Source: a virus | DNA length: 64,000 nt | Strand: one strand, 5' to 3' | IMG/VR virus record: IMGVR_UViG_3300006903_000012 | In this document: in pieces, positions 1 through 64,000 of the stretch | Layout of the letters: each line of letters begins with the position of its first letter | Numbering within the stretch: position 1 is the first letter of the stretch | Translations under genes and position numbers: made by a program | The notes under the pieces: model-generated | What the model was told of the DNA's origin: nothing | What the model saw: the letters and a program-made list of their open reading frames with translations, nothing else | The model's database searches: none

Positions 1-196
1 CAGGCCTTGTAACTATTTTGTCCTTATTAGCTACTGACCAAATACAAAAGTTCAACCAAGACTCTCGATCAGGAGAGCCGTTATCAATATAAATCAATTC
101 CAAAACTTTATTTGGTGTTGTTTCTATAAGTGTATTTAGAAACTGCTCCGTGACTGACCACATGCCTTTTGCCACAACAATCACTGACCAAGTCAT
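1..196 (-). CDS. glycosyltransferase family 2, N-terminal fragment (gene runs off the left edge)
   Basis: ATG at 196..194. The reverse translation MTWSVIVVAKGMWSVTEQFLNTLIETTPNKVLELIYIDNGSPDRESW shows a GT2-type start and a DNGS.D motif. Absent from the ORF track because it is truncated. Confidence 0.5.
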   Translation of the reverse strand, partial: MTWSVIVVAKGMWSVTEQFLNTLIETTPNKVLELIYIDNGSPDRESWLNFCIWSVANKDKIVTRP

Positions 197-205
197 TTTT
201 TTCTC

Positions 206-535
206 TCACCTTATAACAGTAATATTCAGACGATTAGCTAATCTAACAAACAATAAAGAAACGGCCGCAACTGAAAAAATCGAAATAACAGAATCAAACA
301 CTATCGAAGCAGTTAAAGCCAAAGGCAAAGGAAATACAAGATGATAAATCAAAAGTAGAAAGGTCGAGACCCAATACGACATACATAAATCACAATTAAA
401 TGGTCTTCCGGCCAATTCAGGAAATGTATCTAACCACTTATTTTTAAATCTCTGCCAAAGCATTGGATGACTAGCATCATCTAAGAAGTAAACGATAAAT
501 CCAGCTGCTAAACCTATCCATAATAGTTTATCCAC
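206..535 (-). CDS. small integral membrane protein
   Basis: 109-aa ORF whose GTG start overlaps the stop of the upstream GT2 gene. Hydrophobic helices include WIGLAAGFIVYFL, VSTFLLLIYHLVFPLPLALTA and ISIFSVAAVSLLF. Confidence 0.5.
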   Translation of the reverse strand: MDKLLWIGLAAGFIVYFLDDASHPMLWQRFKNKWLDTFPELAGRPFNCDLCMSYWVSTFLLLIYHLVFPLPLALTASIVFDSVISIFSVAAVSLLFVRLANRLNITVIR

Positions 536-1949
536 GATTTATTTCTCCTGTATAAATCTGATTCACGTCTGGTGTCTGCCCAACTTCAAAGAACTTCTTT
601 AGATACCCATCCGCCACTACTGTTATTTGATCGGGTGTAAATTGCAACCAAATAATCCACTCAGGATGATTGATACCCATTCGATAATCATTCCGAACTG
701 CAAAAACTGTTTCAGAATGTTCTTCACGGAGTAATATCGAACCAGCATTTGATTTCTTATAATAACTTGGATGTTTTGCTTTGTCATCAATTACGGGTAC
801 ATCGCCCACCACTGGTTCCAATTTTACTTCGGGCTCACTAACGACCTGTTGAACAACGATCGGTCCCAATGGTTGCGTGTCGCCGCTATAAATCTTATCA
901 GCAAAAAATTCTGGCTCCACTAACTCAACATCATCCCACTTAAAGCCTAATTCGATTAACCATTTAGGATCACTCAACTTGATGTAGTGATTTTCACGAT
1001 ACGCATAGACTTGTGGATCAAAACCAATTTTCAGTAAACTAGCCGATAGATGCTTGTGATAATGAATAGGGTCCGACCAGTCTTGTGAATCGGTCCACTT
1101 TTTTGCATTAGCATATTTACCGACACCATGCTTCGCATCAATAAAAGTAATATTCGCTTGAACCTCGCGACTGTTGGCTTTTTGATCGCGCGGATGCCAC
1201 ACATGAAAACCAAAAATCGACTTGTAAAATAACCAGTCTGTGCCAGCCTCATCCGCTGTCAATCCAAGATCAGCATCTTCACCACCATGACCGACGATTC
1301 GCTCATCAAAACCACCCAGTTGCCAAAATAGATTTTTAGGATAAGAAATATTACCAGATAAGGCACCCAACCCCGAACCTTTACGAATGGCAGTTAGATC
1401 ATCTGTAAAATCAGCAGACCGAATATCTGGCCCAAAGGGACTATCGTTTGGAATACTTAACAACAATTGTCGAGACATAACTGTCTGCATTAGACTATCA
1501 AAACTCGGTGCCTTCCATAATAGTTCAGGCTCAAACCAATCAACTGGTGGCAACCAATGATACTGACCAACGATAATACAATCCGGTTGAGCTTCAGATG
1601 CCTTTGCATATGCCGCTAAAGCGTTTTCATTTAGAACAACGTCACTATCGACAAAAATGTAACGGTCACCGTTGGCATTGAAGGCGCCGATATTTCTAGC
1701 ACGTCCACCACGGAATCCTTTATTCGGACCTCCAGATAGATACCCTAACCAATTCCAAGCAGTAGATTTTCCTCCAGACATCCCATCAAAATTTAAATCA
1801 GCGACCCAATCCCCAGTTAAACCATCTGTTGAACCATCATCAACTACAATTACTTCAAAATCTGGTGGATTAATCTGCTGTGCTAATGATGCTAAACACA
1901 ACTTCAAATTTTCTAATCGATTATACACCGGGATAATAACTGACAGCAT
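528..1949 (-). CDS. glycosyltransferase family 2 with long C-terminal extension
   Basis: ATG preceded by AAGGAG. N-terminus is MLSVIIPVYNRLENL...EVIVVDDGSTDG, with a DxD-like FVDSDV, both typical of GT-A/GT2. Confidence 0.8.
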   Translation of the reverse strand: MLSVIIPVYNRLENLKLCLASLAQQINPPDFEVIVVDDGSTDGLTGDWVADLNFDGMSGGKSTAWNWLGYLSGGPNKGFRGGRARNIGAFNANGDRYIFVDSDVVLNENALAAYAKASEAQPDCIIVGQYHWLPPVDWFEPELLWKAPSFDSLMQTVMSRQLLLSIPNDSPFGPDIRSADFTDDLTAIRKGSGLGALSGNISYPKNLFWQLGGFDERIVGHGGEDADLGLTADEAGTDWLFYKSIFGFHVWHPRDQKANSREVQANITFIDAKHGVGKYANAKKWTDSQDWSDPIHYHKHLSASLLKIGFDPQVYAYRENHYIKLSDPKWLIELGFKWDDVELVEPEFFADKIYSGDTQPLGPIVVQQVVSEPEVKLEPVVGDVPVIDDKAKHPSYYKKSNAGSILLREEHSETVFAVRNDYRMGINHPEWIIWLQFTPDQITVVADGYLKKFFEVGQTPDVNQIYTGEINRG

Positions 1950-1972
1950 TTCCGCTTTCTCCTTATAACTAA

Positions 1973-2512
1973 TTATTTATTGCTAAATTGAGTTTTGAGA
2001 ACTTCTGCAATTACATCTGCCGCCGTCGCCTTCTGAAACTGCGGCGGAACCTTTTTCTTAGCTGGTACTTGCTGCTGTGTATCTTCAGGAGCTTGCTCTT
2101 TTTGCTGTGCAGGAACTGCTGATTGTTCTTTTGGAGCTGGTTTCTCGTTTGTTGGTGCTTCCTCAGGCGCTTGCTCTTCAGTTTCTTCAACTGGCTCTTC
2201 GTTTTGCAGCCCTTGGCGCGCTTGCATTGATGCCAATCCACCTTGACTAGAAACACTATTTGGATCATCAGTCGGTTCAGGCGCTTCTGCTTTAGCCGCA
2301 CCCGCTTTTGTATACTTCATCGGATTAGCCGTCGCACCCGGATCATCATAAGTACACTCAACCCCAAAACCACCATTCAACCCAGTCCAAAAAGGACAAG
2401 TCCAACAAACTTTTGAAACGTGAACACCATCGAAATTAACAACATCACCCTGATAATGGCAATAGACCTGCCCATTCGGGTCGGTTGCATTTACATGTAT
2501 AACGTCTTCCAT
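1973..2512 (-). CDS. hypothetical protein, Cys-rich N-terminus and Pro/Glu/Gln-rich tail
   Basis: 179-aa ORF with ATG start, tightly packed with its neighbours. The C-terminal half is low-complexity (EEPVEETEEQAPEEAPTNEKPAPKEQ). Confidence 0.6.
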   Translation of the reverse strand: MEDVIHVNATDPNGQVYCHYQGDVVNFDGVHVSKVCWTCPFWTGLNGGFGVECTYDDPGATANPMKYTKAGAAKAEAPEPTDDPNSVSSQGGLASMQARQGLQNEEPVEETEEQAPEEAPTNEKPAPKEQSAVPAQQKEQAPEDTQQQVPAKKKVPPQFQKATAADVIAEVLKTQFSNK

Positions 2513-2808
2513 TAATTATTTCCTTCGGGAGTTTCAAAAATAACACACACTGTGCCAGATGCACCTACTACATAAAGATCCGACGGATCATCCATCCACA
2601 ACGGCAAGTAGCTAGTTGTCGGAATCTCAGCACCAGATGAAGTTGTCACATTTTTATTACCCCCAACATAAATTCCAGCAGTACTGGCTTTCAATAAAAT
2701 TCTATTTGTTGGGCCGACATTACCATCGGCATCGATTGGTTGCGGTGTTGAACCAGCCGAAATTTGTGCTGTCTCAACTCCTGCGGCAGCTTGGTTAAAT
2801 CTTGCCAT
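2512..2808 (-). CDS. hypothetical protein
   Basis: 98-aa ORF with ATG start. Its stop overlaps the next start (ATGA-type coupling). Confidence 0.55.
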   Translation of the reverse strand: MARFNQAAAGVETAQISAGSTPQPIDADGNVGPTNRILLKASTAGIYVGGNKNVTTSSGAEIPTTSYLPLWMDDPSDLYVVGASGTVCVIFETPEGNN

Positions 2809-2811
2809 AAA

Positions 2812-3078
2812 TTATCCTGATTTCTTTACCGGTGAGCCAAATTGACCAGCCCACACGGGAACTATTTTACCCGACAAGATGTCTTCTTCTTTCGCAAATA
2901 ATGGAATCTCTACTTGGGTTCCGTTACAGCCACAACCCTGCTTAGTCATAATTTTCAACATCGCATCGACATCCCGTTCTTCAACTAAACACCACGGATT
3001 AAAATTATAAATTGTAAACGATGGTCCTTGTACCGATCGTTGCTGAACCGGAACAACTCCTAATTTGACCACACTCAA
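2812..3078 (-). CDS. hypothetical protein
   Basis: 88-aa ORF. The track start is TTG. A GTG at 3072 lies 6 nt after AGGAG and is the more likely start. Confidence 0.5.
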   Translation of the reverse strand: MSVVKLGVVPVQQRSVQGPSFTIYNFNPWCLVEERDVDAMLKIMTKQGCGCNGTQVEIPLFAKEEDILSGKIVPVWAGQFGSPVKKSG

Positions 3079-3081
3079 CTC

Positions 3082-3426
3082 CTACTCACCTAATTTCTCT
3101 TTTGTTTCTTCCACCAGTTCACGGACTGTCATCCAACGATTATTTCTGCCAGCAATTGCAAGTTCGATATTCTCAACACGACAAATTGCATCCATCAATA
3201 CCGGAGATATAGAATCAATTGGACCTGAAACAAAGGCTCCAGTACAAGTAATTTTTTTATCATGCAATCGCTTACAGATACAACTTGGACACAGTAATCC
3301 GCTATCATCACCATTTGTAGAAATTTGTTTCCAAGCCCAATATGGAATTATAAGATCAGGAAATCCATGTTCGGCTCCATATTGCCGATTACAATCTTCA
3401 CAACTCGCAGTTTTAATTTCGTCCAT
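3082..3426 (-). CDS. hypothetical Cys-rich (probable zinc-binding) protein
   Basis: 114-aa ORF with ATG start. Contains CEDC...CPSCIC...C motifs. Confidence 0.55.
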   Translation of the reverse strand: MDEIKTASCEDCNRQYGAEHGFPDLIIPYWAWKQISTNGDDSGLLCPSCICKRLHDKKITCTGAFVSGPIDSISPVLMDAICRVENIELAIAGRNNRWMTVRELVEETKEKLGE

Positions 3427-3642
3427 ATACTTTCTCCAGAAGTTTTGTCTTGGTGATTTTGGCTGGTTAAACGAACACCCATTCTCCTGAGGTCTACCAC
3501 ATCACGGGATATTTTATATCTAAAACTGGATGTATCCGATCACCATCCATCGGACATTTCTCAAAGTGAAAGGATAAAAGTCTTTGAGCGTCTTTTCGAC
3601 TTATTAGTCACATTTAGCAGAACAATAAGTAAAGATAGTTAA

Positions 3643-3909
3643 CTAGTTACCGCTACTAACTTCACCTGCTGGCTTTGGATACATATGATAATCCGCCACC
3701 GTCTTACCCTGTTCATTCATTACATACACATGCCCAGAATCAATGATTCTAAAATGGTGTTCTTTACCTTCATAGAAGAAATAATGAACAGCACCAGGCA
3801 TTTTACTATCACTAATTGAAACATTATCTGAAGCATAAGTCTCAACCAATGTCACATCAGGAATAACATATTCTGAATTATCGTGCCGAATAACTTTTAC
3901 TGAAAACAT
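3643..3909 (-). CDS. hypothetical protein
   Basis: 88-aa ORF with ATG preceded by AAAGGAG (plus strand ctcctttat at 3919-3927). It is the first RBS-preceded gene after the capsid locus. Confidence 0.6.
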   Translation of the reverse strand: MFSVKVIRHDNSEYVIPDVTLVETYASDNVSISDSKMPGAVHYFFYEGKEHHFRIIDSGHVYVMNEQGKTVADYHMYPKPAGEVSSGN

Positions 3910-4663
3910 ATTTTCTGCTCCTTTATCTGAATAAAAATATTTCTGTTAAATGCTTCTAATATCACCGGCGGTCCGCAATAGAAAGAAACCCCAATCTCGT
4001 AAGGTTAAGAAGAACTATCGCGTAGCCTTACCCTTCCAGTTTATTTTCGTAACCCATAGTTCCTAGCATCCTACCCGGATAGATCACAGTTACCTGTGCC
4101 CCTATCAATGGCAGTTATAGGATCGAGTTTTTCAACCAGAACAGATTGGCAGCTGACCAGACTGATCTAGCTCATGCTATTGGGTCCTGTCCATGAGCTA
4201 CGGCTGAATTGTTTATCTAAATACTATCTGGGTGTCTTACACCTTGCGGAATATTTATTCGGTATATTGTTCCCTCGATCTTAATCGAGTTTTGCTAGAG
4301 AACCATCGTCCCAGTTACATTCACAATGTTTATCGGCTCTCACCAGGAAGGCTTGTCTTATTGGCTTGCTGTCCAGATGCTTCTTGCATCGCCATCGCAG
4401 GCGACATCTGGGACTTGTCAATTCAAGTTCTGACTCTGGGCCGGCCATTATTCCGCTCACCTTGCTAGTCTGTCTTCGTTATTAATCTCGTTTCAAGATT
4501 TCATAACTTACTCGGTTGCGCGCCGAGACCAGACCGCAGATAGTAATGTTATTTAGTTGTTATTACTTAATTCCCAATTATCGAACATCCCGTTCCCAGG
4601 CGACCAGTGAAGCGGGAGGTATATGCGGCTTGCGCACACATATGCTTCACAACCAACGCAGTT
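3910..4663 (-). ncRNA. unresolved structured non-coding region, probably further group I intron material plus the last capsid exon(s)
   Basis: No ORF on the minus strand. Minus-strand RNA has an R-like CAGACUAGCA (plus 4466-4478) and a complementary S-like AUCAGUCUGG (plus 4155-4170). There is a long hairpin GUGAAGCAUAUGUG..GCAA..CGCAUAU..GCUUCAC (plus about 4600-4650). There is also a P1/P2-like block CCUAU..AUAGGGGCACAGGUAACUGUG (plus 4085-4125) resembling the 5' end of the intron at 10533-11021. Confidence 0.4.
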
Positions 4664-5795
4664 CATTTCTTGTTATCACAAAGGCTCTTTATCCTTTGTT
4701 TCTATATGTCACCATATAGTTCAGACTATATCTTCACCCAAAAACAAGGATGGCCCGCTCTCGTGGAAGAATTATTGTCCAAAATAAGGACTCACTTCTA
4801 GTCGTTACACCTTCAAGCAGTTTTCACTGCGAGCTTGGCTCGGTATTGCCTTATAAAGGTTTTCACCGACTTCACGGGCTTTATACGCGGCAGCTGCGAT
4901 GATCTTTTAAACCCTCTGTATCTCGGATCAAATTTTGCATGAATTTTTGAATGACAGCTCATGCAGACAGTAACAAGATTTTCTTTTGAATGATTATCTT
5001 TACCAAAATCAATATGATGAACCCTAAGAAGCTTCTTGGATGAACAAAGAACGCACTTATAACCATCTCGTTCTTTAATTCGTTTCTGAACCTTACCATT
5101 CCAACCAGGAGCATAGCCAACCAAAGAACCGTGCCCGTGTCGAAACCAGTGGTGTTTCTTTCCTCGATGAACATTCGGACTAGCTCGTAAAAGTTCCGAA
5201 TGTGCCTCCCTTTCTTTTGGATCATCAAACCTATTTGGTCTATACTTACAGACACACGACTTACAAAATTTAGCAGTTCTAGATTTTATCTGTTTTCCGC
5301 AATCTTTACAGAACCTTGGTTTTACAAGTTTCTTTTGCCTGCCAAATGATCTAGCATATTTAGCAAATTCAGAACCGTGAGGGAGTTGGTCTCCTGCTAA
5401 ATATTTTCTATAACAAGGCCGGCAATAACCAGTTTTTGATTTTCCGTAAGGCGGATTACTTTTATTCAGCTTAGTTTTACAAACCTTACACCTAGGACGA
5501 ATCTTTTCTTTACAGACAGGACAAAGATAAGCCCGTGGGTTTATCTTTCGATGCTTGCATCTAGGACATACTTTTTTGTAATTGTGCGCCATTCCGGCAT
5601 CCTTTGTTACTATCAAAACAGAGATAAAAACATCTACTGTATTATATCATATTCTACCGCGTAAACTTCAAAAGATATTGCCGTACACCCGGGCATCAAG
5701 TCCTTGAAACTGAGCGGGGTCTGTGTTGATTTGTAAACCAGCGGTTCACCGTTGTGGAACACACGCAACGGATAAACCGTCGAACTAAACGTCTT
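4664..5795 (-). mobile_element. composite group I intron region: decayed intron copy, HNH endonuclease ORF and an intact ribozyme core
   Basis: The intact core has R tagtcgttacac at 4799-4810 and S gttcagactatatc at 4719-4739. P4-P5-P4' (gcttggctcggtattgcc..ttcaccgacttcacgggc, 4832-4878) lies inside the 3' end of the HNH ORF. The 3' end is GAUAACAAGAAAUG at 4664. Upstream, 5598-5790 is homologous to the P2-P8 region of the sibling introns (gcggttcaccg at about 5740, and a 3'-end motif GAUAGUAACAAAGGAUG at 5598), but its P7 strands no longer pair. The 5' boundary is uncertain. Confidence 0.5.
4813..5592 (-). CDS. intron-encoded HNH homing endonuclease with multiple CxxC zinc knuckles
   Basis: ATG at 5592 after AAAGGA (the track start 5616 is TTG). 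The C-terminus LRVHHIDFGKDNHSKENLVTVCMSCHSKIH is an HNH motif. The stop codon abuts the R element. Confidence 0.75.
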   Translation of the reverse strand: MAHNYKKVCPRCKHRKINPRAYLCPVCKEKIRPRCKVCKTKLNKSNPPYGKSKTGYCRPCYRKYLAGDQLPHGSEFAKYARSFGRQKKLVKPRFCKDCGKQIKSRTAKFCKSCVCKYRPNRFDDPKEREAHSELLRASPNVHRGKKHHWFRHGHGSLVGYAPGWNGKVQKRIKERDGYKCVLCSSKKLLRVHHIDFGKDNHSKENLVTVCMSCHSKIHAKFDPRYRGFKRSSQLPRIKPVKSVKTFIRQYRAKLAVKTA

Positions 5796-5870
5796 ATCAC
5801 CCACCGCCGTCGCCGGGTACCGGAAGTCAGGCACCAGGATCAAGCGACCGATAGACGTGTCTATCGCATC
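5796..5870 (-). CDS. major capsid protein, exon 8 (3' boundary unresolved)
   Basis: A start-less in-frame segment DAIDTSIGRLILVPDFRYPATAVGD follows the 3' end of the intron at 5871. The track ORF 5634..5843 continues to a stop at 5634, but its last 45 or so codons are homologous to intron core sequence. Confidence 0.4.
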
Positions 5871-6287
5871 CTTTATTTGTTATCACTCAAAAAATAATGA
5901 GTGAGCGCAAGCATTTCTGTTGCACTCTGCAACTTATCATTTGTTGCAGAACAGACTATATCATATTCCGGAACAACCCGGAACTCGCCCTCTTAGTCGT
6001 TACACATTTAGGATAGTCGAGATTTATTTAGGACCGAACCACAAAATGGACAATAAGTTACTGGAACTCCATAGCAGAATTCTTTATCTGATAAAGTTAA
6101 GAACCAAACATCAGATAATTTTTCAATAGCCGCATCTGGAACCTTATCTTTACAAACATGTGTCTCAGTAATCTCATCTTCCCACATTCTCTAACTATCT
6201 CCTTTAGCTCGGTGTTATCATTTCAGACTTCCACCGAATTCGAGCGATTTGCACACAACCATTACTGATTGTGGGGCCTAAAAATTA
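5871..6287 (-). mobile_element. group I intron (type 1) in the capsid gene, with a small ORF in P6
   Basis: P1 is GGCU|U..AGGCC with a U.G pair. P2 is CACAAUCAGUAAUGGUUGUG. The P4/P5 block is ttccaccgaattcgagcg (6226-6246). R is tagtcgttacac (5994-6006) and S is cagactatatcatattcc (5952-5968). The 3' tail is GAUAACAAAUAAAG. Confidence 0.65.
6008..6187 (-). CDS. intron-encoded small protein (59 aa, CxxC pair), function unknown
   Basis: ATG at 6187 after AAGGAG. Sequence is MWEDEITETHVCKDKVPDAAIEKLSDVWFLTLSDKEFCYGVPVTYCPFCGSVLNKSRLS. It falls below the 60-aa cutoff of the track, and its stop overlaps the R element. Confidence 0.45.
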   Translation of the reverse strand: MWEDEITETHVCKDKVPDAAIEKLSDVWFLTLSDKEFCYGVPVTYCPFCGSVLNKSRLS

Positions 6288-6396
6288 AGCCAAAACAAAG
6301 CCGGGAACAATCTGCCCGTCTTTCTGTTGGATGATTTGCATGATGGGATGAGTTGAGCCGAGCTGAGTTGCGCCCAAACTTAAATATCCCTTCTTT
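6288..6396 (-). CDS. major capsid protein, exon 7
   Basis: Start-less segment (I)KKGYLSLGATQLGSTHPIMQIIQQKDGQIVPGFVLA bounded by two intron ends. It joins exon 6 in frame. Confidence 0.55.
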
Positions 6397-7447
6397 CAAT
6401 CGCTCTAGCATCACTGCTAGGATTAGACTATACCTTCATCCACAAACATTATGGATGTCTGCGTGTTGCAGGTATTTTATATTTGGCTTCGAATTTTTTA
6501 ATTTTTTCAATAAGTTTAGATTCATTTTTCAAATCATCTGTTCGAAGAATAAGAAGTTTGTATCCTCTAAGTCGATAATCCTTGTTTCTTTTCTTGTCAC
6601 GTTCAAAACTTTCTTCTCGACTATGCCAATAGTTACCATCATATTCAATAATCAGGTTATGCGTTCGGTGAACAAAATCAGGTACATGTCCCGCTACCCA
6701 GACCTTGCCCGAACCAACGAAACGATAATTGAATTTATGTTCTTTAAGGATACCTAACAACTTCTTTTCGTGTGAGTTCGCATGCCGTCGACTGCTACCC
6801 ACAATCTTCTTAGCAAACTCGATAATCTCCTCAGGCGATTTCCGAGACCAAGTTTTACTAAAACTGGCCGCTCGTTTTCTGGAAATGTCATCGTTACCCC
6901 AATTAGCTGCGTACATTTTTACCCAATTTTCAGGATCCGATAACCATTCAGTAGTTTGTATTGATTTTAGTTGACTGAAAGCTTCCAACTCACTAGGAGA
7001 TTTTGAATACCAAGATTTTAGAAAAGCTGCAACCCTTCTTTCTCTCACATCTGGATTATCATAGTTATTTTTCCTAAGTTTTTCTTGAAACTCAGGATCG
7101 GTATGATTTTCCGACATGATTTTGGATCGCAACTTCCTAAATTTTGGAGTTTGCTTAGATTCTCGCATCTTCTTTCTATAAACAGGGTCTTTAAACTTTT
7201 CTGACATTACCTTTCGCATTTTCTTCCGAAATGCTTCTTTCTCGGCTTCAGTCATTCGATCCCATTTAGACAGCTTTTCGCCATTCTTATTTTTCTTAGC
7301 CATAAAAATACCTGCCTCGGATTTCTCCTCAGTCGTTACGGGGCTAAATGTTTGATTACATCAGCTTCCCTCGGTGTTGTCTACTTGAGATTTCACCGAT
7401 ATAGCAGAATTTTACATACCCATTACTGGATAAGGCGACAAAAATTT
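6397..7447 (-). mobile_element. group I intron (type 2) in the capsid gene, carrying an endonuclease ORF in P8
   Basis: P1 is GCGAU|AAAUUUUUGUCGC and P2 is UAUCCAGUAAUGGGUA. The P4/P5 block is cttccctcggtgttg..ttcaccgatatagcag (7366-7410). R is cagtcgttacgggg (7330-7343) and S is agactataccttcatcc (6425-6441). A P9 hairpin CUAGCAGUGAUGCUAG is followed by ..UUG at 6397. Confidence 0.7.
6449..7303 (-). CDS. intron-encoded homing endonuclease, Vsr/PD-(D/E)XK-like (EDxHD-type) catalytic domain
   Basis: 284 aa. The N-terminus has basic repeats (K..DP.YRKKMRESK, HTDPEFQEKLRKN, NPDVRERR). The C-terminus YRFVGSGKVWVAGHVPDFVHRTHNLIIEYDGNYWHSREE..RDKKRNKDYRLRGYKLLILR fits the Vsr/DUF559-like pattern. 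Confidence 0.7.
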   Translation of the reverse strand: MAKKNKNGEKLSKWDRMTEAEKEAFRKKMRKVMSEKFKDPVYRKKMRESKQTPKFRKLRSKIMSENHTDPEFQEKLRKNNYDNPDVRERRVAAFLKSWYSKSPSELEAFSQLKSIQTTEWLSDPENWVKMYAANWGNDDISRKRAASFSKTWSRKSPEEIIEFAKKIVGSSRRHANSHEKKLLGILKEHKFNYRFVGSGKVWVAGHVPDFVHRTHNLIIEYDGNYWHSREESFERDKKRNKDYRLRGYKLLILRTDDLKNESKLIEKIKKFEAKYKIPATRRHP

Positions 7448-7693
7448 ATCGCTTCTAGCGCTTTCGGATGACCAAAGATGTGCGTTGGTTTCGCACACCC
7501 CGCCACCAAAAAGTTGTCGAACTCTTCAATGTCAAAGCTGCCAGTCGGATTTGCATTCACACGCGCGCCGTTAGCGGCCGTGACTTGGGTCGTAATACCA
7601 TCAAAGGCTTTCGAGTTAGTATTGCGATTACCCTTAACGATAGCCCTGTCCCAATATTGAAGCGTTAAAATTTCTTGCAGCTTGATCTCTTTT
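7448..7693 (-). CDS. major capsid protein, exon 6
   Basis: Start-less reverse translation (V)KEIKLQEILTLQYWDRAIVKGNRNTNSKAFDGITTQVTAANGARVNANPTGSFDIEEFDNFLVAGCAKPTHIFGHPKALEA. It resembles the G.G...l.Gl and ivmnP blocks of HK97-fold capsid proteins. Confidence 0.65.
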
Positions 7694-8023
7694 CATGGTT
7701 ATCCACTATTACTAGTGGCATGGACTATTCCTTCATCCGCGATTTGCGGAGCCTGCGTATTGCAAGTTACTTATTACTTGCCTCGCCTTTCGGCTCAGTC
7801 TCTACGGGGTCACGAAGACTTCCCTCGGAATTATCCATCTTATGATAATGGATTTTATCTTTCTCAATAGTAAGATAATCAAAAACAATCTCATTCTCAG
7901 AAAGATATTTTTCAATGTCTAAAAGTTGATTAGTTGTTAGCATAAGTTTGGACTTATCCGATATGAGCAGGTTATTATTGCAAGCAATTACTCGCTTGCC
8001 AGGCTATCATTGAGATTTCCTTA
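7694..8023 (-). mobile_element. group I intron (type 2) in the capsid gene, no intact endonuclease ORF
   Basis: P1 is GGGU|U..AGCCU and P2 is GCAAGCGAGUAAUUGCUUGC. R is cagtctctacgggg (7796-7809) and S is ggactattccttcatcc (7722-7738). P9 is CCACUAGUAAUAGUGG followed by ..AUG at 7694. A 150-nt insertion in P5 holds only a short ORF remnant starting at 7943. Confidence 0.65.
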
Positions 8024-8041
8024 ACCCCCATTACTTGAACG
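8024..8041 (-). CDS. major capsid protein, exon 5 (18-nt microexon)
   Basis: CGUUCAAGUAAUGGGGGU lies between the 3' end of one intron and the P1 of the next. It keeps the reading frame (..G-V-VQVMG-V-K..) and resembles the end of exon 4 (CAACUUGAUGGGGU). Confidence 0.45.
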
Positions 8042-8955
8042 CAAGTTCCCATCTATTACTAGATGGCTTAGACTATACCTTCAAAGGCCGCGTATTATCA
8101 AGACAAAATAAAAGTCTCGATCTCGGATTTCTCCTCAGTCGTTACGGGGTCAAACTTTTACAAGTCGACTTCCCTCGGTATTACCCTCGTCTTCAGCGGT
8201 CGGGTTTCACCGATATGAGCGGCGTGCCGGGCCATTTCTTATTTTCCGATAAAGGCCGGAAAGCTAATTTTCTGCTTCCTGCTTCCGATCAATTTCTGCA
8301 TCACTTTCTCATCGAAGCTTTTTATCTTATCAGCTACCTGCCCAATATTTTTTAACTCTTCAGCCCAAAGAATCAGAACCGAAAATCCTTGCTTTTTGAT
8401 ATACTCAATACGCTTCACATCATAGCACCGCATTTTTCCATCTTTCCTATGATGGGTATACCCAAAAACATCGATAACAGCTTTAGCGTCCACTCGACAA
8501 AAATCAGGGCAGAATCTGCCAATCATTAGTCGACCATTCCCAACATACTCATACGGCAGATCCATCAATTTTAGAATATCCCGCACTTGCTGTTCGGGTA
8601 ATGATAACGGACGATTCCACAACGAGCTAGAAAGTCTTTCAGCACCATAAGTCGGATCTGTCTTATACAAAATTCTAGACTTCTTCCTTGCCTTCTTGGC
8701 GGCCTTACTTCTAACATCAGTTGTTAAGTGAGCTAGCCCGGTTTTCTCAAAAAGACCCTGCTTCATTCTTATTGAGTGTTCCTTACCCTGTTTAGCTGTT
8801 TTCTTTTTTCCTTCGGGTGTAGCATGATACAACTTCTTTGACTTTGAAATCTTCTTTGCGACTGCTTCACGTTCCTTTGCTGAACGGTTCTTCCAAAGTC
8901 TTTTTGCAGCTATTGAACATTTAATGCCTTTACTGGTCTTTTGCATATAGAATTA
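8042..8955 (-). mobile_element. group I intron (type 2) in the capsid gene, endonuclease ORF in the P1 loop
   Basis: The 5' splice site is GGGGU|UAAUUC at 8956/8955. The ORF starts 11 nt into the intron. The IGS-like GGCCC follows the ORF stop. The P4/P5 block is cttccctcggtatta..ttcaccgatatgagcgg (8169-8222). R is at 8136-8149 and S at 8069-8086. P9 is CCAUCUAGUAAUAGAUGG. Confidence 0.65.
8239..8946 (-). CDS. intron-encoded homing endonuclease, Vsr/PD-(D/E)XK-like (EDxHD-type)
   Basis: 235 aa. The C-terminus LPYEYVGNGRLMIGRFCPDFCRVDAKAVIDVFGYTHHRKDG..KRIEYIKKQGFSVLILW is paralogous to ORFs 6449, 9290 and 21560. Confidence 0.7.
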   Translation of the reverse strand: MQKTSKGIKCSIAAKRLWKNRSAKEREAVAKKISKSKKLYHATPEGKKKTAKQGKEHSIRMKQGLFEKTGLAHLTTDVRSKAAKKARKKSRILYKTDPTYGAERLSSSLWNRPLSLPEQQVRDILKLMDLPYEYVGNGRLMIGRFCPDFCRVDAKAVIDVFGYTHHRKDGKMRCYDVKRIEYIKKQGFSVLILWAEELKNIGQVADKIKSFDEKVMQKLIGSRKQKISFPAFIGK

Positions 8956-9261
8956 ACCCCATCAAGTTGCGTACTGAGCTGCGAAATACCAAGCCCTTGA
9001 ATCCGGGCCACCGCAATCGAATGGCGGATTTCTTCGTTCGTCAAACTTTTCTTCCCGCCAATATACCGGCGGGTCTGACTCTTATTCGACCCATCGTGAG
9101 TATATTCCTCAGGACAAGAACCAGGGTCGAAGAAACCTTGATAAGTTGCGCCGTCACCACTGAAGTCTAGCGTAGTCATTTCACGCCAAAGATCAGCTTG
9201 GTAATCAGTCACAACTTCTGGAAGAACTCTCCAGTTCGTGATTTCTTCGCACAACGTTAAG
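8956..9261 (-). CDS. major capsid protein, exon 4
   Basis: Most of track ORF 8910..9254, whose TTG start is an artefact: (I)LTLCEEITNWRVLPEVVTDYQADLWREMTTLDFSGDGATYQGFFDPGSCPEEYTHDGSNKSQTRRYIGGKKSLTNEEIRHSIAVARIQGLGISQLSTQLDG. Confidence 0.6.
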
Positions 9262-10270
9262 CATCATTTTCAGTTACCTGAAAGATAGACTATACCTTCA
9301 TCCTCTTTCGAGGAGCTCTGCGTATTACCGTATTGGTTTCTTTTAGTCGTTCCGACTTTTGTATCCTCTTATCAAAAATCAATAATTTAACCGCTAAGGA
9401 TTCCAAATCTTGTAATTCATCTTCATCGATAACTAAAGTCTGATATCCTTGAGATTTTATGTACTCAGTTCTTTTCTCAACTCGATCTCTCAGCTTTTTG
9501 GTCTTCTGATATGCCTTATGCCGAAAGCCACCTAGCTCAATCAAGGCGCGATAATCGTCTCTCTTAAAATCAGGACAATACCGTCCAATCATCAGTTTAC
9601 CATTACCAACAAATTCATAAGGTAATCCCAGTAGCTGTAAAAACGATTCAAGTTGGATCTCAATTCTGGACATCGAGCGCTTATTTAGAATTTTAGAAAC
9701 AGTATCAGCATGAACATCGCAAGATTTGTAATGCTCGTTTATTGATTTCTTAAACTTCTTCCTTCGAACAAGTCCGCCAATTTTCCAAATTTTCTTCTGT
9801 ATCTCAGATAGATACTTCCGATGAGATGCTGTTCTGACAGTTTTTCGTAGCGCTGTAGTTCTTCGTTTTCGTATTTTGGGGTCTGTCCATTCCAATTTTC
9901 TCATCTCACTGCGTCGTTTCTGCTTATCTGGATCAGAGTAATAGATATCTTGTTGTCGCTTTGCTCTTTCTTTTATTTTGCTAGGAGTCAGAATCCGCTT
10001 CTGAGCGACACTCTTCGCTTTATTTACCCTCTTAAGTTCTGACTTAGATATCTTATACTTGTATGCTCGTACTGGCTTTCCTGTTCTTGGACTTGTTCTA
10101 ATTTTATTTTTCCGGCTCAAGGCCAATCCTCCTACTTTACAATACGGTCTCGCCTTTCGGCTCAGTCGTTACGGGGTCACGAAGACTTCCCTCGGTGTTG
10201 TCCCTGTGGGAGTTCACCGATATGAGCAGAGTTGTTTCATGTGTATTACTACACAAGGAGACCTTAGTTG
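9262..10270 (-). mobile_element. group I intron (type 2) in the capsid gene, endonuclease ORF in P8
   Basis: P1 is GAGAU|CAACUAAGGUCUC and P2 is UGUGUAGUAAUACACA. The P4/P5 block spans 10187-10230. R is cagtcgttacgggg (10163-10176) and S is agactataccttcatcc (9287-9303), which contains the ORF stop. P9 is UUUCAGGUAACUGAAA followed by AUGAUG at 9262. Confidence 0.7.
9290..10126 (-). CDS. intron-encoded homing endonuclease, Vsr/PD-(D/E)XK-like (EDxHD-type)
   Basis: 278 aa with a basic repeat-rich N-terminus. The C-terminus is LPYEFVGNGKLMIGRYCPDFKRDDYRALIELGGFRHKAYQ..KRTEYIKSQGYQTLVI. Confidence 0.7.
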   Translation of the reverse strand: MALSRKNKIRTSPRTGKPVRAYKYKISKSELKRVNKAKSVAQKRILTPSKIKERAKRQQDIYYSDPDKQKRRSEMRKLEWTDPKIRKRRTTALRKTVRTASHRKYLSEIQKKIWKIGGLVRRKKFKKSINEHYKSCDVHADTVSKILNKRSMSRIEIQLESFLQLLGLPYEFVGNGKLMIGRYCPDFKRDDYRALIELGGFRHKAYQKTKKLRDRVEKRTEYIKSQGYQTLVIDEDELQDLESLAVKLLIFDKRIQKSERLKETNTVIRRAPRKRMKV

Positions 10271-10283
10271 ATCTCAGTTGGAT
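10271..10283 (-). CDS. major capsid protein, exon 3 (13-nt microexon; alternative solution 10271..10293)
   Basis: AUCCAACUGAGAU lies between the 3' end of the intron above (..CCGAUUG) and the P1 of the intron below. Two splice-site pairings keep the frame: ..TAQ-Y-PTE-I-LTL.. or ..TAQYP-QPIDPTE-I-LTL.. Confidence 0.35.
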
Positions 10284-10491
10284 CAATCGGTTGCTTTGTT
10301 ATCTATATCTTCACATTCGATATAGGTCAGACTATCTCATCACCCACGTTTGTGGGGCTTCCCTCTTAGTCGTTACACATTGCCCGACTGCAGTTAGCAA
10401 TCTGCTTAGCTCGGTGTTGGCATCACAGCGTTCACCGAATTCGAGAAGTTTTATATCAGTTAATTACTTAACTGTACCCCCAACCGAGGGT
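10284..10491 (-). mobile_element. compact ORF-less group I intron (type 1) in the capsid gene
   Basis: About 200 nt. P1 is CCCAAU|..GUUGGG (alternatively ACCCU|..GGGGU). P2 is CAGUUAAGUAAUUAACUG. The P4/P5 block is gctcggtgttggcatcacagcgttcaccgaattcgag (10409-10445). R is tagtcgttacac (10367-10378), P8 is CCCACAAACGUGGG and S is gtcagactatctc (10326-10345). The 3' tail is GAUAACAAAG. Confidence 0.65.
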
Positions 10492-10532
10492 ATTGGGCCG
10501 TAAAATCGGTTGGCGTCACATACGGTTGTGGA
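10492..10532 (-). CDS. major capsid protein, exon 2 (41-46 nt)
   Basis: (L)PQPYVTPTDFTAQ(Y) begins right after the ..UAACAAAAUG 3' end of the upstream intron. The 3' boundary is 10492 or 10487, depending on which P1 is used. Confidence 0.4.
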
Positions 10533-11021
10533 CATTTTGTTACTTAGGAAGTGATTCTATAAATTCATCTATTGTTGCGAACTCTGTGTAGCGTCCATTG
10601 ATTATATCTTCGTCTACTTTGGCTTCTTTCTGTTGCCATTCCTTTGTCCAAAACCATTGCTGATCTAACAAAGAACTTGCTAACAACAGACTAGTCCAGA
10701 TACTGACAAGTCGTCCGTTTGATTTCCTCAAAGCTATATAATCAAACAAGAAGACCCTTGGAACCTGAAGCAATCGACCAAACCAAGAACGTCGCTTCAA
10801 TGGATAAACCATAACTTATCTCCTAAGGATCAATCATTTCTGTTGATCTCTTACACTTCTAATTTGTGCAAGTTCAGACTATCTCTTCGTCTTGAAAGAC
10901 GCTATCCGTATAGTCGTTACACATTTAGTTAATTGATTAACTTTTAGCTCGGGATTAGCGTCGCAGCCTTCCCCGAATTAGGATAGATCGCATAAATAAA
11001 TCTTATGCCCCTCACTATTGA
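10533..11021 (-). mobile_element. group I intron (type 1) in the capsid gene, with a 90-aa ORF near its 3' end
   Basis: P1 is CCU|UCA-AUAG-UGAGGG with a U.G pair at 11022. P2 is GCAUAAGAUUUAUUUAUGC. The P4/P5 block is agctcgggattagcgtcgcagccttccccgaatta (10944-10980). R is tagtcgttacac (10911-10922) and S is gttcagactatctc (10872-10885). The ORF runs 10812 -> 10540, and the 3' end is GUAACAAAAUG at 10533. Confidence 0.65.
10540..10812 (-). CDS. intron-encoded protein of unknown function (no nuclease motif seen)
   Basis: ATG preceded by AGGAGAUAAGUU. 90 aa, MVYPLKRRSWFGRLL...WTKEWQQKEAKVDEDIINGRYTEFATIDEFIESLPK. It lies between the S element and the predicted 3' splice site. Confidence 0.5.
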   Translation of the reverse strand: MVYPLKRRSWFGRLLQVPRVFLFDYIALRKSNGRLVSIWTSLLLASSLLDQQWFWTKEWQQKEAKVDEDIINGRYTEFATIDEFIESLPK

Positions 11022-11296
11022 AGGATCACCGGATCCGTCGCCTTTGTCACCAACCCGCCATCCAACCCTTTGGATTTCAAAATATGCTCTGTCATAGACT
11101 TCACGAGCAACGGATCAGCTTCGAAACCCTGGGCATTCAAATTCTTCAAAACTTGTTTCGTAATTTCGTCAGCGCCGTATGGATCATTCAGATTCACACC
11201 AGCGCTTTTTGCAAACAGACGAGCCGCATCATTGGCCGACATACCAGCCACCGGCAACACTTGCGGCACCGTCAACATATTATCAAAAGCATCCAT
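11022..11296 (-). CDS. major capsid protein, exon 1
   Basis: ATG at 11296, 20 nt after the scaffold gene stop. MDAFDNMLTVPQVLPVAGMS...GLVTKATDPVI. The track ORF stop at 11015 falls inside the P1 loop of the first intron. Confidence 0.6.
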
Positions 11297-11316
11297 GTTA
11301 CAAAAATTCCCTAAAC

Positions 11317-12888
11317 TTAATATCTGGGACCCGACACTGTCGATTGCGCTAATTCAGAAGCGCGAAATTTCTTGATCGGCACCTGATCGCCACTTAACGC
11401 TGGAAATGATAAATCACCAGCTTGTGGAGCTGATTGAGTCGGAGTATCTGGCCGAAGCATTCCCAACGACTTACGCTGGGGACCTTTTCGACTAGATACT
11501 GACTCAACTTCTTTTTCGGTCAAGGCTTTGATTAGCGTTTCTACTTTTGCTTCCAAACCAGCTGTCTGCGACTTGTATCGAGCTTCTACCTGCTCAACCG
11601 CATGTGTTACCGCGGCCTGCACCGTCGCAGTTAAATCTACCTGACTCGGTTCTGTCGTTTGGTTAATAAAATCAACTACTGCTGGCACGAACTCATTCAG
11701 AGACTTCTGCATAAGTTCGCGTTTTTCCAGCCGACTGTAATTACCACTATCTAATGTCTGCAAAAATGAGTCGGACCATTTTTGCAGAAATGCCTCAGCC
11801 GGAGATATGGTTGCGGACTTAACATCGGCATTTGCTTGCGTCCGAACCTTGACATCTGTATCGACTGGCGTTGTTGATTTCTTTTTTGCAGCCTTGACTG
11901 GAGTCGGTGGCTGCATCGCTTGCTTTTTCGCATCATCGGTCGGTTGTTTAGAAAACATTAGCCGACCTTCTTCTGCTTCATCTTCGGGTGTTTCAGCGGC
12001 GTCCACTTCCGGATCTTCCATTGCCTCTTCTTGCTGTTGGTCAATTTGCGGATGTTGATTGATCTGTTCTTCCGGAATAGGGGCTGGATTGCCACCTACT
12101 TTTTGCATCGGTTGGGGCGCTGGATTCATATCAGTTGCCGCTGCTTGACCTTCAGCGGTAATTCCACCGTCTGGAGTTGCAGCTAATGAATGAGCATAAT
12201 CCCGCACAGCACTAACCAAATTAGCAGCATGTGCCAAAAGTTCACCTTTATTTCCCATTCCCGGCGACGCTAGTGCTTTCTGCACTGATTCCAAGGCAAC
12301 TATCGCATCGGCCACTAATTCATCTTCAACATCTGATTTTCTATAAGAAACTTCAGGCGAGGCTTCAACTGACATATCATCCGAATTAGTTTCATCTTCA
12401 GACATCTCAACGTCTTCAGTCCCATCAACTTCAGAATGAGTATGTTGTTTCTTAGCCTTATGTTTCTCAACTTCATCATCTGGTGCTGACTCATGTCCTT
12501 CATCTACATCTTGCTCAGTTTCATCAGTCAACTCATCCGTCGGCTCGTCTTCAGCATCAATGACATCCGGATTCGGCTGCAATTCATCTAAATCTTCACC
12601 ACTATAGTTCTGAGTATCGGCCTGCATCTCTTCTGGCAACACACTCATTGTACCATTAGCTGTTGCTTTACCAACCATCTTGCCACATTCCGGACAATCA
12701 ACATCTTCACTGGAAAACGAAGTCTTGCAGTTCGGGCATTCTCGCATGTGCGACTTTATAACTAATTCTGTTTCCGTATTCGATTTTCCAACTCTCTTTG
12801 ATAAATCTTTCTGAACTAATTTCTGTGCCAGCACCGGATTATTCAAAACGGCCCTAGCGTCGTCTTGCTTTGTTTTAATTTGTCCCAT
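11317..12888 (-). CDS. scaffolding-like protein (very acidic, with a zinc ribbon)
   Basis: 523 aa, located between the protease and capsid genes. It has long D/E-rich tracts, a CPNCKTSF..CPECG ribbon and a coiled C-terminal part. Confidence 0.5.
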   Translation of the reverse strand: MGQIKTKQDDARAVLNNPVLAQKLVQKDLSKRVGKSNTETELVIKSHMRECPNCKTSFSSEDVDCPECGKMVGKATANGTMSVLPEEMQADTQNYSGEDLDELQPNPDVIDAEDEPTDELTDETEQDVDEGHESAPDDEVEKHKAKKQHTHSEVDGTEDVEMSEDETNSDDMSVEASPEVSYRKSDVEDELVADAIVALESVQKALASPGMGNKGELLAHAANLVSAVRDYAHSLAATPDGGITAEGQAAATDMNPAPQPMQKVGGNPAPIPEEQINQHPQIDQQQEEAMEDPEVDAAETPEDEAEEGRLMFSKQPTDDAKKQAMQPPTPVKAAKKKSTTPVDTDVKVRTQANADVKSATISPAEAFLQKWSDSFLQTLDSGNYSRLEKRELMQKSLNEFVPAVVDFINQTTEPSQVDLTATVQAAVTHAVEQVEARYKSQTAGLEAKVETLIKALTEKEVESVSSRKGPQRKSLGMLRPDTPTQSAPQAGDLSFPALSGDQVPIKKFRASELAQSTVSGPRY

Positions 12889-12895
12889 CTAACAC

Positions 12896-15800
12896 CTAAG
12901 AAACTGACACTAGTGTTTCGGCCACAACCGGCACTCTGGTAAACGCAAAATGTTCGATCCAGCCCCTCAGAAAATCACGCTGATTACTGGACTTCTTAAT
13001 TACACCATCTGAATCGGGATAAAATCCCATTGAAATTCTAATACAATCTTCATGCGGAATTTTATTTTGAATGTCTGATTTGACTTCTTGATACAACTGC
13101 CGACCTAATGCTGTCGGAAAAAAGATACCCCGTGCTTTTGGTTGCCGACCGTCTATCCAAATGTCAGTTGCGATCCCAGCGCTCAATCGTTCAGTTCCAC
13201 ATTTAGGACATAGATAATCAGTTAACGATTTGAACTCATAACCGCAGTCACAATCATAGAGAGAATAATGCGCGACACTGGCAAACGGCGGCGGAACTGT
13301 TTTTGATTTGAACCGTCGAATGGCTTCTTCATAAAATGCTTTAGTAACTTTATCGCCTTCAATATCTCTATCGAATTTGGTGGTAGTGGCTTCCCACTCC
13401 ATCATCCCATCATCTTTTATGCGAGCTTTTGTAATTCGCCACTCAGTTCGGAAAACATCAGAACTAAAAGAGATGGGAACTAAAGTTTGTGACTTTTTAA
13501 CTTGTGCGTCTGAAAAATCATCTAAGATTTTATCTGCCAGTTTAGAGTTAAGGGCATAATAATTTTTCAAATGTTTTTTAGCTTCCGAAATACTATCTTT
13601 ATCTGAGCTATCTCGAGATAGATGTGACCAAACATCACCAACAATTGCAGTCCCATAACGATCAACAAGTTTCGAAAGCATCTTATTAGAAGCTACATCT
13701 GAGTTATATCTACGTCTGGCATTATTATTTGTTGATCCTGAAAGAGTTGGCGCAACCTTTTGAAAAGCATTCTGATTTCCGGTGCCCTCTCCAACTCCAA
13801 TAACATGCTCACCAGGCAAAGAATTACTATGACCATGTGTACTTTGGTCATGCTTGCCTGGGAGATGTTTCTGTTCACCACCACTCTTCTCTTCTGCATC
13901 TGCTCGCCAAGCATCTAAACATTCATACTCTTTTGGATTCTTATTCGGTTGGAATCCATCTCGTGCCTTCTCAAACGCATCGGCCGCTTGTGAATATTTA
14001 CCAGCGTGATAAGCATTCCACCCTTGCGCAATCCATTTACCTGAATAGTATTTGTAATATTCTGACCAGATAGCTTTCAAGCAGCTTTGATCGGCCTTGG
14101 AAATAAGCGACTTACCTACCTTATCCAAAAGAACATCTTGATAATCGGCAATTTGTTCGCCCAAATTCTCAATGCCTTGCGACAACCTAGTTCTGGCTGT
14201 GGGATCTTTTGTTGAAGACAGATCTTCTTTTGCTCGAGCACGCTGTTGTTGAGCTAAATCGATTCTAGAATGTAACTCGGAAGTAGATAACTTGTTAAGT
14301 ATCTTTTGGTCTCGCTGTCTTTCATCGGCAGTACGGTTTGATAGAACTTTTCTTGTTGTCGGAACCTTCGCCCCGCCTCCTACCTTCTTCTTCGCCGCTG
14401 CAATGCTAGTATCATTATCTTTGGCATATTGTCGAGCCGCCGCATCGCGCAGTTGAGCAGATGTATGCGCAACTTTCCCACTGGCGCCTTTGATGCCAGC
14501 ATGACTCGACTGGTCGTGTTGTCCAGGGAGATGTTTTTCTTCCAATATATGTCGACTTGCCGCTAAATATGCTTTTAGCGACTTAAAATCTGAACCTTTG
14601 CCACGACCATAAATATCAAGTCCTTTTGAACTATGATGCTCCCACTTGCCAGAATCAGCAATATATATAGAATGTTCCAACTGATTACGTCCGTTACCCG
14701 TAGTGGACTCATATAGATCTACACCTCGTATAGGCAACGGATTATATTTAAATCCGTGTTCACTTAGCATCTTAGTAAATTCAGGTGACCGCGGAGTTCT
14801 GGTTCGACCATGACTGCTTTGGTCATGTTTACCCGGCAAATGCTTCTGCTTACTCTCATGTATCTCATTATACTTCTTGTGAACCTCAGGAATTTTATGA
14901 TCTTCTGAACCATCGTCTGCCAGTTGACCGATCTCCCGCAACTCATCTTGATAAAGAAATCGGTGGTAACCTTTTGGAAGTAGTGACTTTGTTTCTTCAT
15001 CAGTCTCGAATTCAATATCATCCAATGCAGAAGTAGCTAATTCGATTACATTCCGCCAAGCATCCCGTTCAGCTGACGTATAGTTATAAATCTTCCTAGG
15101 TTTATCAAGCTCTCTCGACAAGGCAGAAACCGCGGAATTAATGTCATGCTGTGTCTCTGGAGTAAGGTCTTCGATCTCACTGGACTGTCGTAACTGTCTC
15201 AACAAGTCTCGACCAGCACCTCGTCCGGCCCTGGTTCCCGGTCCGAACTTTTTCAGATCAGACAGATGTGACTGACCATAACCAGCATGACTTTGTTGGT
15301 CATGTTTACCCGGCAAGTGTTTCTCAACTGCCGCCACAAACAAACTCTTCTGTAACAAATAATTCTGTCGCGCTTTTTCGACTTCATTATGCGGTTGATA
15401 CTCATGCCCGCATTTTGAGCATTTATGAGTTCCGCGTCCAATATGTGGATCTTCAACTGTACTACCGCATTTAGGACAAGCGGCAGTTGGGAAATGTTTC
15501 TCAGTCATTGATTTCTTGTATTGCTGATTCGAGAAGATATTATCACTTATAAATCGATCCACTTGTAAATTAGCATCATCAAAATCACCACGATCATAAT
15601 CTACACTTTTCCAATCGAAATTATCTCTGTCTCCATTAGAAACAAAAAACTCTGCTAATACAGTTCTGCCAGAATCGGGCAAAGCCGGTATAGTATCAGC
15701 AACATAATTCAACTTAACATCATTTGACATCTGATTTATCCAAACATCAGCTGCTTGTTTTTTTGATTTCGCACGTCCACTGCGTACTAAGTCTGATGTT

Positions 15801-16216
15801 ATTTGTGACTCAAAACTTTTAACAAGTTCCTTTGCTGCACTTGTCACATCGGCATCAGATGCTTTATATGGATCAGGTCTCTTTTGTCTCATCTTCCCGG
15901 CATGTGTTCCTTGATCGTGCTTGCCGGGAAAGTGCTTTTCCGATAACGATTTCTGATTCTGCTTAGCAACAAATGCTAACAATTCATCAGGATCAATTTC
16001 TATTTCTCCGCCACCGAAATTATGTGCGCCAAGATGCGCTTCTGGAATCGATTTCTCGTGCTTGAAATACTCGACTTCAGCCAGACGCTTTGTGGCCCAG
16101 TCTTTACTAGGTCCGCAACCTAGATTTCTTTTTCCGTCTTCACTAACCACACACCACTGATTGCCTTTTTTCTTAATCCGCTTTTCAACCAACTCGCTGA
16201 TTACAAAGTCGGCCAT
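12896..16216 (-). CDS. large virion polyprotein with C-terminal HK97-type prohead protease domain
   Basis: 1106 aa with five copies of KH(L/F)PG(K/Q)HDQ..H(A)G. The C-terminal 200 or so aa (about 12896-13500) read FDRDIEGDKVTKAFYEEAI..ASVAHYS..RISMGFYP..HFAFTRVPVVAETLV, which resembles S78/U35 prohead proteases, with an inserted CDCG..CPKCG ribbon. Confidence 0.65.
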   Translation of the reverse strand: MADFVISELVEKRIKKKGNQWCVVSEDGKRNLGCGPSKDWATKRLAEVEYFKHEKSIPEAHLGAHNFGGGEIEIDPDELLAFVAKQNQKSLSEKHFPGKHDQGTHAGKMRQKRPDPYKASDADVTSAAKELVKSFESQITSDLVRSGRAKSKKQAADVWINQMSNDVKLNYVADTIPALPDSGRTVLAEFFVSNGDRDNFDWKSVDYDRGDFDDANLQVDRFISDNIFSNQQYKKSMTEKHFPTAACPKCGSTVEDPHIGRGTHKCSKCGHEYQPHNEVEKARQNYLLQKSLFVAAVEKHLPGKHDQQSHAGYGQSHLSDLKKFGPGTRAGRGAGRDLLRQLRQSSEIEDLTPETQHDINSAVSALSRELDKPRKIYNYTSAERDAWRNVIELATSALDDIEFETDEETKSLLPKGYHRFLYQDELREIGQLADDGSEDHKIPEVHKKYNEIHESKQKHLPGKHDQSSHGRTRTPRSPEFTKMLSEHGFKYNPLPIRGVDLYESTTGNGRNQLEHSIYIADSGKWEHHSSKGLDIYGRGKGSDFKSLKAYLAASRHILEEKHLPGQHDQSSHAGIKGASGKVAHTSAQLRDAAARQYAKDNDTSIAAAKKKVGGGAKVPTTRKVLSNRTADERQRDQKILNKLSTSELHSRIDLAQQQRARAKEDLSSTKDPTARTRLSQGIENLGEQIADYQDVLLDKVGKSLISKADQSCLKAIWSEYYKYYSGKWIAQGWNAYHAGKYSQAADAFEKARDGFQPNKNPKEYECLDAWRADAEEKSGGEQKHLPGKHDQSTHGHSNSLPGEHVIGVGEGTGNQNAFQKVAPTLSGSTNNNARRRYNSDVASNKMLSKLVDRYGTAIVGDVWSHLSRDSSDKDSISEAKKHLKNYYALNSKLADKILDDFSDAQVKKSQTLVPISFSSDVFRTEWRITKARIKDDGMMEWEATTTKFDRDIEGDKVTKAFYEEAIRRFKSKTVPPPFASVAHYSLYDCDCGYEFKSLTDYLCPKCGTERLSAGIATDIWIDGRQPKARGIFFPTALGRQLYQEVKSDIQNKIPHEDCIRISMGFYPDSDGVIKKSSNQRDFLRGWIEHFAFTRVPVVAETLVSVS

Positions 16217-19200
16217 GTTTTGTCATCCTCAATTCGTCCTAAAATTTCATAATGTTGCCGACCTACTGGCCGAGCTTGAATTTTTTGCAGCCAATTTTCT
16301 AAGGCTTGATTTGAATTGAACGCCATCACATCTGTTATTTTTGTAACCGGATCGCCAGCGTTATCAACTTCTTCTTTGACACGCACCGTTCGTCCGTCTA
16401 TTTGTAAATTCTTCAGTCGCTTTAATTTCTCAAAATTTCCACGATTGAAGAAATTCAAATCCGGCGGGCGTCCATCATCTGGATCATGTACACCAGAATA
16501 ACCAGTGCCAGTATAGAACGCTTTCTGCTCTAGCTCAGAATATTTAGAATCATATTCATCCATCCACATTCTCAAAGACAGATGATTAATACTATTAACA
16601 TGAACACTTTGATCTGGTAAATCTACATCATCAAAATAAAAATAACCTTTGCCTTTAACAAGTTCTGTTTTCGTCCTGCCCGTAACCTTCAGTGCTCGAT
16701 TAACTTGAGCAACTGTTTTAGGAGTTTTACTGAAATCCATTCCTGATTCTTTTTCCAAATTTCCTGCATGAGTCTTCTGATCGTGTTTGCCAGCTTGGTG
16801 TTTAACTAAAATCTCATACCCATCTTTTTGTAACTGTCGCGCCGCTTGTTTCAACTCACCTTCAACAATAAGACTCTTAACAACTATTGGCAACTCATCA
16901 TCGAAATCATATTTCCCATTATTACTCTTTACGACTGATCGAACTAATGCCGGCATCTCAGGTTTGTAATATTCAAACCCATAATGCAGCACCATGTCTA
17001 AAAAGTCTTCATAGTAACGCTTCAAGTTCTCGTCATTGACCGATTGTAGATCTTCTGTCTTAGCCCGGTCTTTGATAAACTGCTCAAATTCTTTTCGATA
17101 TTGTCCGGGGATTTTTTCAGCATAGCTATCAAATCCCAAAAGTGATTTTTCAGTCTTGGAATTACCAAAAAGATAAAACTCTTTTTCATTTCCCAGATAC
17201 AACCACACCCCAAACACATCCCATGTTACTGCTAATTCTTTCTCAGCCCCCATTGAAGTTAACTGGTTATCTGAAACTGTTACATGGGGTTTATATCCGC
17301 CCGCTTCCCACGTTCGATCTGGTGCCTGCCCATTCGACAACAAACCCGCCACCAAATCATCATGTAGATGTTTTAGGGCGGGTGTGATTTTGACTTCTGC
17401 CACAGACACTTCTTGCAGGGTTATTATAGTGCCGGTCAGGTTGAGTGTCAAGGATTTTTGATCGTATTCAGAACACACTTTTTCGATAGTTTTTCTTATC
17501 GCCAGTGAGTCAAAATACCGATCCATTTTTCCTAAGTAAACTAGTGTGATATGTGGCTCAGACTTTTTGAAATCTAACAGGTTAACTATCTCATTCGGGA
17601 CCGATAGAGCAATCATACAGGTATCATCATGCTCAGCTTTTTCTTCAACTATCTTCGACCCTTTGATTCCCTTAGCTCCAAAAATCTTGGCTCGGCCCGC
17701 TCGGATATCATCTATCGGCAAATCACCTACATCCACCAAAGCCGCTTCAACATACTCATCGGCATCGGTGCCCCATACAATTCCTGCATAAGCATAATTG
17801 CCGCCGAGCACATCTATCTCACTGTCACTAATTACCGGCACCAGACTATATTGTTGTAGATAATGCTGCGCATCGGCTACACTATCAAACCGAGACCGCT
17901 TACCAATTTGATCGGGCTGACCCCATGAATTCATGGGAAGAGATTTTTCTTTAATGGTTGTGCGATATGTTTTGTCGCCTTCTGGATCCTTCCAATCTGA
18001 AACAACCTTAACCTTTGTATTGCCTGGAACACCGAAATACTCAAGTCCACTCAAAGCTGATTTTAGATTCTGATAGGCCCGATCTTCATTATTTCCAGCT
18101 CCCATCTGACCAAAGGCTGAACCGATCCACGGATCACCTCCCTCGGTATCTACTAGAACAAGCCGAACTGCTCGATTAAATGCCGCCTGTGATAACTCGG
18201 CACTATATGCAAGCTCATGGTGACTTGTATCATTCTCAATCTGGCGACCCGCATACCACTTTCCATCTACTTTAATTAATAAAAGATTGAGATGTTTCTT
18301 AATTTCAGACTTTGTCGGGTGCCAGAACTTGTCTCGTTGATAGCTCCCGGGACCAAGCTCTGAGTAATATGACACACTGGGTTTACTAAATTTGTGCTCA
18401 ACCGCAGGTTTACCAATATCTTCTGGCACAGGAGTAGAAGAAAGAGCGCCGGCATGCTTTTTCTGATTATGCTTTCCCGGTTGGTGTTTCTCAACTGCTT
18501 TCTTATTTTCAGCAATAATTCGTTGCGTCTCTTGTTCCAGAATTTCTTTCAGCTTCGCATTCGACTCATCACCGTTCCAATAATGTCCGCCATCTTTCAA
18601 AAAGTCTTCGAATTCTTTTGGGTTCGACTGCAAGTTGCAATGGCAAGTCATGGGATGCGCCGGTGGATGTTGTGTTGTCTCACCGTCGAACACCGTTTCA
18701 TACTCAAAGTCTAAAGGCACAAATCCTTGCTCTTCATTTTGAGTACAAATATCACACACATCGTACCCACGCGTGATCCAACCTTTAGTCTTCAATCCCA
18801 CTGCTGTCATTTGATCTAGAGTCGCCCGAGAATCAGCCCAATTCAATTCCGTATTTACAATTGAACGAATGCGCGACTCACTTAACTTACCAGCATCTTT
18901 CTTAAATTTCAAACCAAAAAGATTCGCCTGGATATAATCGACAATTTCTTCGCTGCTCAAACCATTATCATAACCAGTCAAAATATTTTGCCGAAGGAAA
19001 TATTTTGTTCCACTATCGACATGCTGAACTAATGTGGCTGCTCGTGCATCTAACAGATCAATCACCGACGGATTAGTCAGAATGAACTGAAATTCTTTTG
19101 GTAACGTCAGTCGATCAGCCAAACCCGCTTCAAACATTTGCTGCTGAATATCTTGAACAGCCGTCAGAGAGCCTTCAGAATATGCTTGCCGCAAAATATC

Positions 19201-21270
19201 TAACAACTGATCTTGAATATCAGGCAGACAATACCAATCTTGCTCATTTAGAATATCGTCGAGTTTTTCAGATGCGGTAATTTCCGCTTTTTCTATTAAA
19301 TCAATTTTAGATTTTTCTTCATGGTTAATATTCCATTCCCAGATCTTTCCAGTTTTTGTTTCAGATATGATCTTACCCCCAAGAGCTTCGTTCATTGAAT
19401 TTGGCCGAATATTACCATGCTCAACATAAGCTCTAACAGAGTTAATACCCGACGATGCAAGTAACTTAAATATAGCATTTGCTGTTTCTTTTCCAAATCC
19501 AGAACCAGAACGTGACGAATCTATTCGATTGAAGTAGGCATAATCACGATCATTATTGGGTAACTCTACTGTTGCAGTTACTACTATATCATCTTTAGGA
19601 AGTGCATTTTCTAACCAATTTTCTTTTCTTAACCTATCGTTTATTTTAGCATCAAAGAAGAGCCTGTCGCCGGATTGAGTAACAGTTATGTCTAACCTAT
19701 CTGTGTGAATTTTACTGGGAATATTATCTTTTTTACCATACTCACCAGCATGTGATTCTTGATCGTGCTTGCCGGGGAGGTGTTTTTGTATTTCGTTATC
19801 TAACTCAACCAAACTTTTATACTCTTCAAGCGGCGCAACTAATTCTTCCAAATGCTCAATAGTTAACTGATTACCGACTTGCTTAAAAGACTCTTGCAGT
19901 AATTTGCTAAACTTCTTAACTGTCTCACTTGAGTTTCTTAATTGCTTGCCGTCCGCTAACAAATCTTCCGCCAGCGATTTAGCATATTGTTGCATCTCGC
20001 TGTAAGCACTGTCTATTTGATCGAGAGCTTCAGGTTTGTTAGCATCTTCTTGCAGGCCACCGATCGCTTCAGTATCTTGATCGATAGAATCCAGACTATC
20101 ACTAGGGAAACTATCCATACCTTCAAGCCCCGGAGCCGCTGGTAACCCGCTTGTTTTCACGTCAATAATTTTCCACGCCTCAGCTTGTTTCTGAGCATCA
20201 ATCGGTTTCAAGATCGGTTGATTACCAGTCAAAGTCATTAGCATCGTTGCACGTTTACCAGCCAGATCTGCTTGCACACTCGTCTCGCCGGTCATATCAA
20301 TTTTGAACTTGAACTTGAACCCAGATGCAGTCGACATCAGAATCTTTGTATTAATGAGATCCTCGACTAATTGAGCATAGAAACCAGTGCCCGCTCGCGA
20401 CGATACTTTTGAAGACGCTTCCACACCCGCCAATGTACGATCATGCTCAAAGATTCGCAAATCGCCAATTGACAATCCAAACGCAGCACACACCATTTCA
20501 GCAAAACGTTTGAAATTCTCAATCATATTCACATCAGCCGGCGAAAGAGTTAATGGAATAAATCTCGCCGGCTTTGTGTGATCGTACAACAGTGGCATTT
20601 TCATGGGATCAATGTCATTCCACATTTCGCGGAAACCTGTTGCCCATGCGATTGCTTCTGCTTCAGACATATCCATAACATCCAAAATCCCAGCCATCGG
20701 TGTGTTACCCAATTGCTTGAGATAATAAAGATAGATGCGCGAGAGAGCTTCAATCGATAAAAATGCACTTTCAACTGGCGCTTCTTGAAATACTTTGCGA
20801 GTCAAATCAGTTCGTGGTTGAGTAATCAAACGAATCACATCGCCACGACCAAAATAAACTCGATCTAATCCATTATAGGGATTGATCTGTACAAACGGAA
20901 TGTCGCGATCATAGGTGGGGTATAATGTTTCACCATCAATATGATAGAGACCACCAATGATTCCGTCCATTTCAGGATTCGCCACAACTTCAGCATTTCC
21001 CGCAATGGGGAGAATTAGAGCATCTTGCAGCATGCGCGACAACCATACGTCCCAACCATCACCATCATCTGCATCCGCCAGAACTTTCTCGAGATACATT
21101 TTCATCTCGCCTTGTTCTTCTGGCTTATCACTAACTATTTCCCATTCCAAAGATACAAGTTCGCGCAAGATATGCCGAATACAAAGCTTTGTAATCGGCT
21201 CCGTCGCAACTTGATACTTCCACTGAGCTACCGACAAGCGAGTTGGGTTAGCTAAATAAAGCGGTTGCAA
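16201..21270 (-). CDS. portal protein fused to GNAT-like, MuF/SPP1 gp7-like and 2H phosphoesterase-like domains (main exon)
   Basis: 1689 codons. The N-terminus has a portal-like LSVAQWKYQVATEPITKLCIRHILRELVSLEWEIV. A GNAT-like RSGSGFG..N..MNEALGG lies at about 19330-19700. A MuF-like NTELNW..CDIC..HPMTCHCNL lies at about 18630-19200. 2H motifs PHITLVY (17521-17553) and KPHVTVS (about 17270) are present. There are three His-rich motifs. The track start is TTG with no RBS, consistent with a 3' exon. Confidence 0.75.
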   Translation of the reverse strand: MQPLYLANPTRLSVAQWKYQVATEPITKLCIRHILRELVSLEWEIVSDKPEEQGEMKMYLEKVLADADDGDGWDVWLSRMLQDALILPIAGNAEVVANPEMDGIIGGLYHIDGETLYPTYDRDIPFVQINPYNGLDRVYFGRGDVIRLITQPRTDLTRKVFQEAPVESAFLSIEALSRIYLYYLKQLGNTPMAGILDVMDMSEAEAIAWATGFREMWNDIDPMKMPLLYDHTKPARFIPLTLSPADVNMIENFKRFAEMVCAAFGLSIGDLRIFEHDRTLAGVEASSKVSSRAGTGFYAQLVEDLINTKILMSTASGFKFKFKIDMTGETSVQADLAGKRATMLMTLTGNQPILKPIDAQKQAEAWKIIDVKTSGLPAAPGLEGMDSFPSDSLDSIDQDTEAIGGLQEDANKPEALDQIDSAYSEMQQYAKSLAEDLLADGKQLRNSSETVKKFSKLLQESFKQVGNQLTIEHLEELVAPLEEYKSLVELDNEIQKHLPGKHDQESHAGEYGKKDNIPSKIHTDRLDITVTQSGDRLFFDAKINDRLRKENWLENALPKDDIVVTATVELPNNDRDYAYFNRIDSSRSGSGFGKETANAIFKLLASSGINSVRAYVEHGNIRPNSMNEALGGKIISETKTGKIWEWNINHEEKSKIDLIEKAEITASEKLDDILNEQDWYCLPDIQDQLLDILRQAYSEGSLTAVQDIQQQMFEAGLADRLTLPKEFQFILTNPSVIDLLDARAATLVQHVDSGTKYFLRQNILTGYDNGLSSEEIVDYIQANLFGLKFKKDAGKLSESRIRSIVNTELNWADSRATLDQMTAVGLKTKGWITRGYDVCDICTQNEEQGFVPLDFEYETVFDGETTQHPPAHPMTCHCNLQSNPKEFEDFLKDGGHYWNGDESNAKLKEILEQETQRIIAENKKAVEKHQPGKHNQKKHAGALSSTPVPEDIGKPAVEHKFSKPSVSYYSELGPGSYQRDKFWHPTKSEIKKHLNLLLIKVDGKWYAGRQIENDTSHHELAYSAELSQAAFNRAVRLVLVDTEGGDPWIGSAFGQMGAGNNEDRAYQNLKSALSGLEYFGVPGNTKVKVVSDWKDPEGDKTYRTTIKEKSLPMNSWGQPDQIGKRSRFDSVADAQHYLQQYSLVPVISDSEIDVLGGNYAYAGIVWGTDADEYVEAALVDVGDLPIDDIRAGRAKIFGAKGIKGSKIVEEKAEHDDTCMIALSVPNEIVNLLDFKKSEPHITLVYLGKMDRYFDSLAIRKTIEKVCSEYDQKSLTLNLTGTIITLQEVSVAEVKITPALKHLHDDLVAGLLSNGQAPDRTWEAGGYKPHVTVSDNQLTSMGAEKELAVTWDVFGVWLYLGNEKEFYLFGNSKTEKSLLGFDSYAEKIPGQYRKEFEQFIKDRAKTEDLQSVNDENLKRYYEDFLDMVLHYGFEYYKPEMPALVRSVVKSNNGKYDFDDELPIVVKSLIVEGELKQAARQLQKDGYEILVKHQAGKHDQKTHAGNLEKESGMDFSKTPKTVAQVNRALKVTGRTKTELVKGKGYFYFDDVDLPDQSVHVNSINHLSLRMWMDEYDSKYSELEQKAFYTGTGYSGVHDPDDGRPPDLNFFNRGNFEKLKRLKNLQIDGRTVRVKEEVDNAGDPVTKITDVMAFNSNQALENWLQKIQARPVGRQHYEILGRIEDDKTWPTL

Positions 21271-21542
21271 TTTGTTACAAAGTCTTACAGACCTTTGAGT
21301 AAGTCATTTCTGCTCACTTCTTGCAATTCCTATTTCTTGCAAGTTCAGACTATATCATTATCTTTCTTCAAGATAGTTCCCACATAGTCGTTACACACTT
21401 CCGCAGATGCGGGTTGGCTCGGTATTTGGACTCTCACCATTCACCGAATTCGAGAACTGTTACAACATCCATTACTGGATGAAGCCGCCAAGTTGACGGG
21501 TTAAGTAGGGGGGCGGTTGCTGTATACTCGTCGGCGCAACCG
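21271..21542 (-). mobile_element. ORF-less group I intron (type 1) near the 5' end of the portal gene
   Basis: P1 is AAGU|CG..CGGCUU with a U.G pair. P2 is CAUCCAGUAAUGGAUG. The P4/P5 block is ggctcggtatttggactctcaccattcaccgaattcgag (21417-21455). R is tagtcgttacac (21385-21396) and S is gttcagactatatc (21343-21356). The 3' end is GUAACAAAUUG at 21271. Confidence 0.65.
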
Positions 21543-21563
21543 ACTTCTGTACAATAAGTTCAT
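21543..21563 (-). CDS. portal protein, proposed 21-nt exon 1 (MNLLYRS)
   Basis: The ATG at 21563 overlaps the TGA of the upstream endonuclease gene (AUGA). The exon ends at the U of the P1 U.G pair and joins in phase 0 to CAA CCG CUU (QPLYLANP..). This is an inference only. Confidence 0.35.
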
Positions 21564-22432
21564 CTGCCATCAATATTTCTCCTGAGAAATAATTTCTCAA
21601 CCCGAGCAACTTGCTCTTTTGTGTTCTTCAAAAGTTTTGTATCCCAAATCACAATAACCTTATACCCTGCATCTTTATATGCTTGAATTCTTTTCTTATC
21701 TCTTGGATTATCTTTCGCATGCCAGTAGACACCAAAAAGCTCAACAATTATTTTCTTATTGGTATTTACAAAATCTGGGTTAAACCTATTTACCCAAAAT
21801 GCACCGTTACCCACATATCTAAAACCAAATCGCTTTAGATATCTCATCAGAAGTTTTTCTGGTTTATTTGGACTTCTAGGTTCTAATCGTTTCTCAATAA
21901 CTGCATCTTTCTCACTATCTGACAAACCATCCCAATATTTTCTGAGTGATTTAGAAAGTTTATCTGACCTGAGTTGCTTAGCTTTCCTTGGTGTACGCAA
22001 CCAAGTTTCGGTAACAGATTGCGAAATCTTTTTAGCTATTTCTTGTTCTTCCTCGGCAGTTCGTCTTTTGTGTACTCGCTTAATCGCTTTCGACAAACTT
22101 TTACGAAATTCAGCATCACGCTCAGGAGTAAAGTTTCTTCTGGCTTCCGCTGATTTCCTACCAATTCGTTGTCTTTCTTCTATCGGTACCTTAGCATGTC
22201 TTTTCTTTTGAATCCTTGAAATTCGAGCACAAACTTCGGCAGAGTATTTATTGCCCTTGTTGGGCGATGGTCGACCCAAATTCTGGACAGACAGCAGAAA
22301 CTTAGTCTCATCACTCATCACTCGACCGTTGTGATGATTGATAAATCGTCTTCCAAAATTCGCTCGTTCACCACATCCACATAGACACAACGGTCCTTTT
22401 TTAGATTTAGACTTTTGTTTTCGGCCTGCCAT
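21560..22432 (-). CDS. homing endonuclease, Vsr/PD-(D/E)XK-like (EDxHD-type), apparently free-standing next to the portal intron
   Basis: 290 aa. The N-terminus has CLCGCG..HH and basic repeats. The C-terminus FRYVGNGAFWVNRFNPDFVNTNKKIIVELFGVYWHAKDNPRDKKRIQAYKDAGYKVIVIW is paralogous to the three capsid-intron ORFs. Confidence 0.7.
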   Translation of the reverse strand: MAGRKQKSKSKKGPLCLCGCGERANFGRRFINHHNGRVMSDETKFLLSVQNLGRPSPNKGNKYSAEVCARISRIQKKRHAKVPIEERQRIGRKSAEARRNFTPERDAEFRKSLSKAIKRVHKRRTAEEEQEIAKKISQSVTETWLRTPRKAKQLRSDKLSKSLRKYWDGLSDSEKDAVIEKRLEPRSPNKPEKLLMRYLKRFGFRYVGNGAFWVNRFNPDFVNTNKKIIVELFGVYWHAKDNPRDKKRIQAYKDAGYKVIVIWDTKLLKNTKEQVARVEKLFLRRNIDGR

Positions 22433-22461
22433 AATAGACTAATCTCTTTTCACCAATAAAT

Positions 22462-22914
22462 TTATACCGGCAGAATCGCCACAATTTTTACTCTAAATGT
22501 ATCTTCACTAATTGTCTGAGTCACGGTAAATCTAGTCCGTCGACTAGCACCCCGAAGTGTCAAGGTCGCTGAAGAAGCAAACATCGCAACCCCAGCCACA
22601 TCCCATCGCAATAAAAATTCATCATCAACCTGTGATCGGTGCACTAATTCTTTCGACCAATCTGTATAACTATATGTAATTTCTTCAGGTTCAGAGTCTT
22701 CGACAGAAACACTATGTGATCGAAATAATTTTGTAGTTGAATCGACTAACGCAGAATTTGCAGATCCAGATAAAGCTGCAAATAAGTTAGGATAATTCTT
22801 TCTAACCTGGGCCGCATGTTGACCTAAATCCATCAGCGCTTCATCATAAGCCACTTCACCCGAAAAGACTTTCTCTAAAGCTGCTAACACCGCATCTAAT
22901 TCTTTATTTGCCAT
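22462..22914 (-). CDS. hypothetical protein
   Basis: 150-aa ORF with ATG start, located between the zincin protein and the endonuclease gene. Confidence 0.5.
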   Translation of the reverse strand: MANKELDAVLAALEKVFSGEVAYDEALMDLGQHAAQVRKNYPNLFAALSGSANSALVDSTTKLFRSHSVSVEDSEPEEITYSYTDWSKELVHRSQVDDEFLLRWDVAGVAMFASSATLTLRGASRRTRFTVTQTISEDTFRVKIVAILPV

Positions 22915-22943
22915 ATAATATTTTCTCGATTCAATCTATCGTC

Positions 22944-23927
22944 TTATAAATTAGATTTCTCTTTAATAAAAAATGCCGATGCAGGAGGTGTCGGTTCGTC
23001 CGAATATCCTTCCCAATCATCGGGAGTTTTATCACTTAAAAAATTAGTTAGGAATTCTGCACGTTTTGGATATCGTTCAGAAAAATAATCAGGAAGAGTG
23101 TAAAACAATTCAACTGACGTTGCAAAATCTTCTGACAAATTAGTCTTACTTAGATGTGCAGAATGGATTTGTCTAGCGTTTTTCTTCTCACTATTGATTA
23201 CATTTTTCCAAAGCTTAGATCTGCTAAAACTTAAAGAACCCTTACTGGCACCCATTGCAGCGTCCAAATTATGTGCCAACTCGTGAATCGCTGACCGTTC
23301 ATCGGTATAATTCAAAACTGGTGGATGAGAGTCTTGTTCTTCAAGTGGACGACTCACTACGGAAAATGTCCCAGCAATTCCAGTAACAAACCCTTTCTTT
23401 CTAGAAAAAACTCTCTTCCTATATTTAGAAATTTCATTCTTTGCCCAAGACGGAAATCTTCCTAAAGCCTGCTCATAAACCGCTGCATCGTTCTCGTAAG
23501 TCGCAAAATTTCTAACCATCGAACCAGCATGCGTTTTCTGGTCATGCTGGCCGGGCAAATGCTTTCCAATACTTCCACTTGTCTCTTTCCGGCCCACTAA
23601 CATCTTCAATCGCCCCTTCGGCGTCAATAGCAACGTCCGAGTTGTACCACCTGCACTACCATTACTTGTTTCTAACTGCTCAACTAAACCTTGTCGCACT
23701 AATTCGTGAATCTCATTTTTGTGCTGCATCCAATAAACATCTGAAAGTGCGTGACCTTCAGTTTCTATTTTGTAGAGAATTTCAGATTCGAAATTAGATT
23801 GGCCGAGTTGAGATTCGTCGATATTAGACTTTTCAACAGATGCTCGTCTCTTCGGATCATGCAAAGAATGTATCTCAGTAACTAAATCAAGAACATAGTT
23901 CCCATCGCTATCAGTATAAATTTTCAT
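22944..23927 (-). CDS. virion-associated zincin-like metallopeptidase domain protein
   Basis: 327 aa. Contains the HExxH motif AIHELAHNLD (about 23268-23300) and one His-rich motif, KHLPGQHDQKTHAG (about 23545). Confidence 0.6.
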   Translation of the reverse strand: MKIYTDSDGNYVLDLVTEIHSLHDPKRRASVEKSNIDESQLGQSNFESEILYKIETEGHALSDVYWMQHKNEIHELVRQGLVEQLETSNGSAGGTTRTLLLTPKGRLKMLVGRKETSGSIGKHLPGQHDQKTHAGSMVRNFATYENDAAVYEQALGRFPSWAKNEISKYRKRVFSRKKGFVTGIAGTFSVVSRPLEEQDSHPPVLNYTDERSAIHELAHNLDAAMGASKGSLSFSRSKLWKNVINSEKKNARQIHSAHLSKTNLSEDFATSVELFYTLPDYFSERYPKRAEFLTNFLSDKTPDDWEGYSDEPTPPASAFFIKEKSNL

Positions 23928-26674
23928 TGATTAATAACCAAGTCAGCTACAAGTAACGGAGCCTTAAAACTATCTGTCCGAATAGTTGTACTTCTAACTT
24001 CTACTTTACCATTAATAATCGGTACAATCTCATGCTCATCATTGTATCCAAAATTATTAATTTTATAAGAATATAAAATAGATTCTCTAGGGACATTAAC
24101 TATAAACATTAACTTTCCTTCAGAAAAATCATGTGCTACCTCATAAGTATCTGACCAATGACCGACAGTATCTACATCAGCTAATTTTATACTTCCATTA
24201 GCAATTCTTGTAATTAATTCATCAGGAACATCTAAACCTCTATGAAGCACAACAGAGTTCTCTGGTAATGTCAGTTGTGCTGCAGCCCACATCATATCGA
24301 GACCTGGATCATTTTTTCCGGCTGTCCAAGATTTTACTCTAGATGCTAGCTCGTCGGCACTCCCCTTTTTACCATCATAAAATCTTTCTATACTGACAAA
24401 TGCAGATAGTACTGATCTATTATAGGGAGTGTTTAAAATACGATCTTTATCTGAAAAAGTAATTCCCAAATCCTCAAACCTTTTTCTGTCATCATATACA
24501 TAGTTACCCACTTTATATCCCTGCCCCACAGTATTTCTTACTGCTTTAACTCCGCCAGCCTTTTTCACAATACCAATCATTTTTCTGGCACGTTCCAACG
24601 ATTTGTTTTTAGCAATTCCACTTGGTCGCCCATGTGTTAACTGATTGTGTCTACCGGGTAAATGCTTCTTAATCTCTTCTCGCAACTTCTCTTTAGCAAG
24701 ATAATGCTTAACGACTTCATCAAGTCTAGAATCTTGCTCCAATATCTGATCTGTAGTAAAAGATTCTAACTTGCCATATCCATCATCTAATAATAGCTTT
24801 CCCTTATAACCAGCAGACTGTAAACTGGTAGCTAAACTTAAGACATCGCCTTTAGGCGGCAAATCAGATCGAATATCAAAAAGAGACATTCCGGGCTTAA
24901 ATTTCTCAGTTGAATAAATATAAATACCAGCAGATGATAATGCTATCCGCATGGCTATCATTCGACTACTGTCAGTCTGCCGCAACAAGTTTTTAGCCAG
25001 AACAATATGCTCAACTGAAGACCTGCCGGACGGAGCAAAGACCAACCGATCTTCAGTTGGCAAGTATAAACCGACGACACTGGACGAGTCGTCTTCTTCA
25101 GAATTCTCAACCTCTGACAGAACTTTATATGCCTTTGCTAATTCGTTTTTATTGGACGCTACAATATCATCCCCAGCATGAGATTGTTGATCGTGTAACC
25201 CTGCTAAATGTTTTATTTCCTGCACTTCACGGTACACTCGATCACCCGCATCAATTTGATTACGCAGTTTCGCAATTGTGAAAGCATCACGCGATTGGAG
25301 AGCCATCTTTAGTTTATCTTCCAATGAGCGTCGGCGAGATATCCAAGCCTTATGAGCACCAGAAGATGTGCCATATTTTTCAATTAGAGATTTTTCTCCA
25401 ATTGTCGTAGAATAATCGTCTTCTTCATTATTAATATCTTGAATATATACCTTCATTGATTTTGGTAAACCAAAATACTCAAGACCAGATAAAGCCGATT
25501 TTAAATTACGATACGCATCATCACTTCTAGTACTACCTAAATGATCTGAGAGCGAACTGACTACCAACTTTTCATCTGAACCTTTTACAAGCCTAAGACG
25601 AACAGATTTATCGAACTCATCAGAAGAGAGACCAATATCTGCAGCAAGATCGGCATGCATTGAAATTTTATTTTTAGTTCCTTGTATTGCTGGTTTTGCA
25701 TACCATTTCTTACCAACTTTCAGTAACAATAAGTTTGATCTCCAGAAACTATCATTTTGATAACTATCTTTCAACAAATTAGAGTAATAAATTGTCCCAT
25801 CTTTAGATTTATGTTTCTCAGCCAATGATGTAGCAATACTACTACCATCATTACCACCATGAGTTTTCTGATTATGTTTCCCCGGTTGATGCTTCTCAAA
25901 CACTATCGGATTCTCATTCTCATCAAATCCCAGCGCGATTCTAATTTGCTCAGCTAATTCGGCGGCAGCATCTTTCTTTTTCTTATCTTGGTCGGCACTG
26001 ATTATTTCGACAGGGCTAATAGGTTGGGGATATTCAGCAGCAAAATCGGGCAGATACTTGATACTCAATATCGCATCTTGTAATCTTTTGACTGCCAAAG
26101 ATTTGACCGTCGTCGTAACGACTCGGCCTGAATGCAAATCAATTTTAACAGGAGTCTCGGCAGGTATTCCAATTTGATAAAGTTTATCTAGCGCCCAATA
26201 AACTTTCTTAACTCTCGGCTCATCATCAGCTGGACCAACTATTCCTGTGCCTGAGCGATCTATAGTTATTTGACCTTTCTGATATCTAAACCGAATGCTT
26301 GTATCAAACAAATGCCTAATATCCGCATTAGCAGTTATATCAGCGTGAACAGCATCAGAATCCAGTGTTGCATAAACATTGCCGTTAGGAGTAACAATAG
26401 CTGTTACCTTTTCGTTGTCTATTTCATCATCTTGAAGATCTTTTGTAAAATCTGACCAATCATCTACTCGATAGATATTAAATCGTTTAGATCTACCATA
26501 TTTAGTTGCATCATAAATAAGTTCATTAGAACTCGAAATAATATCTTTGCTACTTCCACCCACTTCACCCTTACGACCACTATGTCCAAAGTTTCCAGAA
26601 CCGACGCCACCTTTAACAACAAGATGCCCAACATCTTGGATAATCATTTGTAATCTTTGTCTAGTGTCAAGCAT
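23924..26674 (-). CDS. polyvalent virion protein with C-terminal ADP-ribosyltransferase domain
   Basis: ATG at 26674 after AGGAG (the track start 26737 is an upstream alternative). The N-terminus has GGVGSGNFGHSGRKGEVGGS. There are three His-rich motifs. The C-terminal R-S-E triad is VVLHRG (about 24250), GHWSDT and NDEHEIVP (24020-24049). Confidence 0.65.
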   Translation of the reverse strand: MLDTRQRLQMIIQDVGHLVVKGGVGSGNFGHSGRKGEVGGSSKDIISSSNELIYDATKYGRSKRFNIYRVDDWSDFTKDLQDDEIDNEKVTAIVTPNGNVYATLDSDAVHADITANADIRHLFDTSIRFRYQKGQITIDRSGTGIVGPADDEPRVKKVYWALDKLYQIGIPAETPVKIDLHSGRVVTTTVKSLAVKRLQDAILSIKYLPDFAAEYPQPISPVEIISADQDKKKKDAAAELAEQIRIALGFDENENPIVFEKHQPGKHNQKTHGGNDGSSIATSLAEKHKSKDGTIYYSNLLKDSYQNDSFWRSNLLLLKVGKKWYAKPAIQGTKNKISMHADLAADIGLSSDEFDKSVRLRLVKGSDEKLVVSSLSDHLGSTRSDDAYRNLKSALSGLEYFGLPKSMKVYIQDINNEEDDYSTTIGEKSLIEKYGTSSGAHKAWISRRRSLEDKLKMALQSRDAFTIAKLRNQIDAGDRVYREVQEIKHLAGLHDQQSHAGDDIVASNKNELAKAYKVLSEVENSEEDDSSSVVGLYLPTEDRLVFAPSGRSSVEHIVLAKNLLRQTDSSRMIAMRIALSSAGIYIYSTEKFKPGMSLFDIRSDLPPKGDVLSLATSLQSAGYKGKLLLDDGYGKLESFTTDQILEQDSRLDEVVKHYLAKEKLREEIKKHLPGRHNQLTHGRPSGIAKNKSLERARKMIGIVKKAGGVKAVRNTVGQGYKVGNYVYDDRKRFEDLGITFSDKDRILNTPYNRSVLSAFVSIERFYDGKKGSADELASRVKSWTAGKNDPGLDMMWAAAQLTLPENSVVLHRGLDVPDELITRIANGSIKLADVDTVGHWSDTYEVAHDFSEGKLMFIVNVPRESILYSYKINNFGYNDEHEIVPIINGKVEVRSTTIRTDSFKAPLLVADLVINQ

Positions 26675-26684
26675 CTTGAAACTC

Positions 26685-26894
26685 CTAATCGTGCACTGCA
26701 CTTTCCAAAAGAATATCCGAACCGGACTCAGTAACATTAAGTGACGAAAAAGACTTGACCGGATTAGTTAACCCATTACCATCACCAATCCACACTACAA
26801 ATGGCTCGCCCGTTTCAGAATTAACTTCAGGCAGATCTTTTACTAACTCTTTCAGTCTTGCAACTGTTAATGGACTATCAAAATTTAAGATCAT
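26685..26894 (-). CDS. hypothetical protein
   Basis: 69-aa ORF with ATG start, coupled to its upstream neighbour. Confidence 0.45.
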   Translation of the reverse strand: MILNFDSPLTVARLKELVKDLPEVNSETGEPFVVWIGDGNGLTNPVKSFSSLNVTESGSDILLESAVHD

Positions 26895-27352
26895 TCTGTA
26901 TGTGCCCGCTTTCTAAAATAAAAGACTGTTCCAGTTGTAGTCTCTTCTTGTACCAACTCGCATTCATCCGGCTGCAAATCGGTTTTCTTCATAAATGCCG
27001 CTGCCATCATTTCAAGATGCGCATACTTTAAAAACATCAGACTATCCCAATGTTTTTGTAAGGGGCTGAGTCCCAAAGTTTGCCGATCAAGATTATCTAT
27101 AAGTCCTTCACCAACTTCATCTAGTACGCTTGGAAGATTATTTGACACAATATCAAATGGAATATCCAAAACTATTCTCTCAGGTATTTTAGCTGTTTGA
27201 ATTAGCTCCGAAAGATCACCAGCTTTACCCGGGTCGGCCTTCAAACCAAAATAACAATTTATTAGATCTTCATTAAGCTTAGTTGTTCGCTCAATAAGAT
27301 CATCTACAACTCTATTGGCTTCTAAACGAATATCATCATTTGATTTCGACAC
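26891..27352 (-). CDS. hypothetical protein
   Basis: 153-aa ORF with a 4-nt start/stop overlap with its neighbours. Confidence 0.5.
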   Translation of the reverse strand: MSKSNDDIRLEANRVVDDLIERTTKLNEDLINCYFGLKADPGKAGDLSELIQTAKIPERIVLDIPFDIVSNNLPSVLDEVGEGLIDNLDRQTLGLSPLQKHWDSLMFLKYAHLEMMAAAFMKKTDLQPDECELVQEETTTGTVFYFRKRAHTE

Positions 27353-27725
27353 TGTCTATCACTCCCAATAGCAAAAGAATATTACTAATGCTAGATCGAA
27401 GACGCGACGCTTGAGTCGCAAACGCTTGATATTCTAATTCCATTTGCTGATCCGAGACTTGCGGAACTTTCTCGGCCGCTACTTTCAAAATATAATTCAG
27501 CATCTTCAAAAGCATTACATCTTCACTGTTCGTTCGACCGTACAACAAATTGACTAATGTTTGTCGAATTCTAAAATCGAAATGTGGCGAAGCAAATGTT
27601 GCTACAAAAGTCTTCCAATTTTCTGTCTCAATTATATGCGATTGAAATGTAATTAAATCATCATTATTCCAACTAACAATAATATTTTCAGAGTCTTGAG
27701 CTTTAACGATTTGGAAGTCTTTCAT
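27336..27725 (-). CDS. hypothetical protein
   Basis: 129-aa ORF with ATG start. Confidence 0.5.
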   Translation of the reverse strand: MKDFQIVKAQDSENIIVSWNNDDLITFQSHIIETENWKTFVATFASPHFDFRIRQTLVNLLYGRTNSEDVMLLKMLNYILKVAAEKVPQVSDQQMELEYQAFATQASRLRSSISNILLLLGVIDSVEIK

Positions 27726-27976
27726 TCACTACCACCTTCTTGCTCAATAACTGCATCGGCATTCCCATAAGAATTAAACCATACTTCACGACTATCAGAA
27801 AGTTGTGATTGATACCAGCCGTTCCATCCGGGCCATCTAATTTTCTCATAATCTTTAATGATTGAAACCATAGTTTGCAACTGATAAGACTGTATCGTTT
27901 CCAACGGCGGATCAAGATCAATAATCTTCTCAACCAGATCTAAAACCATCCCATAATCAGCATCAGTTTTAATCAT
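27722..27976 (-). CDS. hypothetical protein
   Basis: 84-aa ORF with ATG start and a 4-nt overlap with the next gene. Confidence 0.45.
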   Translation of the reverse strand: MIKTDADYGMVLDLVEKIIDLDPPLETIQSYQLQTMVSIIKDYEKIRWPGWNGWYQSQLSDSREVWFNSYGNADAVIEQEGGSE

Positions 27977-27977
27977 A

Positions 27978-28280
27978 TTATTTATTGTCTTTCTTTTCTT
28001 CTTCTACTTGTGCAGCATACAGCGTCGGATTCCATTCATGATCGCTCATCTGGTGCATGAGCCGATCCTGGGCAGCCTCTGTTTCAACACGAGCAATAGC
28101 CAAGATCTCAGCACAGACAGCCACCATCAATTTACCATTCGGTGTGGACGGATCAAATGTTTTAGTTTCAGCACGAGTTTCGTAACCAAAAGATGGTGCG
28201 AGCCGTTCATAGGTTTCGTGAAAAAGAATAGCGAGTTTCAAAGCCGCATCATCTACCAACTCAGAGAATGGGTTAGTCAT
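27978..28280 (-). CDS. hypothetical protein
   Basis: The ATG at 28280 (MTNPFSELVDD..) removes the 85-nt overlap implied by the track start 28358. Confidence 0.45.
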   Translation of the reverse strand: MTNPFSELVDDAALKLAILFHETYERLAPSFGYETRAETKTFDPSTPNGKLMVAVCAEILAIARVETEAAQDRLMHQMSDHEWNPTLYAAQVEEEKKDNK

Positions 28281-28884
28281 AAGTGTTATCTTTCTTCTTA
28301 TTCGTCTCATCAAGTAATTCACTTGCGTCCGAAAGTTTTGCTTTAATAAAACTTTCATACCTAACTGCAGATTCTTTATCTAATCTAAGAAATTCTATAT
28401 CCTTCTCACTTAACCTTAATGGCTCAAAAACCGTTTTATCTTGACTCTTGTCTTCTTTAGCCCAATCCACACCAAAAACAAGTGGTGATGGATTACTCAA
28501 AGTTTTCTCGAAAGCAACTTTGCACATATCTTGAAAAGCAATGTCTAATACCTTTATACACTGAAACATCGTTTCTTCAAATGACCAATGCCCAGACAAA
28601 AATATTCTATAACAATTGCGAATAACTGAGTTACTCTGAGATAGAACTCTTAAATAAAGATGATACTGTTGATAATCTTTTCGAAGACCTTTGTAAAGAT
28701 TTGTCTTTTCGAACTCTCTTCGCTGACGATCTAAGGTTCTCCATTCTTTAATCAGTTCTGCGATTCGATTATCGTCCGGCACGTTATCGTAAAAGAACAA
28801 AACTTGTCTGATCTTATCAATCCTATGCTCAATGGCAGTTAACTGATAAGCAATATCTAAAGTAGTTACAGGTTCATTATTCAT
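28273..28884 (-). CDS. hypothetical protein
   Basis: 203-aa ORF with ATG start. Confidence 0.5.
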   Translation of the reverse strand: MNNEPVTTLDIAYQLTAIEHRIDKIRQVLFFYDNVPDDNRIAELIKEWRTLDRQRREFEKTNLYKGLRKDYQQYHLYLRVLSQSNSVIRNCYRIFLSGHWSFEETMFQCIKVLDIAFQDMCKVAFEKTLSNPSPLVFGVDWAKEDKSQDKTVFEPLRLSEKDIEFLRLDKESAVRYESFIKAKLSDASELLDETNKKKDNTYD

Positions 28885-28983
28885 TTCTTTTCCTCACAAA
28901 CCACTCAACCATCAAGTCACTTATATATCTGATTGCAGCAGATACGATTCCAGACAACGTCACGAATTGAATAGTAATCAGAT

Positions 28984-29220
28984 TTACTCGCCATATTTCT
29001 CAAATAAACATTGTCGAATATAAACTACAGCATCTAGTAGTTCTTGGTAAAGATCAATTAGCGGATCGCGACCGTTATTTGCGTAATGCTCAGTCCCATA
29101 CTTCTTTGCACCAAACTGCTTCCGCTTCGACATATCTTCTAAAACTAACGACCAAAGTTCAACTTTGTGCGCCTGTGATGGATCAACTGGATCTGGTTGT
29201 GGTAAAACAAATCTAGACAT
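28984..29220 (-). CDS. hypothetical protein, possibly a small MazG-like pyrophosphohydrolase
   Basis: 78 aa. KYGTEHYANNGRDPLIDLYQELLDAVVYIRQ resembles the helical core of small phage MazG-like proteins. The assignment is weak. Confidence 0.35.
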   Translation of the reverse strand: MSRFVLPQPDPVDPSQAHKVELWSLVLEDMSKRKQFGAKKYGTEHYANNGRDPLIDLYQELLDAVVYIRQCLFEKYGE

Positions 29221-29222
29221 GA

Positions 29223-29831
29223 TTATTTTCTTTCATTAGACTGACGCAATTTCTCAATTTCTTTTTCTAATTCAGAATTGCGACTAACCATCACCTTCAA
29301 TTGCTGATCGGTCTGCGCATTCTTCTCAGTTAATTGCTGAATCAATCGTTCATTCTGATCGTTCTTTATACTCAAATCTGCGATCACTAACGCGTTGCGG
29401 TGATTACCATCTTCACGTGCCACTTGTTCTTGTTGCAATTTGAGTTCTAGATTAGCGACTTTCTCTTCATACTCAGCTCGTAACCCTTCAATCTTCTTAC
29501 TGTGATCCATTTTGATTGAAGTTACGTCTTTAGCATGTTGGGAAATTAGCATATCCATTTGAGCCATGCAACCAATTGTTTGCTCGCGATATCGACTCAC
29601 TTCGATGCGAAGATTTGCTACTAACTCATTTGATGCCTCAACATTCTTATTCGCTGCGTCAACGTTCTTAGCAGCTGCAGTTAATTCAGCACTAACAGGA
29701 ATTTGATCGATTTGTTTCTGTAGTTTTCGGGCTCGTAAATAAGCTGCCCATAAACCAATAGTAACAGTTGCCAGTGTAATCACATCCCCTAAGCTAAAGC
29801 TAAGAGTCATCTCGTTCGCCTCCGCCACCAT
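29223..29831 (-). CDS. membrane-anchored coiled-coil protein
   Basis: 202 aa. An N-terminal hydrophobic helix (VITLATVTIGLWAAYL) is followed by heptad-rich sequence. Confidence 0.5.
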   Translation of the reverse strand: MVAEANEMTLSFSLGDVITLATVTIGLWAAYLRARKLQKQIDQIPVSAELTAAAKNVDAANKNVEASNELVANLRIEVSRYREQTIGCMAQMDMLISQHAKDVTSIKMDHSKKIEGLRAEYEEKVANLELKLQQEQVAREDGNHRNALVIADLSIKNDQNERLIQQLTEKNAQTDQQLKVMVSRNSELEKEIEKLRQSNERK

Positions 29832-30079
29832 AACTGAAACAGAATTGAGATGACTTCGATCACTAGAATAGAGACAATCGCTGACCTGACTAAATCCGTT
29901 CGATCAATTAGTGGTGGATTGAAGAGAAAGATCCACGTATATACAGCACATAAGAATAGACGCACGAGTGCCGATAAGACATCAAACAGATCACGCCCTA
30001 GATATTGGAACTTTAGAAACCACAACACGCAAGAAACTGCTGCTAAGACCATAGGAGTCCATGAAGGAATAACGCCCAT
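29807..30079 (-). CDS. small membrane protein
   Basis: 90 aa with three hydrophobic segments. Confidence 0.45.
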   Translation of the reverse strand: MGVIPSWTPMVLAAVSCVLWFLKFQYLGRDLFDVLSALVRLFLCAVYTWIFLFNPPLIDRTDLVRSAIVSILVIEVISILFQLWWRRRTR

Positions 30080-30080
30080 C

Positions 30081-30650
30081 TTAATCGGGCATCAATTCTG
30101 AAAGTGGATAAGTTTGAATCTTGCCATCACTCATCTGCACAAAAGCTAGCTCTTCATCACTTTGTAAAGTCGATTTAGCTACTATCGGATCAACATCACT
30201 AAGAAATACACATGACTTTTTCTCACCTGGAATTGAAACTTTATCGCCGCCCTTTAGTTTCTTCTTAGGAATAGTCGGCTCTTCCTCACCTGTCTCAGCT
30301 TTGGGATCCGTCAGCTCATCAATACCTTCGCGCATCTCAGTATCATTGACTTCAGAAGCATCAGTTTCTTTAAGTTCATCGTGCGAATGACCGGTCAATA
30401 GCTCATGCTTCTCTTGAATAGCTTTTTGAATAGCTTCAGCTGTCGCCACCATTGTCTTTTGATCCATTTGCACAACTTGTCGAGCCATTCCAGATGTCTG
30501 AGTTTGGTTCTGCTTATCATCAGGCAGTTGAGATGCTTTTTCAGCTAGCGTTCGCTTATCACTCTTCACTTCAGTCTTTTCAATGGGATCCTGAATCGTC
30601 ACCGTCCCCAACCCAGGCACAAAACTTGTTTTACTCATTACCGTCTCCAA
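30081..30650 (-). CDS. hypothetical acidic protein
   Basis: 189-aa ORF with ATG start. Confidence 0.5.
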   Translation of the reverse strand: METVMSKTSFVPGLGTVTIQDPIEKTEVKSDKRTLAEKASQLPDDKQNQTQTSGMARQVVQMDQKTMVATAEAIQKAIQEKHELLTGHSHDELKETDASEVNDTEMREGIDELTDPKAETGEEEPTIPKKKLKGGDKVSIPGEKKSCVFLSDVDPIVAKSTLQSDEELAFVQMSDGKIQTYPLSELMPD

Positions 30651-30921
30651 CTAAAATTTGTTCCTGCATTCCGCTCTGCAATTCAAATTTAGCTTTTTCT
30701 AAAGCATCAATTACAACCTGCACAGATTCTGGATTTGAAAATTCAAAACACACATTCGGCTCGATCTCATTCAAATCTTTACCGACTACACTCGAATCTT
30801 GCTCACCAACATCATGCGATTCCTTTACAATCTGAAAAGCTATTCCAGTTTTCTTACTCGAAGCACCAAACATTTTGTAGTTCATAACACCAATCTTACC
30901 ATTACCAAATTCTAGAATCAT
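30631..30921 (-). CDS. hypothetical protein
   Basis: 96 aa. ATG preceded by AAAAGGAG. Confidence 0.5.
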   Translation of the reverse strand: MILEFGNGKIGVMNYKMFGASSKKTGIAFQIVKESHDVGEQDSSVVGKDLNEIEPNVCFEFSNPESVQVVIDALEKAKFELQSGMQEQILVGDGNE

Positions 30922-31020
30922 TCTAAGTCTCCTTTTACCTGCTTACACGTACAGGTCGCCGCTTGCTCATTTGAAATAAAGGAGTTCCACCTCCGGCGAT
31001 GCGACTAGTTAGTAATTTAA

Positions 31021-31129
31021 ATATGCAGACAGGCCTTGAGTACCTGCTACGAACGCCAAGCGGCATCTGTTATTGCCGCAGTTAAATCCGCATTATCTGG
31101 GCTGCGTGTCCTTCCACGCCGCTGCATAT
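31021..31129 (-). ncRNA. candidate structured RNA in the 290-nt gap upstream of gene 30921
   Basis: An 8-bp closing helix AUAUGCAG/CUGCAUAU (31021-31028 with 31122-31129) encloses the hairpins GCGUG-GAAGGA-CACGC, GCGGCA-AUAACAGA-UGCCGC and CAGG-UACUCAAGG-CCUG. No ORF is present. Strand and function are unknown. Confidence 0.3.
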
Positions 31130-31210
31130 CTAATTAGATAATATTTACAATTTCCAGTAGACCAAAAATAATTACAACTCCAACAAGTGAAACAACTGCA
31201 TAAGTTATAA

Positions 31211-31402
31211 TCATTTCAAAGCATCCAACATTTTCTGCTGAATCTCTGATTTAGCTTGCTCAAGAGCTGCATCATATTCTTTATCTTGCGGAATAGTAAT
31301 GACTGAACTAACACCTTTGAGCATCGAGATAGCGTCATAAATTCTTTGTGTAGTTTCTGGATCGGCAATAGCCTCTTCAGATAAAGTTACAAGAATTTTC
31401 AT
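31211..31402 (-). CDS. hypothetical protein
   Basis: 63-aa ORF. Its ATG overlaps the TGA of the small ORF upstream. Confidence 0.45.
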   Translation of the reverse strand: MKILVTLSEEAIADPETTQRIYDAISMLKGVSSVITIPQDKEYDAALEQAKSEIQQKMLDALK

Positions 31403-31515
31403 CTATTCTTTCTCCGATGTCGTTCTTCATAAACTGCAACGCCAATAACAATTACACCAAATAGAATCACACCCAAGATACCAACAATCAAAGCAATTTG
31501 CACGATTTGTTCCAT
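31399..31515 (-). CDS. small single-pass membrane peptide (38 aa)
   Basis: MEQIVQIALIVGILGVILFGVIVIGVAVYEERHRRKNR. Below the track cutoff, with an ATGA overlap with the next gene. Confidence 0.4.
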   Translation of the reverse strand: MEQIVQIALIVGILGVILFGVIVIGVAVYEERHRRKNR

Positions 31516-31596
31516 AGCTATTCTTTCGAATCTTCTGATTTTCCAGAGTCAACTGCTGATTCTGTCTCTTGCACCTTTTGCAGCTCTTTAATGAGT

Positions 31597-31815
31597 TTAC
31601 TTATTTCCATATTTATATTTCTCAAGTCCTAAACGTTCTACAATATTATTTGCCCACTTTAATTGAGATGCAGTCGGCGGTGAATTATCCCAATGAATCA
31701 AATTATTAGCTAAAAGAATAAATGAAAAATCACTCATTTGTCCAGATTGGACTTTGTCTAATGCTGAGTCTAACATACTAATAATTTGACTATCACTGAA
31801 CTTTCTTTTAGACAC
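31597..31815 (-). CDS. hypothetical protein
   Basis: 72-aa ORF. Confidence 0.45.
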   Translation of the reverse strand: MSKRKFSDSQIISMLDSALDKVQSGQMSDFSFILLANNLIHWDNSPPTASQLKWANNIVERLGLEKYKYGNK

Positions 31816-31818
31816 TCC

Positions 31819-32118
31819 TCAAGAGCGAACACCTTCAATTGCCTTTTGAATCTCGCGGCTCATATCTGAGATACCCCAACCCGCAATATAGGCCATCGCC
31901 CATGACTCTGTACCAACTAAATTCTGAGCAACGAAAGGCATAATAAATAGATTGATAATGACAGACGCTACAGGACCGACAATATAATACCAATTCCAAG
32001 ACGGCACATAATTATGATCTCGCAATTGCTCAACCACTAATTGCAAATACGGCAGCAGCGTTCGACACACAATCCCCAGTGCGCAAAATACATAAACCCA
32101 CAGCAAAGTGTTACTCAT
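31819..32118 (-). CDS. membrane protein (holin-like size and topology)
   Basis: 99 aa with three hydrophobic helices. No sequence family recognised. Confidence 0.4.
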   Translation of the reverse strand: MSNTLLWVYVFCALGIVCRTLLPYLQLVVEQLRDHNYVPSWNWYYIVGPVASVIINLFIMPFVAQNLVGTESWAMAYIAGWGISDMSREIQKAIEGVRS

Positions 32119-32288
32119 TTCGTCTCCTTAGACTTTAGAATTTCGCGAATGTCAATCAATAAATATGCAATCTCAACTAATAACTTAATAGCATGCCAAT
32201 AAAAACCAGAGTAACTGCTACCGAGTACTACTGATTTGATCTCTTGAATATAACTGTCTCTGCTTCTAACTTCTGCTAGAGTAGACAT
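32115..32288 (-). CDS. hypothetical small protein (57 aa)
   Basis: ATG at 32288 after AAGGAG. MSTLAEVRSRDSYIQEIKSVV.., with an ATGA overlap with the next gene. Below the track cutoff. Confidence 0.45.
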   Translation of the reverse strand: MSTLAEVRSRDSYIQEIKSVVLGSSYSGFYWHAIKLLVEIAYLLIDIREILKSKETK

Positions 32289-32717
32289 TTATCTCCTTCT
32301 TTGCTTTTTAGTTGGTTGTTGATATAGTCGGACGCCTGTAATAACACATACACAACCAATAAACAACATGCCAAATGATTCCAAATATAAAATCGTCGGC
32401 ACATAAAATTGCATCGTATGAGCCATCCAATAATTTAGAATCAAAGTTAGCCCACAACCTAGAATTAAACTGCCACCAGTTGTTAACAACCAAGCCGCTT
32501 CACCTTTGGAGTGTACTGACAATCCTAAATAACCAAAGACACCGCAGACGAATACAAGTCCTAAGATAATTAGCATCCATGATTGAATATTAGGAACCGA
32601 TTTAGCAAATGCTGCTGATAGAATTAGATGATAATTTAGCAATCCCATCGCTGACCAAAATAAAACAACTTGAATGGCTGTTAATCCAGCACCAAAAATT
32701 AGTCTGATTAATTTCAC
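32289..32717 (-). CDS. polytopic membrane protein
   Basis: 142 aa with four or five hydrophobic helices and a basic C-terminal tail (TKKQRRR). Confidence 0.5.
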   Translation of the reverse strand: MKLIRLIFGAGLTAIQVVLFWSAMGLLNYHLILSAAFAKSVPNIQSWMLIILGLVFVCGVFGYLGLSVHSKGEAAWLLTTGGSLILGCGLTLILNYWMAHTMQFYVPTILYLESFGMLFIGCVCVITGVRLYQQPTKKQRRR

Positions 32718-32812
32718 TTCTTCTGCTCTCGTACCCCAACTAAAAAGTTATCTATGTTTAGATTTATGCTATCCCTATAGATTTATCTGATCTGACCAAT
32801 TAAGATAACCAG

Positions 32813-33229
32813 TTAACTATCAGTCTCCAATGTACAGTTTATTGAAAATCCACCATAACATCCATTGTGCTCATTATGGTTTGCCATTGTAAATTCGCCC
32901 TTGCTAGTTTTAATAACTAAAAATTGAACTTCATGCTCGCCATCTTCATCTTGTATATTAGGTGCATCTTTAACTTCTCCGTCCATCAATTCGGCACCAA
33001 CAAAATAACTTAACTCATCGTCCGTTCGCATGTAGCGATATTCACAGCAAGATTGTCCATCATCATAGATCTTAAGTCTAGTCCCATCAACGAACTTGAA
33101 ATGAAGAGCATCATCTTCTCCCAAAGAAAGCTCACTCAACACTTTCCCGATACAAGATTTAAAAACCTCGACACTTTCTGAATTATCAGAAAGACGATTC
33201 AAAATAACTCCTATTCCTAATGATGACAT
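32813..33229 (-). CDS. hypothetical protein
   Basis: 138-aa ORF with ATG start. Confidence 0.5.
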   Translation of the reverse strand: MSSLGIGVILNRLSDNSESVEVFKSCIGKVLSELSLGEDDALHFKFVDGTRLKIYDDGQSCCEYRYMRTDDELSYFVGAELMDGEVKDAPNIQDEDGEHEVQFLVIKTSKGEFTMANHNEHNGCYGGFSINCTLETDS

Positions 33230-33241
33230 TTTAGATTCTCC

Positions 33242-33979
33242 TTAGTTATATATTCTAATATCATCCTTTATTTTCTCTTCCATTCTGGCCCATTCAGCAA
33301 TAGCTTGTGATACTTGAGCCACAGCATAAACTGTCTCTTCGCGACTCACTTCAATTGGCGAGTCTCCAAAGACTTTCGTTAAATGAACAACCAAATACCA
33401 GTGATAACCGTCCCCATCCACATCATCTAGGACCTTTGAGAATTGAACAAAGAATCTCTCAAAAAGTTCTTTCGTTTGGAGCATTACGAATCGGGCCATA
33501 TTTTCGATTCGCTCATCATCACTATGCTCGAACCAGACACTCGGCCAACTACTACTGTGGTGACCGACACCAGAGCAAGATGCGATTGTCGCAAACCCAA
33601 CTGTATTCAACGCATCACACAAAGGAATAATCTCGGGATCTAACTTCTCAGAATAATCTGGATTATCTCGAACTTTGTAATAGCTTGTTAATGCCTTCAA
33701 GTTCTCTCCTTGTATATTCTTAGTATCACTTTCTTGCCATACTAACGCAGGTGGTATATTGTCTTCAATGCACTTTGCAATGGCCACTGAAAGTCCACGA
33801 ATAATTCCGATAGCATCTTGTTGATTCATCAACCAACCACGAGGTTCACCATTAGATTGAGTAATAATTAAATGAATACGATCACTTAGATCTTCATTCA
33901 CAATAGGATTGACATGATACAGAACTTCAATCGTAGCACCATTTCCCCATGTCTCAATATAGAGTTGCTTAAATTCCAT
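33242..33979 (-). CDS. hypothetical protein
   Basis: 245-aa ORF with ATG start. Confidence 0.5.
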   Translation of the reverse strand: MEFKQLYIETWGNGATIEVLYHVNPIVNEDLSDRIHLIITQSNGEPRGWLMNQQDAIGIIRGLSVAIAKCIEDNIPPALVWQESDTKNIQGENLKALTSYYKVRDNPDYSEKLDPEIIPLCDALNTVGFATIASCSGVGHHSSSWPSVWFEHSDDERIENMARFVMLQTKELFERFFVQFSKVLDDVDGDGYHWYLVVHLTKVFGDSPIEVSREETVYAVAQVSQAIAEWARMEEKIKDDIRIYN

Positions 33980-34400
33980 GTTTTCCTTAGTTAAATTCTC
34001 TCATCATATATTTTCAATGTCTCTTTCCCAGCCAATTCAACTACTCTTTGTTTCTCCTTTATCTATCAAAAGTTTTTCTATTTCTTATGGGAAAGTTGTA
34101 TCTAAAATTACATGCCCGTAGTCTTCATCTCGATATAGATAATGACCATCTGTAATATAGTCAGCGCCGTAAGACATTTTTAATGAATCTGCCTTTCTTA
34201 TCTCGGCGTCCTTTTGATCTAACTTGTCCGCCCAGAGACTGAAGATGTATACCTTGTTCTTGTAATCCTATATAAGAAAATACTTTTCGATTTTCTGCAT
34301 CGATTGAACATATCCAATCCTTACCTCATAGTTCGACACCTAAAGATTTAAATAAATGCGGATACTTTGTAGTCATTTTTCAATCCACAACACAATATTA

Positions 34401-34760
34401 TCATTTGTTAATCTTCGTCTGTCTAAGCTCTTCGAATATTTGTTCAGGTGTCATCTGTAATCCGCGCTGCACTTCTTTGTCGAAGCCAGCCATAATACTT
34501 GAAATATCATCTTCCGGTAACTGATCCTTGATACCACCTAATAATTGCTGAACCAAATCCCGTTGATGATGTAATTCCCACTGAGTCAGTGCCCAGACTT
34601 TTGGATCAGTGTCGAATCCCTTTAGCAGTAAAACTAGATCATGTTCCAAATGGCCTAGAAAGCCGACATTCTTATATTTTTGTTCAAGCCATGGTTCAAT
34701 AACTTTACAGCACCAACTGGCTATTCGTGCTTCATTGCTTTTCATTTTGAATTTTCTCAA
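34401..34760 (-). CDS. hypothetical protein
   Basis: 119-aa ORF. Confidence 0.45.
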   Translation of the reverse strand: MRKFKMKSNEARIASWCCKVIEPWLEQKYKNVGFLGHLEHDLVLLLKGFDTDPKVWALTQWELHHQRDLVQQLLGGIKDQLPEDDISSIMAGFDKEVQRGLQMTPEQIFEELRQTKINK

Positions 34761-35187
34761 TCACTCGCAACCCTCTCGAAACTTTAGGATCCCGAATTAG
34801 ATAACCATACTCGACTAATTTATTTAGATTGTAATTAACGACTGATGTTGATGAGATACCCGCCTTCTTTCCAATCTCACGGATGGTCGGCGGATACCCA
34901 ACTGCTTGAACTTGATCTGTAATGAAAGACAGAATAGTTTGCTGCCGCTGAGACAACTTAATATAAACTGGCAACTTATCTACAACTTCAAAGACTCTAA
35001 CTTGACATTGAAAGTATAATTTGCGGCCGCAGCGGCATGTAGTCGGATCATTTCTATCAGAATGTAAAACAAAAACCCAACCCATATACTCTTGGCCGCA
35101 AACGCACTTTGTAAGTGGCAATGAATCACCATCATTTAGATCACAACGAATAGATTTTGTTACATCTTTATCCACTATTACTTCCAT
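34732..35187 (-). CDS. DNA-binding protein with LexA-type winged-helix domain
   Basis: 151 aa. A Cys-rich N-terminal half is followed by LSQRQQTILSFITDQVQAVGYPPTIREIGKKAGISSTSVVNYNLNKLVEYGYLIRD, which matches the LexA N-terminal DNA-binding domain pattern. No peptidase S24 domain is present. Confidence 0.6.
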   Translation of the reverse strand: MEVIVDKDVTKSIRCDLNDGDSLPLTKCVCGQEYMGWVFVLHSDRNDPTTCRCGRKLYFQCQVRVFEVVDKLPVYIKLSQRQQTILSFITDQVQAVGYPPTIREIGKKAGISSTSVVNYNLNKLVEYGYLIRDPKVSRGLRVIEKIQNEKQ

Positions 35188-35381
35188 GGATTTGTCCTTT
35201 GAATAACTGCTACTCGGATTCCAAAAACATAGACAAATGTATAACCAATCGCATGACTTTCGATACCTAAAATAGGATTAGCTGACCTAACATTTATTGC
35301 TGCTAACGGCGTCAGAATAAATCTAAAGTCAATATGCGTCTTGAGCCAATTCGTAAGCATACTTTTACTCCTAGGACTCAT
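35178..35381 (-). CDS. hypothetical protein
   Basis: 67-aa ORF with ATG start. Confidence 0.4.
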   Translation of the reverse strand: MSPRSKSMLTNWLKTHIDFRFILTPLAAINVRSANPILGIESHAIGYTFVYVFGIRVAVIQRTNPWK

Positions 35382-35571
35382 CTATATTAGTTGGGCGATA
35401 TTCAATTTTAGGTCCCGGCGTATAATCCTCAACTTCTGCGCCACACCAAGGACATTTAGAATCATCCAGCCAATTTTCTGGACCCGACCAATCACATGAA
35501 CTACAGATTTTCAACTCATCTTTCACTTTGCTGCTCCTTGTTGAATAATCTTCCAACCACATCGAGTACAA
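35371..35571 (-). CDS. small zinc-ribbon protein
   Basis: CSSC..CPWC pairs. The track start is TTG, and an ATG at 35562 is an alternative. Confidence 0.4.
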   Translation of the reverse strand: MYSMWLEDYSTRSSKVKDELKICSSCDWSGPENWLDDSKCPWCGAEVEDYTPGPKIEYRPTNIDES

Positions 35572-35652
35572 ATTATTTTCAAGTTCGGATTAATTTTGAA
35601 GACATAAGCTAAAGATTCTGCTGACCAGTCCCACACAAAATAAAAGACTCGA

Positions 35653-36066
35653 TTACAGTCCGGACATTGACGGTACATACGGATTATACTTCTCTGAGTT
35701 TTTGAAAATATTTGAGATTACCAATTGATCTAATCCAGTTTCTTTACAAAGTTTATCCAGCATAAATTTCTCCGGATCAGTTGTCATTCTCAACTCATAT
35801 TCACAAATGAAAACTTTTCTAGCTGTTCTGTCTTTGAAGTAAAATGACCACTCATAAGTTCGGGATACATGATTATAAGAATTTATTACATAATCGTAAC
35901 TATTCAGTGTAGATTCAGGTTGATTTTCTGTAACTACTTTATTAGAACCTAGTTTATTTAGTGGTCCGCCACAGTAAATACACGGACCTACATACGCATA
36001 AGGTAGTCGCTGACCACAAAAACTACAAACCTCAAAATAAGTGTAATCATCCTTTAGTAAATACAT
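35653..36066 (-). CDS. hypothetical protein with N-terminal zinc ribbon
   Basis: 137 aa with CSFC..CIYC. Confidence 0.45.
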   Translation of the reverse strand: MYLLKDDYTYFEVCSFCGQRLPYAYVGPCIYCGGPLNKLGSNKVVTENQPESTLNSYDYVINSYNHVSRTYEWSFYFKDRTARKVFICEYELRMTTDPEKFMLDKLCKETGLDQLVISNIFKNSEKYNPYVPSMSGL

Positions 36067-36442
36067 ATCTCAATTGTTCTGATAGATATTTGCTCATCCA
36101 CTTTTCACCATTCTCCTGTTCTAACCATCGCACTTTTCTTTTATATCTTGTCGCATGCTCAATCTCACTTCTAGTACTCGAGCCAATATAACCGTCAACA
36201 TTTAGAACTAAAATTTCATCAGCCAATTCAATTTTCTTTTTGTGTAACTCATCTAATTTAGATTTAATACCATCGAGTTCAGACTCTGAAAGATGATTAA
36301 ATAATTCAACATCAGATTTTAGATCACAACCAATTGACAAAACTATTCTGCCCGCTAAAGTCTCATCAAAGTTTGCCTTGCGAAAGGCATCGAAAAATCT
36401 TGTCGATCCACAAAGACACACAATTATCGGTCTATCACTCAT
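36047..36442 (-). CDS. nucleoside 2-deoxyribosyltransferase-like / SLOG-fold protein
   Basis: ATG at 36442 after AGGAGGAGGG. IIVCLCGSTRF...ILVLNVDGYIGSSTRSEIEHA fits the Rossmann-like CGS.RF family seen in phages. Confidence 0.45.
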   Translation of the reverse strand: MSDRPIIVCLCGSTRFFDAFRKANFDETLAGRIVLSIGCDLKSDVELFNHLSESELDGIKSKLDELHKKKIELADEILVLNVDGYIGSSTRSEIEHATRYKRKVRWLEQENGEKWMSKYLSEQLRYVFTKG

Positions 36443-36741
36443 TCCGGCCACCCTCCTCCTGCATGTGTAATTTTTCTATCTGTCTTAATCTTTGTCCAAT
36501 ATCGAAGCCCGATCTGACCAATCTTACCAACCGGCCAGCAAATTAAAACAAGTCCAACAAATACGGGCCACATTGTACTAACAATCAGACTAAATAAACC
36601 TGATGAGATGATACTTATAAAATTAGATGAACCGAATTGTCGAGTAAACCAAACTGAAAAGAAAATAACTGAGACAATATAACCGCCTAGATAAAAGAAA
36701 CTCCAACTAATCATTTCTTCTCCTTCTTTATTCTCACACAC
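36439..36741 (-). CDS. membrane protein
   Basis: 100 aa with three hydrophobic helices. Confidence 0.45.
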   Translation of the reverse strand: MCENKEGEEMISWSFFYLGGYIVSVIFFSVWFTRQFGSSNFISIISSGLFSLIVSTMWPVFVGLVLICWPVGKIGQIGLRYWTKIKTDRKITHAGGGWPE

Positions 36742-37094
36742 TTAACTGGCACATTTTGCTTCTTAGCTCGTCGACACATATCTGCTGTTCCCTTCCCACC
36801 AGGAAACGCAATAACAAAATCTGGTTGGCCTTCATCTAACATTCGCTGATTACGAATTGCTCCGGCAGCTAATTTATATTTATTCCAATCGGCCGGATAC
36901 AGTTGTCGATCAATCCCCAATCTTTTAGCTTCTTGATCGTACAAAGTATCAGCCCCGCGAGCGGCCCCGTGAATGATTAATAAATTTGAATATCGTTTCT
37001 TCAGAACTAGCATTACTCGCCGAACTAATTTCGTATCATCAAAATCACGACCGCCACAACAAAGAACAATTACTTGTTTAGTCTGTTTTCCCAT
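36711..37094 (-). CDS. DUF2493-like SLOG-family protein
   Basis: VIVLCCGGRDFDD...IIHGAARGADTLYDQEAKRLGI..YPADWNKYKLAAGAIRNQRML..VIAFPGGKGT matches the GAARGAD..ADW..AG..RN signature. Confidence 0.6.
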   Translation of the reverse strand: MGKQTKQVIVLCCGGRDFDDTKLVRRVMLVLKKRYSNLLIIHGAARGADTLYDQEAKRLGIDRQLYPADWNKYKLAAGAIRNQRMLDEGQPDFVIAFPGGKGTADMCRRAKKQNVPVKCVRIKKEKK

Positions 37095-37099
37095 AAAGA

Positions 37100-37327
37100 C
37101 TACTTGCTGTTCTTTTTAATAAAAGTTTCTAGCTTCCTCTGCATTAACTTCGAACACTTAAGAAGTTTCTTAGCAATTCTCAAAAGCTCCTTCTTATCAT
37201 CACCGAAACCACCAAAACTTTTAATTCTGTCTTTTGGTGTACCTTTACCTAAAGCATCAGCTGGACTTTTTGGTCCGTAGGCAATCTCCCACAACTCTTC
37301 TCCTGGAGTCTGCTTTATTGTTGCCAT
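37100..37327 (-). CDS. hypothetical protein
   Basis: 75-aa ORF. Confidence 0.45.
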   Translation of the reverse strand: MATIKQTPGEELWEIAYGPKSPADALGKGTPKDRIKSFGGFGDDKKELLRIAKKLLKCSKLMQRKLETFIKKNSK

Positions 37328-37328
37328 T

Positions 37329-37529
37329 TTATTTAGTCTCCTTCATATAATTATTAGGGTCGATACGCCTTTCTATCTCGGACACCAAATCCAAGTATTG
37401 TTTTCTATAATACTGCGACATATTTAAAACTCCAAAAGATTCAACAATAATAAGTACAGTCAACATAAGAACTTTCCACATGCGAAATTGTAATTGAAAC
37501 TTAAAATCGAATCTTGGATCCCATAGCAT
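37329..37529 (-). CDS. small membrane protein
   Basis: 66 aa with one hydrophobic helix (VLMLTVLIIVESFGVL). Confidence 0.4.
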   Translation of the reverse strand: MLWDPRFDFKFQLQFRMWKVLMLTVLIIVESFGVLNMSQYYRKQYLDLVSEIERRIDPNNYMKETK

Positions 37530-37762
37530 TAAAATAACTCCAAATCTTCAGCCGAACGCTGACACATGGCTGCCACATCGACTAACTCTGCCAACAATTT
37601 CTTTAGATTCCGCTTCTTAGTTTTCTTCCACACTTCTAATTTAACTTCGTCTAGCTCTTCAAGAATATTTGCATAGGCATCATGTGGTGAACTAATTTGT
37701 CGGGCATGTTTCTTTCTGGCTGATTTCAGTTTCTTTGAAACGAGTTCTTGAAAATTAGACAT
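37529..37762 (-). CDS. hypothetical helical protein (possibly MazG-like)
   Basis: 77 aa. HDAYANILEELDEVKLEV..LLAELVDVAAM. The assignment is weak. Confidence 0.35.
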   Translation of the reverse strand: MSNFQELVSKKLKSARKKHARQISSPHDAYANILEELDEVKLEVWKKTKKRNLKKLLAELVDVAAMCQRSAEDLELF

Positions 37763-37906
37763 AGTTGATTCTCCTATTTTCTAATAAATAAAATCGAATC
37801 TCTTCTACTGATTAACAATTCCCGCGAGTTGTTTACACATTTCCCTTATGCCAAGATGTTGATATTCAGTTGTAGCAGTAGCCGTTAATGTTCGAAGAGA
37901 TTCGAA

Positions 37907-37980
37907 AGCACCAAGCGGGACTCGAACCCACAATCTACAAATTAGAAGTTTGTCGATCTATCCAGTTGATCTATTGGTGC
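37907..37980 (-). tRNA. tRNA-Arg (anticodon UCU)
   Basis: The reverse complement folds as a canonical cloverleaf. Acceptor is GCACCAA/UUGGUGC, D arm is GAUC-AACUGGAUA-GAUC, anticodon arm is ACAAA-CUUCUAA-UUUGU and T arm is GUGGG-UUCGAGU-CCCGC. Confidence 0.9.
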
Positions 37981-37986
37981 GACAAA

Positions 37987-38062
37987 TAGGCTCGGTGAGA
38001 TTCGAACTCACATGTAACCATTACCATTTCTGCACGTTATAAGCATGAGTGGATACGAGCCT
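37987..38062 (-). ncRNA. tRNA-like cloverleaf, non-canonical (pseudo-tRNA or intron-associated domain)
   Basis: It has a perfect 7-bp acceptor-like stem AGGCUCG/CGAGCCU and a canonical T arm GUGAG-UUCGAAU-CUCAC. It lacks a GG-containing D arm. The only anticodon-like hairpin is CAUG-CUUAUAA-CGUG (UAU), and it sits too close to the 5' end. Confidence 0.3.
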
Positions 38063-38071
38063 ATGACTAAT

Positions 38072-38296
38072 TTACGGATTCTTCACTTCACCACTAATAA
38101 ATTTCTTGTAAGTTTCACGGAAATGCTCAACTTGTCCTTTTAATGATGAGTTGTAAAACATTCCTGAACCATGCCAATAATGAGACACCCACCAATCGTT
38201 TTCTTTCTCAATAAATCCAATACAGACATTATCTACATAAACAAGATAGAAATCGTTCTTAATTTTACGCTTCCAAAGTCCTTTTCTGCGTTTCAT
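38072..38296 (-). CDS. hypothetical basic protein inside intron-like sequence
   Basis: ATG at 38296 after GGAG (MKRRKGLWKRKIKNDFYLVYVDNVCIGFIEKENDWWVSHYW..). It is flanked by an R-like GUGUAACUGGCA (38333-38345) and an S-like AAAUUAGUCAU (about 38060-38072). Confidence 0.45.
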   Translation of the reverse strand: MKRRKGLWKRKIKNDFYLVYVDNVCIGFIEKENDWWVSHYWHGSGMFYNSSLKGQVEHFRETYKKFISGEVKNP

Positions 38297-38308
38297 TTTT
38301 TTCTCCAA

Positions 38309-38526
38309 AACTTTACAATTAATTCTATTATGCCAGTTACACTGTCCGGCTCGGCTTCCCTTTTTACAGATCGTGAGGGTTGAACTCGCAAGTTAGTAAA
38401 CAAATCAAACTAACAAGGACACCAATTGACACTGTCTGATCTGCCCAATGACACGTATCTCAGCCTATCTCCTACAGTCGCAGAGTAGACAATTGATACT
38501 CTTCAAAGATGTGTCACTTGTTGACT
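38309..38526 (-). other. group-I-intron-like sequence in the tRNA island (integrity unknown)
   Basis: The plus strand ccagttacactgtccggctcggcttccc..gaactcgcaag (38333-38392) parallels the R/P4'/P4 order of the type 1 introns (tagtcgttacac..ggctcgg..gaattcgag). A P2-like hairpin UUAGU..ACUAA lies at about 38395-38415. Confidence 0.3.
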
Positions 38527-38533
38527 GGCTGAC

Positions 38534-38607
38534 AGGTCATAAACTGACTCGAACAGTTCTGCTCTCCGCATGAGGACGGCGCATTCTACCCGATATGCTA
38601 TCTACCT
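38534..38607 (-). tRNA. possible tRNA(CAU) or tRNA pseudogene
   Basis: It has a canonical D arm GCAU-AUCGGGUAGA-AUGC, T arm AACUG-UUCGAGU-CAGUU and anticodon loop CUCAUGC. The anticodon stem has two mismatches, and the acceptor pairs at only 4-5 of 7 positions. Confidence 0.3.
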
Positions 38608-38637
38608 GTGCCAATTTCTCAGCCGATGCTTTCTTAC

Positions 38638-38901
38638 TTAATTCTCAAACTTGAATGGCTCCCGATAATATCGCCATTCAATAAACCCTTCCGAACGGCA
38701 ATGAGCTGCAAAACTAGAAGAGTAGAGTTTCTGTTGAATCTCTACAAATGTCTCACCAGCCCACAAAACAATCGGTGCTGGTCTGTTTGGCCGATAACCT
38801 AGAATTTGATGCCTAGTTTTTGAACAAGGATAAACAGGCTTTTCAGACATTCGGGCACCAGGCCGATCACGTCCTTCAACAATAATATCTGTTGTCTTCA
38901 T
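38638..38901 (-). CDS. hypothetical protein
   Basis: ATG at 38901 (MKTTDIIVEGRDRPG..) after GGUGAU. The track start 38934 lies upstream. Confidence 0.45.
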   Translation of the reverse strand: MKTTDIIVEGRDRPGARMSEKPVYPCSKTRHQILGYRPNRPAPIVLWAGETFVEIQQKLYSSSFAAHCRSEGFIEWRYYREPFKFEN

Positions 38902-39022
38902 TCTAATCACCGACAACAATGACACTGACCACAATGGCTCGAATTCTTAATATGCAGTTGAGCTAACCAGCAGGGATTACACATCTTACTAAATAATAGT
39001 CTGAGATATTTCATTGTCTCTC

Positions 39023-40141
39023 CTAGAGTTGCCGCAAATATTTTTGACTAACCCACTCATTGCCGTCGGGACTGATACATGCCCAACCATTACAAGTACA
39101 AGTTACAAAAACTTTAGCACCTAAAACCAATTGCCGGACTTTTGGTGGCTCAACTTTACCTGACCAAGGATGTGCTCGAACATTTAGAATTCCTGCATTA
39201 GTAACTTGTGCGTTATAAAATAACGCCGGGGCAGGTGTTGGGGAAACAACTTGTAACTGTTTATCATACTCAATAATCAAATCCGTTAAACCTGTTCCTT
39301 CGACATTATGTTCAAACCATCCATTTCCAAAAGTGAAGATAGCCGCCCCTAACACATAAGAATCTTGCCGAAGTCCAGCATCATAATGCTTCAACATCTC
39401 ATCTAAATAACGTCTGGGATTACCACCAAATTGAGTGCGCCAGGGTCGACCGTTAACAATCGAATCTGCCCCACATTCAGTTACTGCAAATTTAAGTTCT
39501 TGCAGTCCAGCCGAAATACAATATTCTCGCGCCCAACGATATCTAAAAAATAACCACGAGTCCCATTTAGAAAAATCAAGATTACTGTACTCATGTAATC
39601 CTAAACAACCACCAGTAATTTTTGCTTCAAACAATGCTGGCCCAAATGCTCGCCAATATGCCAACCGATCTTCAGTCGGCAGATCAGGCGCTCCTGCTGA
39701 AAAATTACCGACAACTGATTTTCGATTATAAGTTGTCGAAAGAATCCTGATTCGCTCAGCTTCAAATCGAGCGTACCACCGCATCGCTTCTAAATTTTCA
39801 GGATGCGGTTCGTTGGGACCTTCCCATGCATCAATATCTGGATTATTTCGGACCTGATTAGCAAGATACCTATCAAAATAAATCCGAGCATATTCTATTG
39901 GATCTGTATTTCGATATAATGGATTTGGATCAAAGTCAGATTCAAACGCGCGGCCGATTCGAAATGGTCGCCTGGGCATAGAATCAAACTCTGAGGCTAA
40001 TTGAAAATCATCAAGAAACTTAACGATTGGTGAATTAGTAATAGTCACCAGTTTTTTAGCATCATTACTACTTCTAATCACATGCGCACATAATTTAGTC
40101 GTCAAATTCTGCTGCCTCCTCACACTCGGTACATACTTCAT
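39023..40141 (-). CDS. TIM-barrel glycoside hydrolase (GH5-like NEP / TECG residues) with C-terminal SH3b-like domain; candidate lysin or depolymerase
   Basis: 372 aa. WEGPNEPHPE and FAVTECGADS fit the clan GH-A acid/base and nucleophile glutamates. The tail ILNVRAHPWSGK..VFVTCTCNGWACISPDGNEWVSQKYL looks like an SH3b cell-wall-binding domain. Confidence 0.55.
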   Translation of the reverse strand: MKYVPSVRRQQNLTTKLCAHVIRSSNDAKKLVTITNSPIVKFLDDFQLASEFDSMPRRPFRIGRAFESDFDPNPLYRNTDPIEYARIYFDRYLANQVRNNPDIDAWEGPNEPHPENLEAMRWYARFEAERIRILSTTYNRKSVVGNFSAGAPDLPTEDRLAYWRAFGPALFEAKITGGCLGLHEYSNLDFSKWDSWLFFRYRWAREYCISAGLQELKFAVTECGADSIVNGRPWRTQFGGNPRRYLDEMLKHYDAGLRQDSYVLGAAIFTFGNGWFEHNVEGTGLTDLIIEYDKQLQVVSPTPAPALFYNAQVTNAGILNVRAHPWSGKVEPPKVRQLVLGAKVFVTCTCNGWACISPDGNEWVSQKYLRQL

Positions 40142-40339
40142 CTAAACTAACTATATGAATACAATAGCCATCGTCTTTAGCCACAACTCGTGGACGATCA
40201 GAATCGTCCAATATCCATTTCTTTTTAGTTGCTTGCTTCTTCTGTGACAATCCCAACTACTTCTCCTTCAGAAAGTATATAAGTCGTGCCATCGATAGCA
40301 ACTGAATCTGTTTCGTCTCCAAAAACTTCTTCACTTATC

Positions 40340-40753
40340 TCATCTGGACCTAGCATGTTTCTTTGGGCCTCTCGCAAAGTTTAGAATTTTTACTTTCCGA
40401 CCAAATTCTTTAGCATGTCCGCAAGTAATCAGTGCCATTGTCGACTCAGTGTCAATAATTGCAATACACAGATCACAATTTCTAGCCATAATCATATCTC
40501 GCATCGGTGGGGCCGCACCAGTTAACTTGTTAATTCCACAATAGGTCCCATAAGCCAATCGCCCATTGGCACCCCAGACTGTAATCTTTTCATACTCTCT
40601 CAGATTTGCATATCTAACAACCTCTTGCTCAATCCCGACTAAATCTCCACAAAGAATTTCGTGATTTCGCTTCAGGCACATCAAAACAATTTCACGAGTT
40701 TTCTTTATCATAGGTTCAGTCGGGCTTTCTGAACCGGTAATTAGAACTACCAT
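40340..40753 (-). CDS. SLOG/DprA-like Rossmann-fold protein
   Basis: 137 aa. VVLITGSESP..ILCGDLVGIEQEVVRYA..LCIAIID..TMALITCGHAKEFGRKVKIL resembles the DprA/Smf-YpsA type of nucleotide-binding fold. Confidence 0.4.
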   Translation of the reverse strand: MVVLITGSESPTEPMIKKTREIVLMCLKRNHEILCGDLVGIEQEVVRYANLREYEKITVWGANGRLAYGTYCGINKLTGAAPPMRDMIMARNCDLCIAIIDTESTMALITCGHAKEFGRKVKILNFARGPKKHARSR

Positions 40754-41202
40754 AGACGTCGAGACTTAGCTAAACCAAAATCTTCAGCCATTCCCGGTGG
40801 ACCATCAAACGTTATTTTCTCAGGTGGCACCATACGTTCAAGATGCCGAATATAATCAAGCATCTCACTAACACTCTTGAAATGAACATCAATGATTCTA
40901 ACTGTTCCACCATTACTTCGACCAAGTCGTGAAATAAAAATAATTTGTGTCTGAGCATGCCGATTTTCTAATGCATTAGAAAACGGTTGAGAGTCAATTC
41001 CCACCATCGATATTTGGTCGTTAAAGTCTTTACGAAGCTGAATTAAGTTCTGAGAAAGAATATGATGTTGTTTTTCAACATCCTGAATTTGATTATTTAA
41101 ACTACATAATTCAATATCTAATTTTAATAGCTTCAAAATAAATTGCCGAATATCAGACAGCAAGAAATTGATCCAAGTACGAAACCAGAATTTCATATGC
41201 AT
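40747..41202 (-). CDS. hypothetical protein
   Basis: 151-aa ORF with ATG start. Confidence 0.5.
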   Translation of the reverse strand: MHMKFWFRTWINFLLSDIRQFILKLLKLDIELCSLNNQIQDVEKQHHILSQNLIQLRKDFNDQISMVGIDSQPFSNALENRHAQTQIIFISRLGRSNGGTVRIIDVHFKSVSEMLDYIRHLERMVPPEKITFDGPPGMAEDFGLAKSRRLW

Positions 41203-41210
41203 CTCCTTCT

Positions 41211-41681
41211 CTAACTATTACCGCCAAAAGTCTCATAGAAGTCTGGAGCGATTTGCTTGACCTGCTCTAGATATGAGTCCCAAGTCTCAACTAATGGTTC
41301 GTCTTTGTCATAAGTACTTGGAATATTGGGATCAAATGATTTTCGCATTTGTTTACTGTAAAAGATAAGCCAACTCAAAGCTGACGATAAATTTCGTCCC
41401 ATTGATCTTGATTCCGCACACGGCAAAATCCATTTAACTTCATTAGGAGACATTCTCAACATTTCGATATCGCTCAATAATTTCCACGGTGTAGTTGAAT
41501 CATCATATTGAAGAATATGATACCATCGTTCGCAACCCTCGATATTCGAGCATGGAGCGATATTGGGTCCTTGTCCATATGGAATTCTAGAAATTTTTAT
41601 AAGTTCTTCAAGAGCCCGATCAAACGTTTCGTATTTCTCAGGTAAAGATTCTGCATGAAAATTATCTTCAATAATAAACAT
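41211..41681 (-). CDS. hypothetical protein
   Basis: 156-aa ORF with ATG start. Confidence 0.5.
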   Translation of the reverse strand: MFIIEDNFHAESLPEKYETFDRALEELIKISRIPYGQGPNIAPCSNIEGCERWYHILQYDDSTTPWKLLSDIEMLRMSPNEVKWILPCAESRSMGRNLSSALSWLIFYSKQMRKSFDPNIPSTYDKDEPLVETWDSYLEQVKQIAPDFYETFGGNS

Positions 41682-41704
41682 TCCAAAACTCCTTCTCTAG
41701 ACTT

Positions 41705-41911
41705 TCACAAATTTCCGAGTGGCCAACAAAACTCAACTCGCTTACAGTCATTTGGTTGACGTTCGTTCTCTCTAGGAGCATGCTTAATACAAAAATCCGC
41801 AGCTTGCATATTGTTGTCAATGTTATCAATAAGAACTCTACCAGTCATTCCGGAAACTGTTACCGTAGCTGGTTCTCCACACTCATCACACAATCTACTA
41901 AAAACATACAT
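41705..41911 (-). CDS. hypothetical small Cys-containing protein
   Basis: 68-aa ORF directly after the terminase gene. Confidence 0.45.
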   Translation of the reverse strand: MYVFSRLCDECGEPATVTVSGMTGRVLIDNIDNNMQAADFCIKHAPRENERQPNDCKRVEFCWPLGNL

Positions 41912-41913
41912 AT

Positions 41914-43476
41914 CTACACCCTCACAAATTTACGTGCAGCTCGTGGACGAATACTGGCTCCATAGCAAGACATTGAACTAGCTACTGCCAAGTCAATTTT
42001 AGCTTTTGTTTTTTCTTTATCTAATCGAAAGCCGCGTTCAGATTCTTCAGCCACTGCGTTCAAAACATGCGTTCGAAGTGCTGGACTTAAAATTCGATGC
42101 AACTTCTTCGTAACTATCCATTGATAAAGTGCATTATCCGATTCGATGCGTCCAGAGTTCTGTGGAAAATCCACAAAGAGTTTCTTAGAATTATGTGGAT
42201 CATATTTCTTCCGCAAGTTAGTCATAATGGTATGCAATTGATAATTATCATAATAGACTGCTTCGACTTTGAAAGTATCTAACAGCCAAATCAGTTTAGC
42301 ACCGAGAGTTTGCTCCAAATCAATTTCTTTGACATCTGACCCTTCGACAACTTGTGGCTTCCATTCCCAGGCCGCAATAATATCTGGTCCTTGTCGATCT
42401 AAATCCCAATGTGAGATAACTAATGCCGCACTGTCATTATGAACACCAGCATCAGCACCCACAAATAGAAAACGTAGATCACCTTCTTCATTGAGTGATT
42501 CGCATTCTTCTAAAACATCCCATTGAGCGGGTTCGATAAAGACTGATGTACTACTAACCCATTCGTTTTGATGAAGACGTTTATAAGCATTAGGTCGAAG
42601 ATCGGCACGCTGTTGAATATAATATTCCTCAGTCTGCCACGGCATCCGATGTTCATGGCTCCAATAGACTAACATCTTTGACTGTGGAACATAATAAACT
42701 GGTAAATCATCAAGTTCAGGAATTTTTTGACCAAGTAATTGATTTTCATTGCCGTCTTTAAAAACTTGACAGTATAGATTCCACAAAATATCTGATTCGT
42801 TCAAAAATCCGGCGTATGTCTCAACCCAACGAACCGAAAATCGCCGAGTCGGGACGGGGGTCATCTCCTCCCACAGTCTCTTTCTGCGCTCTGATGTGTA
42901 CGCCCACAACTCACTCCACAGTGTTAGTCCAGGATTTCCTCCGGCTTCGCCTTCATAAGCTGTACCGATAGCTTTGACCTTGGTACCTGTATGCTCATTT
43001 GACATTGATGGTTTCTGGTCGGGCACATTCCAACCCAATCGCTTGAGAGTCGGGACCATAGCCGCATAGATGCGGCCTTGCGCTTGTTCCTTGTCATTAG
43101 CAATTGAAATTATTTCATTGGGTGCTTCAACATAATTTCCCCAATAAGACCCAGCTAAACCAGCAGATGCTGTCTTACCACTTTTCTTCGGTTCAGACCA
43201 AAGAACTGTAGTAATTAATTTTGCCCAGATGCCTTTAAAAATATATCTAAAAATTCTTTGCTGATGGTCTTCTAGTCTAACAAGTTTTTCAGTTGTTGGG
43301 TCAATAAAATTACCGTGCGCCCAGTCAACTATATCTGGTGGCTCAACCCAAACAGATTCAACAATTGCATTCGATGCTGACTCAGGTGGATCCAATCGAT
43401 CCGCCAAATCTAAAATTAACTGAGTTGCGAACGGGGCCCCGTTCGCAACTTGTTTAGGTTTGCTTTTTCGGGGCAT
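41914..43476 (-). CDS. terL: terminase large subunit
   Basis: 520 aa. It has a Walker A-like SEPKKSGKTASAG, an ATPase N-terminal half and an acidic nuclease-type C-terminal half (LFVGADAGVHNDSAALVI). Position and size fit terminase large subunits. Confidence 0.8.
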   Translation of the reverse strand: MPRKSKPKQVANGAPFATQLILDLADRLDPPESASNAIVESVWVEPPDIVDWAHGNFIDPTTEKLVRLEDHQQRIFRYIFKGIWAKLITTVLWSEPKKSGKTASAGLAGSYWGNYVEAPNEIISIANDKEQAQGRIYAAMVPTLKRLGWNVPDQKPSMSNEHTGTKVKAIGTAYEGEAGGNPGLTLWSELWAYTSERRKRLWEEMTPVPTRRFSVRWVETYAGFLNESDILWNLYCQVFKDGNENQLLGQKIPELDDLPVYYVPQSKMLVYWSHEHRMPWQTEEYYIQQRADLRPNAYKRLHQNEWVSSTSVFIEPAQWDVLEECESLNEEGDLRFLFVGADAGVHNDSAALVISHWDLDRQGPDIIAAWEWKPQVVEGSDVKEIDLEQTLGAKLIWLLDTFKVEAVYYDNYQLHTIMTNLRKKYDPHNSKKLFVDFPQNSGRIESDNALYQWIVTKKLHRILSPALRTHVLNAVAEESERGFRLDKEKTKAKIDLAVASSMSCYGASIRPRAARKFVRV

Positions 43477-43509
43477 CGTCTACACTTAAATACCTTCTCA
43501 AAGAATTTT

Positions 43510-44124
43510 TTATTGACCATCACTAACAGTAGTTATATTTCCAGCTGGTAATCCAATCAACCCCGCGCCAATTACTTTCCGAAGATCAGCGCCAATGTCA
43601 CGGCGCACCAACGGGTCTGGTATTCGTTTCTGAATCACATCATAGATATAACCAATGATCTGCATTACTTGCTGAACATCAAGCATCGAACCCATCGCGA
43701 TTCGGCGTTCGGTCTCTTGTGCAACTAACTTACGATGCTGACCAATTAAGATTATTAGTTTTTTCATTTGAATTGGATCAAAGCTATCTTGCTCTTGTGC
43801 TTCTTCGCCAATTTCCCAGATTTGAGAATCAAGCAATGCAATCTTTTTAGTTAAGTTTAGAATTTCAGGATCAACAACGGCGGCTTCAAATCTAGCACGC
43901 AAGTTTTTCGGAAGTGGTGTGTACTTAGAATGCTCCCCGGTTGTTGGAGGACGACCAGCTTTTCCACCATGATACTTACACCTCCAACAACCGGGCCGAG
44001 TTTTTTCTTCTCGGTTAATACATTGCTCGCCAATGGCTTTGACAAACTGGCAACGATGTGTCTTATCATCCTTCATGTACTTAATAAGTTTTAAACCCGG
44101 TTTCAGTATGCCCTTTTTAGCCAT
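43510..44124 (-). CDS. terS: probable terminase small subunit
   Basis: 204 aa, immediately upstream of terL. The Cys-rich N-terminus with CKYHGGKAGRPPTTGEHSKY is a motif often seen in small terminases. Confidence 0.4.
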   Translation of the reverse strand: MAKKGILKPGLKLIKYMKDDKTHRCQFVKAIGEQCINREEKTRPGCWRCKYHGGKAGRPPTTGEHSKYTPLPKNLRARFEAAVVDPEILNLTKKIALLDSQIWEIGEEAQEQDSFDPIQMKKLIILIGQHRKLVAQETERRIAMGSMLDVQQVMQIIGYIYDVIQKRIPDPLVRRDIGADLRKVIGAGLIGLPAGNITTVSDGQ

Positions 44125-44142
44125 TTAGCGTTTCCTTAGAAA

Positions 44143-44682
44143 TTATTCAAGTTTCTTTTCAAGTTTAGCAATCTCAGTTACGGCCTTGGCACGTTTCTCT
44201 TCGGCTGTCAAAAGAGTTTCGTATTTCTCTTTAGCTTCCTTGAGCTTCTTCTCAAGATCCTGACGAACCAAATTCTTTGTATGCTCAGTCAGAACCTTAA
44301 GTTTTTCATCAATCCAAGCGGGAACATCAGTATCGAGTTCTTGCAACTCTTCTTTTAGATCACGCAAGAAAATCTTTACAGCCAGCGCATGTTCCAACCC
44401 ACATGCCTTAACATCGAGTTGTTTGATTTGTTCGATATTCATAATGACTTGCCCTCCTGTAGGCATTGAAGAAAATAATTGCTTATAAATTTTATCTTCG
44501 ACTTCTTTAACTAGCACATTTTCTAATTGTTTTCGTTTGTCAAAAATACTTTTGATGTATTCCTCACTGAACTCATCATGAACTATTGGTCTATATTCAT
44601 AACGAAGTTTGTTATCCCAACTCTCATACCTCCCATACCTATTATCCGAATTATACGAATATCTATTACTATCTTCACTCAT
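44143..44682 (-). CDS. hypothetical coiled-coil protein
   Basis: 179-aa ORF. Confidence 0.5.
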   Translation of the reverse strand: MSEDSNRYSYNSDNRYGRYESWDNKLRYEYRPIVHDEFSEEYIKSIFDKRKQLENVLVKEVEDKIYKQLFSSMPTGGQVIMNIEQIKQLDVKACGLEHALAVKIFLRDLKEELQELDTDVPAWIDEKLKVLTEHTKNLVRQDLEKKLKEAKEKYETLLTAEEKRAKAVTEIAKLEKKLE

Positions 44683-44917
44683 TCACACTTTCCTCCCAAT
44701 CTACTTCTTTATACACTCGTCTTTCGCCGCTCTTTGATGAAAACTTCTTCTCGACTAGCTTGTTTGCTTCGACTATAAACCGTTTCTTGTCTCGTTTGAA
44801 AACAATGCCTTGTGGGATATCCTTTCGTTTAGCTGCTGAGATTATTTGAGATTTAGTAAGTCTCGCACCTTCAATACCAAGTGATCTTGGATCATGTGTG
44901 CAGATATATTCTTCCAT
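44675..44917 (-). CDS. hypothetical protein
   Basis: 80-aa ORF, the first gene after a terminator-like hairpin. Confidence 0.45.
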   Translation of the reverse strand: MEEYICTHDPRSLGIEGARLTKSQIISAAKRKDIPQGIVFKRDKKRFIVEANKLVEKKFSSKSGERRVYKEVDWEESVNE

Positions 44918-44960
44918 AAATAAGTTAACCAGTTATCTTTCTTTCCAAAACATCAGGATG

Positions 44961-44993
44961 GAAAAAGACTTTGTCTCGAATTCCGGAGACAAA
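44961..44993 (-). terminator. rho-independent terminator candidate after the modification cluster
   Basis: The minus RNA forms UUUGUCUC-CGGAAUUC-GAGACAAA followed by GUCUUUUUCC. It lies 70 nt downstream of the aminotransferase stop. Confidence 0.5.
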
Positions 44994-45062
44994 ATCTGCA
45001 GCGATATTATAGGTGTGCTCCTTGTCAGTGTCAAGGATTTTGATGGCTTTCAAAATGTATTT

Positions 45063-46094
45063 TTATCCTAATAAATCAACCAACAAAACAGCCGTTTCCA
45101 TAAACTTTTCCAGGTCAGCATCGCTCCCAACAGTAATCCGTATCAGATCACTTAAAGGTAATCCGTGACTGCCCAATGTCCGAATTAGAATTCCTTTCGA
45201 TTCCAAAAACCTAGCGATGGAGAGCGCAGATCGGGGTTTGGTATCATACACCATAAAATTTCCAGCATGTGAAACGAATCTCAAGAAGGGCAGCTTTTCT
45301 TCAATCTGCGCTTCCCATTTGTCCCGCATCTCTAATGTTTCGGAAACAACAACTCTAGAGTGATTCTCCTTGACCGCTTCCTCAGCAAGCAATAGACTCG
45401 GCTCTGAAATCCCCCATGGCAGCCGGAGCTTCTTAAAGATTATAGCTAAAGCCGGATGGCTGATTGTGTAGCCCACACGAATACCCGGAAGCCCATAGGC
45501 TTTAGAAAAAGAATAAATGTAAACCAAGTTTGGATACTTCATCGGATCCAAAAGCGGCCCCGGATTATCTGAAAATTCATAGTAAGCCCGATCTACTGCT
45601 ATCACCCGATCACCATCTAAAAGTTTTTCCAGATCATAGGTATAAGGTAAGGGGTTATTAGGATCACAAAGAAATAACAGTTGATCACCAGCATAGATCT
45701 CATAGGGTAAATCAGATGATTGGTATTCATTTACGGTATAACCATTAAGATCCGCTCGCAGCTTATACATCGAAAACGTAGGAACTACCACGCCCACACT
45801 ATGATATTCTTGAACACAGATCGAGCGAATCAGGACATCTATACATTCGGTCGCGCCCACCATCGCTGTACACATCTCAGGAGCCGATGGGTAAAGTAAA
45901 GACTCCAGATGCTTTGGCGAGCGAGGGTACTCATTATAAGACTGATATAGAACGTCGGCCAGAGAATTATTTTCAACAAATGACTCATTCGCCATCAGAC
46001 GAAGTCCATCAACCTGCTGATGAGATGTATCATAGCTGGTACCTGACACTACCCACTCAGGTAACTCCGATATAATGTCATCAATTCCAGGCAT
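45063..46094 (-). CDS. class I/II PLP-dependent aminotransferase (HisC-like)
   Basis: 343 aa. YSFSKAYGLPGIRVGY contains the PLP-lysine motif SxSK..G..G.R.GY. Overall length fits histidinol-phosphate aminotransferase-like enzymes. Confidence 0.7.
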   Translation of the reverse strand: MPGIDDIISELPEWVVSGTSYDTSHQQVDGLRLMANESFVENNSLADVLYQSYNEYPRSPKHLESLLYPSAPEMCTAMVGATECIDVLIRSICVQEYHSVGVVVPTFSMYKLRADLNGYTVNEYQSSDLPYEIYAGDQLLFLCDPNNPLPYTYDLEKLLDGDRVIAVDRAYYEFSDNPGPLLDPMKYPNLVYIYSFSKAYGLPGIRVGYTISHPALAIIFKKLRLPWGISEPSLLLAEEAVKENHSRVVVSETLEMRDKWEAQIEEKLPFLRFVSHAGNFMVYDTKPRSALSIARFLESKGILIRTLGSHGLPLSDLIRITVGSDADLEKFMETAVLLVDLLG

Positions 46095-46758
46095 CGATGA
46101 TTACTCCTCGCTGAATTAGCTGTTGCTTCCATTCTTGCCGCTTAACACAATGAACACAATGTCCGCATGGTTTATCAGTCAAACTTTCATAGCAGTCATG
46201 CGCATTCCAAATTTCAGGATCCTCAACTAAGCTCCTAGAAAGAATATCGATTCTGTCCCATTCCCACTCCTGAAATGGCGCACTAAATGTAATATCCTCA
46301 CGGGTGGCTTCTTTAGCGGCCAGCATAAATCGTTCATAAAAAGATTCAGTTGCATCAGGAAAGGGGGCATCATCTGGTTCCTTGTGAAACCCGGTCATAA
46401 TCTTAGCGTATCCCAAAGCTAAACCAAAAACCACCGCATGACTCAGTAGAAGTAAATTTCTGGCTTCTAATCTGTTACCTTCTAGAAAAGGCTTCCAACT
46501 TTCACCACTCACTTGGTTTGGATAACTACCCTTTAAAATGGGACTTGTAAGTCGCTTAGATAAATCTGTAATTGGAACGGCATGAAAAGGAATATTATAC
46601 TTTTGGCAAAAATACTTGTTTGATTCGAACTCACCTACAGCTGCCTTCTGTCCATAATCAAACCAGATCACACCGTCTGGTTTCGGGCAGAGAACTAATA
46701 AAGAAATACTATCCATGCCACCGCCGCTCATCAATAAGCTTCTAGTATTCATAGGCAT
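46081..46758 (-). CDS. queC: QueC-family 7-cyano-7-deazaguanine synthase (PP-loop ATPase)
   Basis: Contains LLMSGGGMDSISLL (SGGxDS PP-loop), FDYGQK and a C-terminal CGHCVHCVKR zinc motif, as in QueC. Confidence 0.75.
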   Translation of the reverse strand: MPMNTRSLLMSGGGMDSISLLVLCPKPDGVIWFDYGQKAAVGEFESNKYFCQKYNIPFHAVPITDLSKRLTSPILKGSYPNQVSGESWKPFLEGNRLEARNLLLLSHAVVFGLALGYAKIMTGFHKEPDDAPFPDATESFYERFMLAAKEATREDITFSAPFQEWEWDRIDILSRSLVEDPEIWNAHDCYESLTDKPCGHCVHCVKRQEWKQQLIQRGVIIDAWN

Positions 46759-47032
46759 ACCTTTCCTTTAAAATCTTCAGTAACAAATCGTTGATTTGCT
46801 TCTTCTTGCTTCGATGATGAATATCAAAATGACAATCTCGACAAACACAGGCCATATATTTAGGATCAAAAATTTTTTCAGATCGGACGCGGCCACCACT
46901 CTTTTGTAAAATCTCATGCACCTCCGCACCTGCTGTTCCATGAATCAAGCAGCGTCCATGATCCCGATACCGGACCATTTTGATAATTGTCAGTTTCTCG
47001 GCTTTTGTCAGCTTCTTAACTCGTCTGTCCAT
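46742..47032 (-). CDS. small HNH-type nuclease
   Basis: 96 aa. CLIHG..AEVHEIL..ACVCRDCHFDIHH resembles the HNH beta-beta-alpha-metal finger. Confidence 0.5.
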   Translation of the reverse strand: MDRRVKKLTKAEKLTIIKMVRYRDHGRCLIHGTAGAEVHEILQKSGGRVRSEKIFDPKYMACVCRDCHFDIHHRSKKKQINDLLLKILKERYAYEY

Positions 47033-47639
47033 TTTGATAATAGGCTAAGAACTCTTTCCGAATATCTGAATGCTCAAGAAACAATCCGCTGAGCTTGGCA
47101 GTAACAACCTTACTGTGCCGCATCTTCACACCACGGCAGTTCATACATCCATGCTGACCGACAATAATTACTCCGGCACCGTTAGGCTTCAAATGTTCAT
47201 TAATTGCCTTTGAAATATCCACTGCTAACTGCTCTTGCAAAACTGGTCGTGCCGATAATAACTCAGCCAAACGCGGGATCTTTGATAGCCCAATCACATA
47301 ACCGTCCTTAGATGGGAGATAACCAATTACCATTTGGTAAGTGATAGGCAATAGGTGATGGGGACACAGGCTGGTCGTCTCAATATTCTTGAAGACAACC
47401 ATTTCATCGTAATCACTAGGGAACTTTTTCGACATTAGTTTCTTTATTTGCTTCTCAGTACCCCACATGCCCGAGCACATTTCTATAAGGGACTTAATGA
47501 CTCGCTCCGGTGTCTCTTCAAAGTTAGGATCAGCGTCAACTGTAATTCCCATATCCTGAAGAATTGTCTTCAGATGCAAAGCCATAGCTCCTTGAACTTG
47601 CTTGCTCGGTGGATTGTCAGGAATTGAATCTAATAACAT
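47016..47639 (-). CDS. folE: GTP cyclohydrolase I
   Basis: 207 aa. TSLCPHHLLP and GQHGCMNCRGV match the FolE zinc and catalytic motifs. Confidence 0.8.
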   Translation of the reverse strand: MLLDSIPDNPPSKQVQGAMALHLKTILQDMGITVDADPNFEETPERVIKSLIEMCSGMWGTEKQIKKLMSKKFPSDYDEMVVFKNIETTSLCPHHLLPITYQMVIGYLPSKDGYVIGLSKIPRLAELLSARPVLQEQLAVDISKAINEHLKPNGAGVIIVGQHGCMNCRGVKMRHSKVVTAKLSGLFLEHSDIRKEFLAYYQNGQTS

Positions 47640-48418
47640 CAGCCTAAACCTAACCTTTCTTTTTCCTTAAATAAGAGTTTATCAAGATGTACATTAGAAT
47701 GCTTTCTCAATAATTCAGGAGTAGTCAGAATCTCGAGGAGCAGTGCCATTGCATAAGAATCATATTTGTTATGATCCTTGCCTAGATCTGGCACACCGAA
47801 CTCAGATGTCAAACAATTCCTAACCTGTGTTTTGCTATCTAATCCATCTTTCTTTCTTGTTGATCCTGGACAGATACAAGACTTCCAAGTTGGAATCGGA
47901 ATAACAAGTGTTTGATTAAACTTTGTGTGGTTGTAAATAACATCAAGTACCGCTTGCTTGATTTCCGCCATAGTCTGAACTGCGGAACCATGAGATGCGT
48001 GAGAATAATCCTCGACACAGACAAATAATTGTTTACCAATAATATCTAACGGCAGCTCATCAATTATAAGCCGAAGATGAAGTAACAGGAAATTCAAGTT
48101 TACTGATAACCACTTAACTCGCTCGAATCTGGGTCTCCATCCTTTCTTGCTCTTATCTGGTTTTGATCCAAAGGAAAACCAAGAAACTTTTCGTTCACTG
48201 CCCTTCTTCGAGATTAGGCAGACCGTCAATGGGTTGATCCCCGGATCGATCCCGATGAACACTGTAGAGTTTTTGCCAACCAGGGCTTCGGTAACACATT
48301 TCTCGAAAGTCGCAGTAGTTACAGTGGTCCCCCTCAACCCGGATGAAGAGACCTGCGCGAATACTGTCCGAAACTTTTCGGATTTGATTGATTTGCGTTT
48401 TGATTTCTTGGCGGTCAT
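47639..48418 (-). CDS. RuvC-like Holliday junction resolvase (start uncertain)
   Basis: VFIGIDPGINPLTVCLI is the RuvC/RNase H-like first-strand motif, and later acidic residues are present (VCVEDYS). The track start overlaps the upstream gene by 224 nt, so an internal GTG/TTG start near 48250 is likely. Confidence 0.55.
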   Translation of the reverse strand: MTAKKSKRKSIKSEKFRTVFAQVSSSGLRGTTVTTATFEKCVTEALVGKNSTVFIGIDPGINPLTVCLISKKGSERKVSWFSFGSKPDKSKKGWRPRFERVKWLSVNLNFLLLHLRLIIDELPLDIIGKQLFVCVEDYSHASHGSAVQTMAEIKQAVLDVIYNHTKFNQTLVIPIPTWKSCICPGSTRKKDGLDSKTQVRNCLTSEFGVPDLGKDHNKYDSYAMALLLEILTTPELLRKHSNVHLDKLLFKEKERLGLG

Positions 48419-49100
48419 ATTTTCTTCCTAGAATCTGCACAGTCGGTTCTTTAGTTTTAGTCACCACTACATAAGCTGACAGATCAGCAGCGGTTTTCTT
48501 ACCAATTGATAAAATATCATAAATCTTCAACTGTAAGGCTTTGCTCGGAGTATCCTCAGCATATTTACCTGATGATGTTTTCAGATCAATTCGCAGCAGC
48601 CCACTAAACTGATCTACTTTCTCTCCGATCAGAATCGGTAGTTTCTTAACATCTAAAACCGCATCAATCCGACCCCGAAGTGTAACAAATCCTAAGTCAA
48701 CTTTTTCCTGAATCTCCACTAAACTTTTAGGGAAGTTTATTTTCGACTCAAAAGCCTTGACCAGATTTGCAGACATCTTGCCGCCTTTTTGATACAAAGA
48801 TAACCAGCTATCTCGCTTACCATATTCAATATTTTGGCTATCTTTATATGGTGTCCAAAATTTCTTGAAATTTGGAATAGCCCCAGTCTTCCACAAGTCT
48901 TCCGCAGAGCGATGGATGACCGTCCCAAAAATAAGCGCCGAAGATGTTTTCTTTCTACGAACACCATCAATATGTGATAACCGCCACTGTAACCCACAGG
49001 TCATCCAAGACTTCATTCCACTGGCGGAGATATGCTCTAACTTATAAGTTCCTTTATATTCTCTCTCACTCGGATTTGTCTTGAGTTGTGTCATCATCAC
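48195..49100 (-). CDS. PD-(D/E)XK exonuclease, Cas4/RecB-like
   Basis: 301 aa. A nuclease core (GRIDAVLD, RIDLKTS) and a C-terminal Cys cluster CNYCDFREMC match Cas4/AddB-type nucleases. Confidence 0.65.
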   Translation of the reverse strand: MMMTQLKTNPSEREYKGTYKLEHISASGMKSWMTCGLQWRLSHIDGVRRKKTSSALIFGTVIHRSAEDLWKTGAIPNFKKFWTPYKDSQNIEYGKRDSWLSLYQKGGKMSANLVKAFESKINFPKSLVEIQEKVDLGFVTLRGRIDAVLDVKKLPILIGEKVDQFSGLLRIDLKTSSGKYAEDTPSKALQLKIYDILSIGKKTAADLSAYVVVTKTKEPTVQILGRKYDRQEIKTQINQIRKVSDSIRAGLFIRVEGDHCNYCDFREMCYRSPGWQKLYSVHRDRSGDQPIDGLPNLEEGQ

Positions 49101-50130
49101 TTCCTAAGTCTGATTTTTTGTCTAACATCTCTTGAATTCTGCTCAAGACTAAATCATATACTTTTTTCTTTTTAGTAATAGTTTTATGCGCCTCGCGCCA
49201 GCCATTTCCCAGAGCTGAGTTCTTAATATAAAAAATTGAAGCTCGCTTCTTAATGATTTTTGCTTCAAGAGCTAGGTTGATCAGATCAAGCCGACTGTCT
49301 AAACCGAAACTATATAAGATGGGCACAAATACCTCTCTAAAGGGTGGCCCCACTTTGTTCTTGATTACTTTGATCTTTGATAAGAACCCAACTTGCTTTG
49401 AGCCACCTTTCAAAGTCTGCGCTCGTTTCAGTTCAATCCTGACTGACGCTGTATGCCGCAACATGCGGCCGCCCGGAGTACTGATCTGTGGACCCCAACC
49501 AAAACCACCAATTTTATCTCGAACTTGATTGATAACCAGAACAGCAGTCTTTGTACCTTTTAGATCGGTGTTCAACATTTTACAAAACTTTGTAACGATT
49601 CTGGCTTGCAGCCCAATCTGCATATCAGAAACATCAGCTTCCAACTCTGCCTTAGGAATTAGTGCTGCAATACTATCTAGAACAATCAAATCAACTTTCT
49701 CGCTCAGGATCAATTCTCGAACAATCTCTAATGCCTGCTCAGCCCAGTCAGGTTGTGCAAAAATAAAGCCGGGTTGCTTTTCGTCAATACCACACTGATG
49801 TAAATAATCAGTGTCGAATGAGTTCTCCACATCAACTAAAGCAACGGTTCCACCCGCTCGTTGAACCTCTCGAATAAAATCATAGCTTAGAGTTGTCTTA
49901 CCAGATGATTCAGGACCGAATACTTCTGTTAGACGTCCGCGAGGCAAGCCTCCACGACCCAACGCCCAATTAATAGAAACAGACGAAGATGGGATCACCT
50001 GAATCTCAGGATACGATGATTTATTATTCTCAAATGACCAAACCTGATCGCCAAACTTCTTAATAAGGTCGTTTAGTAAATTCTTGCCTTTAGGCTTCTT
50101 TTCTGCTTTGTTCTTTTTGGACTTCTTCAC
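49066..50130 (-). CDS. RecA-family recombinase
   Basis: 354 aa. Contains the Walker A FGPESSGKTT and Walker B LIVLDSIAAL, and is collinear with RecA. Confidence 0.8.
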   Translation of the reverse strand: MKKSKKNKAEKKPKGKNLLNDLIKKFGDQVWSFENNKSSYPEIQVIPSSSVSINWALGRGGLPRGRLTEVFGPESSGKTTLSYDFIREVQRAGGTVALVDVENSFDTDYLHQCGIDEKQPGFIFAQPDWAEQALEIVRELILSEKVDLIVLDSIAALIPKAELEADVSDMQIGLQARIVTKFCKMLNTDLKGTKTAVLVINQVRDKIGGFGWGPQISTPGGRMLRHTASVRIELKRAQTLKGGSKQVGFLSKIKVIKNKVGPPFREVFVPILYSFGLDSRLDLINLALEAKIIKKRASIFYIKNSALGNGWREAHKTITKKKKVYDLVLSRIQEMLDKKSDLGSDDDTTQDKSE

Positions 50131-50861
50131 TATTTAACCGTCCTTATCTTGGCGGCTGCCAAAATCTCACTGATAGATGCCAAAACTTCAGGATTGGCAG
50201 AATTGATATTCAAAAAGCCAACTTGCTCACGAGTACCATTTACAGTTTGAAATAGATCACCAGTCTCCTGCATAAAAAATACACCACTATTCTTCTGTGC
50301 CTTCGTTGGTGTCATTTTAGAACTTATCTTTTTATCCTTCAATCCTTGCCGTAGTTCAGCAGCAGATAAATTGGTATTGGCTAATATCTTCCACCGGTCT
50401 TTAGTCATCTCCCCTCGCCGGATGTAGCGAGCGGCGGTAGCTAACTTAGGAACTGATGTCTTAAAAATATCTACATCCTTAGGAATATCCTTGACATCTA
50501 GATACTTGCCCGACAAAAAGACTTCCCAATCTAACATATACATATCGGCCATCTGACTGCCCAGATTATAAATTTCTCGAGCATAATCGTAAAATCCAGC
50601 TGAATAGGCTTGAGTAAAAGACTTAGGCAATCCATCCCAGTTTTCTTTGAAATATAAAAGAATCTGACCTAAAGCAAATTTACTAATCTCTTTATTCTTT
50701 GCCCAAGTTGTTCCGATTTTCTGTAGATTCTGCAAACCAGCTAATGATGGTTTCGATCCTAGGTCTTTGATAAGGCTCTGCTGATCAGATGCTAACTTCT
50801 TTATTTCCTGAAGAAAATTCTGTGCAGACACTGGCTTAGTAACTACCTGTTTTGTTGACAT
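50130..50861 (-). CDS. hypothetical protein
   Basis: ATG at 50861 after AAAGGUG, giving 243 aa. Confidence 0.5.
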   Translation of the reverse strand: MSTKQVVTKPVSAQNFLQEIKKLASDQQSLIKDLGSKPSLAGLQNLQKIGTTWAKNKEISKFALGQILLYFKENWDGLPKSFTQAYSAGFYDYAREIYNLGSQMADMYMLDWEVFLSGKYLDVKDIPKDVDIFKTSVPKLATAARYIRRGEMTKDRWKILANTNLSAAELRQGLKDKKISSKMTPTKAQKNSGVFFMQETGDLFQTVNGTREQVGFLNINSANPEVLASISEILAAAKIRTVK

Positions 50862-50869
50862 GCGCACCT

Positions 50870-51493
50870 TTACTCAATAATTCTAGGACCGACAACCGCA
50901 TCCCTAAAATCTAAATCGATTGTCAGAAGATTTTTCAAGTCTTTCAGAATAATTGGCTTCCAATCCGGATTTCTAAATATAGCTGCCGGATGAATGATCG
51001 GATATATCTTCAAACCAAATCTACCCATAAGAACTTTTCCCCGAACGGCAGAAATCTTTTTCTCGGATGGACAAAAGTAAGCCAGTGAAGTGGCTCCGAC
51101 GACAACGACTATTTTGGGTCGTAATGTTTTTAACTGTAACTGTAGGTGGGCACTGCATTGTGCAACCTCACGACCAGTCGGTGGTCGGTTGGCCGGCGGG
51201 CGACACTTAACAATATTAGTAATATAAGTTATATCTTCTGGAAACTTAACCTTCTCTAACAACTCCTGTAGCACTTCACCAGCCCGACCAACAAAGGGTA
51301 GCCCTTGCTCATCTTCATTCTCTCCGGGTGCCTCGCCCACAAACATATAGGTAACATGCGATGTAACTCCCCGACCGACCACCACATTCTGTCGTGTTTT
51401 GTGTAAAGAACATTTCTCGCAAAGCTGCATATACTTAAATGATTTAGGAATAGTACCAATTATCACAATACCCTGGCTCCGTCCTTTGACCAA
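50870..51493 (-). CDS. uracil-DNA glycosylase family 4
   Basis: CEKCSLHK...GEAPGENEDEQGLPFVGRAG and HPAA are family 4 UDG motifs. The track start is TTG and overlaps polA. An ATG at 51430 is an alternative. Confidence 0.75.
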   Translation of the reverse strand: MVKGRSQGIVIIGTIPKSFKYMQLCEKCSLHKTRQNVVVGRGVTSHVTYMFVGEAPGENEDEQGLPFVGRAGEVLQELLEKVKFPEDITYITNIVKCRPPANRPPTGREVAQCSAHLQLQLKTLRPKIVVVVGATSLAYFCPSEKKISAVRGKVLMGRFGLKIYPIIHPAAIFRNPDWKPIILKDLKNLLTIDLDFRDAVVGPRIIE

Positions 51494-53238
51494 TATCTGG
51501 ATGTGTATCCATCAGTTGCAAATGGAACTTTCTTAACTAACATTTGCGCGCTATCCAGCATAGCTTTTTCTAACATAGCATTACAAGCATCCACTCTGTC
51601 TCTTGTCGTCTGCATAATAATCTCATCATGCACAATATTAACTATCTGCCCCAAGTCCGGATGTTTATTGATTCGAATCGTGGCAATTTTAGTCATTTCA
51701 GCCGCACTCCCTTGGATCGGAGTATTACCCGCTTGCCGACTAGATTCTTCTAGCTGCATATCTAAATAGCGGCGACGGCCGATAAGTGTTTCGACATAAC
51801 CATGTTGGGTTGCAAACTCAGCAATGTCATTCATATACTCAGTAACGCGCGGAAAGGTTCTAGCATGTTCAGTCGACAACTCTTTAGCTTCTCTCACTGA
51901 TATTTTCAAACTCTTAGCTAACTTTTTGACACCCATTCGGTAGATCAATCCGAAATTGATATTCTTGGCTGGTTTTCTTCGCGGATCGTCTTTATCAATT
52001 GTATCGTCTTTATATAACTTTCTGGCGACGTGGACATGAATATCTATACCTCTTTCAAAGGCTTCGATCATACCTGGATCACCACTTAATTCCGCTAAAA
52101 TCCGTAATTCTTGCTGCGAATAGTCACGGGCTAATAAAACCAAATCATCATCGGCGCCTGACCAGAAGCAGGCTCGATATTCCTGATACTCTTTAGACTT
52201 GTTTGGAATATTCATCAAGTTTGGTTTATCACCAGCAAAGCGACCCGTACGTGTTTCCACTTGTCGAATCCGCTGATGAACCCTACCTGTAATTGGATTC
52301 ACATGTTCCTTTAGAAAAGCGCGACCATAGGTAGTTGTTAATTTTTGCAGCACCTTATATCTAGCAAACCTTCTCAATAGTGGGTGATCATACTTTTCTA
52401 ATGAGTCGGCCACTGTTTCCTGCTTCAGATCAGGAAGGTCAATACCTAATTTATGCAGCCCATCCAAAATAATGGTTTGGCTGTTCGGATTCTCATCCGA
52501 CAGGCTATCACCGAAAATAGTAATTCTTTTAGTCGTCGTCGGCAGGTCTCGCAATATTTCTTTTCGGACCTGAGCTAATTCCTCTTCTTTTTTCTCAGCT
52601 AAGGCCAACCATCTCTCTGTGTTCAGACTAAATCCGAGAGATTCAATATTAGCTAAGGCCGGAACTAACCGGTGCTCCAAATCTAAAACTCGCGGGAAGT
52701 TTTGGTAACCATTATCTGGTAACTCCTGCATCTTTTGATAAATCTTAGGCAGCACCCAAGCATCCAATGCACCATAACGAACCATTTCATCCGTAACAGC
52801 ATCTCCATTGATAAATCTATCTCGTACATCTTTTTTTAGTTTCAGATTAAGATGCTTTTGTGTCAAACCATCTAATGATAAATCTGGCCGATGGCCACTG
52901 TCATAAACTCCCTCGAATAGAAGTGTGTCAAAAATATTCTTTATTCTAACATCAAATGAGACTAAAAAATGCTTATACTCAAATGATGAATTATGAATAA
53001 CTTTTATAACTCGATCATTTTCTAAAAGTTTGGCTAGCGACCGAAAGTTGTCACGAAGTACAAAAACATCATCATCCACACACACTTGAGCCAAAACTAC
53101 TCGATGAAGTCGGGGATCTGGTGGTACATTTTTGCGACCATCCTTTAGAAATCTCCTTTTGGGGCTAGTCTCAATGTCTAAACCGATCAAACCCGATTTT
53201 GGTATTTTGGCAGCATCATCTATTAAATGAATTTGCAT
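51463..53238 (-). CDS. polA: family A DNA polymerase with 3'-5' exonuclease domain
   Basis: 591 aa. Contains motif A DYSQQELRILA, motif B KNINFGLIYRMG and motif C VHDEII, plus an N-terminal exo motif (GLDIETS). Confidence 0.9.
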   Translation of the reverse strand: MQIHLIDDAAKIPKSGLIGLDIETSPKRRFLKDGRKNVPPDPRLHRVVLAQVCVDDDVFVLRDNFRSLAKLLENDRVIKVIHNSSFEYKHFLVSFDVRIKNIFDTLLFEGVYDSGHRPDLSLDGLTQKHLNLKLKKDVRDRFINGDAVTDEMVRYGALDAWVLPKIYQKMQELPDNGYQNFPRVLDLEHRLVPALANIESLGFSLNTERWLALAEKKEEELAQVRKEILRDLPTTTKRITIFGDSLSDENPNSQTIILDGLHKLGIDLPDLKQETVADSLEKYDHPLLRRFARYKVLQKLTTTYGRAFLKEHVNPITGRVHQRIRQVETRTGRFAGDKPNLMNIPNKSKEYQEYRACFWSGADDDLVLLARDYSQQELRILAELSGDPGMIEAFERGIDIHVHVARKLYKDDTIDKDDPRRKPAKNINFGLIYRMGVKKLAKSLKISVREAKELSTEHARTFPRVTEYMNDIAEFATQHGYVETLIGRRRYLDMQLEESSRQAGNTPIQGSAAEMTKIATIRINKHPDLGQIVNIVHDEIIMQTTRDRVDACNAMLEKAMLDSAQMLVKKVPFATDGYTSRYWSKDGARVL

Positions 53239-53241
53239 CTT

Positions 53242-54219
53242 TTATCCATCCAGAAATGAACGATGCCGAATAGCATTTGATTCTCTATCAACCGGCTCAT
53301 ATCCCATATTATGCAGGTAGCGAACCGACACTCTATTTCTAGCCTGCCAATCCTTTTTCAGGGTATCGGTATTCGGCAGTTTCTGTTCTTTTAGCCATTT
53401 CGCTAGGTTTTCTTGAATAGTTGGATTCTGCTTTTCCCAATGGTTGCCAGCCATACCCGTCCCAAAATCTATCTGCCCGAAAGGTGTATCACAATAACCG
53501 AAACGGCCACCCGAAACCCATGTAGTCGCATCTGCGGAATCGCAGTCAACATGTTTTAGAAACTCAGGACTGGTTGTTGCCAGAACGTGCACCTTGATAT
53601 TTCTTTGGTGGGCATAATCTATAAACCGCCGATAAAAACTAATGTTGTGCTTGTGGGACTTTGGATTCTCTAAGGCTAAATATTTATATAACCCAGAATC
53701 GCACCATTCCTTCCACTCATCAAAACTACGAGTCCAATGCCAAATCCGAATGATCTTCTTGGGCGATTTCAGATTCTCTAGCATATACTGACACAACTTA
53801 TCGGCTGCCTTCCGACTGGAAAAGATGTCAATGTCCATATCGAATGCCCAATCGACCCAATCATCATAGTAGTTCAAAAACTTTACATATTTTCTAGTGT
53901 ATTCCAGCATTTCCGGAAACCGCTTCAGAACAGAGATACGTGTCTGTTTCATTTCCGGACTGTTACTACTCAAGCCTTTGCCAGGAACTTTGAAGATTCG
54001 ATAAAAGGAAAAGACGCCGCTATCAATAAATAGCTGTTGGGTCGTTTTCTTTAAACTAGCAAACTGCAACTTCAATTTCTCTTTGGGGTTGTCTTTCAAA
54101 TACCAATAGCTGATCAGAATATTCTCGACTCGCTCAGGCAAAAGTATGTCATCTACAAATTTCTTTGTCAGCGATGTCGAAAACACCATTCGATTTTTAC
54201 GTCTCACCTTTTTCGGCAT
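53242..54219 (-). CDS. DpdA-like (TGT-fold) DNA 7-deazaguanine transglycosylase candidate
   Basis: 325 aa. LFIDSGVFSF resembles the catalytic DSG.F strand of the TGT/DpdA family. It lies in the same strand block as folE and queC. The assignment rests on motif and context only. Confidence 0.45.
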   Translation of the reverse strand: MPKKVRRKNRMVFSTSLTKKFVDDILLPERVENILISYWYLKDNPKEKLKLQFASLKKTTQQLFIDSGVFSFYRIFKVPGKGLSSNSPEMKQTRISVLKRFPEMLEYTRKYVKFLNYYDDWVDWAFDMDIDIFSSRKAADKLCQYMLENLKSPKKIIRIWHWTRSFDEWKEWCDSGLYKYLALENPKSHKHNISFYRRFIDYAHQRNIKVHVLATTSPEFLKHVDCDSADATTWVSGGRFGYCDTPFGQIDFGTGMAGNHWEKQNPTIQENLAKWLKEQKLPNTDTLKKDWQARNRVSVRYLHNMGYEPVDRESNAIRHRSFLDG

Positions 54220-55318
54220 CTTCCACTCCCGGACCGCTCACCAATGGAAAGGTCACATAAGTAATATCTTTTCTCTTATTGCTTTTAAGTACAGTAGGAC
54301 CCTGCGAGTCGGTAAAATGAATAAGCGGATTGTCATCTATCAGATTCACAAAATCTAGAATGTGATTGGCATCCAACATAATTGCTAATTCTTTTCCTTT
54401 ACCACTAGTCACTGAAATCTTTCCAGCATATTTGCCCCGATCATCACTTTCAGCCGTAACAGCAATACTCTTACTATCACAAACTAACGATGTCTTCCGA
54501 TACTTAACATCAGAAAAACCGACTGCTCTAGAAAAGACTGTTAGAAGTTTCTCTCGCTCAACTTCTAAAACCAAAGAAAACTTTTGGGGCACTTGTGATT
54601 CTAACGTCGGATAATTGCCAGAATTTAGATTGAAGTAAAAGGTTCCGGCATCGGATTTAATTCCAAACATTGAGTCCTTAATACCCAACTTTTTGATTCC
54701 GCTAATTCCTTCACATTTCGATGCGGCATTATATGGAATCAAGAAATTCAAATCCTGCTCGCTGTTCACCTTACCGATGTCTAACAAAATATAGCGATAA
54801 CCGTCGGCTGCCTTCACAACCAATCTGCCTTTTTTGGAACTAACTGACACATTATAAAGAACAGGAGAAACTAAAGCAGTTGATACAAATTTATTAGCTC
54901 GACTGATAGCAGCTATCAGCGCATCACCGTCACACTCAAACTCGCTCAATGAATCCCAGCGGGGCCAGTCCATAAAGTCTTGAGCTGAACGTAACTTCGG
55001 TGAGGCACTGTCTGTCTTTGATTTTATTCGAACATCTGACTTATTAAAATCAAGCGATAACCTGCCTTGACTTTCTTGAGCATAATGGAAGAGACTTTCA
55101 AAGACGATTAGATAGCTTCCATTATCTCCTTTATCGTTTTCTATCTCTAACTGCCGTTCCACAAAGACAGTAATATCGGTCCCCCGAAGCAGCATCCTAC
55201 CATCTTTCACCTTAATCAGAACGCATTTATAAATCGGAGAATTAGATGTAACAGTTACCACTTTATTCAAAGAGTAAAGCGCATCGGATAAACTGCCGGC
55301 ATCAACTCGAACAGTCAT
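54197..55318 (-). CDS. dnaN: DNA polymerase III beta sliding clamp-like protein
   Basis: 373 aa. The N-terminus LSDALYSLNKVVTVTSNSPIYKCVLIKVKDGRMLLRGTDITVFVE follows the DnaN domain I pattern, and the size fits three clamp domains. Confidence 0.7.
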   Translation of the reverse strand: MTVRVDAGSLSDALYSLNKVVTVTSNSPIYKCVLIKVKDGRMLLRGTDITVFVERQLEIENDKGDNGSYLIVFESLFHYAQESQGRLSLDFNKSDVRIKSKTDSASPKLRSAQDFMDWPRWDSLSEFECDGDALIAAISRANKFVSTALVSPVLYNVSVSSKKGRLVVKAADGYRYILLDIGKVNSEQDLNFLIPYNAASKCEGISGIKKLGIKDSMFGIKSDAGTFYFNLNSGNYPTLESQVPQKFSLVLEVEREKLLTVFSRAVGFSDVKYRKTSLVCDSKSIAVTAESDDRGKYAGKISVTSGKGKELAIMLDANHILDFVNLIDDNPLIHFTDSQGPTVLKSNKRKDITYVTFPLVSGPGVEDAEKGET

Positions 55319-56544
55319 ACGACCCCCGAAACAATTCTGAGTGTGACCGAGATTCCCAGATAATGTTTAATTATCTTTTGTAGCTTATCTTCGTCTATCT
55401 CAGTATTTTTTATTTTCTTCAAAACCACTGTATCACTTCCTTTCACTCTCACAAATCGTAAACTTTTGACCTGCAAAAGATATTTAGAATGATTAGTTCT
55501 AACAAAATAAAGAAAAGCATCCCAATCATTCAGCATGATAGCTGGCGGCGGAACTAAATTTAACCGATAAAAGCCATCGACTAAAGCCAACTCCAAACTT
55601 ATAGCAGGCTGATACATACCCCTGACTATTTCTTCTTTGGCCTTTTTAAAAACGTCTAACCATTGAAGATAGGTATTAACTGGAAGTTTGCTGTCAACAG
55701 CCGTAACAACTGATTTTGCTAATCCCGCTAAAATTGATTCGCAAACCATTCTTGGTTCATGATAAACACATAAGGACATTAGAGAATCTAATGATTCTTT
55801 GATCCTTCCCGAAAGAAAAAGCCGAACTAACTCATCGGTATCAACTCGATGTCCGACAACCGACTCAACCACAGCACTATTAATTTTCTCATAGGGAGCC
55901 ACCACTTCCAACAAGGAAAGAGCATCACGAGCACTTCCATTGGCATATTCAGATATTTTGAATAAGGCTTCGCGACTAATTTCTAATCCTTGTGACTGGG
56001 TCACTCGAAGAATGACCTTAGCTGTTTCCATCCGGGTCAAATTCTTCAACTGTAACCACATGCACCGCGATCGAAGCGCCCGATCTAACTTCTCAGGCTC
56101 GGTTGTTAAAAGCATAATAAGTGTATTTGGTGGTGGCTCTTCAATCACTTTCAAAAGAATTGCCATCCCTTTTTGGGTAATTGTGTGTGCCTCATCCAGA
56201 ATAAAGACTTTGTAATTATATTCGGGCAGCAGATACATTCGCTGCTGTAACTGTTGAATAGCCCCCGGATTACCATGAACTGTAGAATCAATTTCATAAA
56301 TGTCCGGATGATTATTCTGCCGACACGACTCACATTTATAGCAGGGTCGTTTCTTTTGTGATTTGCAATTTACAGCTCTAGCCAAAATTCTAGCCATTGA
56401 CGTTTTACCAACACCACGAGTTCCGGACATCAAAATACTTCTTGTAGTAATTTCGTCTTGCCACGATAAGTTTTCTAAAACCATAGCGGCAGGTTGACCG
56501 ATTACATCTGAAAAAGATTTAGGACGAAATTCGTTATATAGCAT
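55315..56544 (-). CDS. dnaX: clamp loader ATPase, DnaX (gamma/tau)-like
   Basis: Contains FSDVIGQ, GTRGVGKTS (Walker A), a zinc module CYKCESC, ILDEAH (Walker B) and a sensor SRC. Confidence 0.8.
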   Translation of the reverse strand: MLYNEFRPKSFSDVIGQPAAMVLENLSWQDEITTRSILMSGTRGVGKTSMARILARAVNCKSQKKRPCYKCESCRQNNHPDIYEIDSTVHGNPGAIQQLQQRMYLLPEYNYKVFILDEAHTITQKGMAILLKVIEEPPPNTLIMLLTTEPEKLDRALRSRCMWLQLKNLTRMETAKVILRVTQSQGLEISREALFKISEYANGSARDALSLLEVVAPYEKINSAVVESVVGHRVDTDELVRLFLSGRIKESLDSLMSLCVYHEPRMVCESILAGLAKSVVTAVDSKLPVNTYLQWLDVFKKAKEEIVRGMYQPAISLELALVDGFYRLNLVPPPAIMLNDWDAFLYFVRTNHSKYLLQVKSLRFVRVKGSDTVVLKKIKNTEIDEDKLQKIIKHYLGISVTLRIVSGVV

Positions 56545-56563
56545 AACATCCTTTCAAAAGAAC

Positions 56564-57412
56564 TTACCAGCCGACACAAGCTGGTCGCACACTTCGACAA
56601 TTCAGGTTTTGTTTGGCTGAGAAAACAACTGCATTCCAGCGTGAATTAACAGCCGTAAAAGCTGGTTGGCATTCCATCCATTCGGCACAACCTCCTTGAG
56701 AGATTAAAACACCCATAGCTGAGTCAGGAGTGTAATTACCAAACGTGACCGAATCAGCTACCACATGTACATAACCGTCTAAAGCCATCTGTGCTGCCGG
56801 ATGAGCAGACGACAAATCTTTTAGAGCGGCATTAATTAGAGTTTGGGAATCCATCTGCCGAAACGACTGCATATCAATTAGCAAGGTTATCTGATCTTTA
56901 ATTGTTTGACAGTTACCCTGGCAAGAACGAATATATCGATCACTGCGATACTCAAATGAAACAGCTTCTAATGCTTCTAGATAAAATAGATCATCTCGAT
57001 TAATAACTGTTCCAAATTCTCCTTGGACAATAAGAGCTAGCAAAAATAGATCAGAAATTTTTGAACCTTCTAGGTATAAATCGCCTTCTGGCATTCTAGA
57101 TAATTGACAGCGAATGTCTGAATATTTTTTGGCTGTATCTTGAACAAGAGTCGTATTAGAATAATCAGGTAAGTCAGATGATTGAAGAGAATAGCAAATA
57201 TCAACTGGCCTGACAACGGCTAACTCTGCTCTAACATCAGTACTCGGATTCTTCTCACTAACAGTATACTTTATCTTATTTAAATCTTTATTACGCCCAA
57301 CCACAATGGTGTTGGGAGTTTCTGAAGAAACTAAATTAGTCACAATTGGTATCGGTCTAAAACTTGTTGAAAAGATTGCTGATACCAAAAGAAAACTTTG
57401 CAAAAGTCTCAT
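56564..57412 (-). CDS. secreted hypothetical protein
   Basis: ATG at 57412 after AAGGAG. The signal-like N-terminus is MRLLQSFLLVSAIFSTSF. Several Cys residues are present. Confidence 0.5.
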   Translation of the reverse strand: MRLLQSFLLVSAIFSTSFRPIPIVTNLVSSETPNTIVVGRNKDLNKIKYTVSEKNPSTDVRAELAVVRPVDICYSLQSSDLPDYSNTTLVQDTAKKYSDIRCQLSRMPEGDLYLEGSKISDLFLLALIVQGEFGTVINRDDLFYLEALEAVSFEYRSDRYIRSCQGNCQTIKDQITLLIDMQSFRQMDSQTLINAALKDLSSAHPAAQMALDGYVHVVADSVTFGNYTPDSAMGVLISQGGCAEWMECQPAFTAVNSRWNAVVFSAKQNLNCRSVRPACVGW

Positions 57413-57476
57413 TAGCAACTCCTTAACGATGTTGGGCGTAACAACTCCGCCTCAACTAAAACTTTATTTGCCACCA

Positions 57477-57695
57477 TCAAGCGTCTAAATTAATTAATGC
57501 GCTTTTAGCCTCGTTTCGTAAATGTTTAGGAATTTGTTTTCTCCATTTTGACCACCATTGTCGCATCGATAGTTCATCAAGGTCATCTGATGCTTCTAAC
57601 CGCAATTTAGATCCTTCACCTAAATTACCCAACCCAATATATTGGATCCATTTATTTGTAAACATCTCTCTATCGTCTGAATCTAAATCAGTCAT
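57477..57695 (-). CDS. hypothetical protein
   Basis: 72-aa ORF. Confidence 0.45.
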   Translation of the reverse strand: MTDLDSDDREMFTNKWIQYIGLGNLGEGSKLRLEASDDLDELSMRQWWSKWRKQIPKHLRNEAKSALINLDA

Positions 57696-57704
57696 AGTTT
57701 CTCC

Positions 57705-59072
57705 TCATCCCCATTTGGCATAAGCTGATTGCCATGGTAACGCAAAAAAGCCAGTTGGTCCATTTCGATGCTTACCTAGAATGTGATACCCAATTCCTTC
57801 TTTGGGTGGCATGTTTGGATGTGGTGTGATCTTGATTCCATTATTCACATACTCCATCGGCAGATATAACAGGTCAATCAAATCCGCAATTTGCTCGGCC
57901 ATGCCAGAATACCTGATCTGCCGCACACTGGGCACTCGTGTGCCAGATAATTCAACCTGCCGACCGATATGTGCAATTCCAATTACAGCACAGCTCAATC
58001 GTTTTGATAACGCTTTATGAGTAATCATAGCTTTGGCTACCTGACGTTCGGGATTTTCATCATCACCCCCACCACTCGAAACTAGTTCAAGAAAGTCTGT
58101 CACCAACAGAACAACTGAACCATACTGAGCTTTGAGTCCTGAAGCACGACTGGAAATAGTACTCGCAACTAACAGATCTGAATCATCAATAAAAATCGGC
58201 AAATTCCGATGCTCTCGTAACGCCTTAACTACTCGCCTGATTGATGTCTTATCATTTTTATAACCACCGGTACGCAATAAGACCGAGTTTATTTCGGCCT
58301 CAGCCAAAATAGCTCGCGAGACTAAATCAACACCCAACATCTCACCACTATTGATAGCCACAACACCGGGCAAATGATTATCTCGCAATCGCATAGCAAC
58401 TCGAACAGCAACTTGTAGCGCGAATTGCGTTTTTCCAGCAGCGGGCGGGGCTGCTAAGATAGTAAATCCGGGGTATGGTAACCCACCGCCCGTTGCTCGA
58501 TCAAACTGATCGAAACCTGTCATCAACCGATCTTCAGGTGGACCACCTTTTAGAATTCGCTGTAATCGTTGAGTGTACTCATCTAAAAAAGTGTTGTAAT
58601 GCTTGAAGCCCCGACTCGATTTTCGATTGTACTGGTGGTCGACTACATCGCGGATAACACTTGCCATGAACTGTTCATCATTTAGTTTCAACAGTGCATT
58701 CTTAGCTTCTTTATCTTCTAGAGTCTGATACGCTGCCCTAAATAATGTTTTTAACTGATGCAGACGGCCCAACTTCTCCACGGCTTTAGCATACCGCAGA
58801 GTTTCTTTGAAAGAGAACTCTTTTGAAACACCATAACGGACATGGCAGTTCCGAATGTCACGCAATAATGCTAAGCCACCATAACCCTGCACTTTCTCGG
58901 CCAACTCCGGAACGGTAAACTGTTCGCCTAGTTCTAACATATTGGCATAGACAGCTTGCAGATCATTTTCGGTAATGACATCCTGATTTAGTTCCGGAGC
59001 CAATCGCACAAAGTTTTCACGATTCCTGATAAAGCCACACAACACCAGCATCTGAAAGTCTCTTGACTTCAT
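57705..59072 (-). CDS. dnaB: replicative DNA helicase, DnaB family
   Basis: 455 aa. GFDQFDRATGGGL..ILAAPPAAGKTQFALQ (Walker A), VLLVTDFLELV (Walker B) and a RecA-like C-terminal domain. Confidence 0.85.
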   Translation of the reverse strand: MKSRDFQMLVLCGFIRNRENFVRLAPELNQDVITENDLQAVYANMLELGEQFTVPELAEKVQGYGGLALLRDIRNCHVRYGVSKEFSFKETLRYAKAVEKLGRLHQLKTLFRAAYQTLEDKEAKNALLKLNDEQFMASVIRDVVDHQYNRKSSRGFKHYNTFLDEYTQRLQRILKGGPPEDRLMTGFDQFDRATGGGLPYPGFTILAAPPAAGKTQFALQVAVRVAMRLRDNHLPGVVAINSGEMLGVDLVSRAILAEAEINSVLLRTGGYKNDKTSIRRVVKALREHRNLPIFIDDSDLLVASTISSRASGLKAQYGSVVLLVTDFLELVSSGGGDDENPERQVAKAMITHKALSKRLSCAVIGIAHIGRQVELSGTRVPSVRQIRYSGMAEQIADLIDLLYLPMEYVNNGIKITPHPNMPPKEGIGYHILGKHRNGPTGFFALPWQSAYAKWG

Positions 59073-59082
59073 ATCTCACTTT

Positions 59083-59814
59083 CTAATGCGAACGAATAAA
59101 CTCTGATGGTGACAACCAGCCTTCAGTCACTGGTAAATCTTGATACTTATCTAATTGACACACCGGCCAATAACCGGGGCCAGGTGGGAAGTTTTTATGT
59201 CGGCGCCCACAAGCCGCTTGCTCACCATTGATATAATCCTTTAGATAAAAAGACCGGATCTCAAAATGCAAATGCGAATTATACATATCACCCGGCCACA
59301 TACAAACTTGACCCAATGGTTGTCCTAACTCAACTATCTGACCAGCTGCAACAACTAGTCGATCCAAATGACTATACACTGAAAAGACATTCTTGTGGCC
59401 GACAATAAGCACACCGCAGGGATAATTGACCATTTCAGCATACATCACTTGCCCATCAGCCACTGATAGAATTAACTGGTTAACTGTAACCAACCAATAA
59501 CCGAAATCCGCATCCCATGTGTTTGGCTTAATCATCCAATCTTCACCGGCATGAAACCCGCCATCCGATCGACTATAGATTTGAAAGTTTTGATATATAA
59601 ACCACTGCCCAGGATGCTTGAATGGATAAGAAAAATGTTCTTCTATTGGCGATAAGACAAACTCTTTAGGAGTCACAACAGTCGATATGATTTCTTCCGA
59701 TTTGCCAAATCCTAACCCTTTTTCACTGACACTGTTATCCATTGTATGATGAGTTACTGGTGAGCCAAAAAGAAGACCATAACAAAAGAGACAAAATAAA
59801 TGTCTGAGTTTCAT
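59083..59814 (-). CDS. M23 (LytM-type) metallopeptidase with signal peptide
   Basis: Contains GFHAGEDW (HxxxD) and SHLHFEIRS (HxH). The N-terminal hydrophobic leader is LFCLFCYGLLFG. Confidence 0.75.
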   Translation of the reverse strand: MKLRHLFCLFCYGLLFGSPVTHHTMDNSVSEKGLGFGKSEEIISTVVTPKEFVLSPIEEHFSYPFKHPGQWFIYQNFQIYSRSDGGFHAGEDWMIKPNTWDADFGYWLVTVNQLILSVADGQVMYAEMVNYPCGVLIVGHKNVFSVYSHLDRLVVAAGQIVELGQPLGQVCMWPGDMYNSHLHFEIRSFYLKDYINGEQAACGRRHKNFPPGPGYWPVCQLDKYQDLPVTEGWLSPSEFIRSH

Positions 59815-60077
59815 TTGAAACTAATCTCATCACTATAACCGCTGTCAAGAATGCTTGGAATTTGATTCAAGGGAATTTGATTTGTTTCGGCTAGATAATT
59901 GATTAACCGACTAAGTGCTCGTTCAACATTTAATTGTCGTTGCTGTAAATCTTCTATTTGTGTTCCTTCGTAATTATCGGCTAACGATGCAGCAATATAA
60001 TCATCTAAATCGACCAACTCATCAAGATTATTCCCAACTAGACTGTGCCAGCTACGCATTACTTGGATTTTTGTCAT
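59811..60077 (-). CDS. hypothetical protein
   Basis: 88-aa ORF with a 4-nt overlap with the next gene. Confidence 0.45.
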   Translation of the reverse strand: MTKIQVMRSWHSLVGNNLDELVDLDDYIAASLADNYEGTQIEDLQQRQLNVERALSRLINYLAETNQIPLNQIPSILDSGYSDEISFK

Positions 60078-60083
60078 GTTAGC

Positions 60084-60518
60084 TCACTTGGAATAATAAC
60101 CATATAACAAACCGATTGATTTTTTTGTCAGACGGTATTGCTTCTCACCGATTTCTTCCAAAAGATCATCAGCTACCATTGTTGAATGATTGTACTTCGA
60201 ATTATAAATCGCTGAAAGATCACCGGTCTCAATACAATTTTTTAGCATCAATGCTAATAGCTGCTCTTTCTGACTTAGATCGTATTGAATTCCTTCAAGC
60301 ATACCGAACGGATGAAAGTGTGGTATCAGAAAATCTGTCGCGCTCAGTCCTGAAGTCAAGGTTGTTTGAATCAGCAACCAAATAAGAAACCCGCCCAGAA
60401 TAGTTAACAGCAAGGAACTAGAAAAACTTAACCCACTGGCACCCATCGCAATCCCAATACCTAAAACTGAGCTAATAATCAGAGATGGCAATTTATTTTT
60501 CATTTTTATCCTTAGCAT
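60084..60518 (-). CDS. membrane protein
   Basis: 144 aa with two N-terminal hydrophobic helices. Confidence 0.45.
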   Translation of the reverse strand: MLRIKMKNKLPSLIISSVLGIGIAMGASGLSFSSSLLLTILGGFLIWLLIQTTLTSGLSATDFLIPHFHPFGMLEGIQYDLSQKEQLLALMLKNCIETGDLSAIYNSKYNHSTMVADDLLEEIGEKQYRLTKKSIGLLYGYYSK

Positions 60519-60702
60519 ATGAGATCCCGACTAGATACCCAAGGCCAGATAGAACAATGGAAGAAATCAATCTAGCGTAGGCATCCCAGTCTGTAAATGG
60601 TGTACAGTCGGGCAGTTGACCTTGCTTTCCTACAAGAATACCAAAGGGAACTAAGATCATAACCAAAAGAAGGCAGATACGAAGAACTGTTGTTTTTGAC
60701 AT
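60493..60702 (-). CDS. small membrane protein
   Basis: 69 aa with two hydrophobic helices. Confidence 0.45.
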   Translation of the reverse strand: MSKTTVLRICLLLVMILVPFGILVGKQGQLPDCTPFTDWDAYARLISSIVLSGLGYLVGISYAKDKNEK

Positions 60703-60980
60703 TTTTTTATTTTCCTACTTTTTGATTTGCGGCTCTTTGATATTCTGCATCCGAGACATAAGATAAATAAATCACTAAAGCCGCCAAGTGAATATCCAAT
60801 CAATTGTGCCAGCTGTACTCGATCAGCATTGGCGAATGGCAAAGTTGCAAGTTTATTTAAATCGATGCTGCCATTGTCTATAAGATATCTAATTATTTCA
60901 TTTTGCTTGAATCGAATTACACCGTGAGAGTCTCTAATAAGCGGCTGACATGGGTGCTCTTGTTTCTTCTGGTGGCCCAT
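60657..60980 (-). CDS. hypothetical protein
   Basis: ATG at 60980 (MGHQKKQEHPCQPLIRD..) after AAAGGA. The track start 61016 would sit inside the terminator hairpin. Confidence 0.45.
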   Translation of the reverse strand: MGHQKKQEHPCQPLIRDSHGVIRFKQNEIIRYLIDNGSIDLNKLATLPFANADRVQLAQLIGYSLGGFSDLFILCLGCRISKSRKSKSRKIKKCQKQQFFVSAFFWL

Positions 60981-61004
60981 AAAGTCTATCCTTTCTTCTA
61001 AACT

Positions 61005-61045
61005 AAGAGAAAACAAAAACAGTTATAAGATAAATATAACTGTTT
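61005..61045 (-). terminator. rho-independent terminator candidate downstream of the primase gene
   Basis: A perfect 11-bp inverted repeat aaacagttata/tataactgttt (61017-61027 with 61035-61045) is followed on the minus RNA by UUUUGUUUUCUC. Confidence 0.5.
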
Positions 61046-61145
61046 ATAAGAATATAATATTTAATTAATGTAATACATCTTCATCCTGCCGGCCTTCTGT
61101 GATTTTAATTAGTTTTTAGAATCTGACTAGGGCAGTTTGAAAATT

Positions 61146-62168
61146 TTAAGGTTGATACCGCTTTTTGATTTTCATTGAGTTTAGTGATAGTTTTCTTAAC
61201 CTTTTTGAACTAAGTGAGTTTATCAAATCCTCCGCTGTATGACCTAACTGGTTATATTCAGTAAAGTCTTTGAAGTTTCCCGGTGGCAAGTGTTCTACCC
61301 ACGCTCGGGGCCCAATCAACCCCGCATCGGATATCGCTGCCTTTTCTTCACCCTTATCTGGAATTAGAATGATTTCATTATTACATTTTGAGAACCAGGT
61401 CGGATCAACCGCTAAAGCTCCATTCGTGGGTGAGACTGAAAACAAACCATTTTGATCGGCCAGTTTAGCATCTAGCTCACCATAGAACATAAAGAGTACC
61501 GGTGAACCTAACGCACAAGCTGCAAACATCGATTCGCGGTTATACAACACCTTATGATTATAACCAGTGACACCACTGTATCGCCGCTTAGCCGACTTCG
61601 CTGCCGCCCGAAACCGTAGACACAGTAATTCGCTCTCTTGCGGTTTATTTTCCCAAACAGTAATTACATAATTCTGACCATCCCAACCCCATAGCTCTCG
61701 ATTAATTGTCTTATAGGTAAACCCGCGAGATAAGAAATAGGCAATCCGGTTCGGATAAGTCTTTAGAATCTTATGGTATGAGTTGGCTAATTGCAATAAG
61801 TCAACTGGCTCTGGTTCCGGCTCTGGTTTTCGTTCGACCGGCTTGGGTAATGGTGTTCCTAAAATGGTTTCGACCAACTGTAAAAATTGTCGACCTTTTG
61901 GGACGTCTTGTGCACCCAAAGTCTTATAGGCAAACCAGTTGAAGATATTGCCATGTGACTCACATACGGTTGCCAAGCAATAGTAATGATCGGCATAGAC
62001 CAAAAGCGACGGGGAATCATCTGCATGAATACCAAAAGGACACCGACCACTTTTATAGCTTCCATACGTCCGCTCCTCCTCCAGTTGGATGACTCCCCGT
62101 AGATCAATCGATTTTGCTTGCTCAATCATTCTAGAAACACTATCATTCCTCGTCTTCATCCTCATCAC
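61146..62168 (-). CDS. dnaG: DNA primase (DnaG-type zinc finger plus TOPRIM-like domain)
   Basis: 340 aa. CPFGIHADDSPSLLVYADHYYCLATVCESHGNIFNW fits the CHC2 zinc-finger pattern. The later IILIPDKGEE resembles the TOPRIM acidic motif. Confidence 0.65.
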   Translation of the reverse strand: MMRMKTRNDSVSRMIEQAKSIDLRGVIQLEEERTYGSYKSGRCPFGIHADDSPSLLVYADHYYCLATVCESHGNIFNWFAYKTLGAQDVPKGRQFLQLVETILGTPLPKPVERKPEPEPEPVDLLQLANSYHKILKTYPNRIAYFLSRGFTYKTINRELWGWDGQNYVITVWENKPQESELLCLRFRAAAKSAKRRYSGVTGYNHKVLYNRESMFAACALGSPVLFMFYGELDAKLADQNGLFSVSPTNGALAVDPTWFSKCNNEIILIPDKGEEKAAISDAGLIGPRAWVEHLPPGNFKDFTEYNQLGHTAEDLINSLSSKRLRKLSLNSMKIKKRYQP

Positions 62169-63222
62169 CGAGTTTCTTCAACAAAAAGGCCACTTGCTTG
62201 TCATTTAGTTGCTTGAAACTCTTAGGCATGTCTTTCTTCTTCATCAGTGGCAGCAAATTGTCTTTGGCCCACATCTTGCCATTTTCTGACAATTTGCCAG
62301 TGCTGTCCCAAGCTGATTTCTTGGTTGCATCTCGACACAGTTCATCAATTCGAGCAAAAAGTTTAGCAATGTTCTGTGCAGCATATTCTTCGCCTTCATC
62401 AACCTTGCCAGTCACCGGAACACCGGATGACTTTTCCAACTTCATAATGCGACCATCACTAACAGTAACCCGCATTACAATCAGACTCTTAGCATTCCGT
62501 TTTTGCAGCATCTGCTCAATTTCTGGCAATCCATTTTCTGGATCTTCAAAATCGGAATCTGGCTCCATCTTCTCGGTCGAGATTGAATGCAAATCAAGCA
62601 ATGTTTTGAAGCCGGCCCCTTGTCCAGCTCCATCAAACATCCACTCATCCTCCTCGTCTTTGACAATGCAGTAATGCTCGGTTCTAGTAAAGGTAGCATT
62701 TTCATTGTCGCCGCCAACTACACGATATTCGATTTTGAATTCATTCTTGTCGTACTCGTAATCCTTACCTTCGCGACCTTTTCGTGTCTCGTGCTTGTTT
62801 TCCCAAACGGGCTTGCCAGTATTCTTGTCTCGATTCACAAAACGAGAAAAGACAACATCAAATTCACCTTCCCATGGTCGCATGCCGGAACCGAAATCAT
62901 TGAACATATATACGGCTGTTTTGCATTGCTTGGCTTTAGCAATCTTTTCAAACTTTTCTAGAGCCACCTCGATTCCACTCTCATCATAGACACGCTTGAT
63001 CTTCTCAATCGGCACACCCAAAGCGCCACACACCGCCTTAAACTTTACATCTTTAAACTTCCAGACAACTGAATATGGAATCTCTTGCTCAACTCCTTCG
63101 CCAGTCATCCGAAACATCAAGCGGTCGCCGTCTTTGCCAATCAAGCCCAGCTTATTGCCCTTCCGAACCAGCTCCTTGAAAGTTGCTTCGATTGCCCCGA
63201 AATGTTTCTCTTTCGTTTTCAT
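62143..63222 (-). CDS. possible single-stranded DNA-binding protein (acidic C-terminal tail)
   Basis: 359 aa ending in LLKKLGDEDEDEE. Its position next to primase and helicase supports the call. No family motif was recognised, so this rests on context. Confidence 0.3.
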   Translation of the reverse strand: MKTKEKHFGAIEATFKELVRKGNKLGLIGKDGDRLMFRMTGEGVEQEIPYSVVWKFKDVKFKAVCGALGVPIEKIKRVYDESGIEVALEKFEKIAKAKQCKTAVYMFNDFGSGMRPWEGEFDVVFSRFVNRDKNTGKPVWENKHETRKGREGKDYEYDKNEFKIEYRVVGGDNENATFTRTEHYCIVKDEEDEWMFDGAGQGAGFKTLLDLHSISTEKMEPDSDFEDPENGLPEIEQMLQKRNAKSLIVMRVTVSDGRIMKLEKSSGVPVTGKVDEGEEYAAQNIAKLFARIDELCRDATKKSAWDSTGKLSENGKMWAKDNLLPLMKKKDMPKSFKQLNDKQVAFLLKKLGDEDEDEE

Positions 63223-63684
63223 TTATTTCCTTTCCTTAGACAAGTCTTTCAAATTTAGCGGACCTAGAAATCCGGTATAGACACGTTGTTCACCGGATTG
63301 CATTTCTTCCAATGCCTTTTCAATAATAGTTGACTTCAATGTACATGGAAACTGATAAAACTTACTACGCGGCGATGATACCCACGCAATGACTCGCATC
63401 ACGTCTAGAAACTCAAACTTGGCTAGAATCAAAGGTATCTGCTGTTTGACATACCAGCGAGTAAGTACTGGATGCTGTCGCCCAATCATTTCAACCCAAT
63501 AAGAAAAAACTGATTGCTCAGTCGGTTCTTTGAATCGGACGGGCGGTTGCCACTCACTGTCTAATATGTCAATTGCTTGTCCGGCCTGGTTTGGGGGCTG
63601 CCAATCTACTAATTCCTCGATATTTACAGGGGCGGGCTTGGATGTTAGATACATGAGTGTCTGAACCCCCAAAACTGGTTCCAA
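63223..63684 (-). CDS. hypothetical protein (start uncertain)
   Basis: 153-aa track ORF with a TTG start. The first ATG is at 63654. It is the first gene after a 300-nt non-coding stretch at the right end. Confidence 0.4.
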   Translation of the reverse strand: MEPVLGVQTLMYLTSKPAPVNIEELVDWQPPNQAGQAIDILDSEWQPPVRFKEPTEQSVFSYWVEMIGRQHPVLTRWYVKQQIPLILAKFEFLDVMRVIAWVSSPRSKFYQFPCTLKSTIIEKALEEMQSGEQRVYTGFLGPLNLKDLSKERK

Positions 63685-64000
63685 AACAGCTCATTTTCCA
63701 CCCCAAAATCGAGAAATTTGACACCTTTTACGGTGATCATACCGAAACTAAGGAATATGTACATAAGGGCACCAAAACTCTTCAAAATCGGTGATTTTAG
63801 GTTGTTTGATTATTAGGATTAGTCTAAGTCCTTTTTATACTGCTGGGAGCCTCTTTAGGTCTGCTCACACAAAACTTCACAGGCAGGGCGGCGCGCGATG
63901 TTGTGTGATTCGGGTCTTGTACCTAACCAGCAATATTTAACTAGATTTTTTCAATAACCGGATAACCTTTAGTATCAATTTTCAGACCTAAATCGCTAGA

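Follow-up and report, generated by a model that had tools for sequence, protein, structure and literature searches.

The minus-strand interval 11296-4567 of the 64,000-nucleotide stretch of phage DNA analysed here (the window, part of a 111.5-kb contig) is, in all probability, the phage's single major capsid protein (MCP) gene, which has been invaded by eight separate group I introns that diverged long ago and belong to two structural types. An earlier sequence-only reading had proposed a capsid gene split by at least eight such introns across 3910-11296, and this interpretation holds with corrections: Rfam RF00028 matches all the sites, the gene comprises nine exons and exactly eight introns, and the proposed interval stands for 11296-4567 only, its last 657 nt (4566-3910) being neither exon nor recognisable intron. 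Intron sequence (5,395 nt versus 1,335 nt of coding sequence) accounts for 80% of the gene span. The exons are as follows.

11022..11296, minus strand: exon 1, 275 nt, beginning with an ATG 20 nt downstream of the scaffold gene stop; M1 to L92, phase 2; residues 1-92 at 100% by tblastn.
10487..10532, minus strand: exon 2, 46 nt; PQPYVTPTDFTAQYP; colinear with homologs.
10271..10293, minus strand: exon 3, a 23-nt micro-exon; QPIDPTE plus 2 nt of an Ile codon; tblastn 100%, in agreement with the homolog consensus QPLDPTEI.
8956..9261, minus strand: exon 4, 306 nt; LTLCEEITNW...STQLDG; tblastn and homolog alignment.
8024..8041, minus strand: exon 5, an 18-nt micro-exon; completes a Val, then VQVMG and 2 nt of a Val; VTQVMGV in homologs.
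7448..7693, minus strand: exon 6, 246 nt; KEIKLQ...PKALEA; tblastn 100%, colinear with homologs.
6288..6396, minus strand: exon 7, 109 nt; KKGYLSLGAT...VPGFVLA; tblastn and homologs.
5656..5870, minus strand: exon 8, 215 nt; DAIDTSIGRL...ISFEVYA plus 2 nt of a Val.
4567..4663, minus strand: exon 9, 97 nt; completes the Val, then TALVVKHMCAQAAYTSRFTGRLGTGCSIIGN and the stop codon; tblastn 100%, with matching homolog C-termini TALVIKHMCAQAAYTSRFTGKLGTGCTIIGN.

Spliced in silico, the nine exons yield one uninterrupted 444-aa ORF (1,335 nt), bearing out the proposal that start-less coding segments join in frame. The product shares 80% identity with P0001 over residues 5-444 and is 80% identical to uninterrupted metagenomic homologs from end to end; the homologs and the uninterrupted DNA of a related locus (L060, where GGAGT runs directly into AAAAGAG at the junction of exons 5 and 6) are continuous across every exon-exon junction, which establishes in-frame colinearity. 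Some details of the earlier exon model had to be revised, however. The boundaries of intron 2 had been misplaced, and in place of an exon read as Y-PTE we find that exon 2 ends at 10487 (...CAA TAC CCT) and that exon 3 is 10293-10271 (QPIDPTE); the protein had moreover been ended in exon 8, missing exon 9 (4663-4567), and since exon 9 comes after intron 8 that intron lies inside the gene. EYDIIQ followed by a stop was rejected as the tail of the exon 8 ORF, being read-through into intron 8.

The spliced product is best interpreted as an HK97-type major capsid protein, as had been suggested from its place in the head module. This identity is supported by its protein family, in which 18 of 27 members match phrog_212 ('major head protein'), by the position of the gene directly after the scaffold gene, and by a Foldseek search in which the model of a homolog rather than of the spliced product itself, and one of low confidence (pLDDT 56, TM 0.3-0.45), matched HK97-fold capsids and encapsulins exclusively, with E-values down to 2e-8. 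No capsid family was matched in Pfam. An intact capsid gene elsewhere had been named as counter-evidence to look for, and tblastn detected no second or intact copy in the 64-kb window.

The eight introns fall into type 1 (introns 1, 2, 7 and 8), without P7.1/P7.2, and type 2 (introns 3-6), IA-like and with P7.1/P7.2 present.

10533..11021, minus strand: intron 1, 489 nt, type 1; RF00028 55.4 bits, model R1 130 bits.
10294..10486, minus strand: intron 2, 193 nt, type 1, without ORF; RF00028 52.4 bits, R1 134 bits.
9262..10270, minus strand: intron 3, 1009 nt, type 2 (IA-like); P1 GAGAU/GUCUC; RF00028 in two halves, 29.6 bits (E 1.7e-4) and 18.5 bits.
8042..8955, minus strand: intron 4, 914 nt, type 2; core 8238-8042; RF00028 35.7 bits, E 2.4e-6.
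7694..8023, minus strand: intron 5, 330 nt, type 2; RF00028 27.1 bits, E 9e-4.
6397..7447, minus strand: intron 6, 1051 nt, type 2; P1 GCGAU/GUCGC; RF00028 in two halves, 29.5 bits (E 1.8e-4) and 20.8 bits.
5871..6287, minus strand: intron 7, 417 nt, type 1; RF00028 33.6 bits, E 1e-5; R1 in two halves, 74 and 54 bits.
4664..5655, minus strand: intron 8, 992 nt, type 1; RF00028 58.9 bits, above gathering.

All eight are matched by RF00028 on the minus (coding) strand, three above the gathering score of 50 bits (58.9, 55.4 and 52.4 bits) and five below it, with E-values of 2.4e-6 to 9e-4 in a regional scan. Every 5' splice site follows a U that is paired to G in P1, in keeping with the U.G-containing P1 helices described earlier and in the canonical position, every intron ends in G, and in-frame stop codons lie 3-49 nt inside each intron (the stop ends 7 nt past the 5' splice site in intron 1 and sits immediately at it in intron 7). 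In the type 1 alignment 91% of cells are paired, as against about 40% with the partners slid, 15 pairs show double changes, and the observed values were reached by none of 500 shuffles; in the type 2 alignment (A6) 90% of cells are paired and 25 pairs show double changes, with P7.1/P7.2 covarying, our own covariance models being derived from these same intron sequences and the type 2 structure from one of them. This covariation supports a group I core in both types. The R and S motifs that had first drawn attention to the region were recovered by motif search: TAGTCGTTACAC at 4799, 5994, 10367 and 10911 (and at 21385, outside the gene interval; chance expectation 0.00), the type 1 S element at about 4722, 5952, 10328 and 10875, CAGTCGTTACGGGG at 7330, 8136 and 10163 with a 2-mismatch copy at 7796, and AGACTATACCTTCATCC at 6425 and 9287 with variants at 7722 and 8070, the R and S elements of intron 5 both being 2-mismatch variants.

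Within type 1, intron 1 consists of the core (11021-10850), a P9.1 hairpin GAUCAACAGAAAUGAUUGAUC, a 90-aa ORF and the 3' end UAACAAAAUG, and the U that closes exon 1 (...GAUCCU) pairs with G in a P1 of UCCU/GGGG plus a 3-bp extension. The P1 of intron 2 (UACCCU/GGGGUA) is a 6-bp helix whose U.G pair marks the splice site, and intron 7 combines a P1 of GGCU/GGCC plus 3 bp with a 59-aa ORF within P6 and the 3' end UAACAAAUAAAG. In intron 8 the guide sequence GCCGCGUA (about 4891-4884) forms an 8-bp pairing with the exon end UACGCGGU, again with U.G at the splice site; this intron carries its HNH ORF in the P1 loop and an additional hairpin between P7 and P3', and a 70-nt stretch of its 3' core matches C. 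perfringens phages at 90% identity. Within type 2, the ORFs of introns 3 and 6 are placed in the P7.2 loop (stems ACCGUAUU/AAUACGGU and GCAGGUAUUU/AAAUACCUGC, respectively) and that of intron 4 in the loop of a P1 of only GGGU/GCCC, and intron 5 has an AT-rich insertion in P5 that contains a 58-aa ORF.

Intron 4 lacks the P8 hairpin, showing a 16-column gap in alignment A6 against P8 of the other three type 2 introns, and the P1 helices of introns 4 and 5 have only 4-5 bp each, so that these two introns may splice poorly or need help. Hence not all eight introns might be autonomous: intron 4, and perhaps intron 5, could depend on a protein cofactor or a neighbouring ribozyme, or exon 5 could be skipped in some of the transcripts, since introns 4 and 5 share an identical 5' splice-site context (GGGGU followed by UAA), an event that would give an in-frame isoform 6 residues shorter and that has precedents in the adjacent-intron exon skipping and small internal exons documented in Twort, SIOphi and phiNIT1 (PMC11878797). 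However, intron 4 lacks no other core element and, at 35.7 bits, scores highest of the type 2 introns in Rfam, and exon 5 codes for residues conserved across all homologs, with V218 and K219 invariant, so that a productive capsid protein probably needs this exon. We regard such dependence or skipping as tentative and rather unlikely, and retain the reading of one capsid gene assembled from nine exons.

As the sequence-only reading had observed, the only long ORFs in 3910-11296 are endonuclease genes. Full-length genes for homing endonucleases occupy four of the eight introns, three of them of the DUF559/Vsr-like type and one HNH, and the remaining four have no ORF or short ORFs without identifiable family.

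9290..10126, minus strand: 278-aa DUF559/Vsr-like (PD-(D/E)XK) endonuclease gene, intron 3; PF04480 23.5 bits (cut-off 20.6 bits); PDF, E and R motif positions conserved in alignment with paralogs.
8239..8946, minus strand: 235-aa DUF559/Vsr-like endonuclease gene, intron 4; PF04480 36.4 bits.
6449..7303, minus strand: 284-aa DUF559/Vsr-like endonuclease gene, intron 6; PF04480 35.9 bits, NCBIfam Vsr TIGR00632 E 4.8e-5, phrog_3339 'homing endonuclease' match.
4813..5616, minus strand: 267-aa HNH homing endonuclease gene, intron 8; PF01844 22.3 bits (cut-off 21.4), phrog_1271 E 1.3e-17; 3' end overlapping the ribozyme core.
10540..10812, minus strand: 90-aa ORF towards the 3' end of intron 1, AGGAG upstream; Pfam, PHROGs and NCBIfam without a match; located after P9.1, as are the DUF559 genes of the L002 and L144 introns.
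7943-7767, minus strand: 58-aa ORF in the P5 insertion of intron 5; no family match.
6187-6008, minus strand: 59-aa ORF in P6 of intron 7; no family match.

The three introns with only short, family-less ORFs, which are possible endonuclease relics, might together with the loss of P8 from intron 4 and the 80% share of intron sequence be taken as signs that the phage is defective or decaying and the capsid gene dead, selfish elements having piled up in a sequence neither expressed nor spliced. We find this very improbable. The nine exons are intact and in frame, without a single stop codon or frameshift across 1,335 nt, and are under strong constraint (pN 0.16 versus a saturated pS of 0.79; pN/pS about 0.2); every ribozyme core is still paired, with compensatory changes, and the U...G signature is retained at every splice site. 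In addition, the 64-kb window offers no replacement capsid gene, the surrounding head module (portal, protease-like protein and scaffold) consists of long intact ORFs, and the phage was abundant enough to be assembled into large contigs four times.

A capsid gene colonised by separate introns also accords with its relatives. Among roughly 140 related loci the gene is uninterrupted in most and has one or two introns in a few: L143 bears an intron at exactly the site of intron 2, with the same boundaries (CCCU followed by CAACCG), and in L002, L006 and L144 the introns lie elsewhere, the sites occupied here being uninterrupted. Introns are thus present or absent at individual sites, and those found in relatives at the intron 2 site and at four further sites bring the insertion sites in this capsid gene family to at least 12. 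A ninth group I intron in the window splits the portal gene. The introns of related phages at different sites, as well as the conserved 12-17-nt core motifs that the introns have in common, could conversely be invoked in favour of an assembly artefact, whereby repeated intron sequences of several phage variants were stitched into a chimeric contig. We give this next to no credence, as the intron cores, just 54-69% identical in pairwise comparison, differ far too much to confuse an assembler, each exon is found once and in the correct order (tblastn), and the same proteins with the same gene neighbours recur on four contigs of 50-200 kb.

From this anatomy we infer that the MCP gene would be transcribed as a single pre-mRNA of about 6.7 kb, in which each intron would fold into a P3-P9 core whose guide pairs with the final 4-8 nt of the preceding exon, placing U.G at the cleavage site. 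Two guanosine-initiated transesterifications, finishing at the terminal G, would then remove each intron, thereby joining nine exons (two of only 23 and 18 nt) into the 1,335-nt ORF for a 444-aa HK97-fold capsid protein, and the in-frame stops inside the introns would halt ribosomes before the folding cores. The four homing endonucleases, if active, would presumably cut intron-less alleles of related phages in co-infection, so that the inheritance of these putatively mobile introns would be driven.

A comparable density is known from fungal mitochondrial cox1, whose group I introns, with their homing endonuclease ORFs, can number a dozen or more. This conserved gene likewise displays micro-exons, together with presence/absence polymorphism at many sites. 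Unlike the phage gene, cox1 belongs to an organelle genome in which protein cofactors assist splicing and transcription is uncoupled from translation, whereas in bacteria the two are coupled, and its intron endonucleases are of the LAGLIDADG or GIY-YIG types rather than Vsr-like. The PD-(D/E)XK/Vsr fold is shared by the Vsr-like homing endonucleases (Dassa et al. 2009, PMC2677866) and their relative I-Bth0305I (PMC3239194), whose genes lie within group I introns and inteins in metagenomic sequences of phage-like character; DUF559 and Vsr models are matched by the three ORFs in introns 3, 4 and 6, which have a mutual identity of only 22-33%.

Among phages, Cluster J mycobacteriophages have a group I intron in the capsid gene whose splicing is needed for the capsid subunit, but a single one in contrast to eight (Pope et al. 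2013, PMC3706429). Twort orf142 has three group I introns and the TerL, DNA polymerase and rNDP reductase genes of Bastillevirinae have two or three. Most of these introns are IA-like; endonuclease ORFs occupy peripheral loops, neighbouring introns can enclose a small internal exon, and exon skipping has been observed. These genes have at most three introns each, with splicing shown experimentally, whereas the splicing of eight is deduced here from sequence (Weglewska et al. 2025, PMC11878797). Jumbo gut (Jug) phages also combine many group I introns (18.5 per genome on average, with junctions confirmed by metatranscriptomes), split essential genes, and PD-(D/E)XK and HNH endonucleases, but their introns are spread over 360-400 kb, with terL in two or three pieces, whereas here a single 6.7-kb gene holds eight, out of only nine detected in 64 kb (PMC12880540). 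About three introns per gene had been taken as the densest phage case, a figure already surpassed by the metagenomic MCP gene of the crAss-like Zeta-group OLRF01000054, which is broken into five fragments by four interruptions, three with intron-type domains (Yutin et al. 2021, PMC7886860). That capsid gene too is fragmented by group I introns with endonuclease domains in an intron-rich setting (up to 14 introns per genome), yet it has five fragments in an unrelated phage group as compared with nine exons and eight introns, and its introns were deduced from protein domains, whereas RNA cores, exact splice sites and empty-site alleles are defined here (PMC7886860). The literature searched yielded no phage gene so densely interrupted, and, multi-intron phage capsid genes having already been described (PMC7886860), the eight-intron MCP gene is an extreme case rather than a new kind.

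The capsid gene occupies 6,730 nt of the minus strand (11296-4567), comprising 1,335 nt of coding sequence and an intron share of 80%, and the claim of the sequence-only reading that it is split by group I introns holds, with a count of eight, on the combined weight of its anatomy, its colinearity with uninterrupted homologs and covariation in the intron cores. Nine exons alternate with introns I1 to I8 (489, 193, 1009, 914, 330, 1051, 417 and 992 nt, respectively), and the only long ORFs between the scaffold-like gene (stop at 11317) and an 88-aa gene (start at 3909) are four endonuclease genes on the minus strand.

Exons of the capsid gene
11296-11022, minus strand: exon 1
10532-10487, minus strand: exon 2, ends at AQYP
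10293-10271, minus strand: exon 3, a 23-nt micro-exon, QPIDPTE
9261-8956, minus strand: exon 4
8041-8024, minus strand: exon 5, an 18-nt micro-exon
7693-7448, minus strand: exon 6
6396-6288, minus strand: exon 7
5870-5656, minus strand: exon 8
4663-4567, minus strand: exon 9, 3' of intron 8, conserved C-terminus TALVVKHMCAQ...IIGN

The 5' splice sites were set after the U that pairs with G in P1 and the 3' splice sites after the terminal G, and both were then mended against uninterrupted homologs; a U precedes all eight 5' splice sites, and all eight introns terminate in G. The P1 helices (4-8 bp, with the U.G pair at the splice site) lie just 5' of P2/P3, the canonical position with a U.G pair being found in I1, I2, I3, I6, I7 and I8, while a manual reading gives weaker helices of 4-5 bp in I4 and I5. 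Every intron carries an in-frame stop 3-49 nt past its 5' splice site, before the core. Alignment with homologs left the interpretation of an intron-split capsid gene intact and corrected the exon model first proposed for it, in which the exon 2/3 boundaries were wrong and exon 9 had been missed. The former, given as TAQ-Y-PTE, fail because the homologs require AQYPQPxDPTEI and the boundaries in a related locus, L143, are CCCU/CAACCG (here and below a slash marks the splice boundary); the same two observations rule out an initial I2 P1 of CCCAAU paired with GUUGGG. A protein end at the stop at 5634 was likewise discarded, since the homologs extend further, and exon 9 was found. An alternative I5 splice site after GTT AAG GA would restore the 'KE' of the homologs; it lacks a U.G pair, and the DNA of the uninterrupted homolog L060 fits GGGGU/AAAAGAG, so the 'KE' difference is attributable to a repeat contraction downstream of the I5 junction.

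Predicted ligated junctions (15+15 nt each)
Junction 1 of 8: GGATCCGGTGATCCT joined to TCCACAACCGTATGT
Junction 2 of 8: ACGGCCCAATACCCT joined to CAACCGATTGATCCA
Junction 3 of 8: TGATCCAACTGAGAT joined to CTTAACGTTGTGCGA
Junction 4 of 8: GCAACTTGATGGGGT joined to CGTTCAAGTAATGGG
Junction 5 of 8: TCAAGTAATGGGGGT joined to AAAAGAGATCAAGCT
Junction 6 of 8: AGCGCTAGAAGCGAT joined to AAAGAAGGGATATTT
Junction 7 of 8: GGCTTTGTTTTGGCT joined to GATGCGATAGACACG
Junction 8 of 8: TGAAGTTTACGCGGT joined to AACTGCGTTGGTTGT
Hypothetical junction if exon 4 were joined to exon 6 by skipping: GATGGGGT joined to AAAAGAG

Spliced in silico, these exons yield a continuous frame of 444 aa that is 80% identical to P0001, an uninterrupted homologous protein, across residues 5-444, and the homologs run on without a break at every junction. 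A search with the spliced product recovered 983 relatives, the best of which are uninterrupted proteins of 440-450 aa, and the L060 DNA (78% amino-acid identity) is continuous across all eight sites. The exons contain no stops and no frameshifts, with a pN of 0.16 against a saturated pS of 0.79. No second copy of the capsid gene was found within the 64-kb window, so that the intact gene elsewhere which would have undone the proposal is missing there.

The search for a capsid fold gave a mixed answer: Pfam (including PF05065) and PDB sequences returned no match for the spliced product, whereas phrog_212 ('major head protein') matched it at E 6.6e-4 and matched 18 of 27 family members, the best at E 6.4e-6. 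An AF2 model of P0001, that is, of the 80%-identical homolog and not of the spliced product itself, is poor (pLDDT 56); when compared with the PDB by Foldseek it nonetheless gave 161 matches at E<=1e-3, the top ones all being HK97-fold capsids or encapsulins (E values from 2e-8 upward, TM 0.3-0.45). The gene also occupies the expected position in a head module, directly downstream of a scaffold-like 523-aa gene and of portal-region genes of 1106 and 1689 aa. Its predicted identity as an HK97-fold major capsid protein is thus well supported at the level of the fold, through phrog_212, the homolog model and gene position, rather than through a curated family.

That the intervening sequences are group I introns was examined by motif and by covariance model. 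The R and S motifs of the group I core lie where the sequence-only reading had placed them and occur far above chance frequency, one 12-mer (TAGTCGTTACAC) being present in five copies in 64 kb against 0.00 expected; a motif search confirmed the type 2 R/S motifs as well. Rfam RF00028, the check proposed at that stage, matches the coding strand at all eight places. With a gathering score of 50 bits, I8 (58.9), I1 (55.4) and I2 (52.4) are above gathering; I3-I7 score 27-36 bits, below it (E 2.4e-6 to 9e-4 in an 8.2-kb scan), for the most part because their cores are interrupted by ORF insertions of 0.2-0.9 kb, and the two introns with the largest ORFs were each matched as two halves. Two related loci, L002 and L143, have no RF00028 match though our own models and manual reading show introns in them, a warning that the sensitivity of RF00028 is limited. 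The models that we built for both types detect only nine cores within the 64-kb window.

The nine fall into two structural types. Type 1 comprises I1, I2, I7, I8 and, as the ninth, an intron in the portal gene; its members have the R element GUGUAACGACUA, the S element GAUAUAGUCUGAAC and a 3' end of UAACAAA..G, and an alignment of the five cores supports P3, P4, P5, P7, P8 and P9. Over 33 pairs, 91% of its cells are paired against some 40% for slid partners, 15 pairs are doubly changed, and in 500 shuffles the observed values were never reached. For type 2 (I3-I6) the corresponding figures are 48 pairs, 90% of cells paired and 25 pairs doubly changed, measured on a structure that was itself derived from one of the same four sequences. 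Compensatory changes back the conserved core helices P3, P4, P5/P6, P7 (in a pseudoknot with P3-P8), P8 and P9, save that P7, being invariant, gives no covariation signal either way. P8 is present in seven introns and absent from I4, where A6, the alignment of the type 2 introns, has a 16-column gap and the sequence reads GCGGC-C-UU-UGAAGGUAUAGUCU. I3-I6 carry P7.1 and P7.2 between P7 and P3', with compensatory changes, and it is in these extra helices that they resemble subgroup IA, typical of phages; type 1 introns lack P7.1 and P7.2, and I8 has one extra hairpin there.

A recent duplication of introns inside the capsid gene can be dismissed: core identity within each type is just 54-69%, which points to eight old lineages and no recent burst. 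Representative cores found almost no matches among GenBank phages by blastn. The 3' core of I8 is 90% identical over 70 nt to L146, a locus of Clostridium phage phiCP13O (JF767208.1, 17094-17163), and in several C. perfringens phages this match lies between two CDS fragments labelled 'minor tail protein', in a gap that bears no annotation; that gap is probably an unannotated group I intron splitting a tail gene.

Seven of the introns carry ORFs, situated in the P7.2 loop (I3, I6), in the P1 loop (I4, I8), in P5 (I5), in P6 (I7) and after P9.1 (I1); I2 has none. Three, located in P7.2 or P1 loops, match Pfam PF04480 (DUF559) at 23.5, 36.4 and 35.9 bits against a cut-off of 20.6, and these ORFs of I3, I4 and I6 qualify as putative homing endonucleases of the Vsr-like/DUF559 PD-(D/E)XK kind. 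A PDF motif, an acidic residue and an Arg are invariant among these three, a free-standing gene at 22432-21560 and the copies in the related loci L002 and L144; all the copies match NCBIfam Vsr models at a mutual identity of 22-33%. In this they fit a family of Vsr-like homing endonucleases known from metagenomic sequences (PMC2677866). The ORF of I8 is of the HNH class (PF01844, 22.3 bits against a cut-off of 21.4; phrog_1271, E 1.3e-17) and is assigned to the P1 loop because an 8-bp P1, UACGCGGU paired with GCCGCGUA, encloses it entirely.

The portal gene is interrupted as well, at a junction that is uninterrupted in relatives.

Portal gene
21570-21496, minus strand: exon 1, MADELIVQKSVAPTSIQQPPPYLTR
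21495-21268, minus strand: type 1 group I intron of 228 nt, ORF-less (Rfam 54.7 bits)
21267-16201, minus strand: exon 2

The free-standing DUF559/Vsr-like gene (22432-21560, minus strand) overlaps the portal ATG with its TGA, and the two together resemble 'collaborative homing' arrangements; the target of the portal intron, CCCGU/CAACCG, resembles that of capsid I2, ACCCU/CAACCG. The 1689-aa portal ORF (1619-6688 of L001, that is, 21270-16201 of the window) joins Pfam Phage_portal to a 2'-5' RNA ligase-like domain (PF13563), an unusual fusion in a genome with several mRNAs that need RNA splicing. Elsewhere in the region, the peptide KHLPGKHDQxxH recurs in at least 12 copies (window ~13826-25894, minus strand) in the 1106-aa protein, the portal-region protein and other large ORFs, and stands also at the N-terminus of a 156-aa protein adjoining the L002 capsid gene; perhaps it serves head proteins as a recurring signal for processing or targeting. 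A single tRNA gene lies at 37907-37980 (minus strand; Rfam tRNA, 65 bits).

Between the capsid stop and the next gene lies an ORF-less gap of 657 nt (4566-3910, minus strand) with several GNRA-capped hairpins and a fold z-score of only -2.1; it matches neither Rfam nor our two intron models, and comparison with 141 related loci, with the remainder of the window and with GenBank phages revealed nothing similar. In relatives this position is taken up by about 25-170 nt or by a different gene. A group II intron at 3910-4660 was rejected, given that its GUGCG lies inside exon 9, that a domain-V-like motif near 4330 lacks the 34-nt domain V fold and that Rfam has no group II match there at E<=1.

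Among relatives the introns are highly polymorphic. Our models, applied to ~1.5 Mb around ~140 related capsid genes, find introns in few loci only, and among the first 142 loci tblastn shows an unbroken capsid gene in 133. The lone intron of L143 is of type 1 and sits exactly at the I2 site, with identical boundaries; in L002 a type 1 intron, whose P9.1 hairpin is identical to that of I1, and a DUF559 gene follow DYQAD; four loci (L006, L058, L067, L117) share an ORF-less intron that resembles I8 and lies 15 nt downstream of its site; and in L144 and L145 there are two introns, at another two sites. Counted with the eight sites of the window, these give the family at least 12 insertion sites. 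Most of its alleles are empty, that of the window being the extreme. L144 also holds, at 3338-3591, a 254-nt insertion after RVFH in the capsid gene that bears the marks of a group I intron (the elements GCAGAGACUGAG and ACAGUCCGAAC, a hairpin capped by GUAA, a 3' end of UAACAGAAUUG); it matches neither Rfam (E<=0.1) nor either of our models (E<=0.001), and a divergent third type of intron may be represented here. The gene neighbourhood of the window's capsid gene appears on four contigs of 50-200 kb, an observation that speaks against an assembly artefact. Mis-annotation of these loci by gene callers is systematic: the family's database 'proteins' include exon fragments and intron read-throughs, such as the window ORFs 11015-11296 and 8910-9254, fragment 'genes' of 93 and 100 aa in the window, and the L006 protein P0034, which reads through into an intron so that its C-terminus, NALSLNSVNSAKLPLGQRRAKPEGKLFGGCRD, is translated intron sequence.

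No gene of a cultured phage is known to hold more than two or three group I introns, and both exon skipping and small internal exons have been recorded (PMC11878797); in the Jug phages, whose genomes measure 360-400 kb, the mean is 18.5 introns per genome and terL is divided into two or three pieces (PMC12880540). The benchmark of about three introns for the densest phage gene, from which the sequence-only reading had started, is out of date, because an MCP gene from the crAss-like Zeta group is broken into five fragments, and genomes there hold up to 14 introns each (PMC7886860), which makes a multi-intron phage capsid gene a known kind. Eight introns in one gene still exceed every phage example found in our non-exhaustive literature search.

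Anatomy and comparison strongly support a mechanism in which eight serial self-splicing events would restore the capsid mRNA and endonucleases would drive the inheritance of the introns. A broader joint reading, which we regard as possible but would not ourselves expect to hold in full, is that no protein-coding gene seen so far in phages or bacteria is as intron-dense as this one (its eight group I introns amount to six per kb of coding sequence, its micro-exons measure 18 and 23 nt, and its family has at least 12 polymorphic sites), that its endonucleases are a weapon against relatives, that capsid output is ribozyme-gated and that the family is a natural system of intron accumulation. If so, the four intron endonucleases and the free-standing copy beside the portal gene would cut the capsid genes of co-infecting relatives at multiple sites, eight serial ribozyme reactions would gate capsid output, and the family would offer a natural system for group I intron accumulation, including spread directed by guide sequences between look-alike sites such as ACCCU/CAACCG (capsid) and CCCGU/CAACCG (portal).

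No late product of a tailed phage is expressed more heavily than the capsid protein, whose mRNA here would require all eight ribozymes to act correctly on one transcript; at an efficiency of 90% per intron, some 43% of transcripts would be fully spliced, making the gene a stringent natural test of the folding and splicing of adjacent group I introns, under conditions of neighbouring introns, very short exons and coupled transcription-translation. Standard gene callers fail badly on such genomes, of which databases hold only fragments and read-through artefacts. With its mostly empty alleles and at least 12 sites, the family would supply ready donor and recipient pairs for homing tests, and the same polymorphism would serve for testing whether intron endonucleases aid competition between phages.

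Follow-up and report, generated by a model that had tools for sequence, protein, structure and literature searches.

The 64,000-nt window analysed here represents the minus strand of its source, a virus record of 111,877 bp that is complete and has direct terminal repeats. The major capsid gene lies on the minus strand of the window and runs from about 11296 down into the interval under study (4663–3910). The gene is split by group I introns; Rfam detected four in the window with scores above threshold and, within the gene, several weaker ones. It is complete, with nine exons and its end at 4567, and the interval consists of two things, namely the last coding piece of this intron-split gene and then an untranslated spacer of 657 bases (Table 1). 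Relatives were gathered with exon 5873–5656 (exon 8) as the query, which gave 103 loci (23 from IMG/VR and 80 from metagenomes). The nearest of them, L024, is 88% identical over the query exon, and its capsid gene (L024:2236–3588) encodes 450 aa without any intron, providing a clean template for all splice junctions of the gene in the window.

Table 1. Features in and next to the studied interval, in window coordinates
Feature	Position	Strand	Size	Remarks
Last group I intron of the capsid gene	4664..5655	minus	992 nt	RF00028 match, splice-site pairing, intron-free L024
Exon 9, complete last capsid exon	4570..4663	minus	94 bases	last base of a Val codon, then 31 codons
'Long hairpin' of the initial annotation	4607..4650	minus		wholly inside exon 9
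Capsid stop codon UAA	4567..4569	minus		position shared with the stop of L024 and other relatives
Spacer part 1, lineage-specific, untranslated	4181..4566	minus	386 nt	several 5-bp hairpins, R/S-like 6-mer, 55-codon ORF
Spacer part 2, conserved block	4035..4180	minus	146 nt	homologous to all 153 nt that lie between the capsid gene and the following gene in L024
Predicted three-tier hairpin	4071..4114	minus	roughly 44 nt	two-sequence covariation, window and L024
Outer stem	4114-4110 / 4075-4071	minus	5 bp	CUGCC/GGUAG in the window; AGGCG/CGUCU in L024
Invariant AUUGAUA	4109-4103	minus		unpaired
Middle stem	4102-4100 / 4083-4081	minus	3 bp	weak
Inner stem	4098-4094 / 4089-4085	minus	5 bp	CACAG/CUGUG in the window; GCGAC/GUCGU in L024
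GUAA loop	4093-4090	minus		
Invariant AUCUA	4084-4080	minus		unpaired
Spacer part 3, leader of the next gene	3910..4034	minus	125 nt	Shine-Dalgarno AAGGAG 3923-3918
Next gene, 88-aa accessory protein	3643..3909	minus		own ribosome-binding site

The last intron shows the features expected of group I. Its ribozyme core scored 58.9 bits with the Rfam model RF00028 (4702–4940; threshold 50), the guide GCCGCGUA (4891–4884) forms P1 with the end of the 5′ exon, UACGCGGU (5663–5656), including the terminal U–G pair, the omega-G is G4664, and P10 is formed by CGCAG (4898–4894), immediately 5′ of the guide, and CUGCG (4661–4657) of the 3′ exon. An HNH endonuclease is encoded within it (ORF 4813–5616, with Pfam and PHROGs matches), whose frame opens 40 nt into the intron and extends across the guide region (4898–4884) as far as the ribozyme core, so that the 5′ splice site and its pairing partner, the guide, lie about 770 nt apart. 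L024 lacks the intron, and its DNA aligns to the window over 5870–5656 and then directly over 4662–4574. When U5656 is joined to A4663, the spliced C-terminus reads ...FEVYAVTALVVKHMCAQAAYTSRFTGRLGTGCSIIGN, compared with ...FEVYAVTALVIKHMCAQSAYTARFTGRLGTGCTIIGG in L024, with five differences in the last 38 positions. The window frame 4662–4570 is TALVVKHMCAQAAYTSRFTGRLGTGCSIIGN, followed by the stop; 26 of the 30 residues over 4662–4573 are identical to L024, and about 70 relatives match over 4662–4570 by tblastn. The consensus end of the relatives' uninterrupted capsid proteins is ...GCTAISFE[VI]WAKTAL[IV][IV]K..CA...GR....C..IG, then stop, and all 22 IMG/VR relatives share the same ending. 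These comparisons show that 4663–4570 is the complete last capsid exon, released by the HNH-bearing intron that ends at G4664; measured against the capsid family across the 103 related loci, the translation of the exon continues the C-terminus of the homologues and ends where they do.

Because no capsid sequence is missing, neither micro-exons nor further introns are needed to complete the protein. The initial annotation had supposed that the remaining C-terminus was hidden in very short exons, which is refuted by a contiguous tail that matches L024, and hidden micro-exons were ruled out on this ground. One of the two frames that it had drawn past the intron (TALVVKHMCAQ...) is not a fragment; it is the whole last exon, and its stop is located exactly where all homologues end. 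The arrangement imagined there is found in the relative L025, whose capsid gene has two introns in its final 100 nt and a last micro-exon of 30 nt encoding TGCTIVNNT; the phage of the window does not have it. Group I intron sites in the final 100 nt of the relatives' capsid genes lie after the Lys-His codons (L025 and L026) and after Gly-Arg-Leu-Gly (L025), the stretches concerned being L025:700–1230 and, in L026, which has one such intron, L026:265–560. As for the long hairpin in exon 9, its fold (z = −1.18) is not unusual, the same 20 codons in 84 relatives have a median fold z of −0.10 and hence no folding tendency, and the counterpart in L024 would pair in a different register. We regard this hairpin as probably a side effect of the codons for His-Met-Cys-Ala...Ala-Tyr.

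The DNA past the stop codon was compared with the same position in the relatives. A small conserved gene with a GCGCNG motif is present 14 to about 160 nt past the capsid gene in L024, L025, L027 and L028, and is followed there by a homologue of window 2512–1973 and then by a glycosyltransferase. In the window the GCGCNG gene is located at 3078–2812. Window 4566–3079, about 1.49 kb, is therefore extra DNA, and the comparison of gene order shows about 1.5 kb that is absent from close relatives. Besides the spacer, this DNA contains two genes, the 88-aa orphan and a 114-aa zinc-ribbon accessory gene, with a gap of 216 nt between them. The 88-aa protein matches only itself among 5.8 billion proteins and has a weak match to phrog_3909 (E = 4.5e-6); because this match is full-length (positions 1–61 of the 64 of the profile), the ORF is a complete gene rather than an exon. 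The 114-aa gene, which is cysteine-rich and zinc-ribbon-like (window 3082–3426, minus strand), has relatives of 59–71% identity on five unrelated high-G+C viral contigs (L104–L108), where they occur in unlike neighbourhoods and without the spacer or a similar flank; it behaves as a mobile accessory gene. No flanking repeats of an insertion were found around the spacer. The median gap 3′ of the capsid gene is about 90 nt in the IMG/VR relatives. In one distant relative, an ORF-free, A+T-rich gap of 520 nt is present after the capsid gene and its terminator (L007:6304–6822), and an Rfam search of this gap returned noise only.

One part of the spacer can be traced in a relative. An nhmmer search of the spacer against 108 loci (1.4 Mb) returned two weak matches, of which the best, and the only one in the expected position, pairs spacer positions 416–540 with L024 3622–3744 (E = 0.49); the second, in L023 (E = 4.3), was treated as noise. 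Smith-Waterman alignment, evaluated against 1000 dinucleotide shuffles of the L024 gap, gave z = 5.1 and 6.2 (p ≤ 0.001), with window 4180–4035 aligned to almost all 153 nt of the gap. RNAalifold on this block, with two sequences, gave 26 pairs, 10 of them kept through two-sided changes, and the column-shuffle control for the whole block was z = −5.2. For the 50-nt core the consensus fold of the two sequences reached z = −8.0, with none of 500 column shuffles as good. In the three-tier hairpin, 7 of the 13 pairs differ on both sides between the window and L024 yet are still paired; in L024 the core ends about 40 nt upstream of the ribosome-binding site of the GCGCNG gene. The two sequences thus indicate that 4180–4035 is the only ancestral part of the spacer and that it carries a predicted hairpin kept through compensatory changes.

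The remainder of the spacer is without known kin. For 4566–4181 (386 nt) no similarity was found in the 108 related loci, the phage database or the phage's own genome, and 3910–4034 has no homologue in the related loci and no fold signal (z = +0.3 to 0.0). No homologue of the spacer was found in the phage database or, by exact motif, in IMG/VR, and no paralogue in its own genome. A model of the hairpin, R2, found copies only in the window and L024 when the window and 100 loci were searched, and a degenerate pattern scan of IMG/VR for the hairpin returned one chance match, inside an ORF and without a paired stem; motif matches in L109 and L072 were likewise discarded, lying within ORFs and lacking a paired stem. 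The 108 loci yielded no third copy of the hairpin. A sigma-70 promoter was considered for the block (TTGATA, 17 nt, TATCTA in L024) and rejected because its −10 element is poor and is not kept in the window, and because the compensatory stem changes argue for RNA structure. Comparative folding with relatives, as had been proposed in the initial annotation, revealed covariation over 4180–4035; no homologue was found for the rest of the spacer. The block 4085–4125, to which the same annotation had drawn attention for its likeness to the P1-P2-P3 start of an intron, is indeed special as the only spacer part conserved in a relative, but that likeness is not above chance.

The spacer was also searched for introns and other known RNAs. 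All 4227 models of Rfam 15, run with lax filters at E ≤ 10 on 821 nt, gave no match to a ribozyme or intron; thus the minus-strand search suggested earlier detected no group I, group II or other ribozyme at E ≤ 10, and the sole match was to the unstructured HOTAIR_2 model by chance (22 bits against a threshold of 60). ARAGORN reported no tRNA or tmRNA in the spacer. A profile HMM built from the phage's four best introns detects its other capsid introns at E of 6e-8 to 0.09, compared with E = 71 for its best match in the spacer. Covariance model R1, the trimmed core of the phage's own introns, finds all other capsid introns (E of 6e-6 to 0.09) and scored 7.7 and 6.8 bits in the spacer (E = 3.4 and 5.4), which is like noise in coding DNA. 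Smith-Waterman alignment of the spacer with 11 intron segments under four scoring schemes was no better than with shuffled sequence, the best uncorrected p being about 0.05. No group I core (P3-P8, P4-P6, R/S) was recognised in 4566–3910, and there are no flanking exons to join, as the capsid gene is complete at 4567 and the next gene is whole. The one or two introns of a third type that had been suggested for this region are hence not supported, all four approaches (Rfam, HMM, R1 and Smith-Waterman) giving noise. The observations behind the suggestion were accurate in themselves: the listed helices all exist, at or near where they had been placed, and the R/S-like pair is present as a 6-nt complement, CAGACU (4472–4467) with AGUCUG (4163–4158). 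In an intron-rich genome, R/S-like strings and short hairpins easily mimic ribozyme parts, and the models that find every real intron, including the weak ones, find nothing in the spacer. Further searching here for micro-exons or a third intron type is not warranted, and this loose end of the annotation is closed.

An origin of the spacer from decayed mobile elements was also considered, in which one or two group I introns, a free-standing homing endonuclease gene, or both, would have died, been stranded past the capsid gene and now be drifting. Circumstances in its favour are a capsid gene crowded with introns, relatives (L025 and L026) with introns at two other sites in the last 100 nt of the gene, free-standing HNH genes directly 3′ of the capsid gene in L010, L014, L016 and L017, and a base composition of the spacer which equals that of ribozyme parts, although it is also close to that of ordinary genes. 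Moreover, by eye and with MAFFT, 4110–3985 aligns with the intron at 11031 through AGGGGCA, a 5-bp hairpin, GAUCUAUCC, and then R-like and S-like strings. However, decayed introns received no statistical support (HMM, E = 71; R1, E = 3–5; nothing in Rfam; Smith-Waterman, p about 0.05), model R2 of the conserved block does not match the intron at 11031, and the translated spacer resembles neither the HNH genes of the relatives nor any of their other genes. In addition, the part with the greatest likeness to an intron start is kept with compensatory changes in L024, where it abuts the start of a gene, and such conservation points to selection and not to decay. We consider decay an unlikely account of the spacer as a whole. 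A third-type or decayed intron was rejected on the Rfam results (at gathering thresholds and at E ≤ 10) together with those of the HMM, R1 and Smith-Waterman, and the MAFFT look-alike of 4110–3985 was dropped after failing the HMM, R1 and Smith-Waterman tests and model R2. A 19-nt repeat between exon 9 and 4405–4387, considered as a fossil of a duplicated exon, was also set aside, about five such repeats being expected by chance from a binomial estimate. The free-standing HNH genes are L010:2314–3165, L014:6357–7112, L016:6301–7476 and L017:6352–7140, and their proteins are 33–44% identical to the HNH protein of the last intron in the window (4813–5616).

The structure of the spacer as a whole is modest. 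Folding of the entire region gave a z of −2.09 for the minus strand and of −1.15 for the plus strand, and 150-nt windows mostly gave −0.5 to −1, reaching −1.7 to −2.4 only around 4000–4300, compared with −2.3 to −3.9 for real intron cores in windows of this length. Perfect hairpins of at least 5 bp numbered 14, against 6.4 ± 2.4 in shuffles (p about 0.005), a count which is reached by 7% of windows of this sequence. The description of the region as highly structured thus receives weak support. Nowhere in the 64-kb window are short perfect hairpins more numerous than in segment 3286–3942 (18 against 8 expected, z = 3.6), which is mostly coding and covers the 88-aa gene and the 216-nt gap 3642–3427.

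These statistics bear on the idea that the 657 nt, entirely or for the most part, form a novel structured non-coding RNA or belong to an undescribed ribozyme class. It would account for the short-hairpin excess across the spacer, for a minus strand that folds slightly better than the plus strand, for several stems capped by tetraloops, and for the structure which two sequences indicate to be conserved in one block. Against it, a homologue exists for just 146 of the 657 nt, the same position is occupied by 153 nt in the closest relative and by 15–160 nt in other relatives, and local fold z values are near zero outside 4000–4300. The even larger hairpin excess of the neighbouring segment 3286–3942 shows, moreover, that such an excess is not specific to the spacer. 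A large RNA of this kind is very unlikely. An unrelated structured RNA had been the fallback in the initial annotation, and this was right in so far as a predicted hairpin with compensatory changes is present, but the element is of roughly 44 nt and is not an RNA of 750 nt.

Coding capacity was lacking in the spacer. The 657 nt contain 74 stop codons (73.5 ± 6.6 in shuffles), the longest open frame, of 86 codons, is within chance, and translation of the spacer showed no similarity to 11,671 ORFs of relatives. Recoding of a stop codon was rejected, as no single reassignment opens a frame. By frame length, homology and codon usage, 4566–3910 does not look like a protein-coding gene, and the claim that the region is free of ORFs is thus correct for 4566–3910 but wrong for 4663–4570, the coding exon 9. 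That a small protein is encoded by the 55-codon ORF 4448–4284 is highly improbable, for although the ORF has four cysteines, a plausible ribosome-binding site (AAGGUGA) 8 nt upstream and a codon score higher than typical out-of-frame sequence, that score (0.04) falls short of the 5th percentile for true coding chunks (0.13) and is no higher or lower than in an antisense ORF, chance alone would give an open frame as long as this, and the ORF has no homologue among 5.8 billion proteins, no database entry even from its own contigs and no match in Pfam or PHROG. For the likeness of its CxCN motif to the GCGCNG family, hhalign gave a probability of 0.5%, which is not significant, and the idea that it is a diverged copy of the neighbouring GCGCNG gene was rejected, there being no relation to the small-gene family. 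The 55-codon ORF is probably not a gene.

What normally stands after the capsid gene in this group of phages was examined in the relatives. For the 100 nt past the capsid stop, 64 non-redundant relatives had a mean fold z of −4.1, 89% of them being below −2, compared with −0.5 for coding controls (Wilcoxon p = 1e-11). These hairpins are long, and a terminator-like site with a U tail was found in 33 of 66 cases; the U-tailed hairpins are intrinsic terminators. Across L001–L103, with 100–150 nt examined, nearly all loci have a strong hairpin after the capsid stop, the window and L024 being exceptions. By the same scan, no intrinsic terminator (a G+C-rich hairpin followed by a U tract) was found in the spacer or in the L024 gap, and a further search found none on the minus strand over 3000–4800, where no convincing promoter was seen either. 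The spacer 4566–3910 accordingly lacks a Rho-independent terminator, and the window and L024, both without a terminator, share the three-tier hairpin instead.

Taken together, the locus is largely an ordinary terminal exon and a spacer, plus one small conserved RNA element. The reading that we consider probable for the whole is a complete exon 9 followed by an untranslated spacer which carries an ancestral hairpin with a putative role at the RNA level. The spacer 4566–3910 would then be an untranslated part of the late capsid transcript, and the hairpin may stand in for what most relatives have past the capsid gene, a strong hairpin or an intrinsic terminator. Judging from its position alone, it would act on the RNA, through protection of the 3′ end, processing or attenuation, and could in this way set the amount of capsid message relative to that of the downstream genes. 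The hairpin has no U tract and is not a standard terminator. The invariant unpaired bases AUUGAUA and AUCUA would equally suit a protein-binding site. The other 511 nt, in which no homologue, model match or coding signal was found, are most simply explained as filler, probably brought by the inserted DNA and without sequence-specific function; possibly they are worn-down mobile elements. If these 511 nt were pure filler, the spacer-wide excess of hairpins (p about 0.005) would be left unexplained. A more specific proposal, which we put forward tentatively and hold to be rather improbable, is that the hairpin 4114–4071 is an undescribed, sequence-specific regulatory RNA, a protein-binding operator or processing site that replaces the terminator in a small clade of intron-rich uncultured phages and controls the downstream island of sugar genes. 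Joint action of the hairpin-rich 657 nt as a larger RNA is less likely still. If more members turn up, the hairpin could be a small new cis-regulatory motif.

Comparison with known systems places the parts of the locus differently. Exon 9 resembles the 3′ exons of phage genes split by group I introns, such as T4 td and nrdB, in that an omega-G precedes it, P10 is readable and the spliced product corresponds to an intron-free homologue; relative to these and other intron-bearing phage structural genes, exon 9 itself is ordinary, and what is unusual is the presence of eight introns in one capsid gene. Short strings in the spacer recall group I introns (RF00028), some of them the R and S elements and others the P1-P2-P3 start seen in the intron at 11031, but the spacer has neither a core that any model detects nor exons that could be joined, and the resemblance does not exceed chance. 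Terminators or stabilising 3′ hairpins are known to follow phage major capsid genes, an example being T-phi after gene 10 of T7. The predicted three-tier hairpin shares with these the position after the most highly expressed late gene, here within the ancestral part of the gap. It differs in having no U tract, 13 bp arranged in three tiers and invariant bases in its internal loop, in lying 450 nt past the stop instead of 20–60 nt, and in failing the terminator pattern. Irregular hairpins in phages also serve as RNase III processing sites, as in the R sites of T7, and as translational operators, as in T4 regA and gp32. The predicted hairpin has no sequence relation to any curated family, but in form it is like these R sites and operators: it is intergenic and irregular, has an internal loop and compensated stems, and some of its unpaired bases are conserved.

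Follow-up and report, generated by a model that had tools for sequence, protein, structure and literature searches.

Architecture of the capsid gene

The analyzed window comprises 64,000 nt of viral DNA (IMG/VR record IMGVR_UViG_3300006903_000012). On its minus strand, to which all features described here belong, positions 11296-4567 hold a single major capsid gene of predicted HK97 fold, consisting of nine exons and eight group I introns. The exons measure 275, 46, 23, 306, 18, 246, 109, 215, and 97 nt in order, and 80% of the gene is intronic. If the splice sites are set after a U (5' site) and after a G (3' site), concatenation of the nine exons yields one open frame of 444 codons, interrupted by neither frameshift nor stop. 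A 111.5-kb Logan contig matches the gene stretch over 20,282 bases at 100% identity, and the same genes and arrangement are found in four contigs; judged from these sequences, the microexon arrangement is no assembly oddity.

A tblastn search with the intron-less homologue P0002 covered exon 1 (11022-11296, 275 nt; ATG at 11296, 3' end ...GAUCCU|) at 11284-11021 and independently recovered two of the small exons: exon 2 (10487-10532, 46 nt), encoding (L)PQPYVTPTDFTAQYP, by a match at 10531-10484, and exon 3 (10271-10293, 23 nt), encoding QPIDPTE and the AU of an Ile codon, by a match at 10293-10270 reading QPIDPTEI. Further tblastn matches were obtained for exon 4 (8956-9261, 306 nt, 3' end ...GAUGGGGU|; 9260-8913, 79% identity), exon 6 (7448-7693, 246 nt, 5' end A AAA GAG AUC; 7692-7447, 89% identity), exon 7 (6288-6396, 109 nt; 6395-6288), exon 8 (5656-5870, 215 nt; 5876-5631), and exon 9 (4567-4663, 97 nt with the stop codon; 4662-4570, 90% identity). 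Exon 5 (8024-8041; 18 nt, possibly extending to 8018 and then 24 nt) encodes (V)VQVMG and the GU of a Val codon. It is below BLAST-detectable length and was matched by alignment to P0002, in which TQVMGV corresponds to VQVMGV (five of six residues). This exon is in frame only if the 3' splice site of intron 4 is G8042.

With a microexon taken as a coding piece of at most 51 nt that has a ribozyme on each side and encodes residues present in uninterrupted homologues, the gene contains three (46, 23, and 18 nt). A twintron or nested intron was considered and rejected, since the sequences between the ribozymes are not intronic; they are in-frame native codons required for colinearity with the homologues.

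The capsid protein and its homologues

The joined 444-aa protein shares 76-81% identity with the three intron-less homologues closest to it (442-450 aa) and 56-81% with all 13 aligned homologues. It is colinear with them except for two residues missing at the exon 5/6 junction and two additional residues in exon 7. The residues encoded by the microexons (PQPYVTPTDFTAQYP, QPIDPTEI, and VQVMGV) are native: exon 2 is colinear with all 13 aligned homologues, and P109, D111, P112, T113, and E114 of exon 3 are invariant among them. A preliminary description of the locus, whose positions and strings are all present in the sequence, had proposed exons 2, 3, and 5 and had named their absence from intron-less homologues as a ground for giving them up. 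As these homologues contain the corresponding residues, the proposal stands, and the microexons are real in-frame native coding pieces between separate group I introns. The two alternative splice-site pairs left open for exons 2 and 3 are now settled at 46 and 23 nt by homologue colinearity and by 11 bp of P1 and P10 pairing in intron 2.

Assignment of the capsid family to the HK97 fold is based on a structural model of P0002 (pLDDT 65), which matched the SPO1, HK97, and SU10 capsids in Foldseek with a probability of 1.0 (E 3e-11 to 1e-8). The model also matches encapsulins at probability 1.0, with modest TM-scores of 0.3-0.5. A PHROG match to "major head protein" was found as well (E 7e-4). 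Using tblastn with P0002, no second full capsid homologue was found in the window. Among 134 related loci, most of which are without introns, 126 were matched as a single uninterrupted piece. Intron presence or absence varies among the relatives at approximately 12 different sites, and the relative L001 carries an intron at the same site as intron 8. The sites of introns 1-3 lie within the top 6-15% of the most conserved 10-residue windows of the protein, those of introns 4 and 5 outside the conserved segments (19th-30th percentile).

Eight group I introns of two types

All eight intervening sequences give hits to the Rfam model RF00028. Introns 1, 2, and 8 exceed the gathering score (50 bits), and introns 3-7 reach 20.8-35.7 bits (E 7e-6 to 0.22) with a general model that fits IA-type insertions poorly. 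Cleavage at the 5' site of group I introns depends almost universally on a U.G wobble pair at position -1. Each of the eight introns has a U at -1 and a terminal G (omega G), and each has a guide G with three to seven further pairs at the expected place, the weakest being intron 5 (three further pairs). In this respect, the junctions of the preliminary description follow group I rules. For introns 1, 2, 3, and 6, the G with the best combined P1 and P10 pairing out of 51-234 is located at intron position 7-11; the best-pairing G of intron 8 is found just before the core. The five junctions described earlier as interrupting a codon after its second base (11022, 10271, 8956, 8024, and 7448) are indeed all in phase 2, as is intron 8 (5656), with introns 2 and 7 in phase 0. 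Given that 37% of the U's are at codon position 2, six of eight in phase 2 corresponds to P ~0.03, a weak and post hoc signal.

Introns 1, 2, 7, and 8 are of the common, Rfam-like type. Intron 1 (10533-11021, 489 nt, terminal G 10533) scores 55.4 bits at 10850-11031, carries a 90-aa ORF (10540-10812) after the ribozyme core, and forms P1 from UCCU|UCA and UGAGGGG with the U.G pair at 11022. The ORF-less intron 2 (10294-10486, 193 nt; 52.4 bits) has its guide CGGUUG|GGGGUA near the 5' end; P1 (AUACCCU/GGGGUA) and P10 (CAACCG/CGGUUG) sum up to the 11 bp beside the wobble pair mentioned above, the best result of 51 G's. Intron 7 (5871-6287, 417 nt; 33.6 bits, E 3e-5) has a 59-aa ORF, a U at -1, and a terminal G. 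Within intron 8 (4664-5655, 992 nt; 58.9 bits), an HNH endonuclease ORF (4813-5616, Pfam) is situated between the 5' splice site and the guide GCCGCGUA (~4891), which forms an 8-bp P1 (UACGCGGU/GCCGCGUA).

Introns 3-6 belong to one IA-like family (type 2) with extra helices between P7 and P3'. Together with a fifth member in L001, they have P3, P4, P5, P6, P7.1, P7.2, and P9 in common, and 21 of the 36 predicted pairs of their consensus show compensatory changes, introns 4 and 5 included. The 5' exon end and the guide co-vary family-wide (GAGAU/GUCUC, GCGAU/GUCGC, GGAGAU/GUCUCC, GGGU/GCCC, and GGGU/GCCU), and the GAGAU site with the guide GUCUC(C) appears in two places, PTE-I of the window and KEKE-I of L001. 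Intron 3 (9262-10270, 1009 nt) contains a DUF559 endonuclease ORF (9290-10126) in the P7.2 loop and pairs GAGAU/GUCUC in P1 and CUUA/UAAG in P10, using the top-ranked G of 229; its minimum free energy (MFE) fold yields P1 and P2. Intron 6 (6397-7447, 1051 nt; DUF559 ORF 6449-7303, Pfam) pairs GCGAU/GUCGC and AAAGA/UUUUU with the top-ranked G of 234, likewise in the MFE fold. With the ORF of intron 4, endonuclease genes are thus found in four of the eight introns (Pfam; DUF559 in 3, 4, and 6, HNH in 8).

The two introns enclosing exon 5 are less regular. In intron 4 (8042-8955, 914 nt; 35.7 bits, E 7e-6, below the gathering score), the DUF559 ORF (8239-8946) sits between the 5' splice site and the guide AAUG|GCCC (8236-8229). 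P1 is formed by GGGU|UA and UGGCCC, P10 (CGUU/AAUG) by 4 bp to the first four bases of exon 5. This site scores equal to three other G's of 231, so that it is supported by its position adjoining P3 and not by the score. Moreover, intron 4 is without the P8 hairpin present in its four relatives; P8 being a helix of the conserved core, autonomous activity of this intron is uncertain. Intron 5 (7694-8023, 330 nt; 27.1 bits, E 0.0026) begins UAAGGAAAUC and is without an endonuclease gene. Otherwise invariant core positions are altered in it, with its core helices preserved by compensatory changes. The guide of intron 5, UAGCCU (8006-8001), directly 5' of P2, forms a P1 with GGGU|UA of four exon and two intron base pairs, without P10. 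This is not the best-pairing G of its 5' region, and RNAfold prefers another local hairpin at the intron start (AGG..AUC/GAU..CCU). Exon 5 is flanked by two introns as described previously, but the term "complete" applies to them with reservation, one lacking P8 and the other being core-altered and devoid of an endonuclease.

Origin of the microexons

We favor, with a probability of roughly 72%, the explanation that the capsid gene was colonized independently by eight mobile group I introns and that the microexons are native remnants between close sites. Mobility is indicated by the intron-encoded endonucleases together with presence/absence polymorphism among homologous genes. The content of the exons, their colinearity, the nucleotides at the splice sites, the pairings, and the covariation of the core are observed; splicing at these sites in vivo, as well as the order and route of the insertions, is inferred. 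A microexon would represent residual native coding sequence where two insertion sites adjoin, not extra or duplicated sequence. Its processing would follow standard group I chemistry: the last 4-6 nt would pair with the guide of the downstream intron (P1), providing the U.G wobble at the cleavage site, and for ligation the first 4-6 nt would form P10 with the upstream intron's guide. Even in the 18-nt exon 5, these segments remain separate. Exons 2 and 3 would have arisen because the best-conserved part of the protein, DPVILPQPY..DF.AQYPQPLDPTEILTLCEE, is the target of three introns unrelated to one another, and exon 5 because the guides of introns 4 and 5 are equivalent and their native target GGN GU (Gly-Val) occurs twice, 18 nt apart.

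The preliminary description had instead read the repeated junction strings as footprints of homing, i.e., as co-converted donor flanks or as a duplicated target with tandem re-insertion, which we regard as improbable. The string GGGGTTAA occurs exactly twice in the 64 kb, at 8953-8960 and 8021-8028, which are both 5' splice junctions, and CAACCGATT exactly twice, at 10504-10512 and 10285-10293. Neither count is above chance (1.19 and 0.71 expected, respectively, the latter with at least two copies in 18 of 100 shuffles). Two copies of CAACCGATT had been correctly reported, but the second one constitutes the first 9 nt of exon 3 instead of lying just before it. Its CAACCG encodes Gln-Pro, a native residue pair, and forms the 6-bp P10 with CGGUUG of intron 2; the copy in exon 2 encodes Pro-Thr-Asp in another frame, and intron-less homologues have both QP and PTD. 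At the sites of introns 4 and 5, L055, the closest relative without introns, reads GGC GT|A ... GGA GT|A, showing the DGV/(M/V)GV repeat to be native. As both introns pair GGGU|UA with U(G/A)GCC(C/U), the same 8-mer GGGGU|UAA recurs at both junctions. In a core comparison, introns 4 and 5 did not come out as nearest relatives of one another, and the P6 and P7.1 sequences of intron 5 match intron 3, making a simple tandem re-insertion unlikely. Exon sequence within 12 nt of the junctions is 0.75 identical to L055, compared with 0.68 elsewhere, i.e., without extra divergence, even though T217V, L110I, and the -KE deletion, all next to junctions, are specific to the lineage. While the footprint interpretation is therefore mostly unsupported, its kernel survives at the start of intron 5, as far as the sequence suggests. 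The first 9 nt of this intron (U AAG GAA AU) continue as native Val-Lys-Glu-Ile codons and resemble the exon 6 start A AAA GAG AU; UAAGGAAAU and AAAAGAGAU match in six of nine positions, and all three differences fall on third codon positions. However, KEKE is the native sequence of the homologues, and this alone explains both KE copies. An intron-less allele of the same phage lineage reading GGGGT-TAAGGAAAAAGAGATC would indicate no duplication, one reading GGGGT-AAAAGAGATC that UAAGGAAAU of intron 5 was imported or duplicated. A decaying gene with microexons as relics that were never joined appears very improbable: the missing P8 of intron 4 and the core substitutions and absent endonuclease of intron 5 would fit such decay, yet the nine exons are free of frameshifts and stops at 76-81% homologue identity, the same arrangement recurs in four contigs, and no other full homologue was found in the window by the search mentioned above.

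The native-looking Lys-Glu(-Ile) codons at the start of intron 5 also allow exon 5 to be 18, 19, or 24 nt long. Placement of the site at the U.G pair leaves 33 residues from GLGI to WDxA, versus 34, 35, or 39 in 49 homologues, and a protein two residues shorter in this region than any of them. A different 3' boundary of exon 5 is an alternative of lower probability. A 5' splice site after AAGGA (8018) would give an exon of 24 nt with the native Lys-Glu kept. It would extend the native frame as (V)KEI (U AAG GAA AUC), restore the 35-residue spacing of the closest homologues, and agree with the RNAfold MFE structure, which pairs AGG/CCU and AUC/GAU around 8018; it would, however, put an A opposite the G at the cleavage site and leave almost no P1 (sum 2). 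Sites after GGGGUU (8023) and GAG (7687) would yield 19 nt and the best contiguous pairing (P1 GGGUU/AGCCU and P10 AUCA/UGAU, total 8), but at the cost of a U-A pair at -1, a 3' splice site 16 nt past P9 (6-9 nt in four relatives), loss of KEKE, and a protein four residues shorter, below every homologue. Skipping of exon 5 in all or some transcripts, for which we see a rather low probability, would follow if the intron 5 ribozyme acted at the identical GGGGU|UAA of the exon 4 junction, removing intron 4, exon 5, and intron 5 together. The P1 strand GGGU|UA is identical at both 5' sites, intron 4 has no P8, precedents exist among phage group I ribozymes (Twort orf142 and SIOphi; PMC11878797), and since exon 5 measures 18 nt, a capsid without VQVMGV would stay in frame. 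On the other hand, exon 5 retains five of six native residues in frame, its six residues are present in all 13 aligned homologues, and intron 4 retains its P1, an unbroken endonuclease ORF, and the 4 bp of P10 with exon 5.

Recognition of the same GGGU|UA by introns 4 and 5 predicts exon skipping, and the capsid transcript may be alternatively spliced. That the phage makes two forms of its capsid protein, one including and one lacking the six exon 5 residues, and that the IA-like family spread by guide retargeting via reverse splicing, is an idea we consider tentative and rather unlikely. If true, one family would occupy four sites in one gene and a fifth in a relative with only the guide retargeted, providing natural evidence for intron spread to new sites via reverse splicing and not by endonuclease homing. 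In any case, the way in which target and guide co-vary throughout the family is relevant to the question of how new sites are gained by group I introns. The locus would furthermore be a compact natural system of several ribozymes folding and acting side by side on one transcript, bearing on the minimum exon length that can serve P10 of one intron and P1 of the next, and on whether identical guide specificities lead to exon skipping. Phage annotation pipelines would yield capsid fragments from such a gene and miss exons of 18-46 nt.

Comparison with known systems

Subgroup IA introns of the T4 td/nrdB type carry P7.1/P7.2 between P7 and P3', with ORFs looped out of peripheral helices. Introns 3-6 resemble them in these helices; unlike in T4, the ORF of introns 4 and 8 is lodged in the P1 loop, and P8 is missing from intron 4.

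Small exons flanked by group I introns have been described before, so that their designation as unusual in the preliminary description was overstated; the capsid gene is an extreme case. Mitochondrial genes crowded with mostly group I introns have exons of 3-15 nt, e.g., Agaricus bisporus cox1 with 19 introns (94.7% of the gene) and exons down to 3 nt, and Armillaria genes with exons of 12-15 bp (PMC2987802, PMC6506933). Fungal cox1 and cob share with the capsid gene the accumulation of many endonuclease-bearing group I introns in one conserved gene. The latter is 80% intron with microexons of 18-46 nt and is a phage structural gene, not an organellar one; its introns encode DUF559 and HNH proteins, whereas the fungal systems involve nuclear or intron-encoded maturases and LAGLIDADG or GIY-YIG enzymes.

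Among phages, the ribonucleotide reductase large subunit gene of Bacillus phage phiNIT1 has a small exon between two group I introns seen in cDNA, and an internal exon of SIOphi (Bastillevirinae) is skipped in >47% of transcripts, according to PMC11878797, which places the latter in the terminase gene in one passage and in the polymerase gene in another. Those genes have two or three introns and serve DNA metabolism or packaging, compared with eight introns and three microexons in the capsid gene. Staphylococcus phage Twort orf142, going by the title under which PMC11878797 cites Landthaler & Shub 1999, is also a phage structural gene with group I introns and exon skipping, with three introns versus eight here. 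In the crAss-like Zeta group, group I introns divide a capsid gene into five fragments, and genomes contain up to 14 introns (PMC7886860); the four interruptions of that gene compare with eight here, the capsid family is unrelated, and microexons and splice sites are not treated in that paper. The highest counts for a phage gene in the literature searched are three introns (Twort orf142, Bastillevirinae) and five fragments (crAss-like capsid), relative to which an eight-intron structural gene would be the densest phage case. What stands out is that one phage gene has eight introns and that two neighboring ones share their 5' splice-site specificity.

A capsid gene with nine predicted exons

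The gene model was built on the rule that a U precedes every 5' splice site and a G every 3' splice site, with reading frame and homologue alignment preserved. Starting from the ATG at 11296 on the minus strand, we obtained exons 1 to 9 at 11296-11022 (275 nt), 10532-10487 (46 nt), 10293-10271 (23 nt), 9261-8956 (306 nt), 8041-8024 (18 nt), 7693-7448 (246 nt), 6396-6288 (109 nt), 5870-5656 (215 nt) and 4663-4567 (97 nt). Introns 1 to 8 measure 489, 193, 1009, 914, 330, 1051, 417 and 992 nt, in total 5395 of the 6730 nt (80%) of the gene, and all eight show U at position -1 and a terminal G. Apart from exon 5, which is too short for BLAST, every coding piece was recovered by tblastn of the intron-less homologue P0002 onto the window, including exon 2 at 10531-10484 (PQPYVTPTDFTAQYP) and exon 3 at 10293-10270 (QPIDPTEI). 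The spliced ORF of 444 aa is 76-81% identical to the homologues P0001-P0003. In an alignment with 13 homologues it is colinear save at two points: 2 aa are missing where exon 5 joins exon 6, and exon 7 holds an insertion of 2 aa. This insertion (6330-6360) reads GATQLGSTHP versus GAT--GGTQP and is absent from all 13. Uninterrupted homologues of ~445 aa exist in metagenomes (754 matches, best 56-64% identity, queried with the long ORF pieces and thus incompletely).

The structure modelled for P0002 (pLDDT 65), standing in for the spliced protein, matched the capsid proteins of SPO1, HK97 and SU10 with a Foldseek probability of 1.0. Together with a weak PHROGs match to 'major head protein', the model identifies the gene as a major capsid gene; a profile search against PDB sequences gave no match. 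The gene-bearing stretch matches a 111.5-kb Logan contig at 100% identity across 20,282 bases, and the same genes are present on four contigs, which argues against an assembly artefact.

Two intron types

Rfam group I matches above the gathering score were obtained at 10850-11031, 10305-10496 and 4702-4940, and sub-threshold matches, under a permissive threshold, at 9267-9386, 8049-8294, 7702-8045, 7213-7458/6404-6540 and 5927-6297. The Rfam model fits the type to which introns 1, 2, 7 and 8 belong well; introns 3-6 form one family (type 2), whose signature CCCCGTAACGACTGA is confined to these four places within the window. Alignment of their cores with a fifth member from the capsid gene of the related locus L001 (n=5) gave the consensus helices P3, P4, P5, P6 and P9 and, located between P7 and P3', a pair of extra hairpins, with compensatory changes in 21 of 36 predicted pairs. 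We take the extra hairpins to be the P7.1/P7.2 arrangement of subgroup IA. As judged from sequence, type-2 introns are probably structured ribozymes, beyond mere spacers. The family analysis is limited to five introns because the IMG/VR searches added none: one motif pattern gave 0 matches, and the 14-mer CCCGTAACGACTGA gave 91, of which 0 had flanking core motifs.

DUF559-type endonucleases with nuclease domains 33-42% identical are encoded in introns 3, 4 and 6, and an HNH endonuclease in intron 8. Intron 4 (core 8042-8238) has no P8 hairpin, unlike its four relatives, and its P3' (GCGGCC) directly abuts the J8/7 motif UUUGAAGGUAUAGUCU. It still keeps an intact DUF559 ORF along with complementarity for P1 and P10. 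Intron 5 (7694-8023) is devoid of an endonuclease gene, carries within P5 an AU-rich insert of ~130 nt with a 58-aa ORF (7767-7943) and is altered at J6/7 and J8/7 positions that are invariant in the rest of the family. Compared with its relatives, GUAGAGACU replaces GUAACGACU and GAAGGAAUAGUCC replaces GAAGGUAUAGUCU, and P4 has undergone a compensatory U-A to A-U change.

Splice-site support and the choice for exons 2 and 3

For scoring, every G of an intron was taken as wobble candidate, and P1 pairs (5' exon/guide) were counted together with P10 pairs (3' exon/guide) on the adjacent 5' side; a solidus marks the splice site. The guide G was the best of 111 candidates in intron 1 (intron position 11; P1 UCCU with GGGG, P10 weak with 2 bp), of 51 in intron 2 (position 7; P1 AUACCCU with GGGGUA, P10 CAACCG with CGGUUG, 11 pairs beside the wobble pair), of 229 in intron 3 (position 9; P1 GAGAU with GUCUC, P10 CUUA with UAAG), of 234 in intron 6 (position 9; P1 GCGAU with GUCGC, P10 AAAGA with UUUUU) and of 221 in intron 8 (P1 UACGCGGU with GCCGCGUA, P10 weak with 1 contiguous bp), where it lies past the HNH ORF and just before the core. 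In intron 4 (P1 GGGU/UA with UGGCCC, P10 CGUU with AAUG) the guide ties with three other Gs of 231 and its assignment rests on position, not score: it immediately precedes P3, and intron 8 has the matching layout with the ORF within the P1 loop. For introns 3 and 6 and the L001 intron, RNAfold of the 5' region returned the same P1 and P2 hairpins. In silico support is therefore good for both ends of exons 2 and 3 and for the 5' end of exon 5, the expected junctions being GAUCCU/UCCACAA, UACCCU/CAACCG, GAGAU/CUUAACG and GGGGU/CGUUCAA.

The preliminary description had left two in-frame site pairs for exons 2 and 3 undecided. The alternative of 41 and 13 nt is indeed in frame and has its own 6-bp P1 (CCCAAU with GUUGGG), but a choice can be made, since homologues and P10 favour 46 and 23 nt. 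As a main path we rejected the shorter pair, which is without P10 and deletes PQPID, including P109 and D111, both invariant in 13 of 13 aligned homologues. The 46/23 pair is the predicted main path, and the 41/13 pair would at best be used as a minor cryptic site.

The insertion point of intron 3 coincides with E/I of the capsid motif DFTAQYPQPIDPTEIL formed by microexons 2 and 3. A close likeness, DFAAEYPQPISPVEII, occurs at 25997-26047 in a 937-aa ORF (23924-26737, minus strand); the two may represent a shared maturation or cleavage motif. The same ORF has three copies of a repeated (E)KHLPGKHDQxSHG-like motif, present in at least five copies in a 1106-aa ORF (12896-16216, minus strand).

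The 3' boundary of exon 5

The weak point of the gene model is the 3' end of exon 5. We give a probability of about 0.5 to the site initially proposed (GGGGU/UAAGG), leaving an exon of 18 nt. Here, the U.G wobble falls inside a 6-bp helix of GGGU/UA with UAGCCU, the guide lies directly 5' of P2, which is the family's usual place, and the 3' site CCAUG/ follows P9 by 9 nt, versus 6-8 nt in relatives. Its weakness is that four exon pairs only are formed, with no P10, and the product has a GLGI-to-WDxA spacing of 33, versus 34, 35 or 39 in 49 homologues, recorded as 2 aa below any. The start of intron 5, U AAG GAA AUC, continues as Val-Lys-Glu-Ile, which for three matching codons has a chance probability of ~5e-5, and cleavage after AAGGA, with an exon 5 of 24 nt, would restore the native KEKE; as this places an A at position -1, set opposite the guide G in RNAfold's favoured local hairpin, we consider it unlikely. 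The best pairing of all is offered by cleavage after GGGGUU with the 3' site after GAG, a solution that seems very unlikely to us, since it pairs U with A at -1 and shortens the product by 4 aa. In this order, the exon 5/6 junctions are predicted as GGGGU/AAAAGAG, AAGGA/AAAAGAG and GGGGUU/AUCAAG, and under each of them exon 5 remains a microexon, 18-24 nt long.

That exon 5 is skipped we regard as quite unlikely. Since the two GGGU/UA sites are indistinguishable by pairing for introns 4 and 5 and removal of 18 nt keeps the frame, in-frame skipping is the most likely alternative product, with GAUGGGGU/AAAAGAG as predicted junction. Predicted junction-spanning peptides are VVQVMGVKEIK and VVQVMGVKEKEIK.

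Repeated junction strings and insertion sites

The repeated strings at the junctions had been read as footprints of tandem re-insertion or of homing with co-converted flanks. The near-repeat at the ends of exons 4 and 5 is real, as the only two occurrences of GGGGUUAA in 64 kb are those at the two junctions. Tandem re-insertion, however, is not supported. L055, the closest relative without introns (78% protein identity), has the sequence TTGGATGGCGT/AACGCAAGTCGTGGGAGT/AAAAGAG; therefore the Q-L-D-G-V / Q-V-(M/V)-G-V repeat is native and the sites of introns 4 and 5 were natively GGNGU. Both introns have equivalent guides, U(G/A)GCC(C/U), also pairing their own first two bases UA, and it is these guides together with the native sites that account for the repeated string. 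Intron 5 has P6 and P7.1 in common with intron 3, and intron 4 is like the L001 intron in P5 and like intron 6 in P7.1; the two cores are thus not the closest pair, rendering a recent tandem copy unlikely.

The footprint reading finds no support in the repeat between exons 2 and 3 either: CAACCG opening exon 3 is native Gln-Pro and intron 2's P10 partner, and the exon 2 copy of the 9-mer is Pro-Thr-Asp in another frame, two copies in the window being within chance. Nor did co-converted flanks find backing, with no excess divergence near junctions relative to L055, itself too distant a reference (69% nt identity). At the intron 4 and 5 sites, the short homologues P0008, P0009 and P0051 contain no intron and read GVKEKEIKLQ straight through. 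Exact IMG/VR searches with exon 5 plus flanks gave no match, the 16-mer TTCAAGTAATGGGGGT gave chance matches only in IMG/VR and GTDB genomes, and neither search brought up an allele of this phage lineage without introns or with a single one. In the portal gene, CAACCGC does occur twice (~21514-21520 and 21262-21268), but the first copy, formerly placed in the P1 loop, lies upstream of the Rfam intron match 21326-21505 and apparently in the upstream exon. Downstream of this region (21262-21520), the L226 annotation places a 1689-aa portal-domain product. The phase 2 of six of the eight introns (P ~0.03) arises because targets are (G/A)U/N within Val and Ile codons, and is a weak sign of anything further.

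Most capsid genes of the 134 related loci are intron-free; L001 carries three introns, L002 and L003 two and the L004 group one, giving, with the window, ~12 distinct insertion sites, of which that of intron 8 is common to L001. Introns at L002 1967-2905 and 3338-3591 and at L001 8973-9440 occupy other capsid sites: after ITTL/(R/Q)YWD with a DUF559 ORF, after VFH/NGEP and after CEEITT/W (phase 1). Introns 1-3 sit inside a span of 69 coding nt that lies in the protein's most conserved motif (85th-94th percentile of local conservation), which fits homing elements aiming at invariant sequence. The sites of introns 4 and 5 are not conserved (19th-30th percentile), and common guide specificity is the better explanation for them. 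At the start of exon 6 (7685-7693), AAAAGAGAU/C is an unoccupied copy of GAGAU, the target of the intron 3 guide GUCUC; in L001 (9745-10013) the same site is occupied by a type-2 intron with guide GUCUCC, one guide therefore serving two different capsid-gene sites.

Comparison with known systems

Megablast and tblastn against GenBank phages revealed no relative, the sole match being a 70-nt piece of intron 8 in Clostridium perfringens phages. This 3' part (4670-4739) shares 90-91% identity with stretches that carry no annotation in CPQ4, phiCP13O, phiCP34O and vB_CpeS-17DYC, suggesting that the intron 8 type moves between unrelated phages. A text search turned up, within the literature searched, no phage gene with five to eight group I introns. 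Five fragments make up a crAss-like capsid gene (PMC7886860), and jumbo gut phages contain a mean of 18.5 introns per genome, their genes being broken into two or three parts (PMC12880540). Exons as short as 3-15 nt occur in mitochondrial genes of Agaricus and Armillaria crowded with mostly group I introns (PMC2987802, PMC6506933). This kind of arrangement is known; what is extreme for a phage is its density, with eight introns and three microexons in a structural gene.
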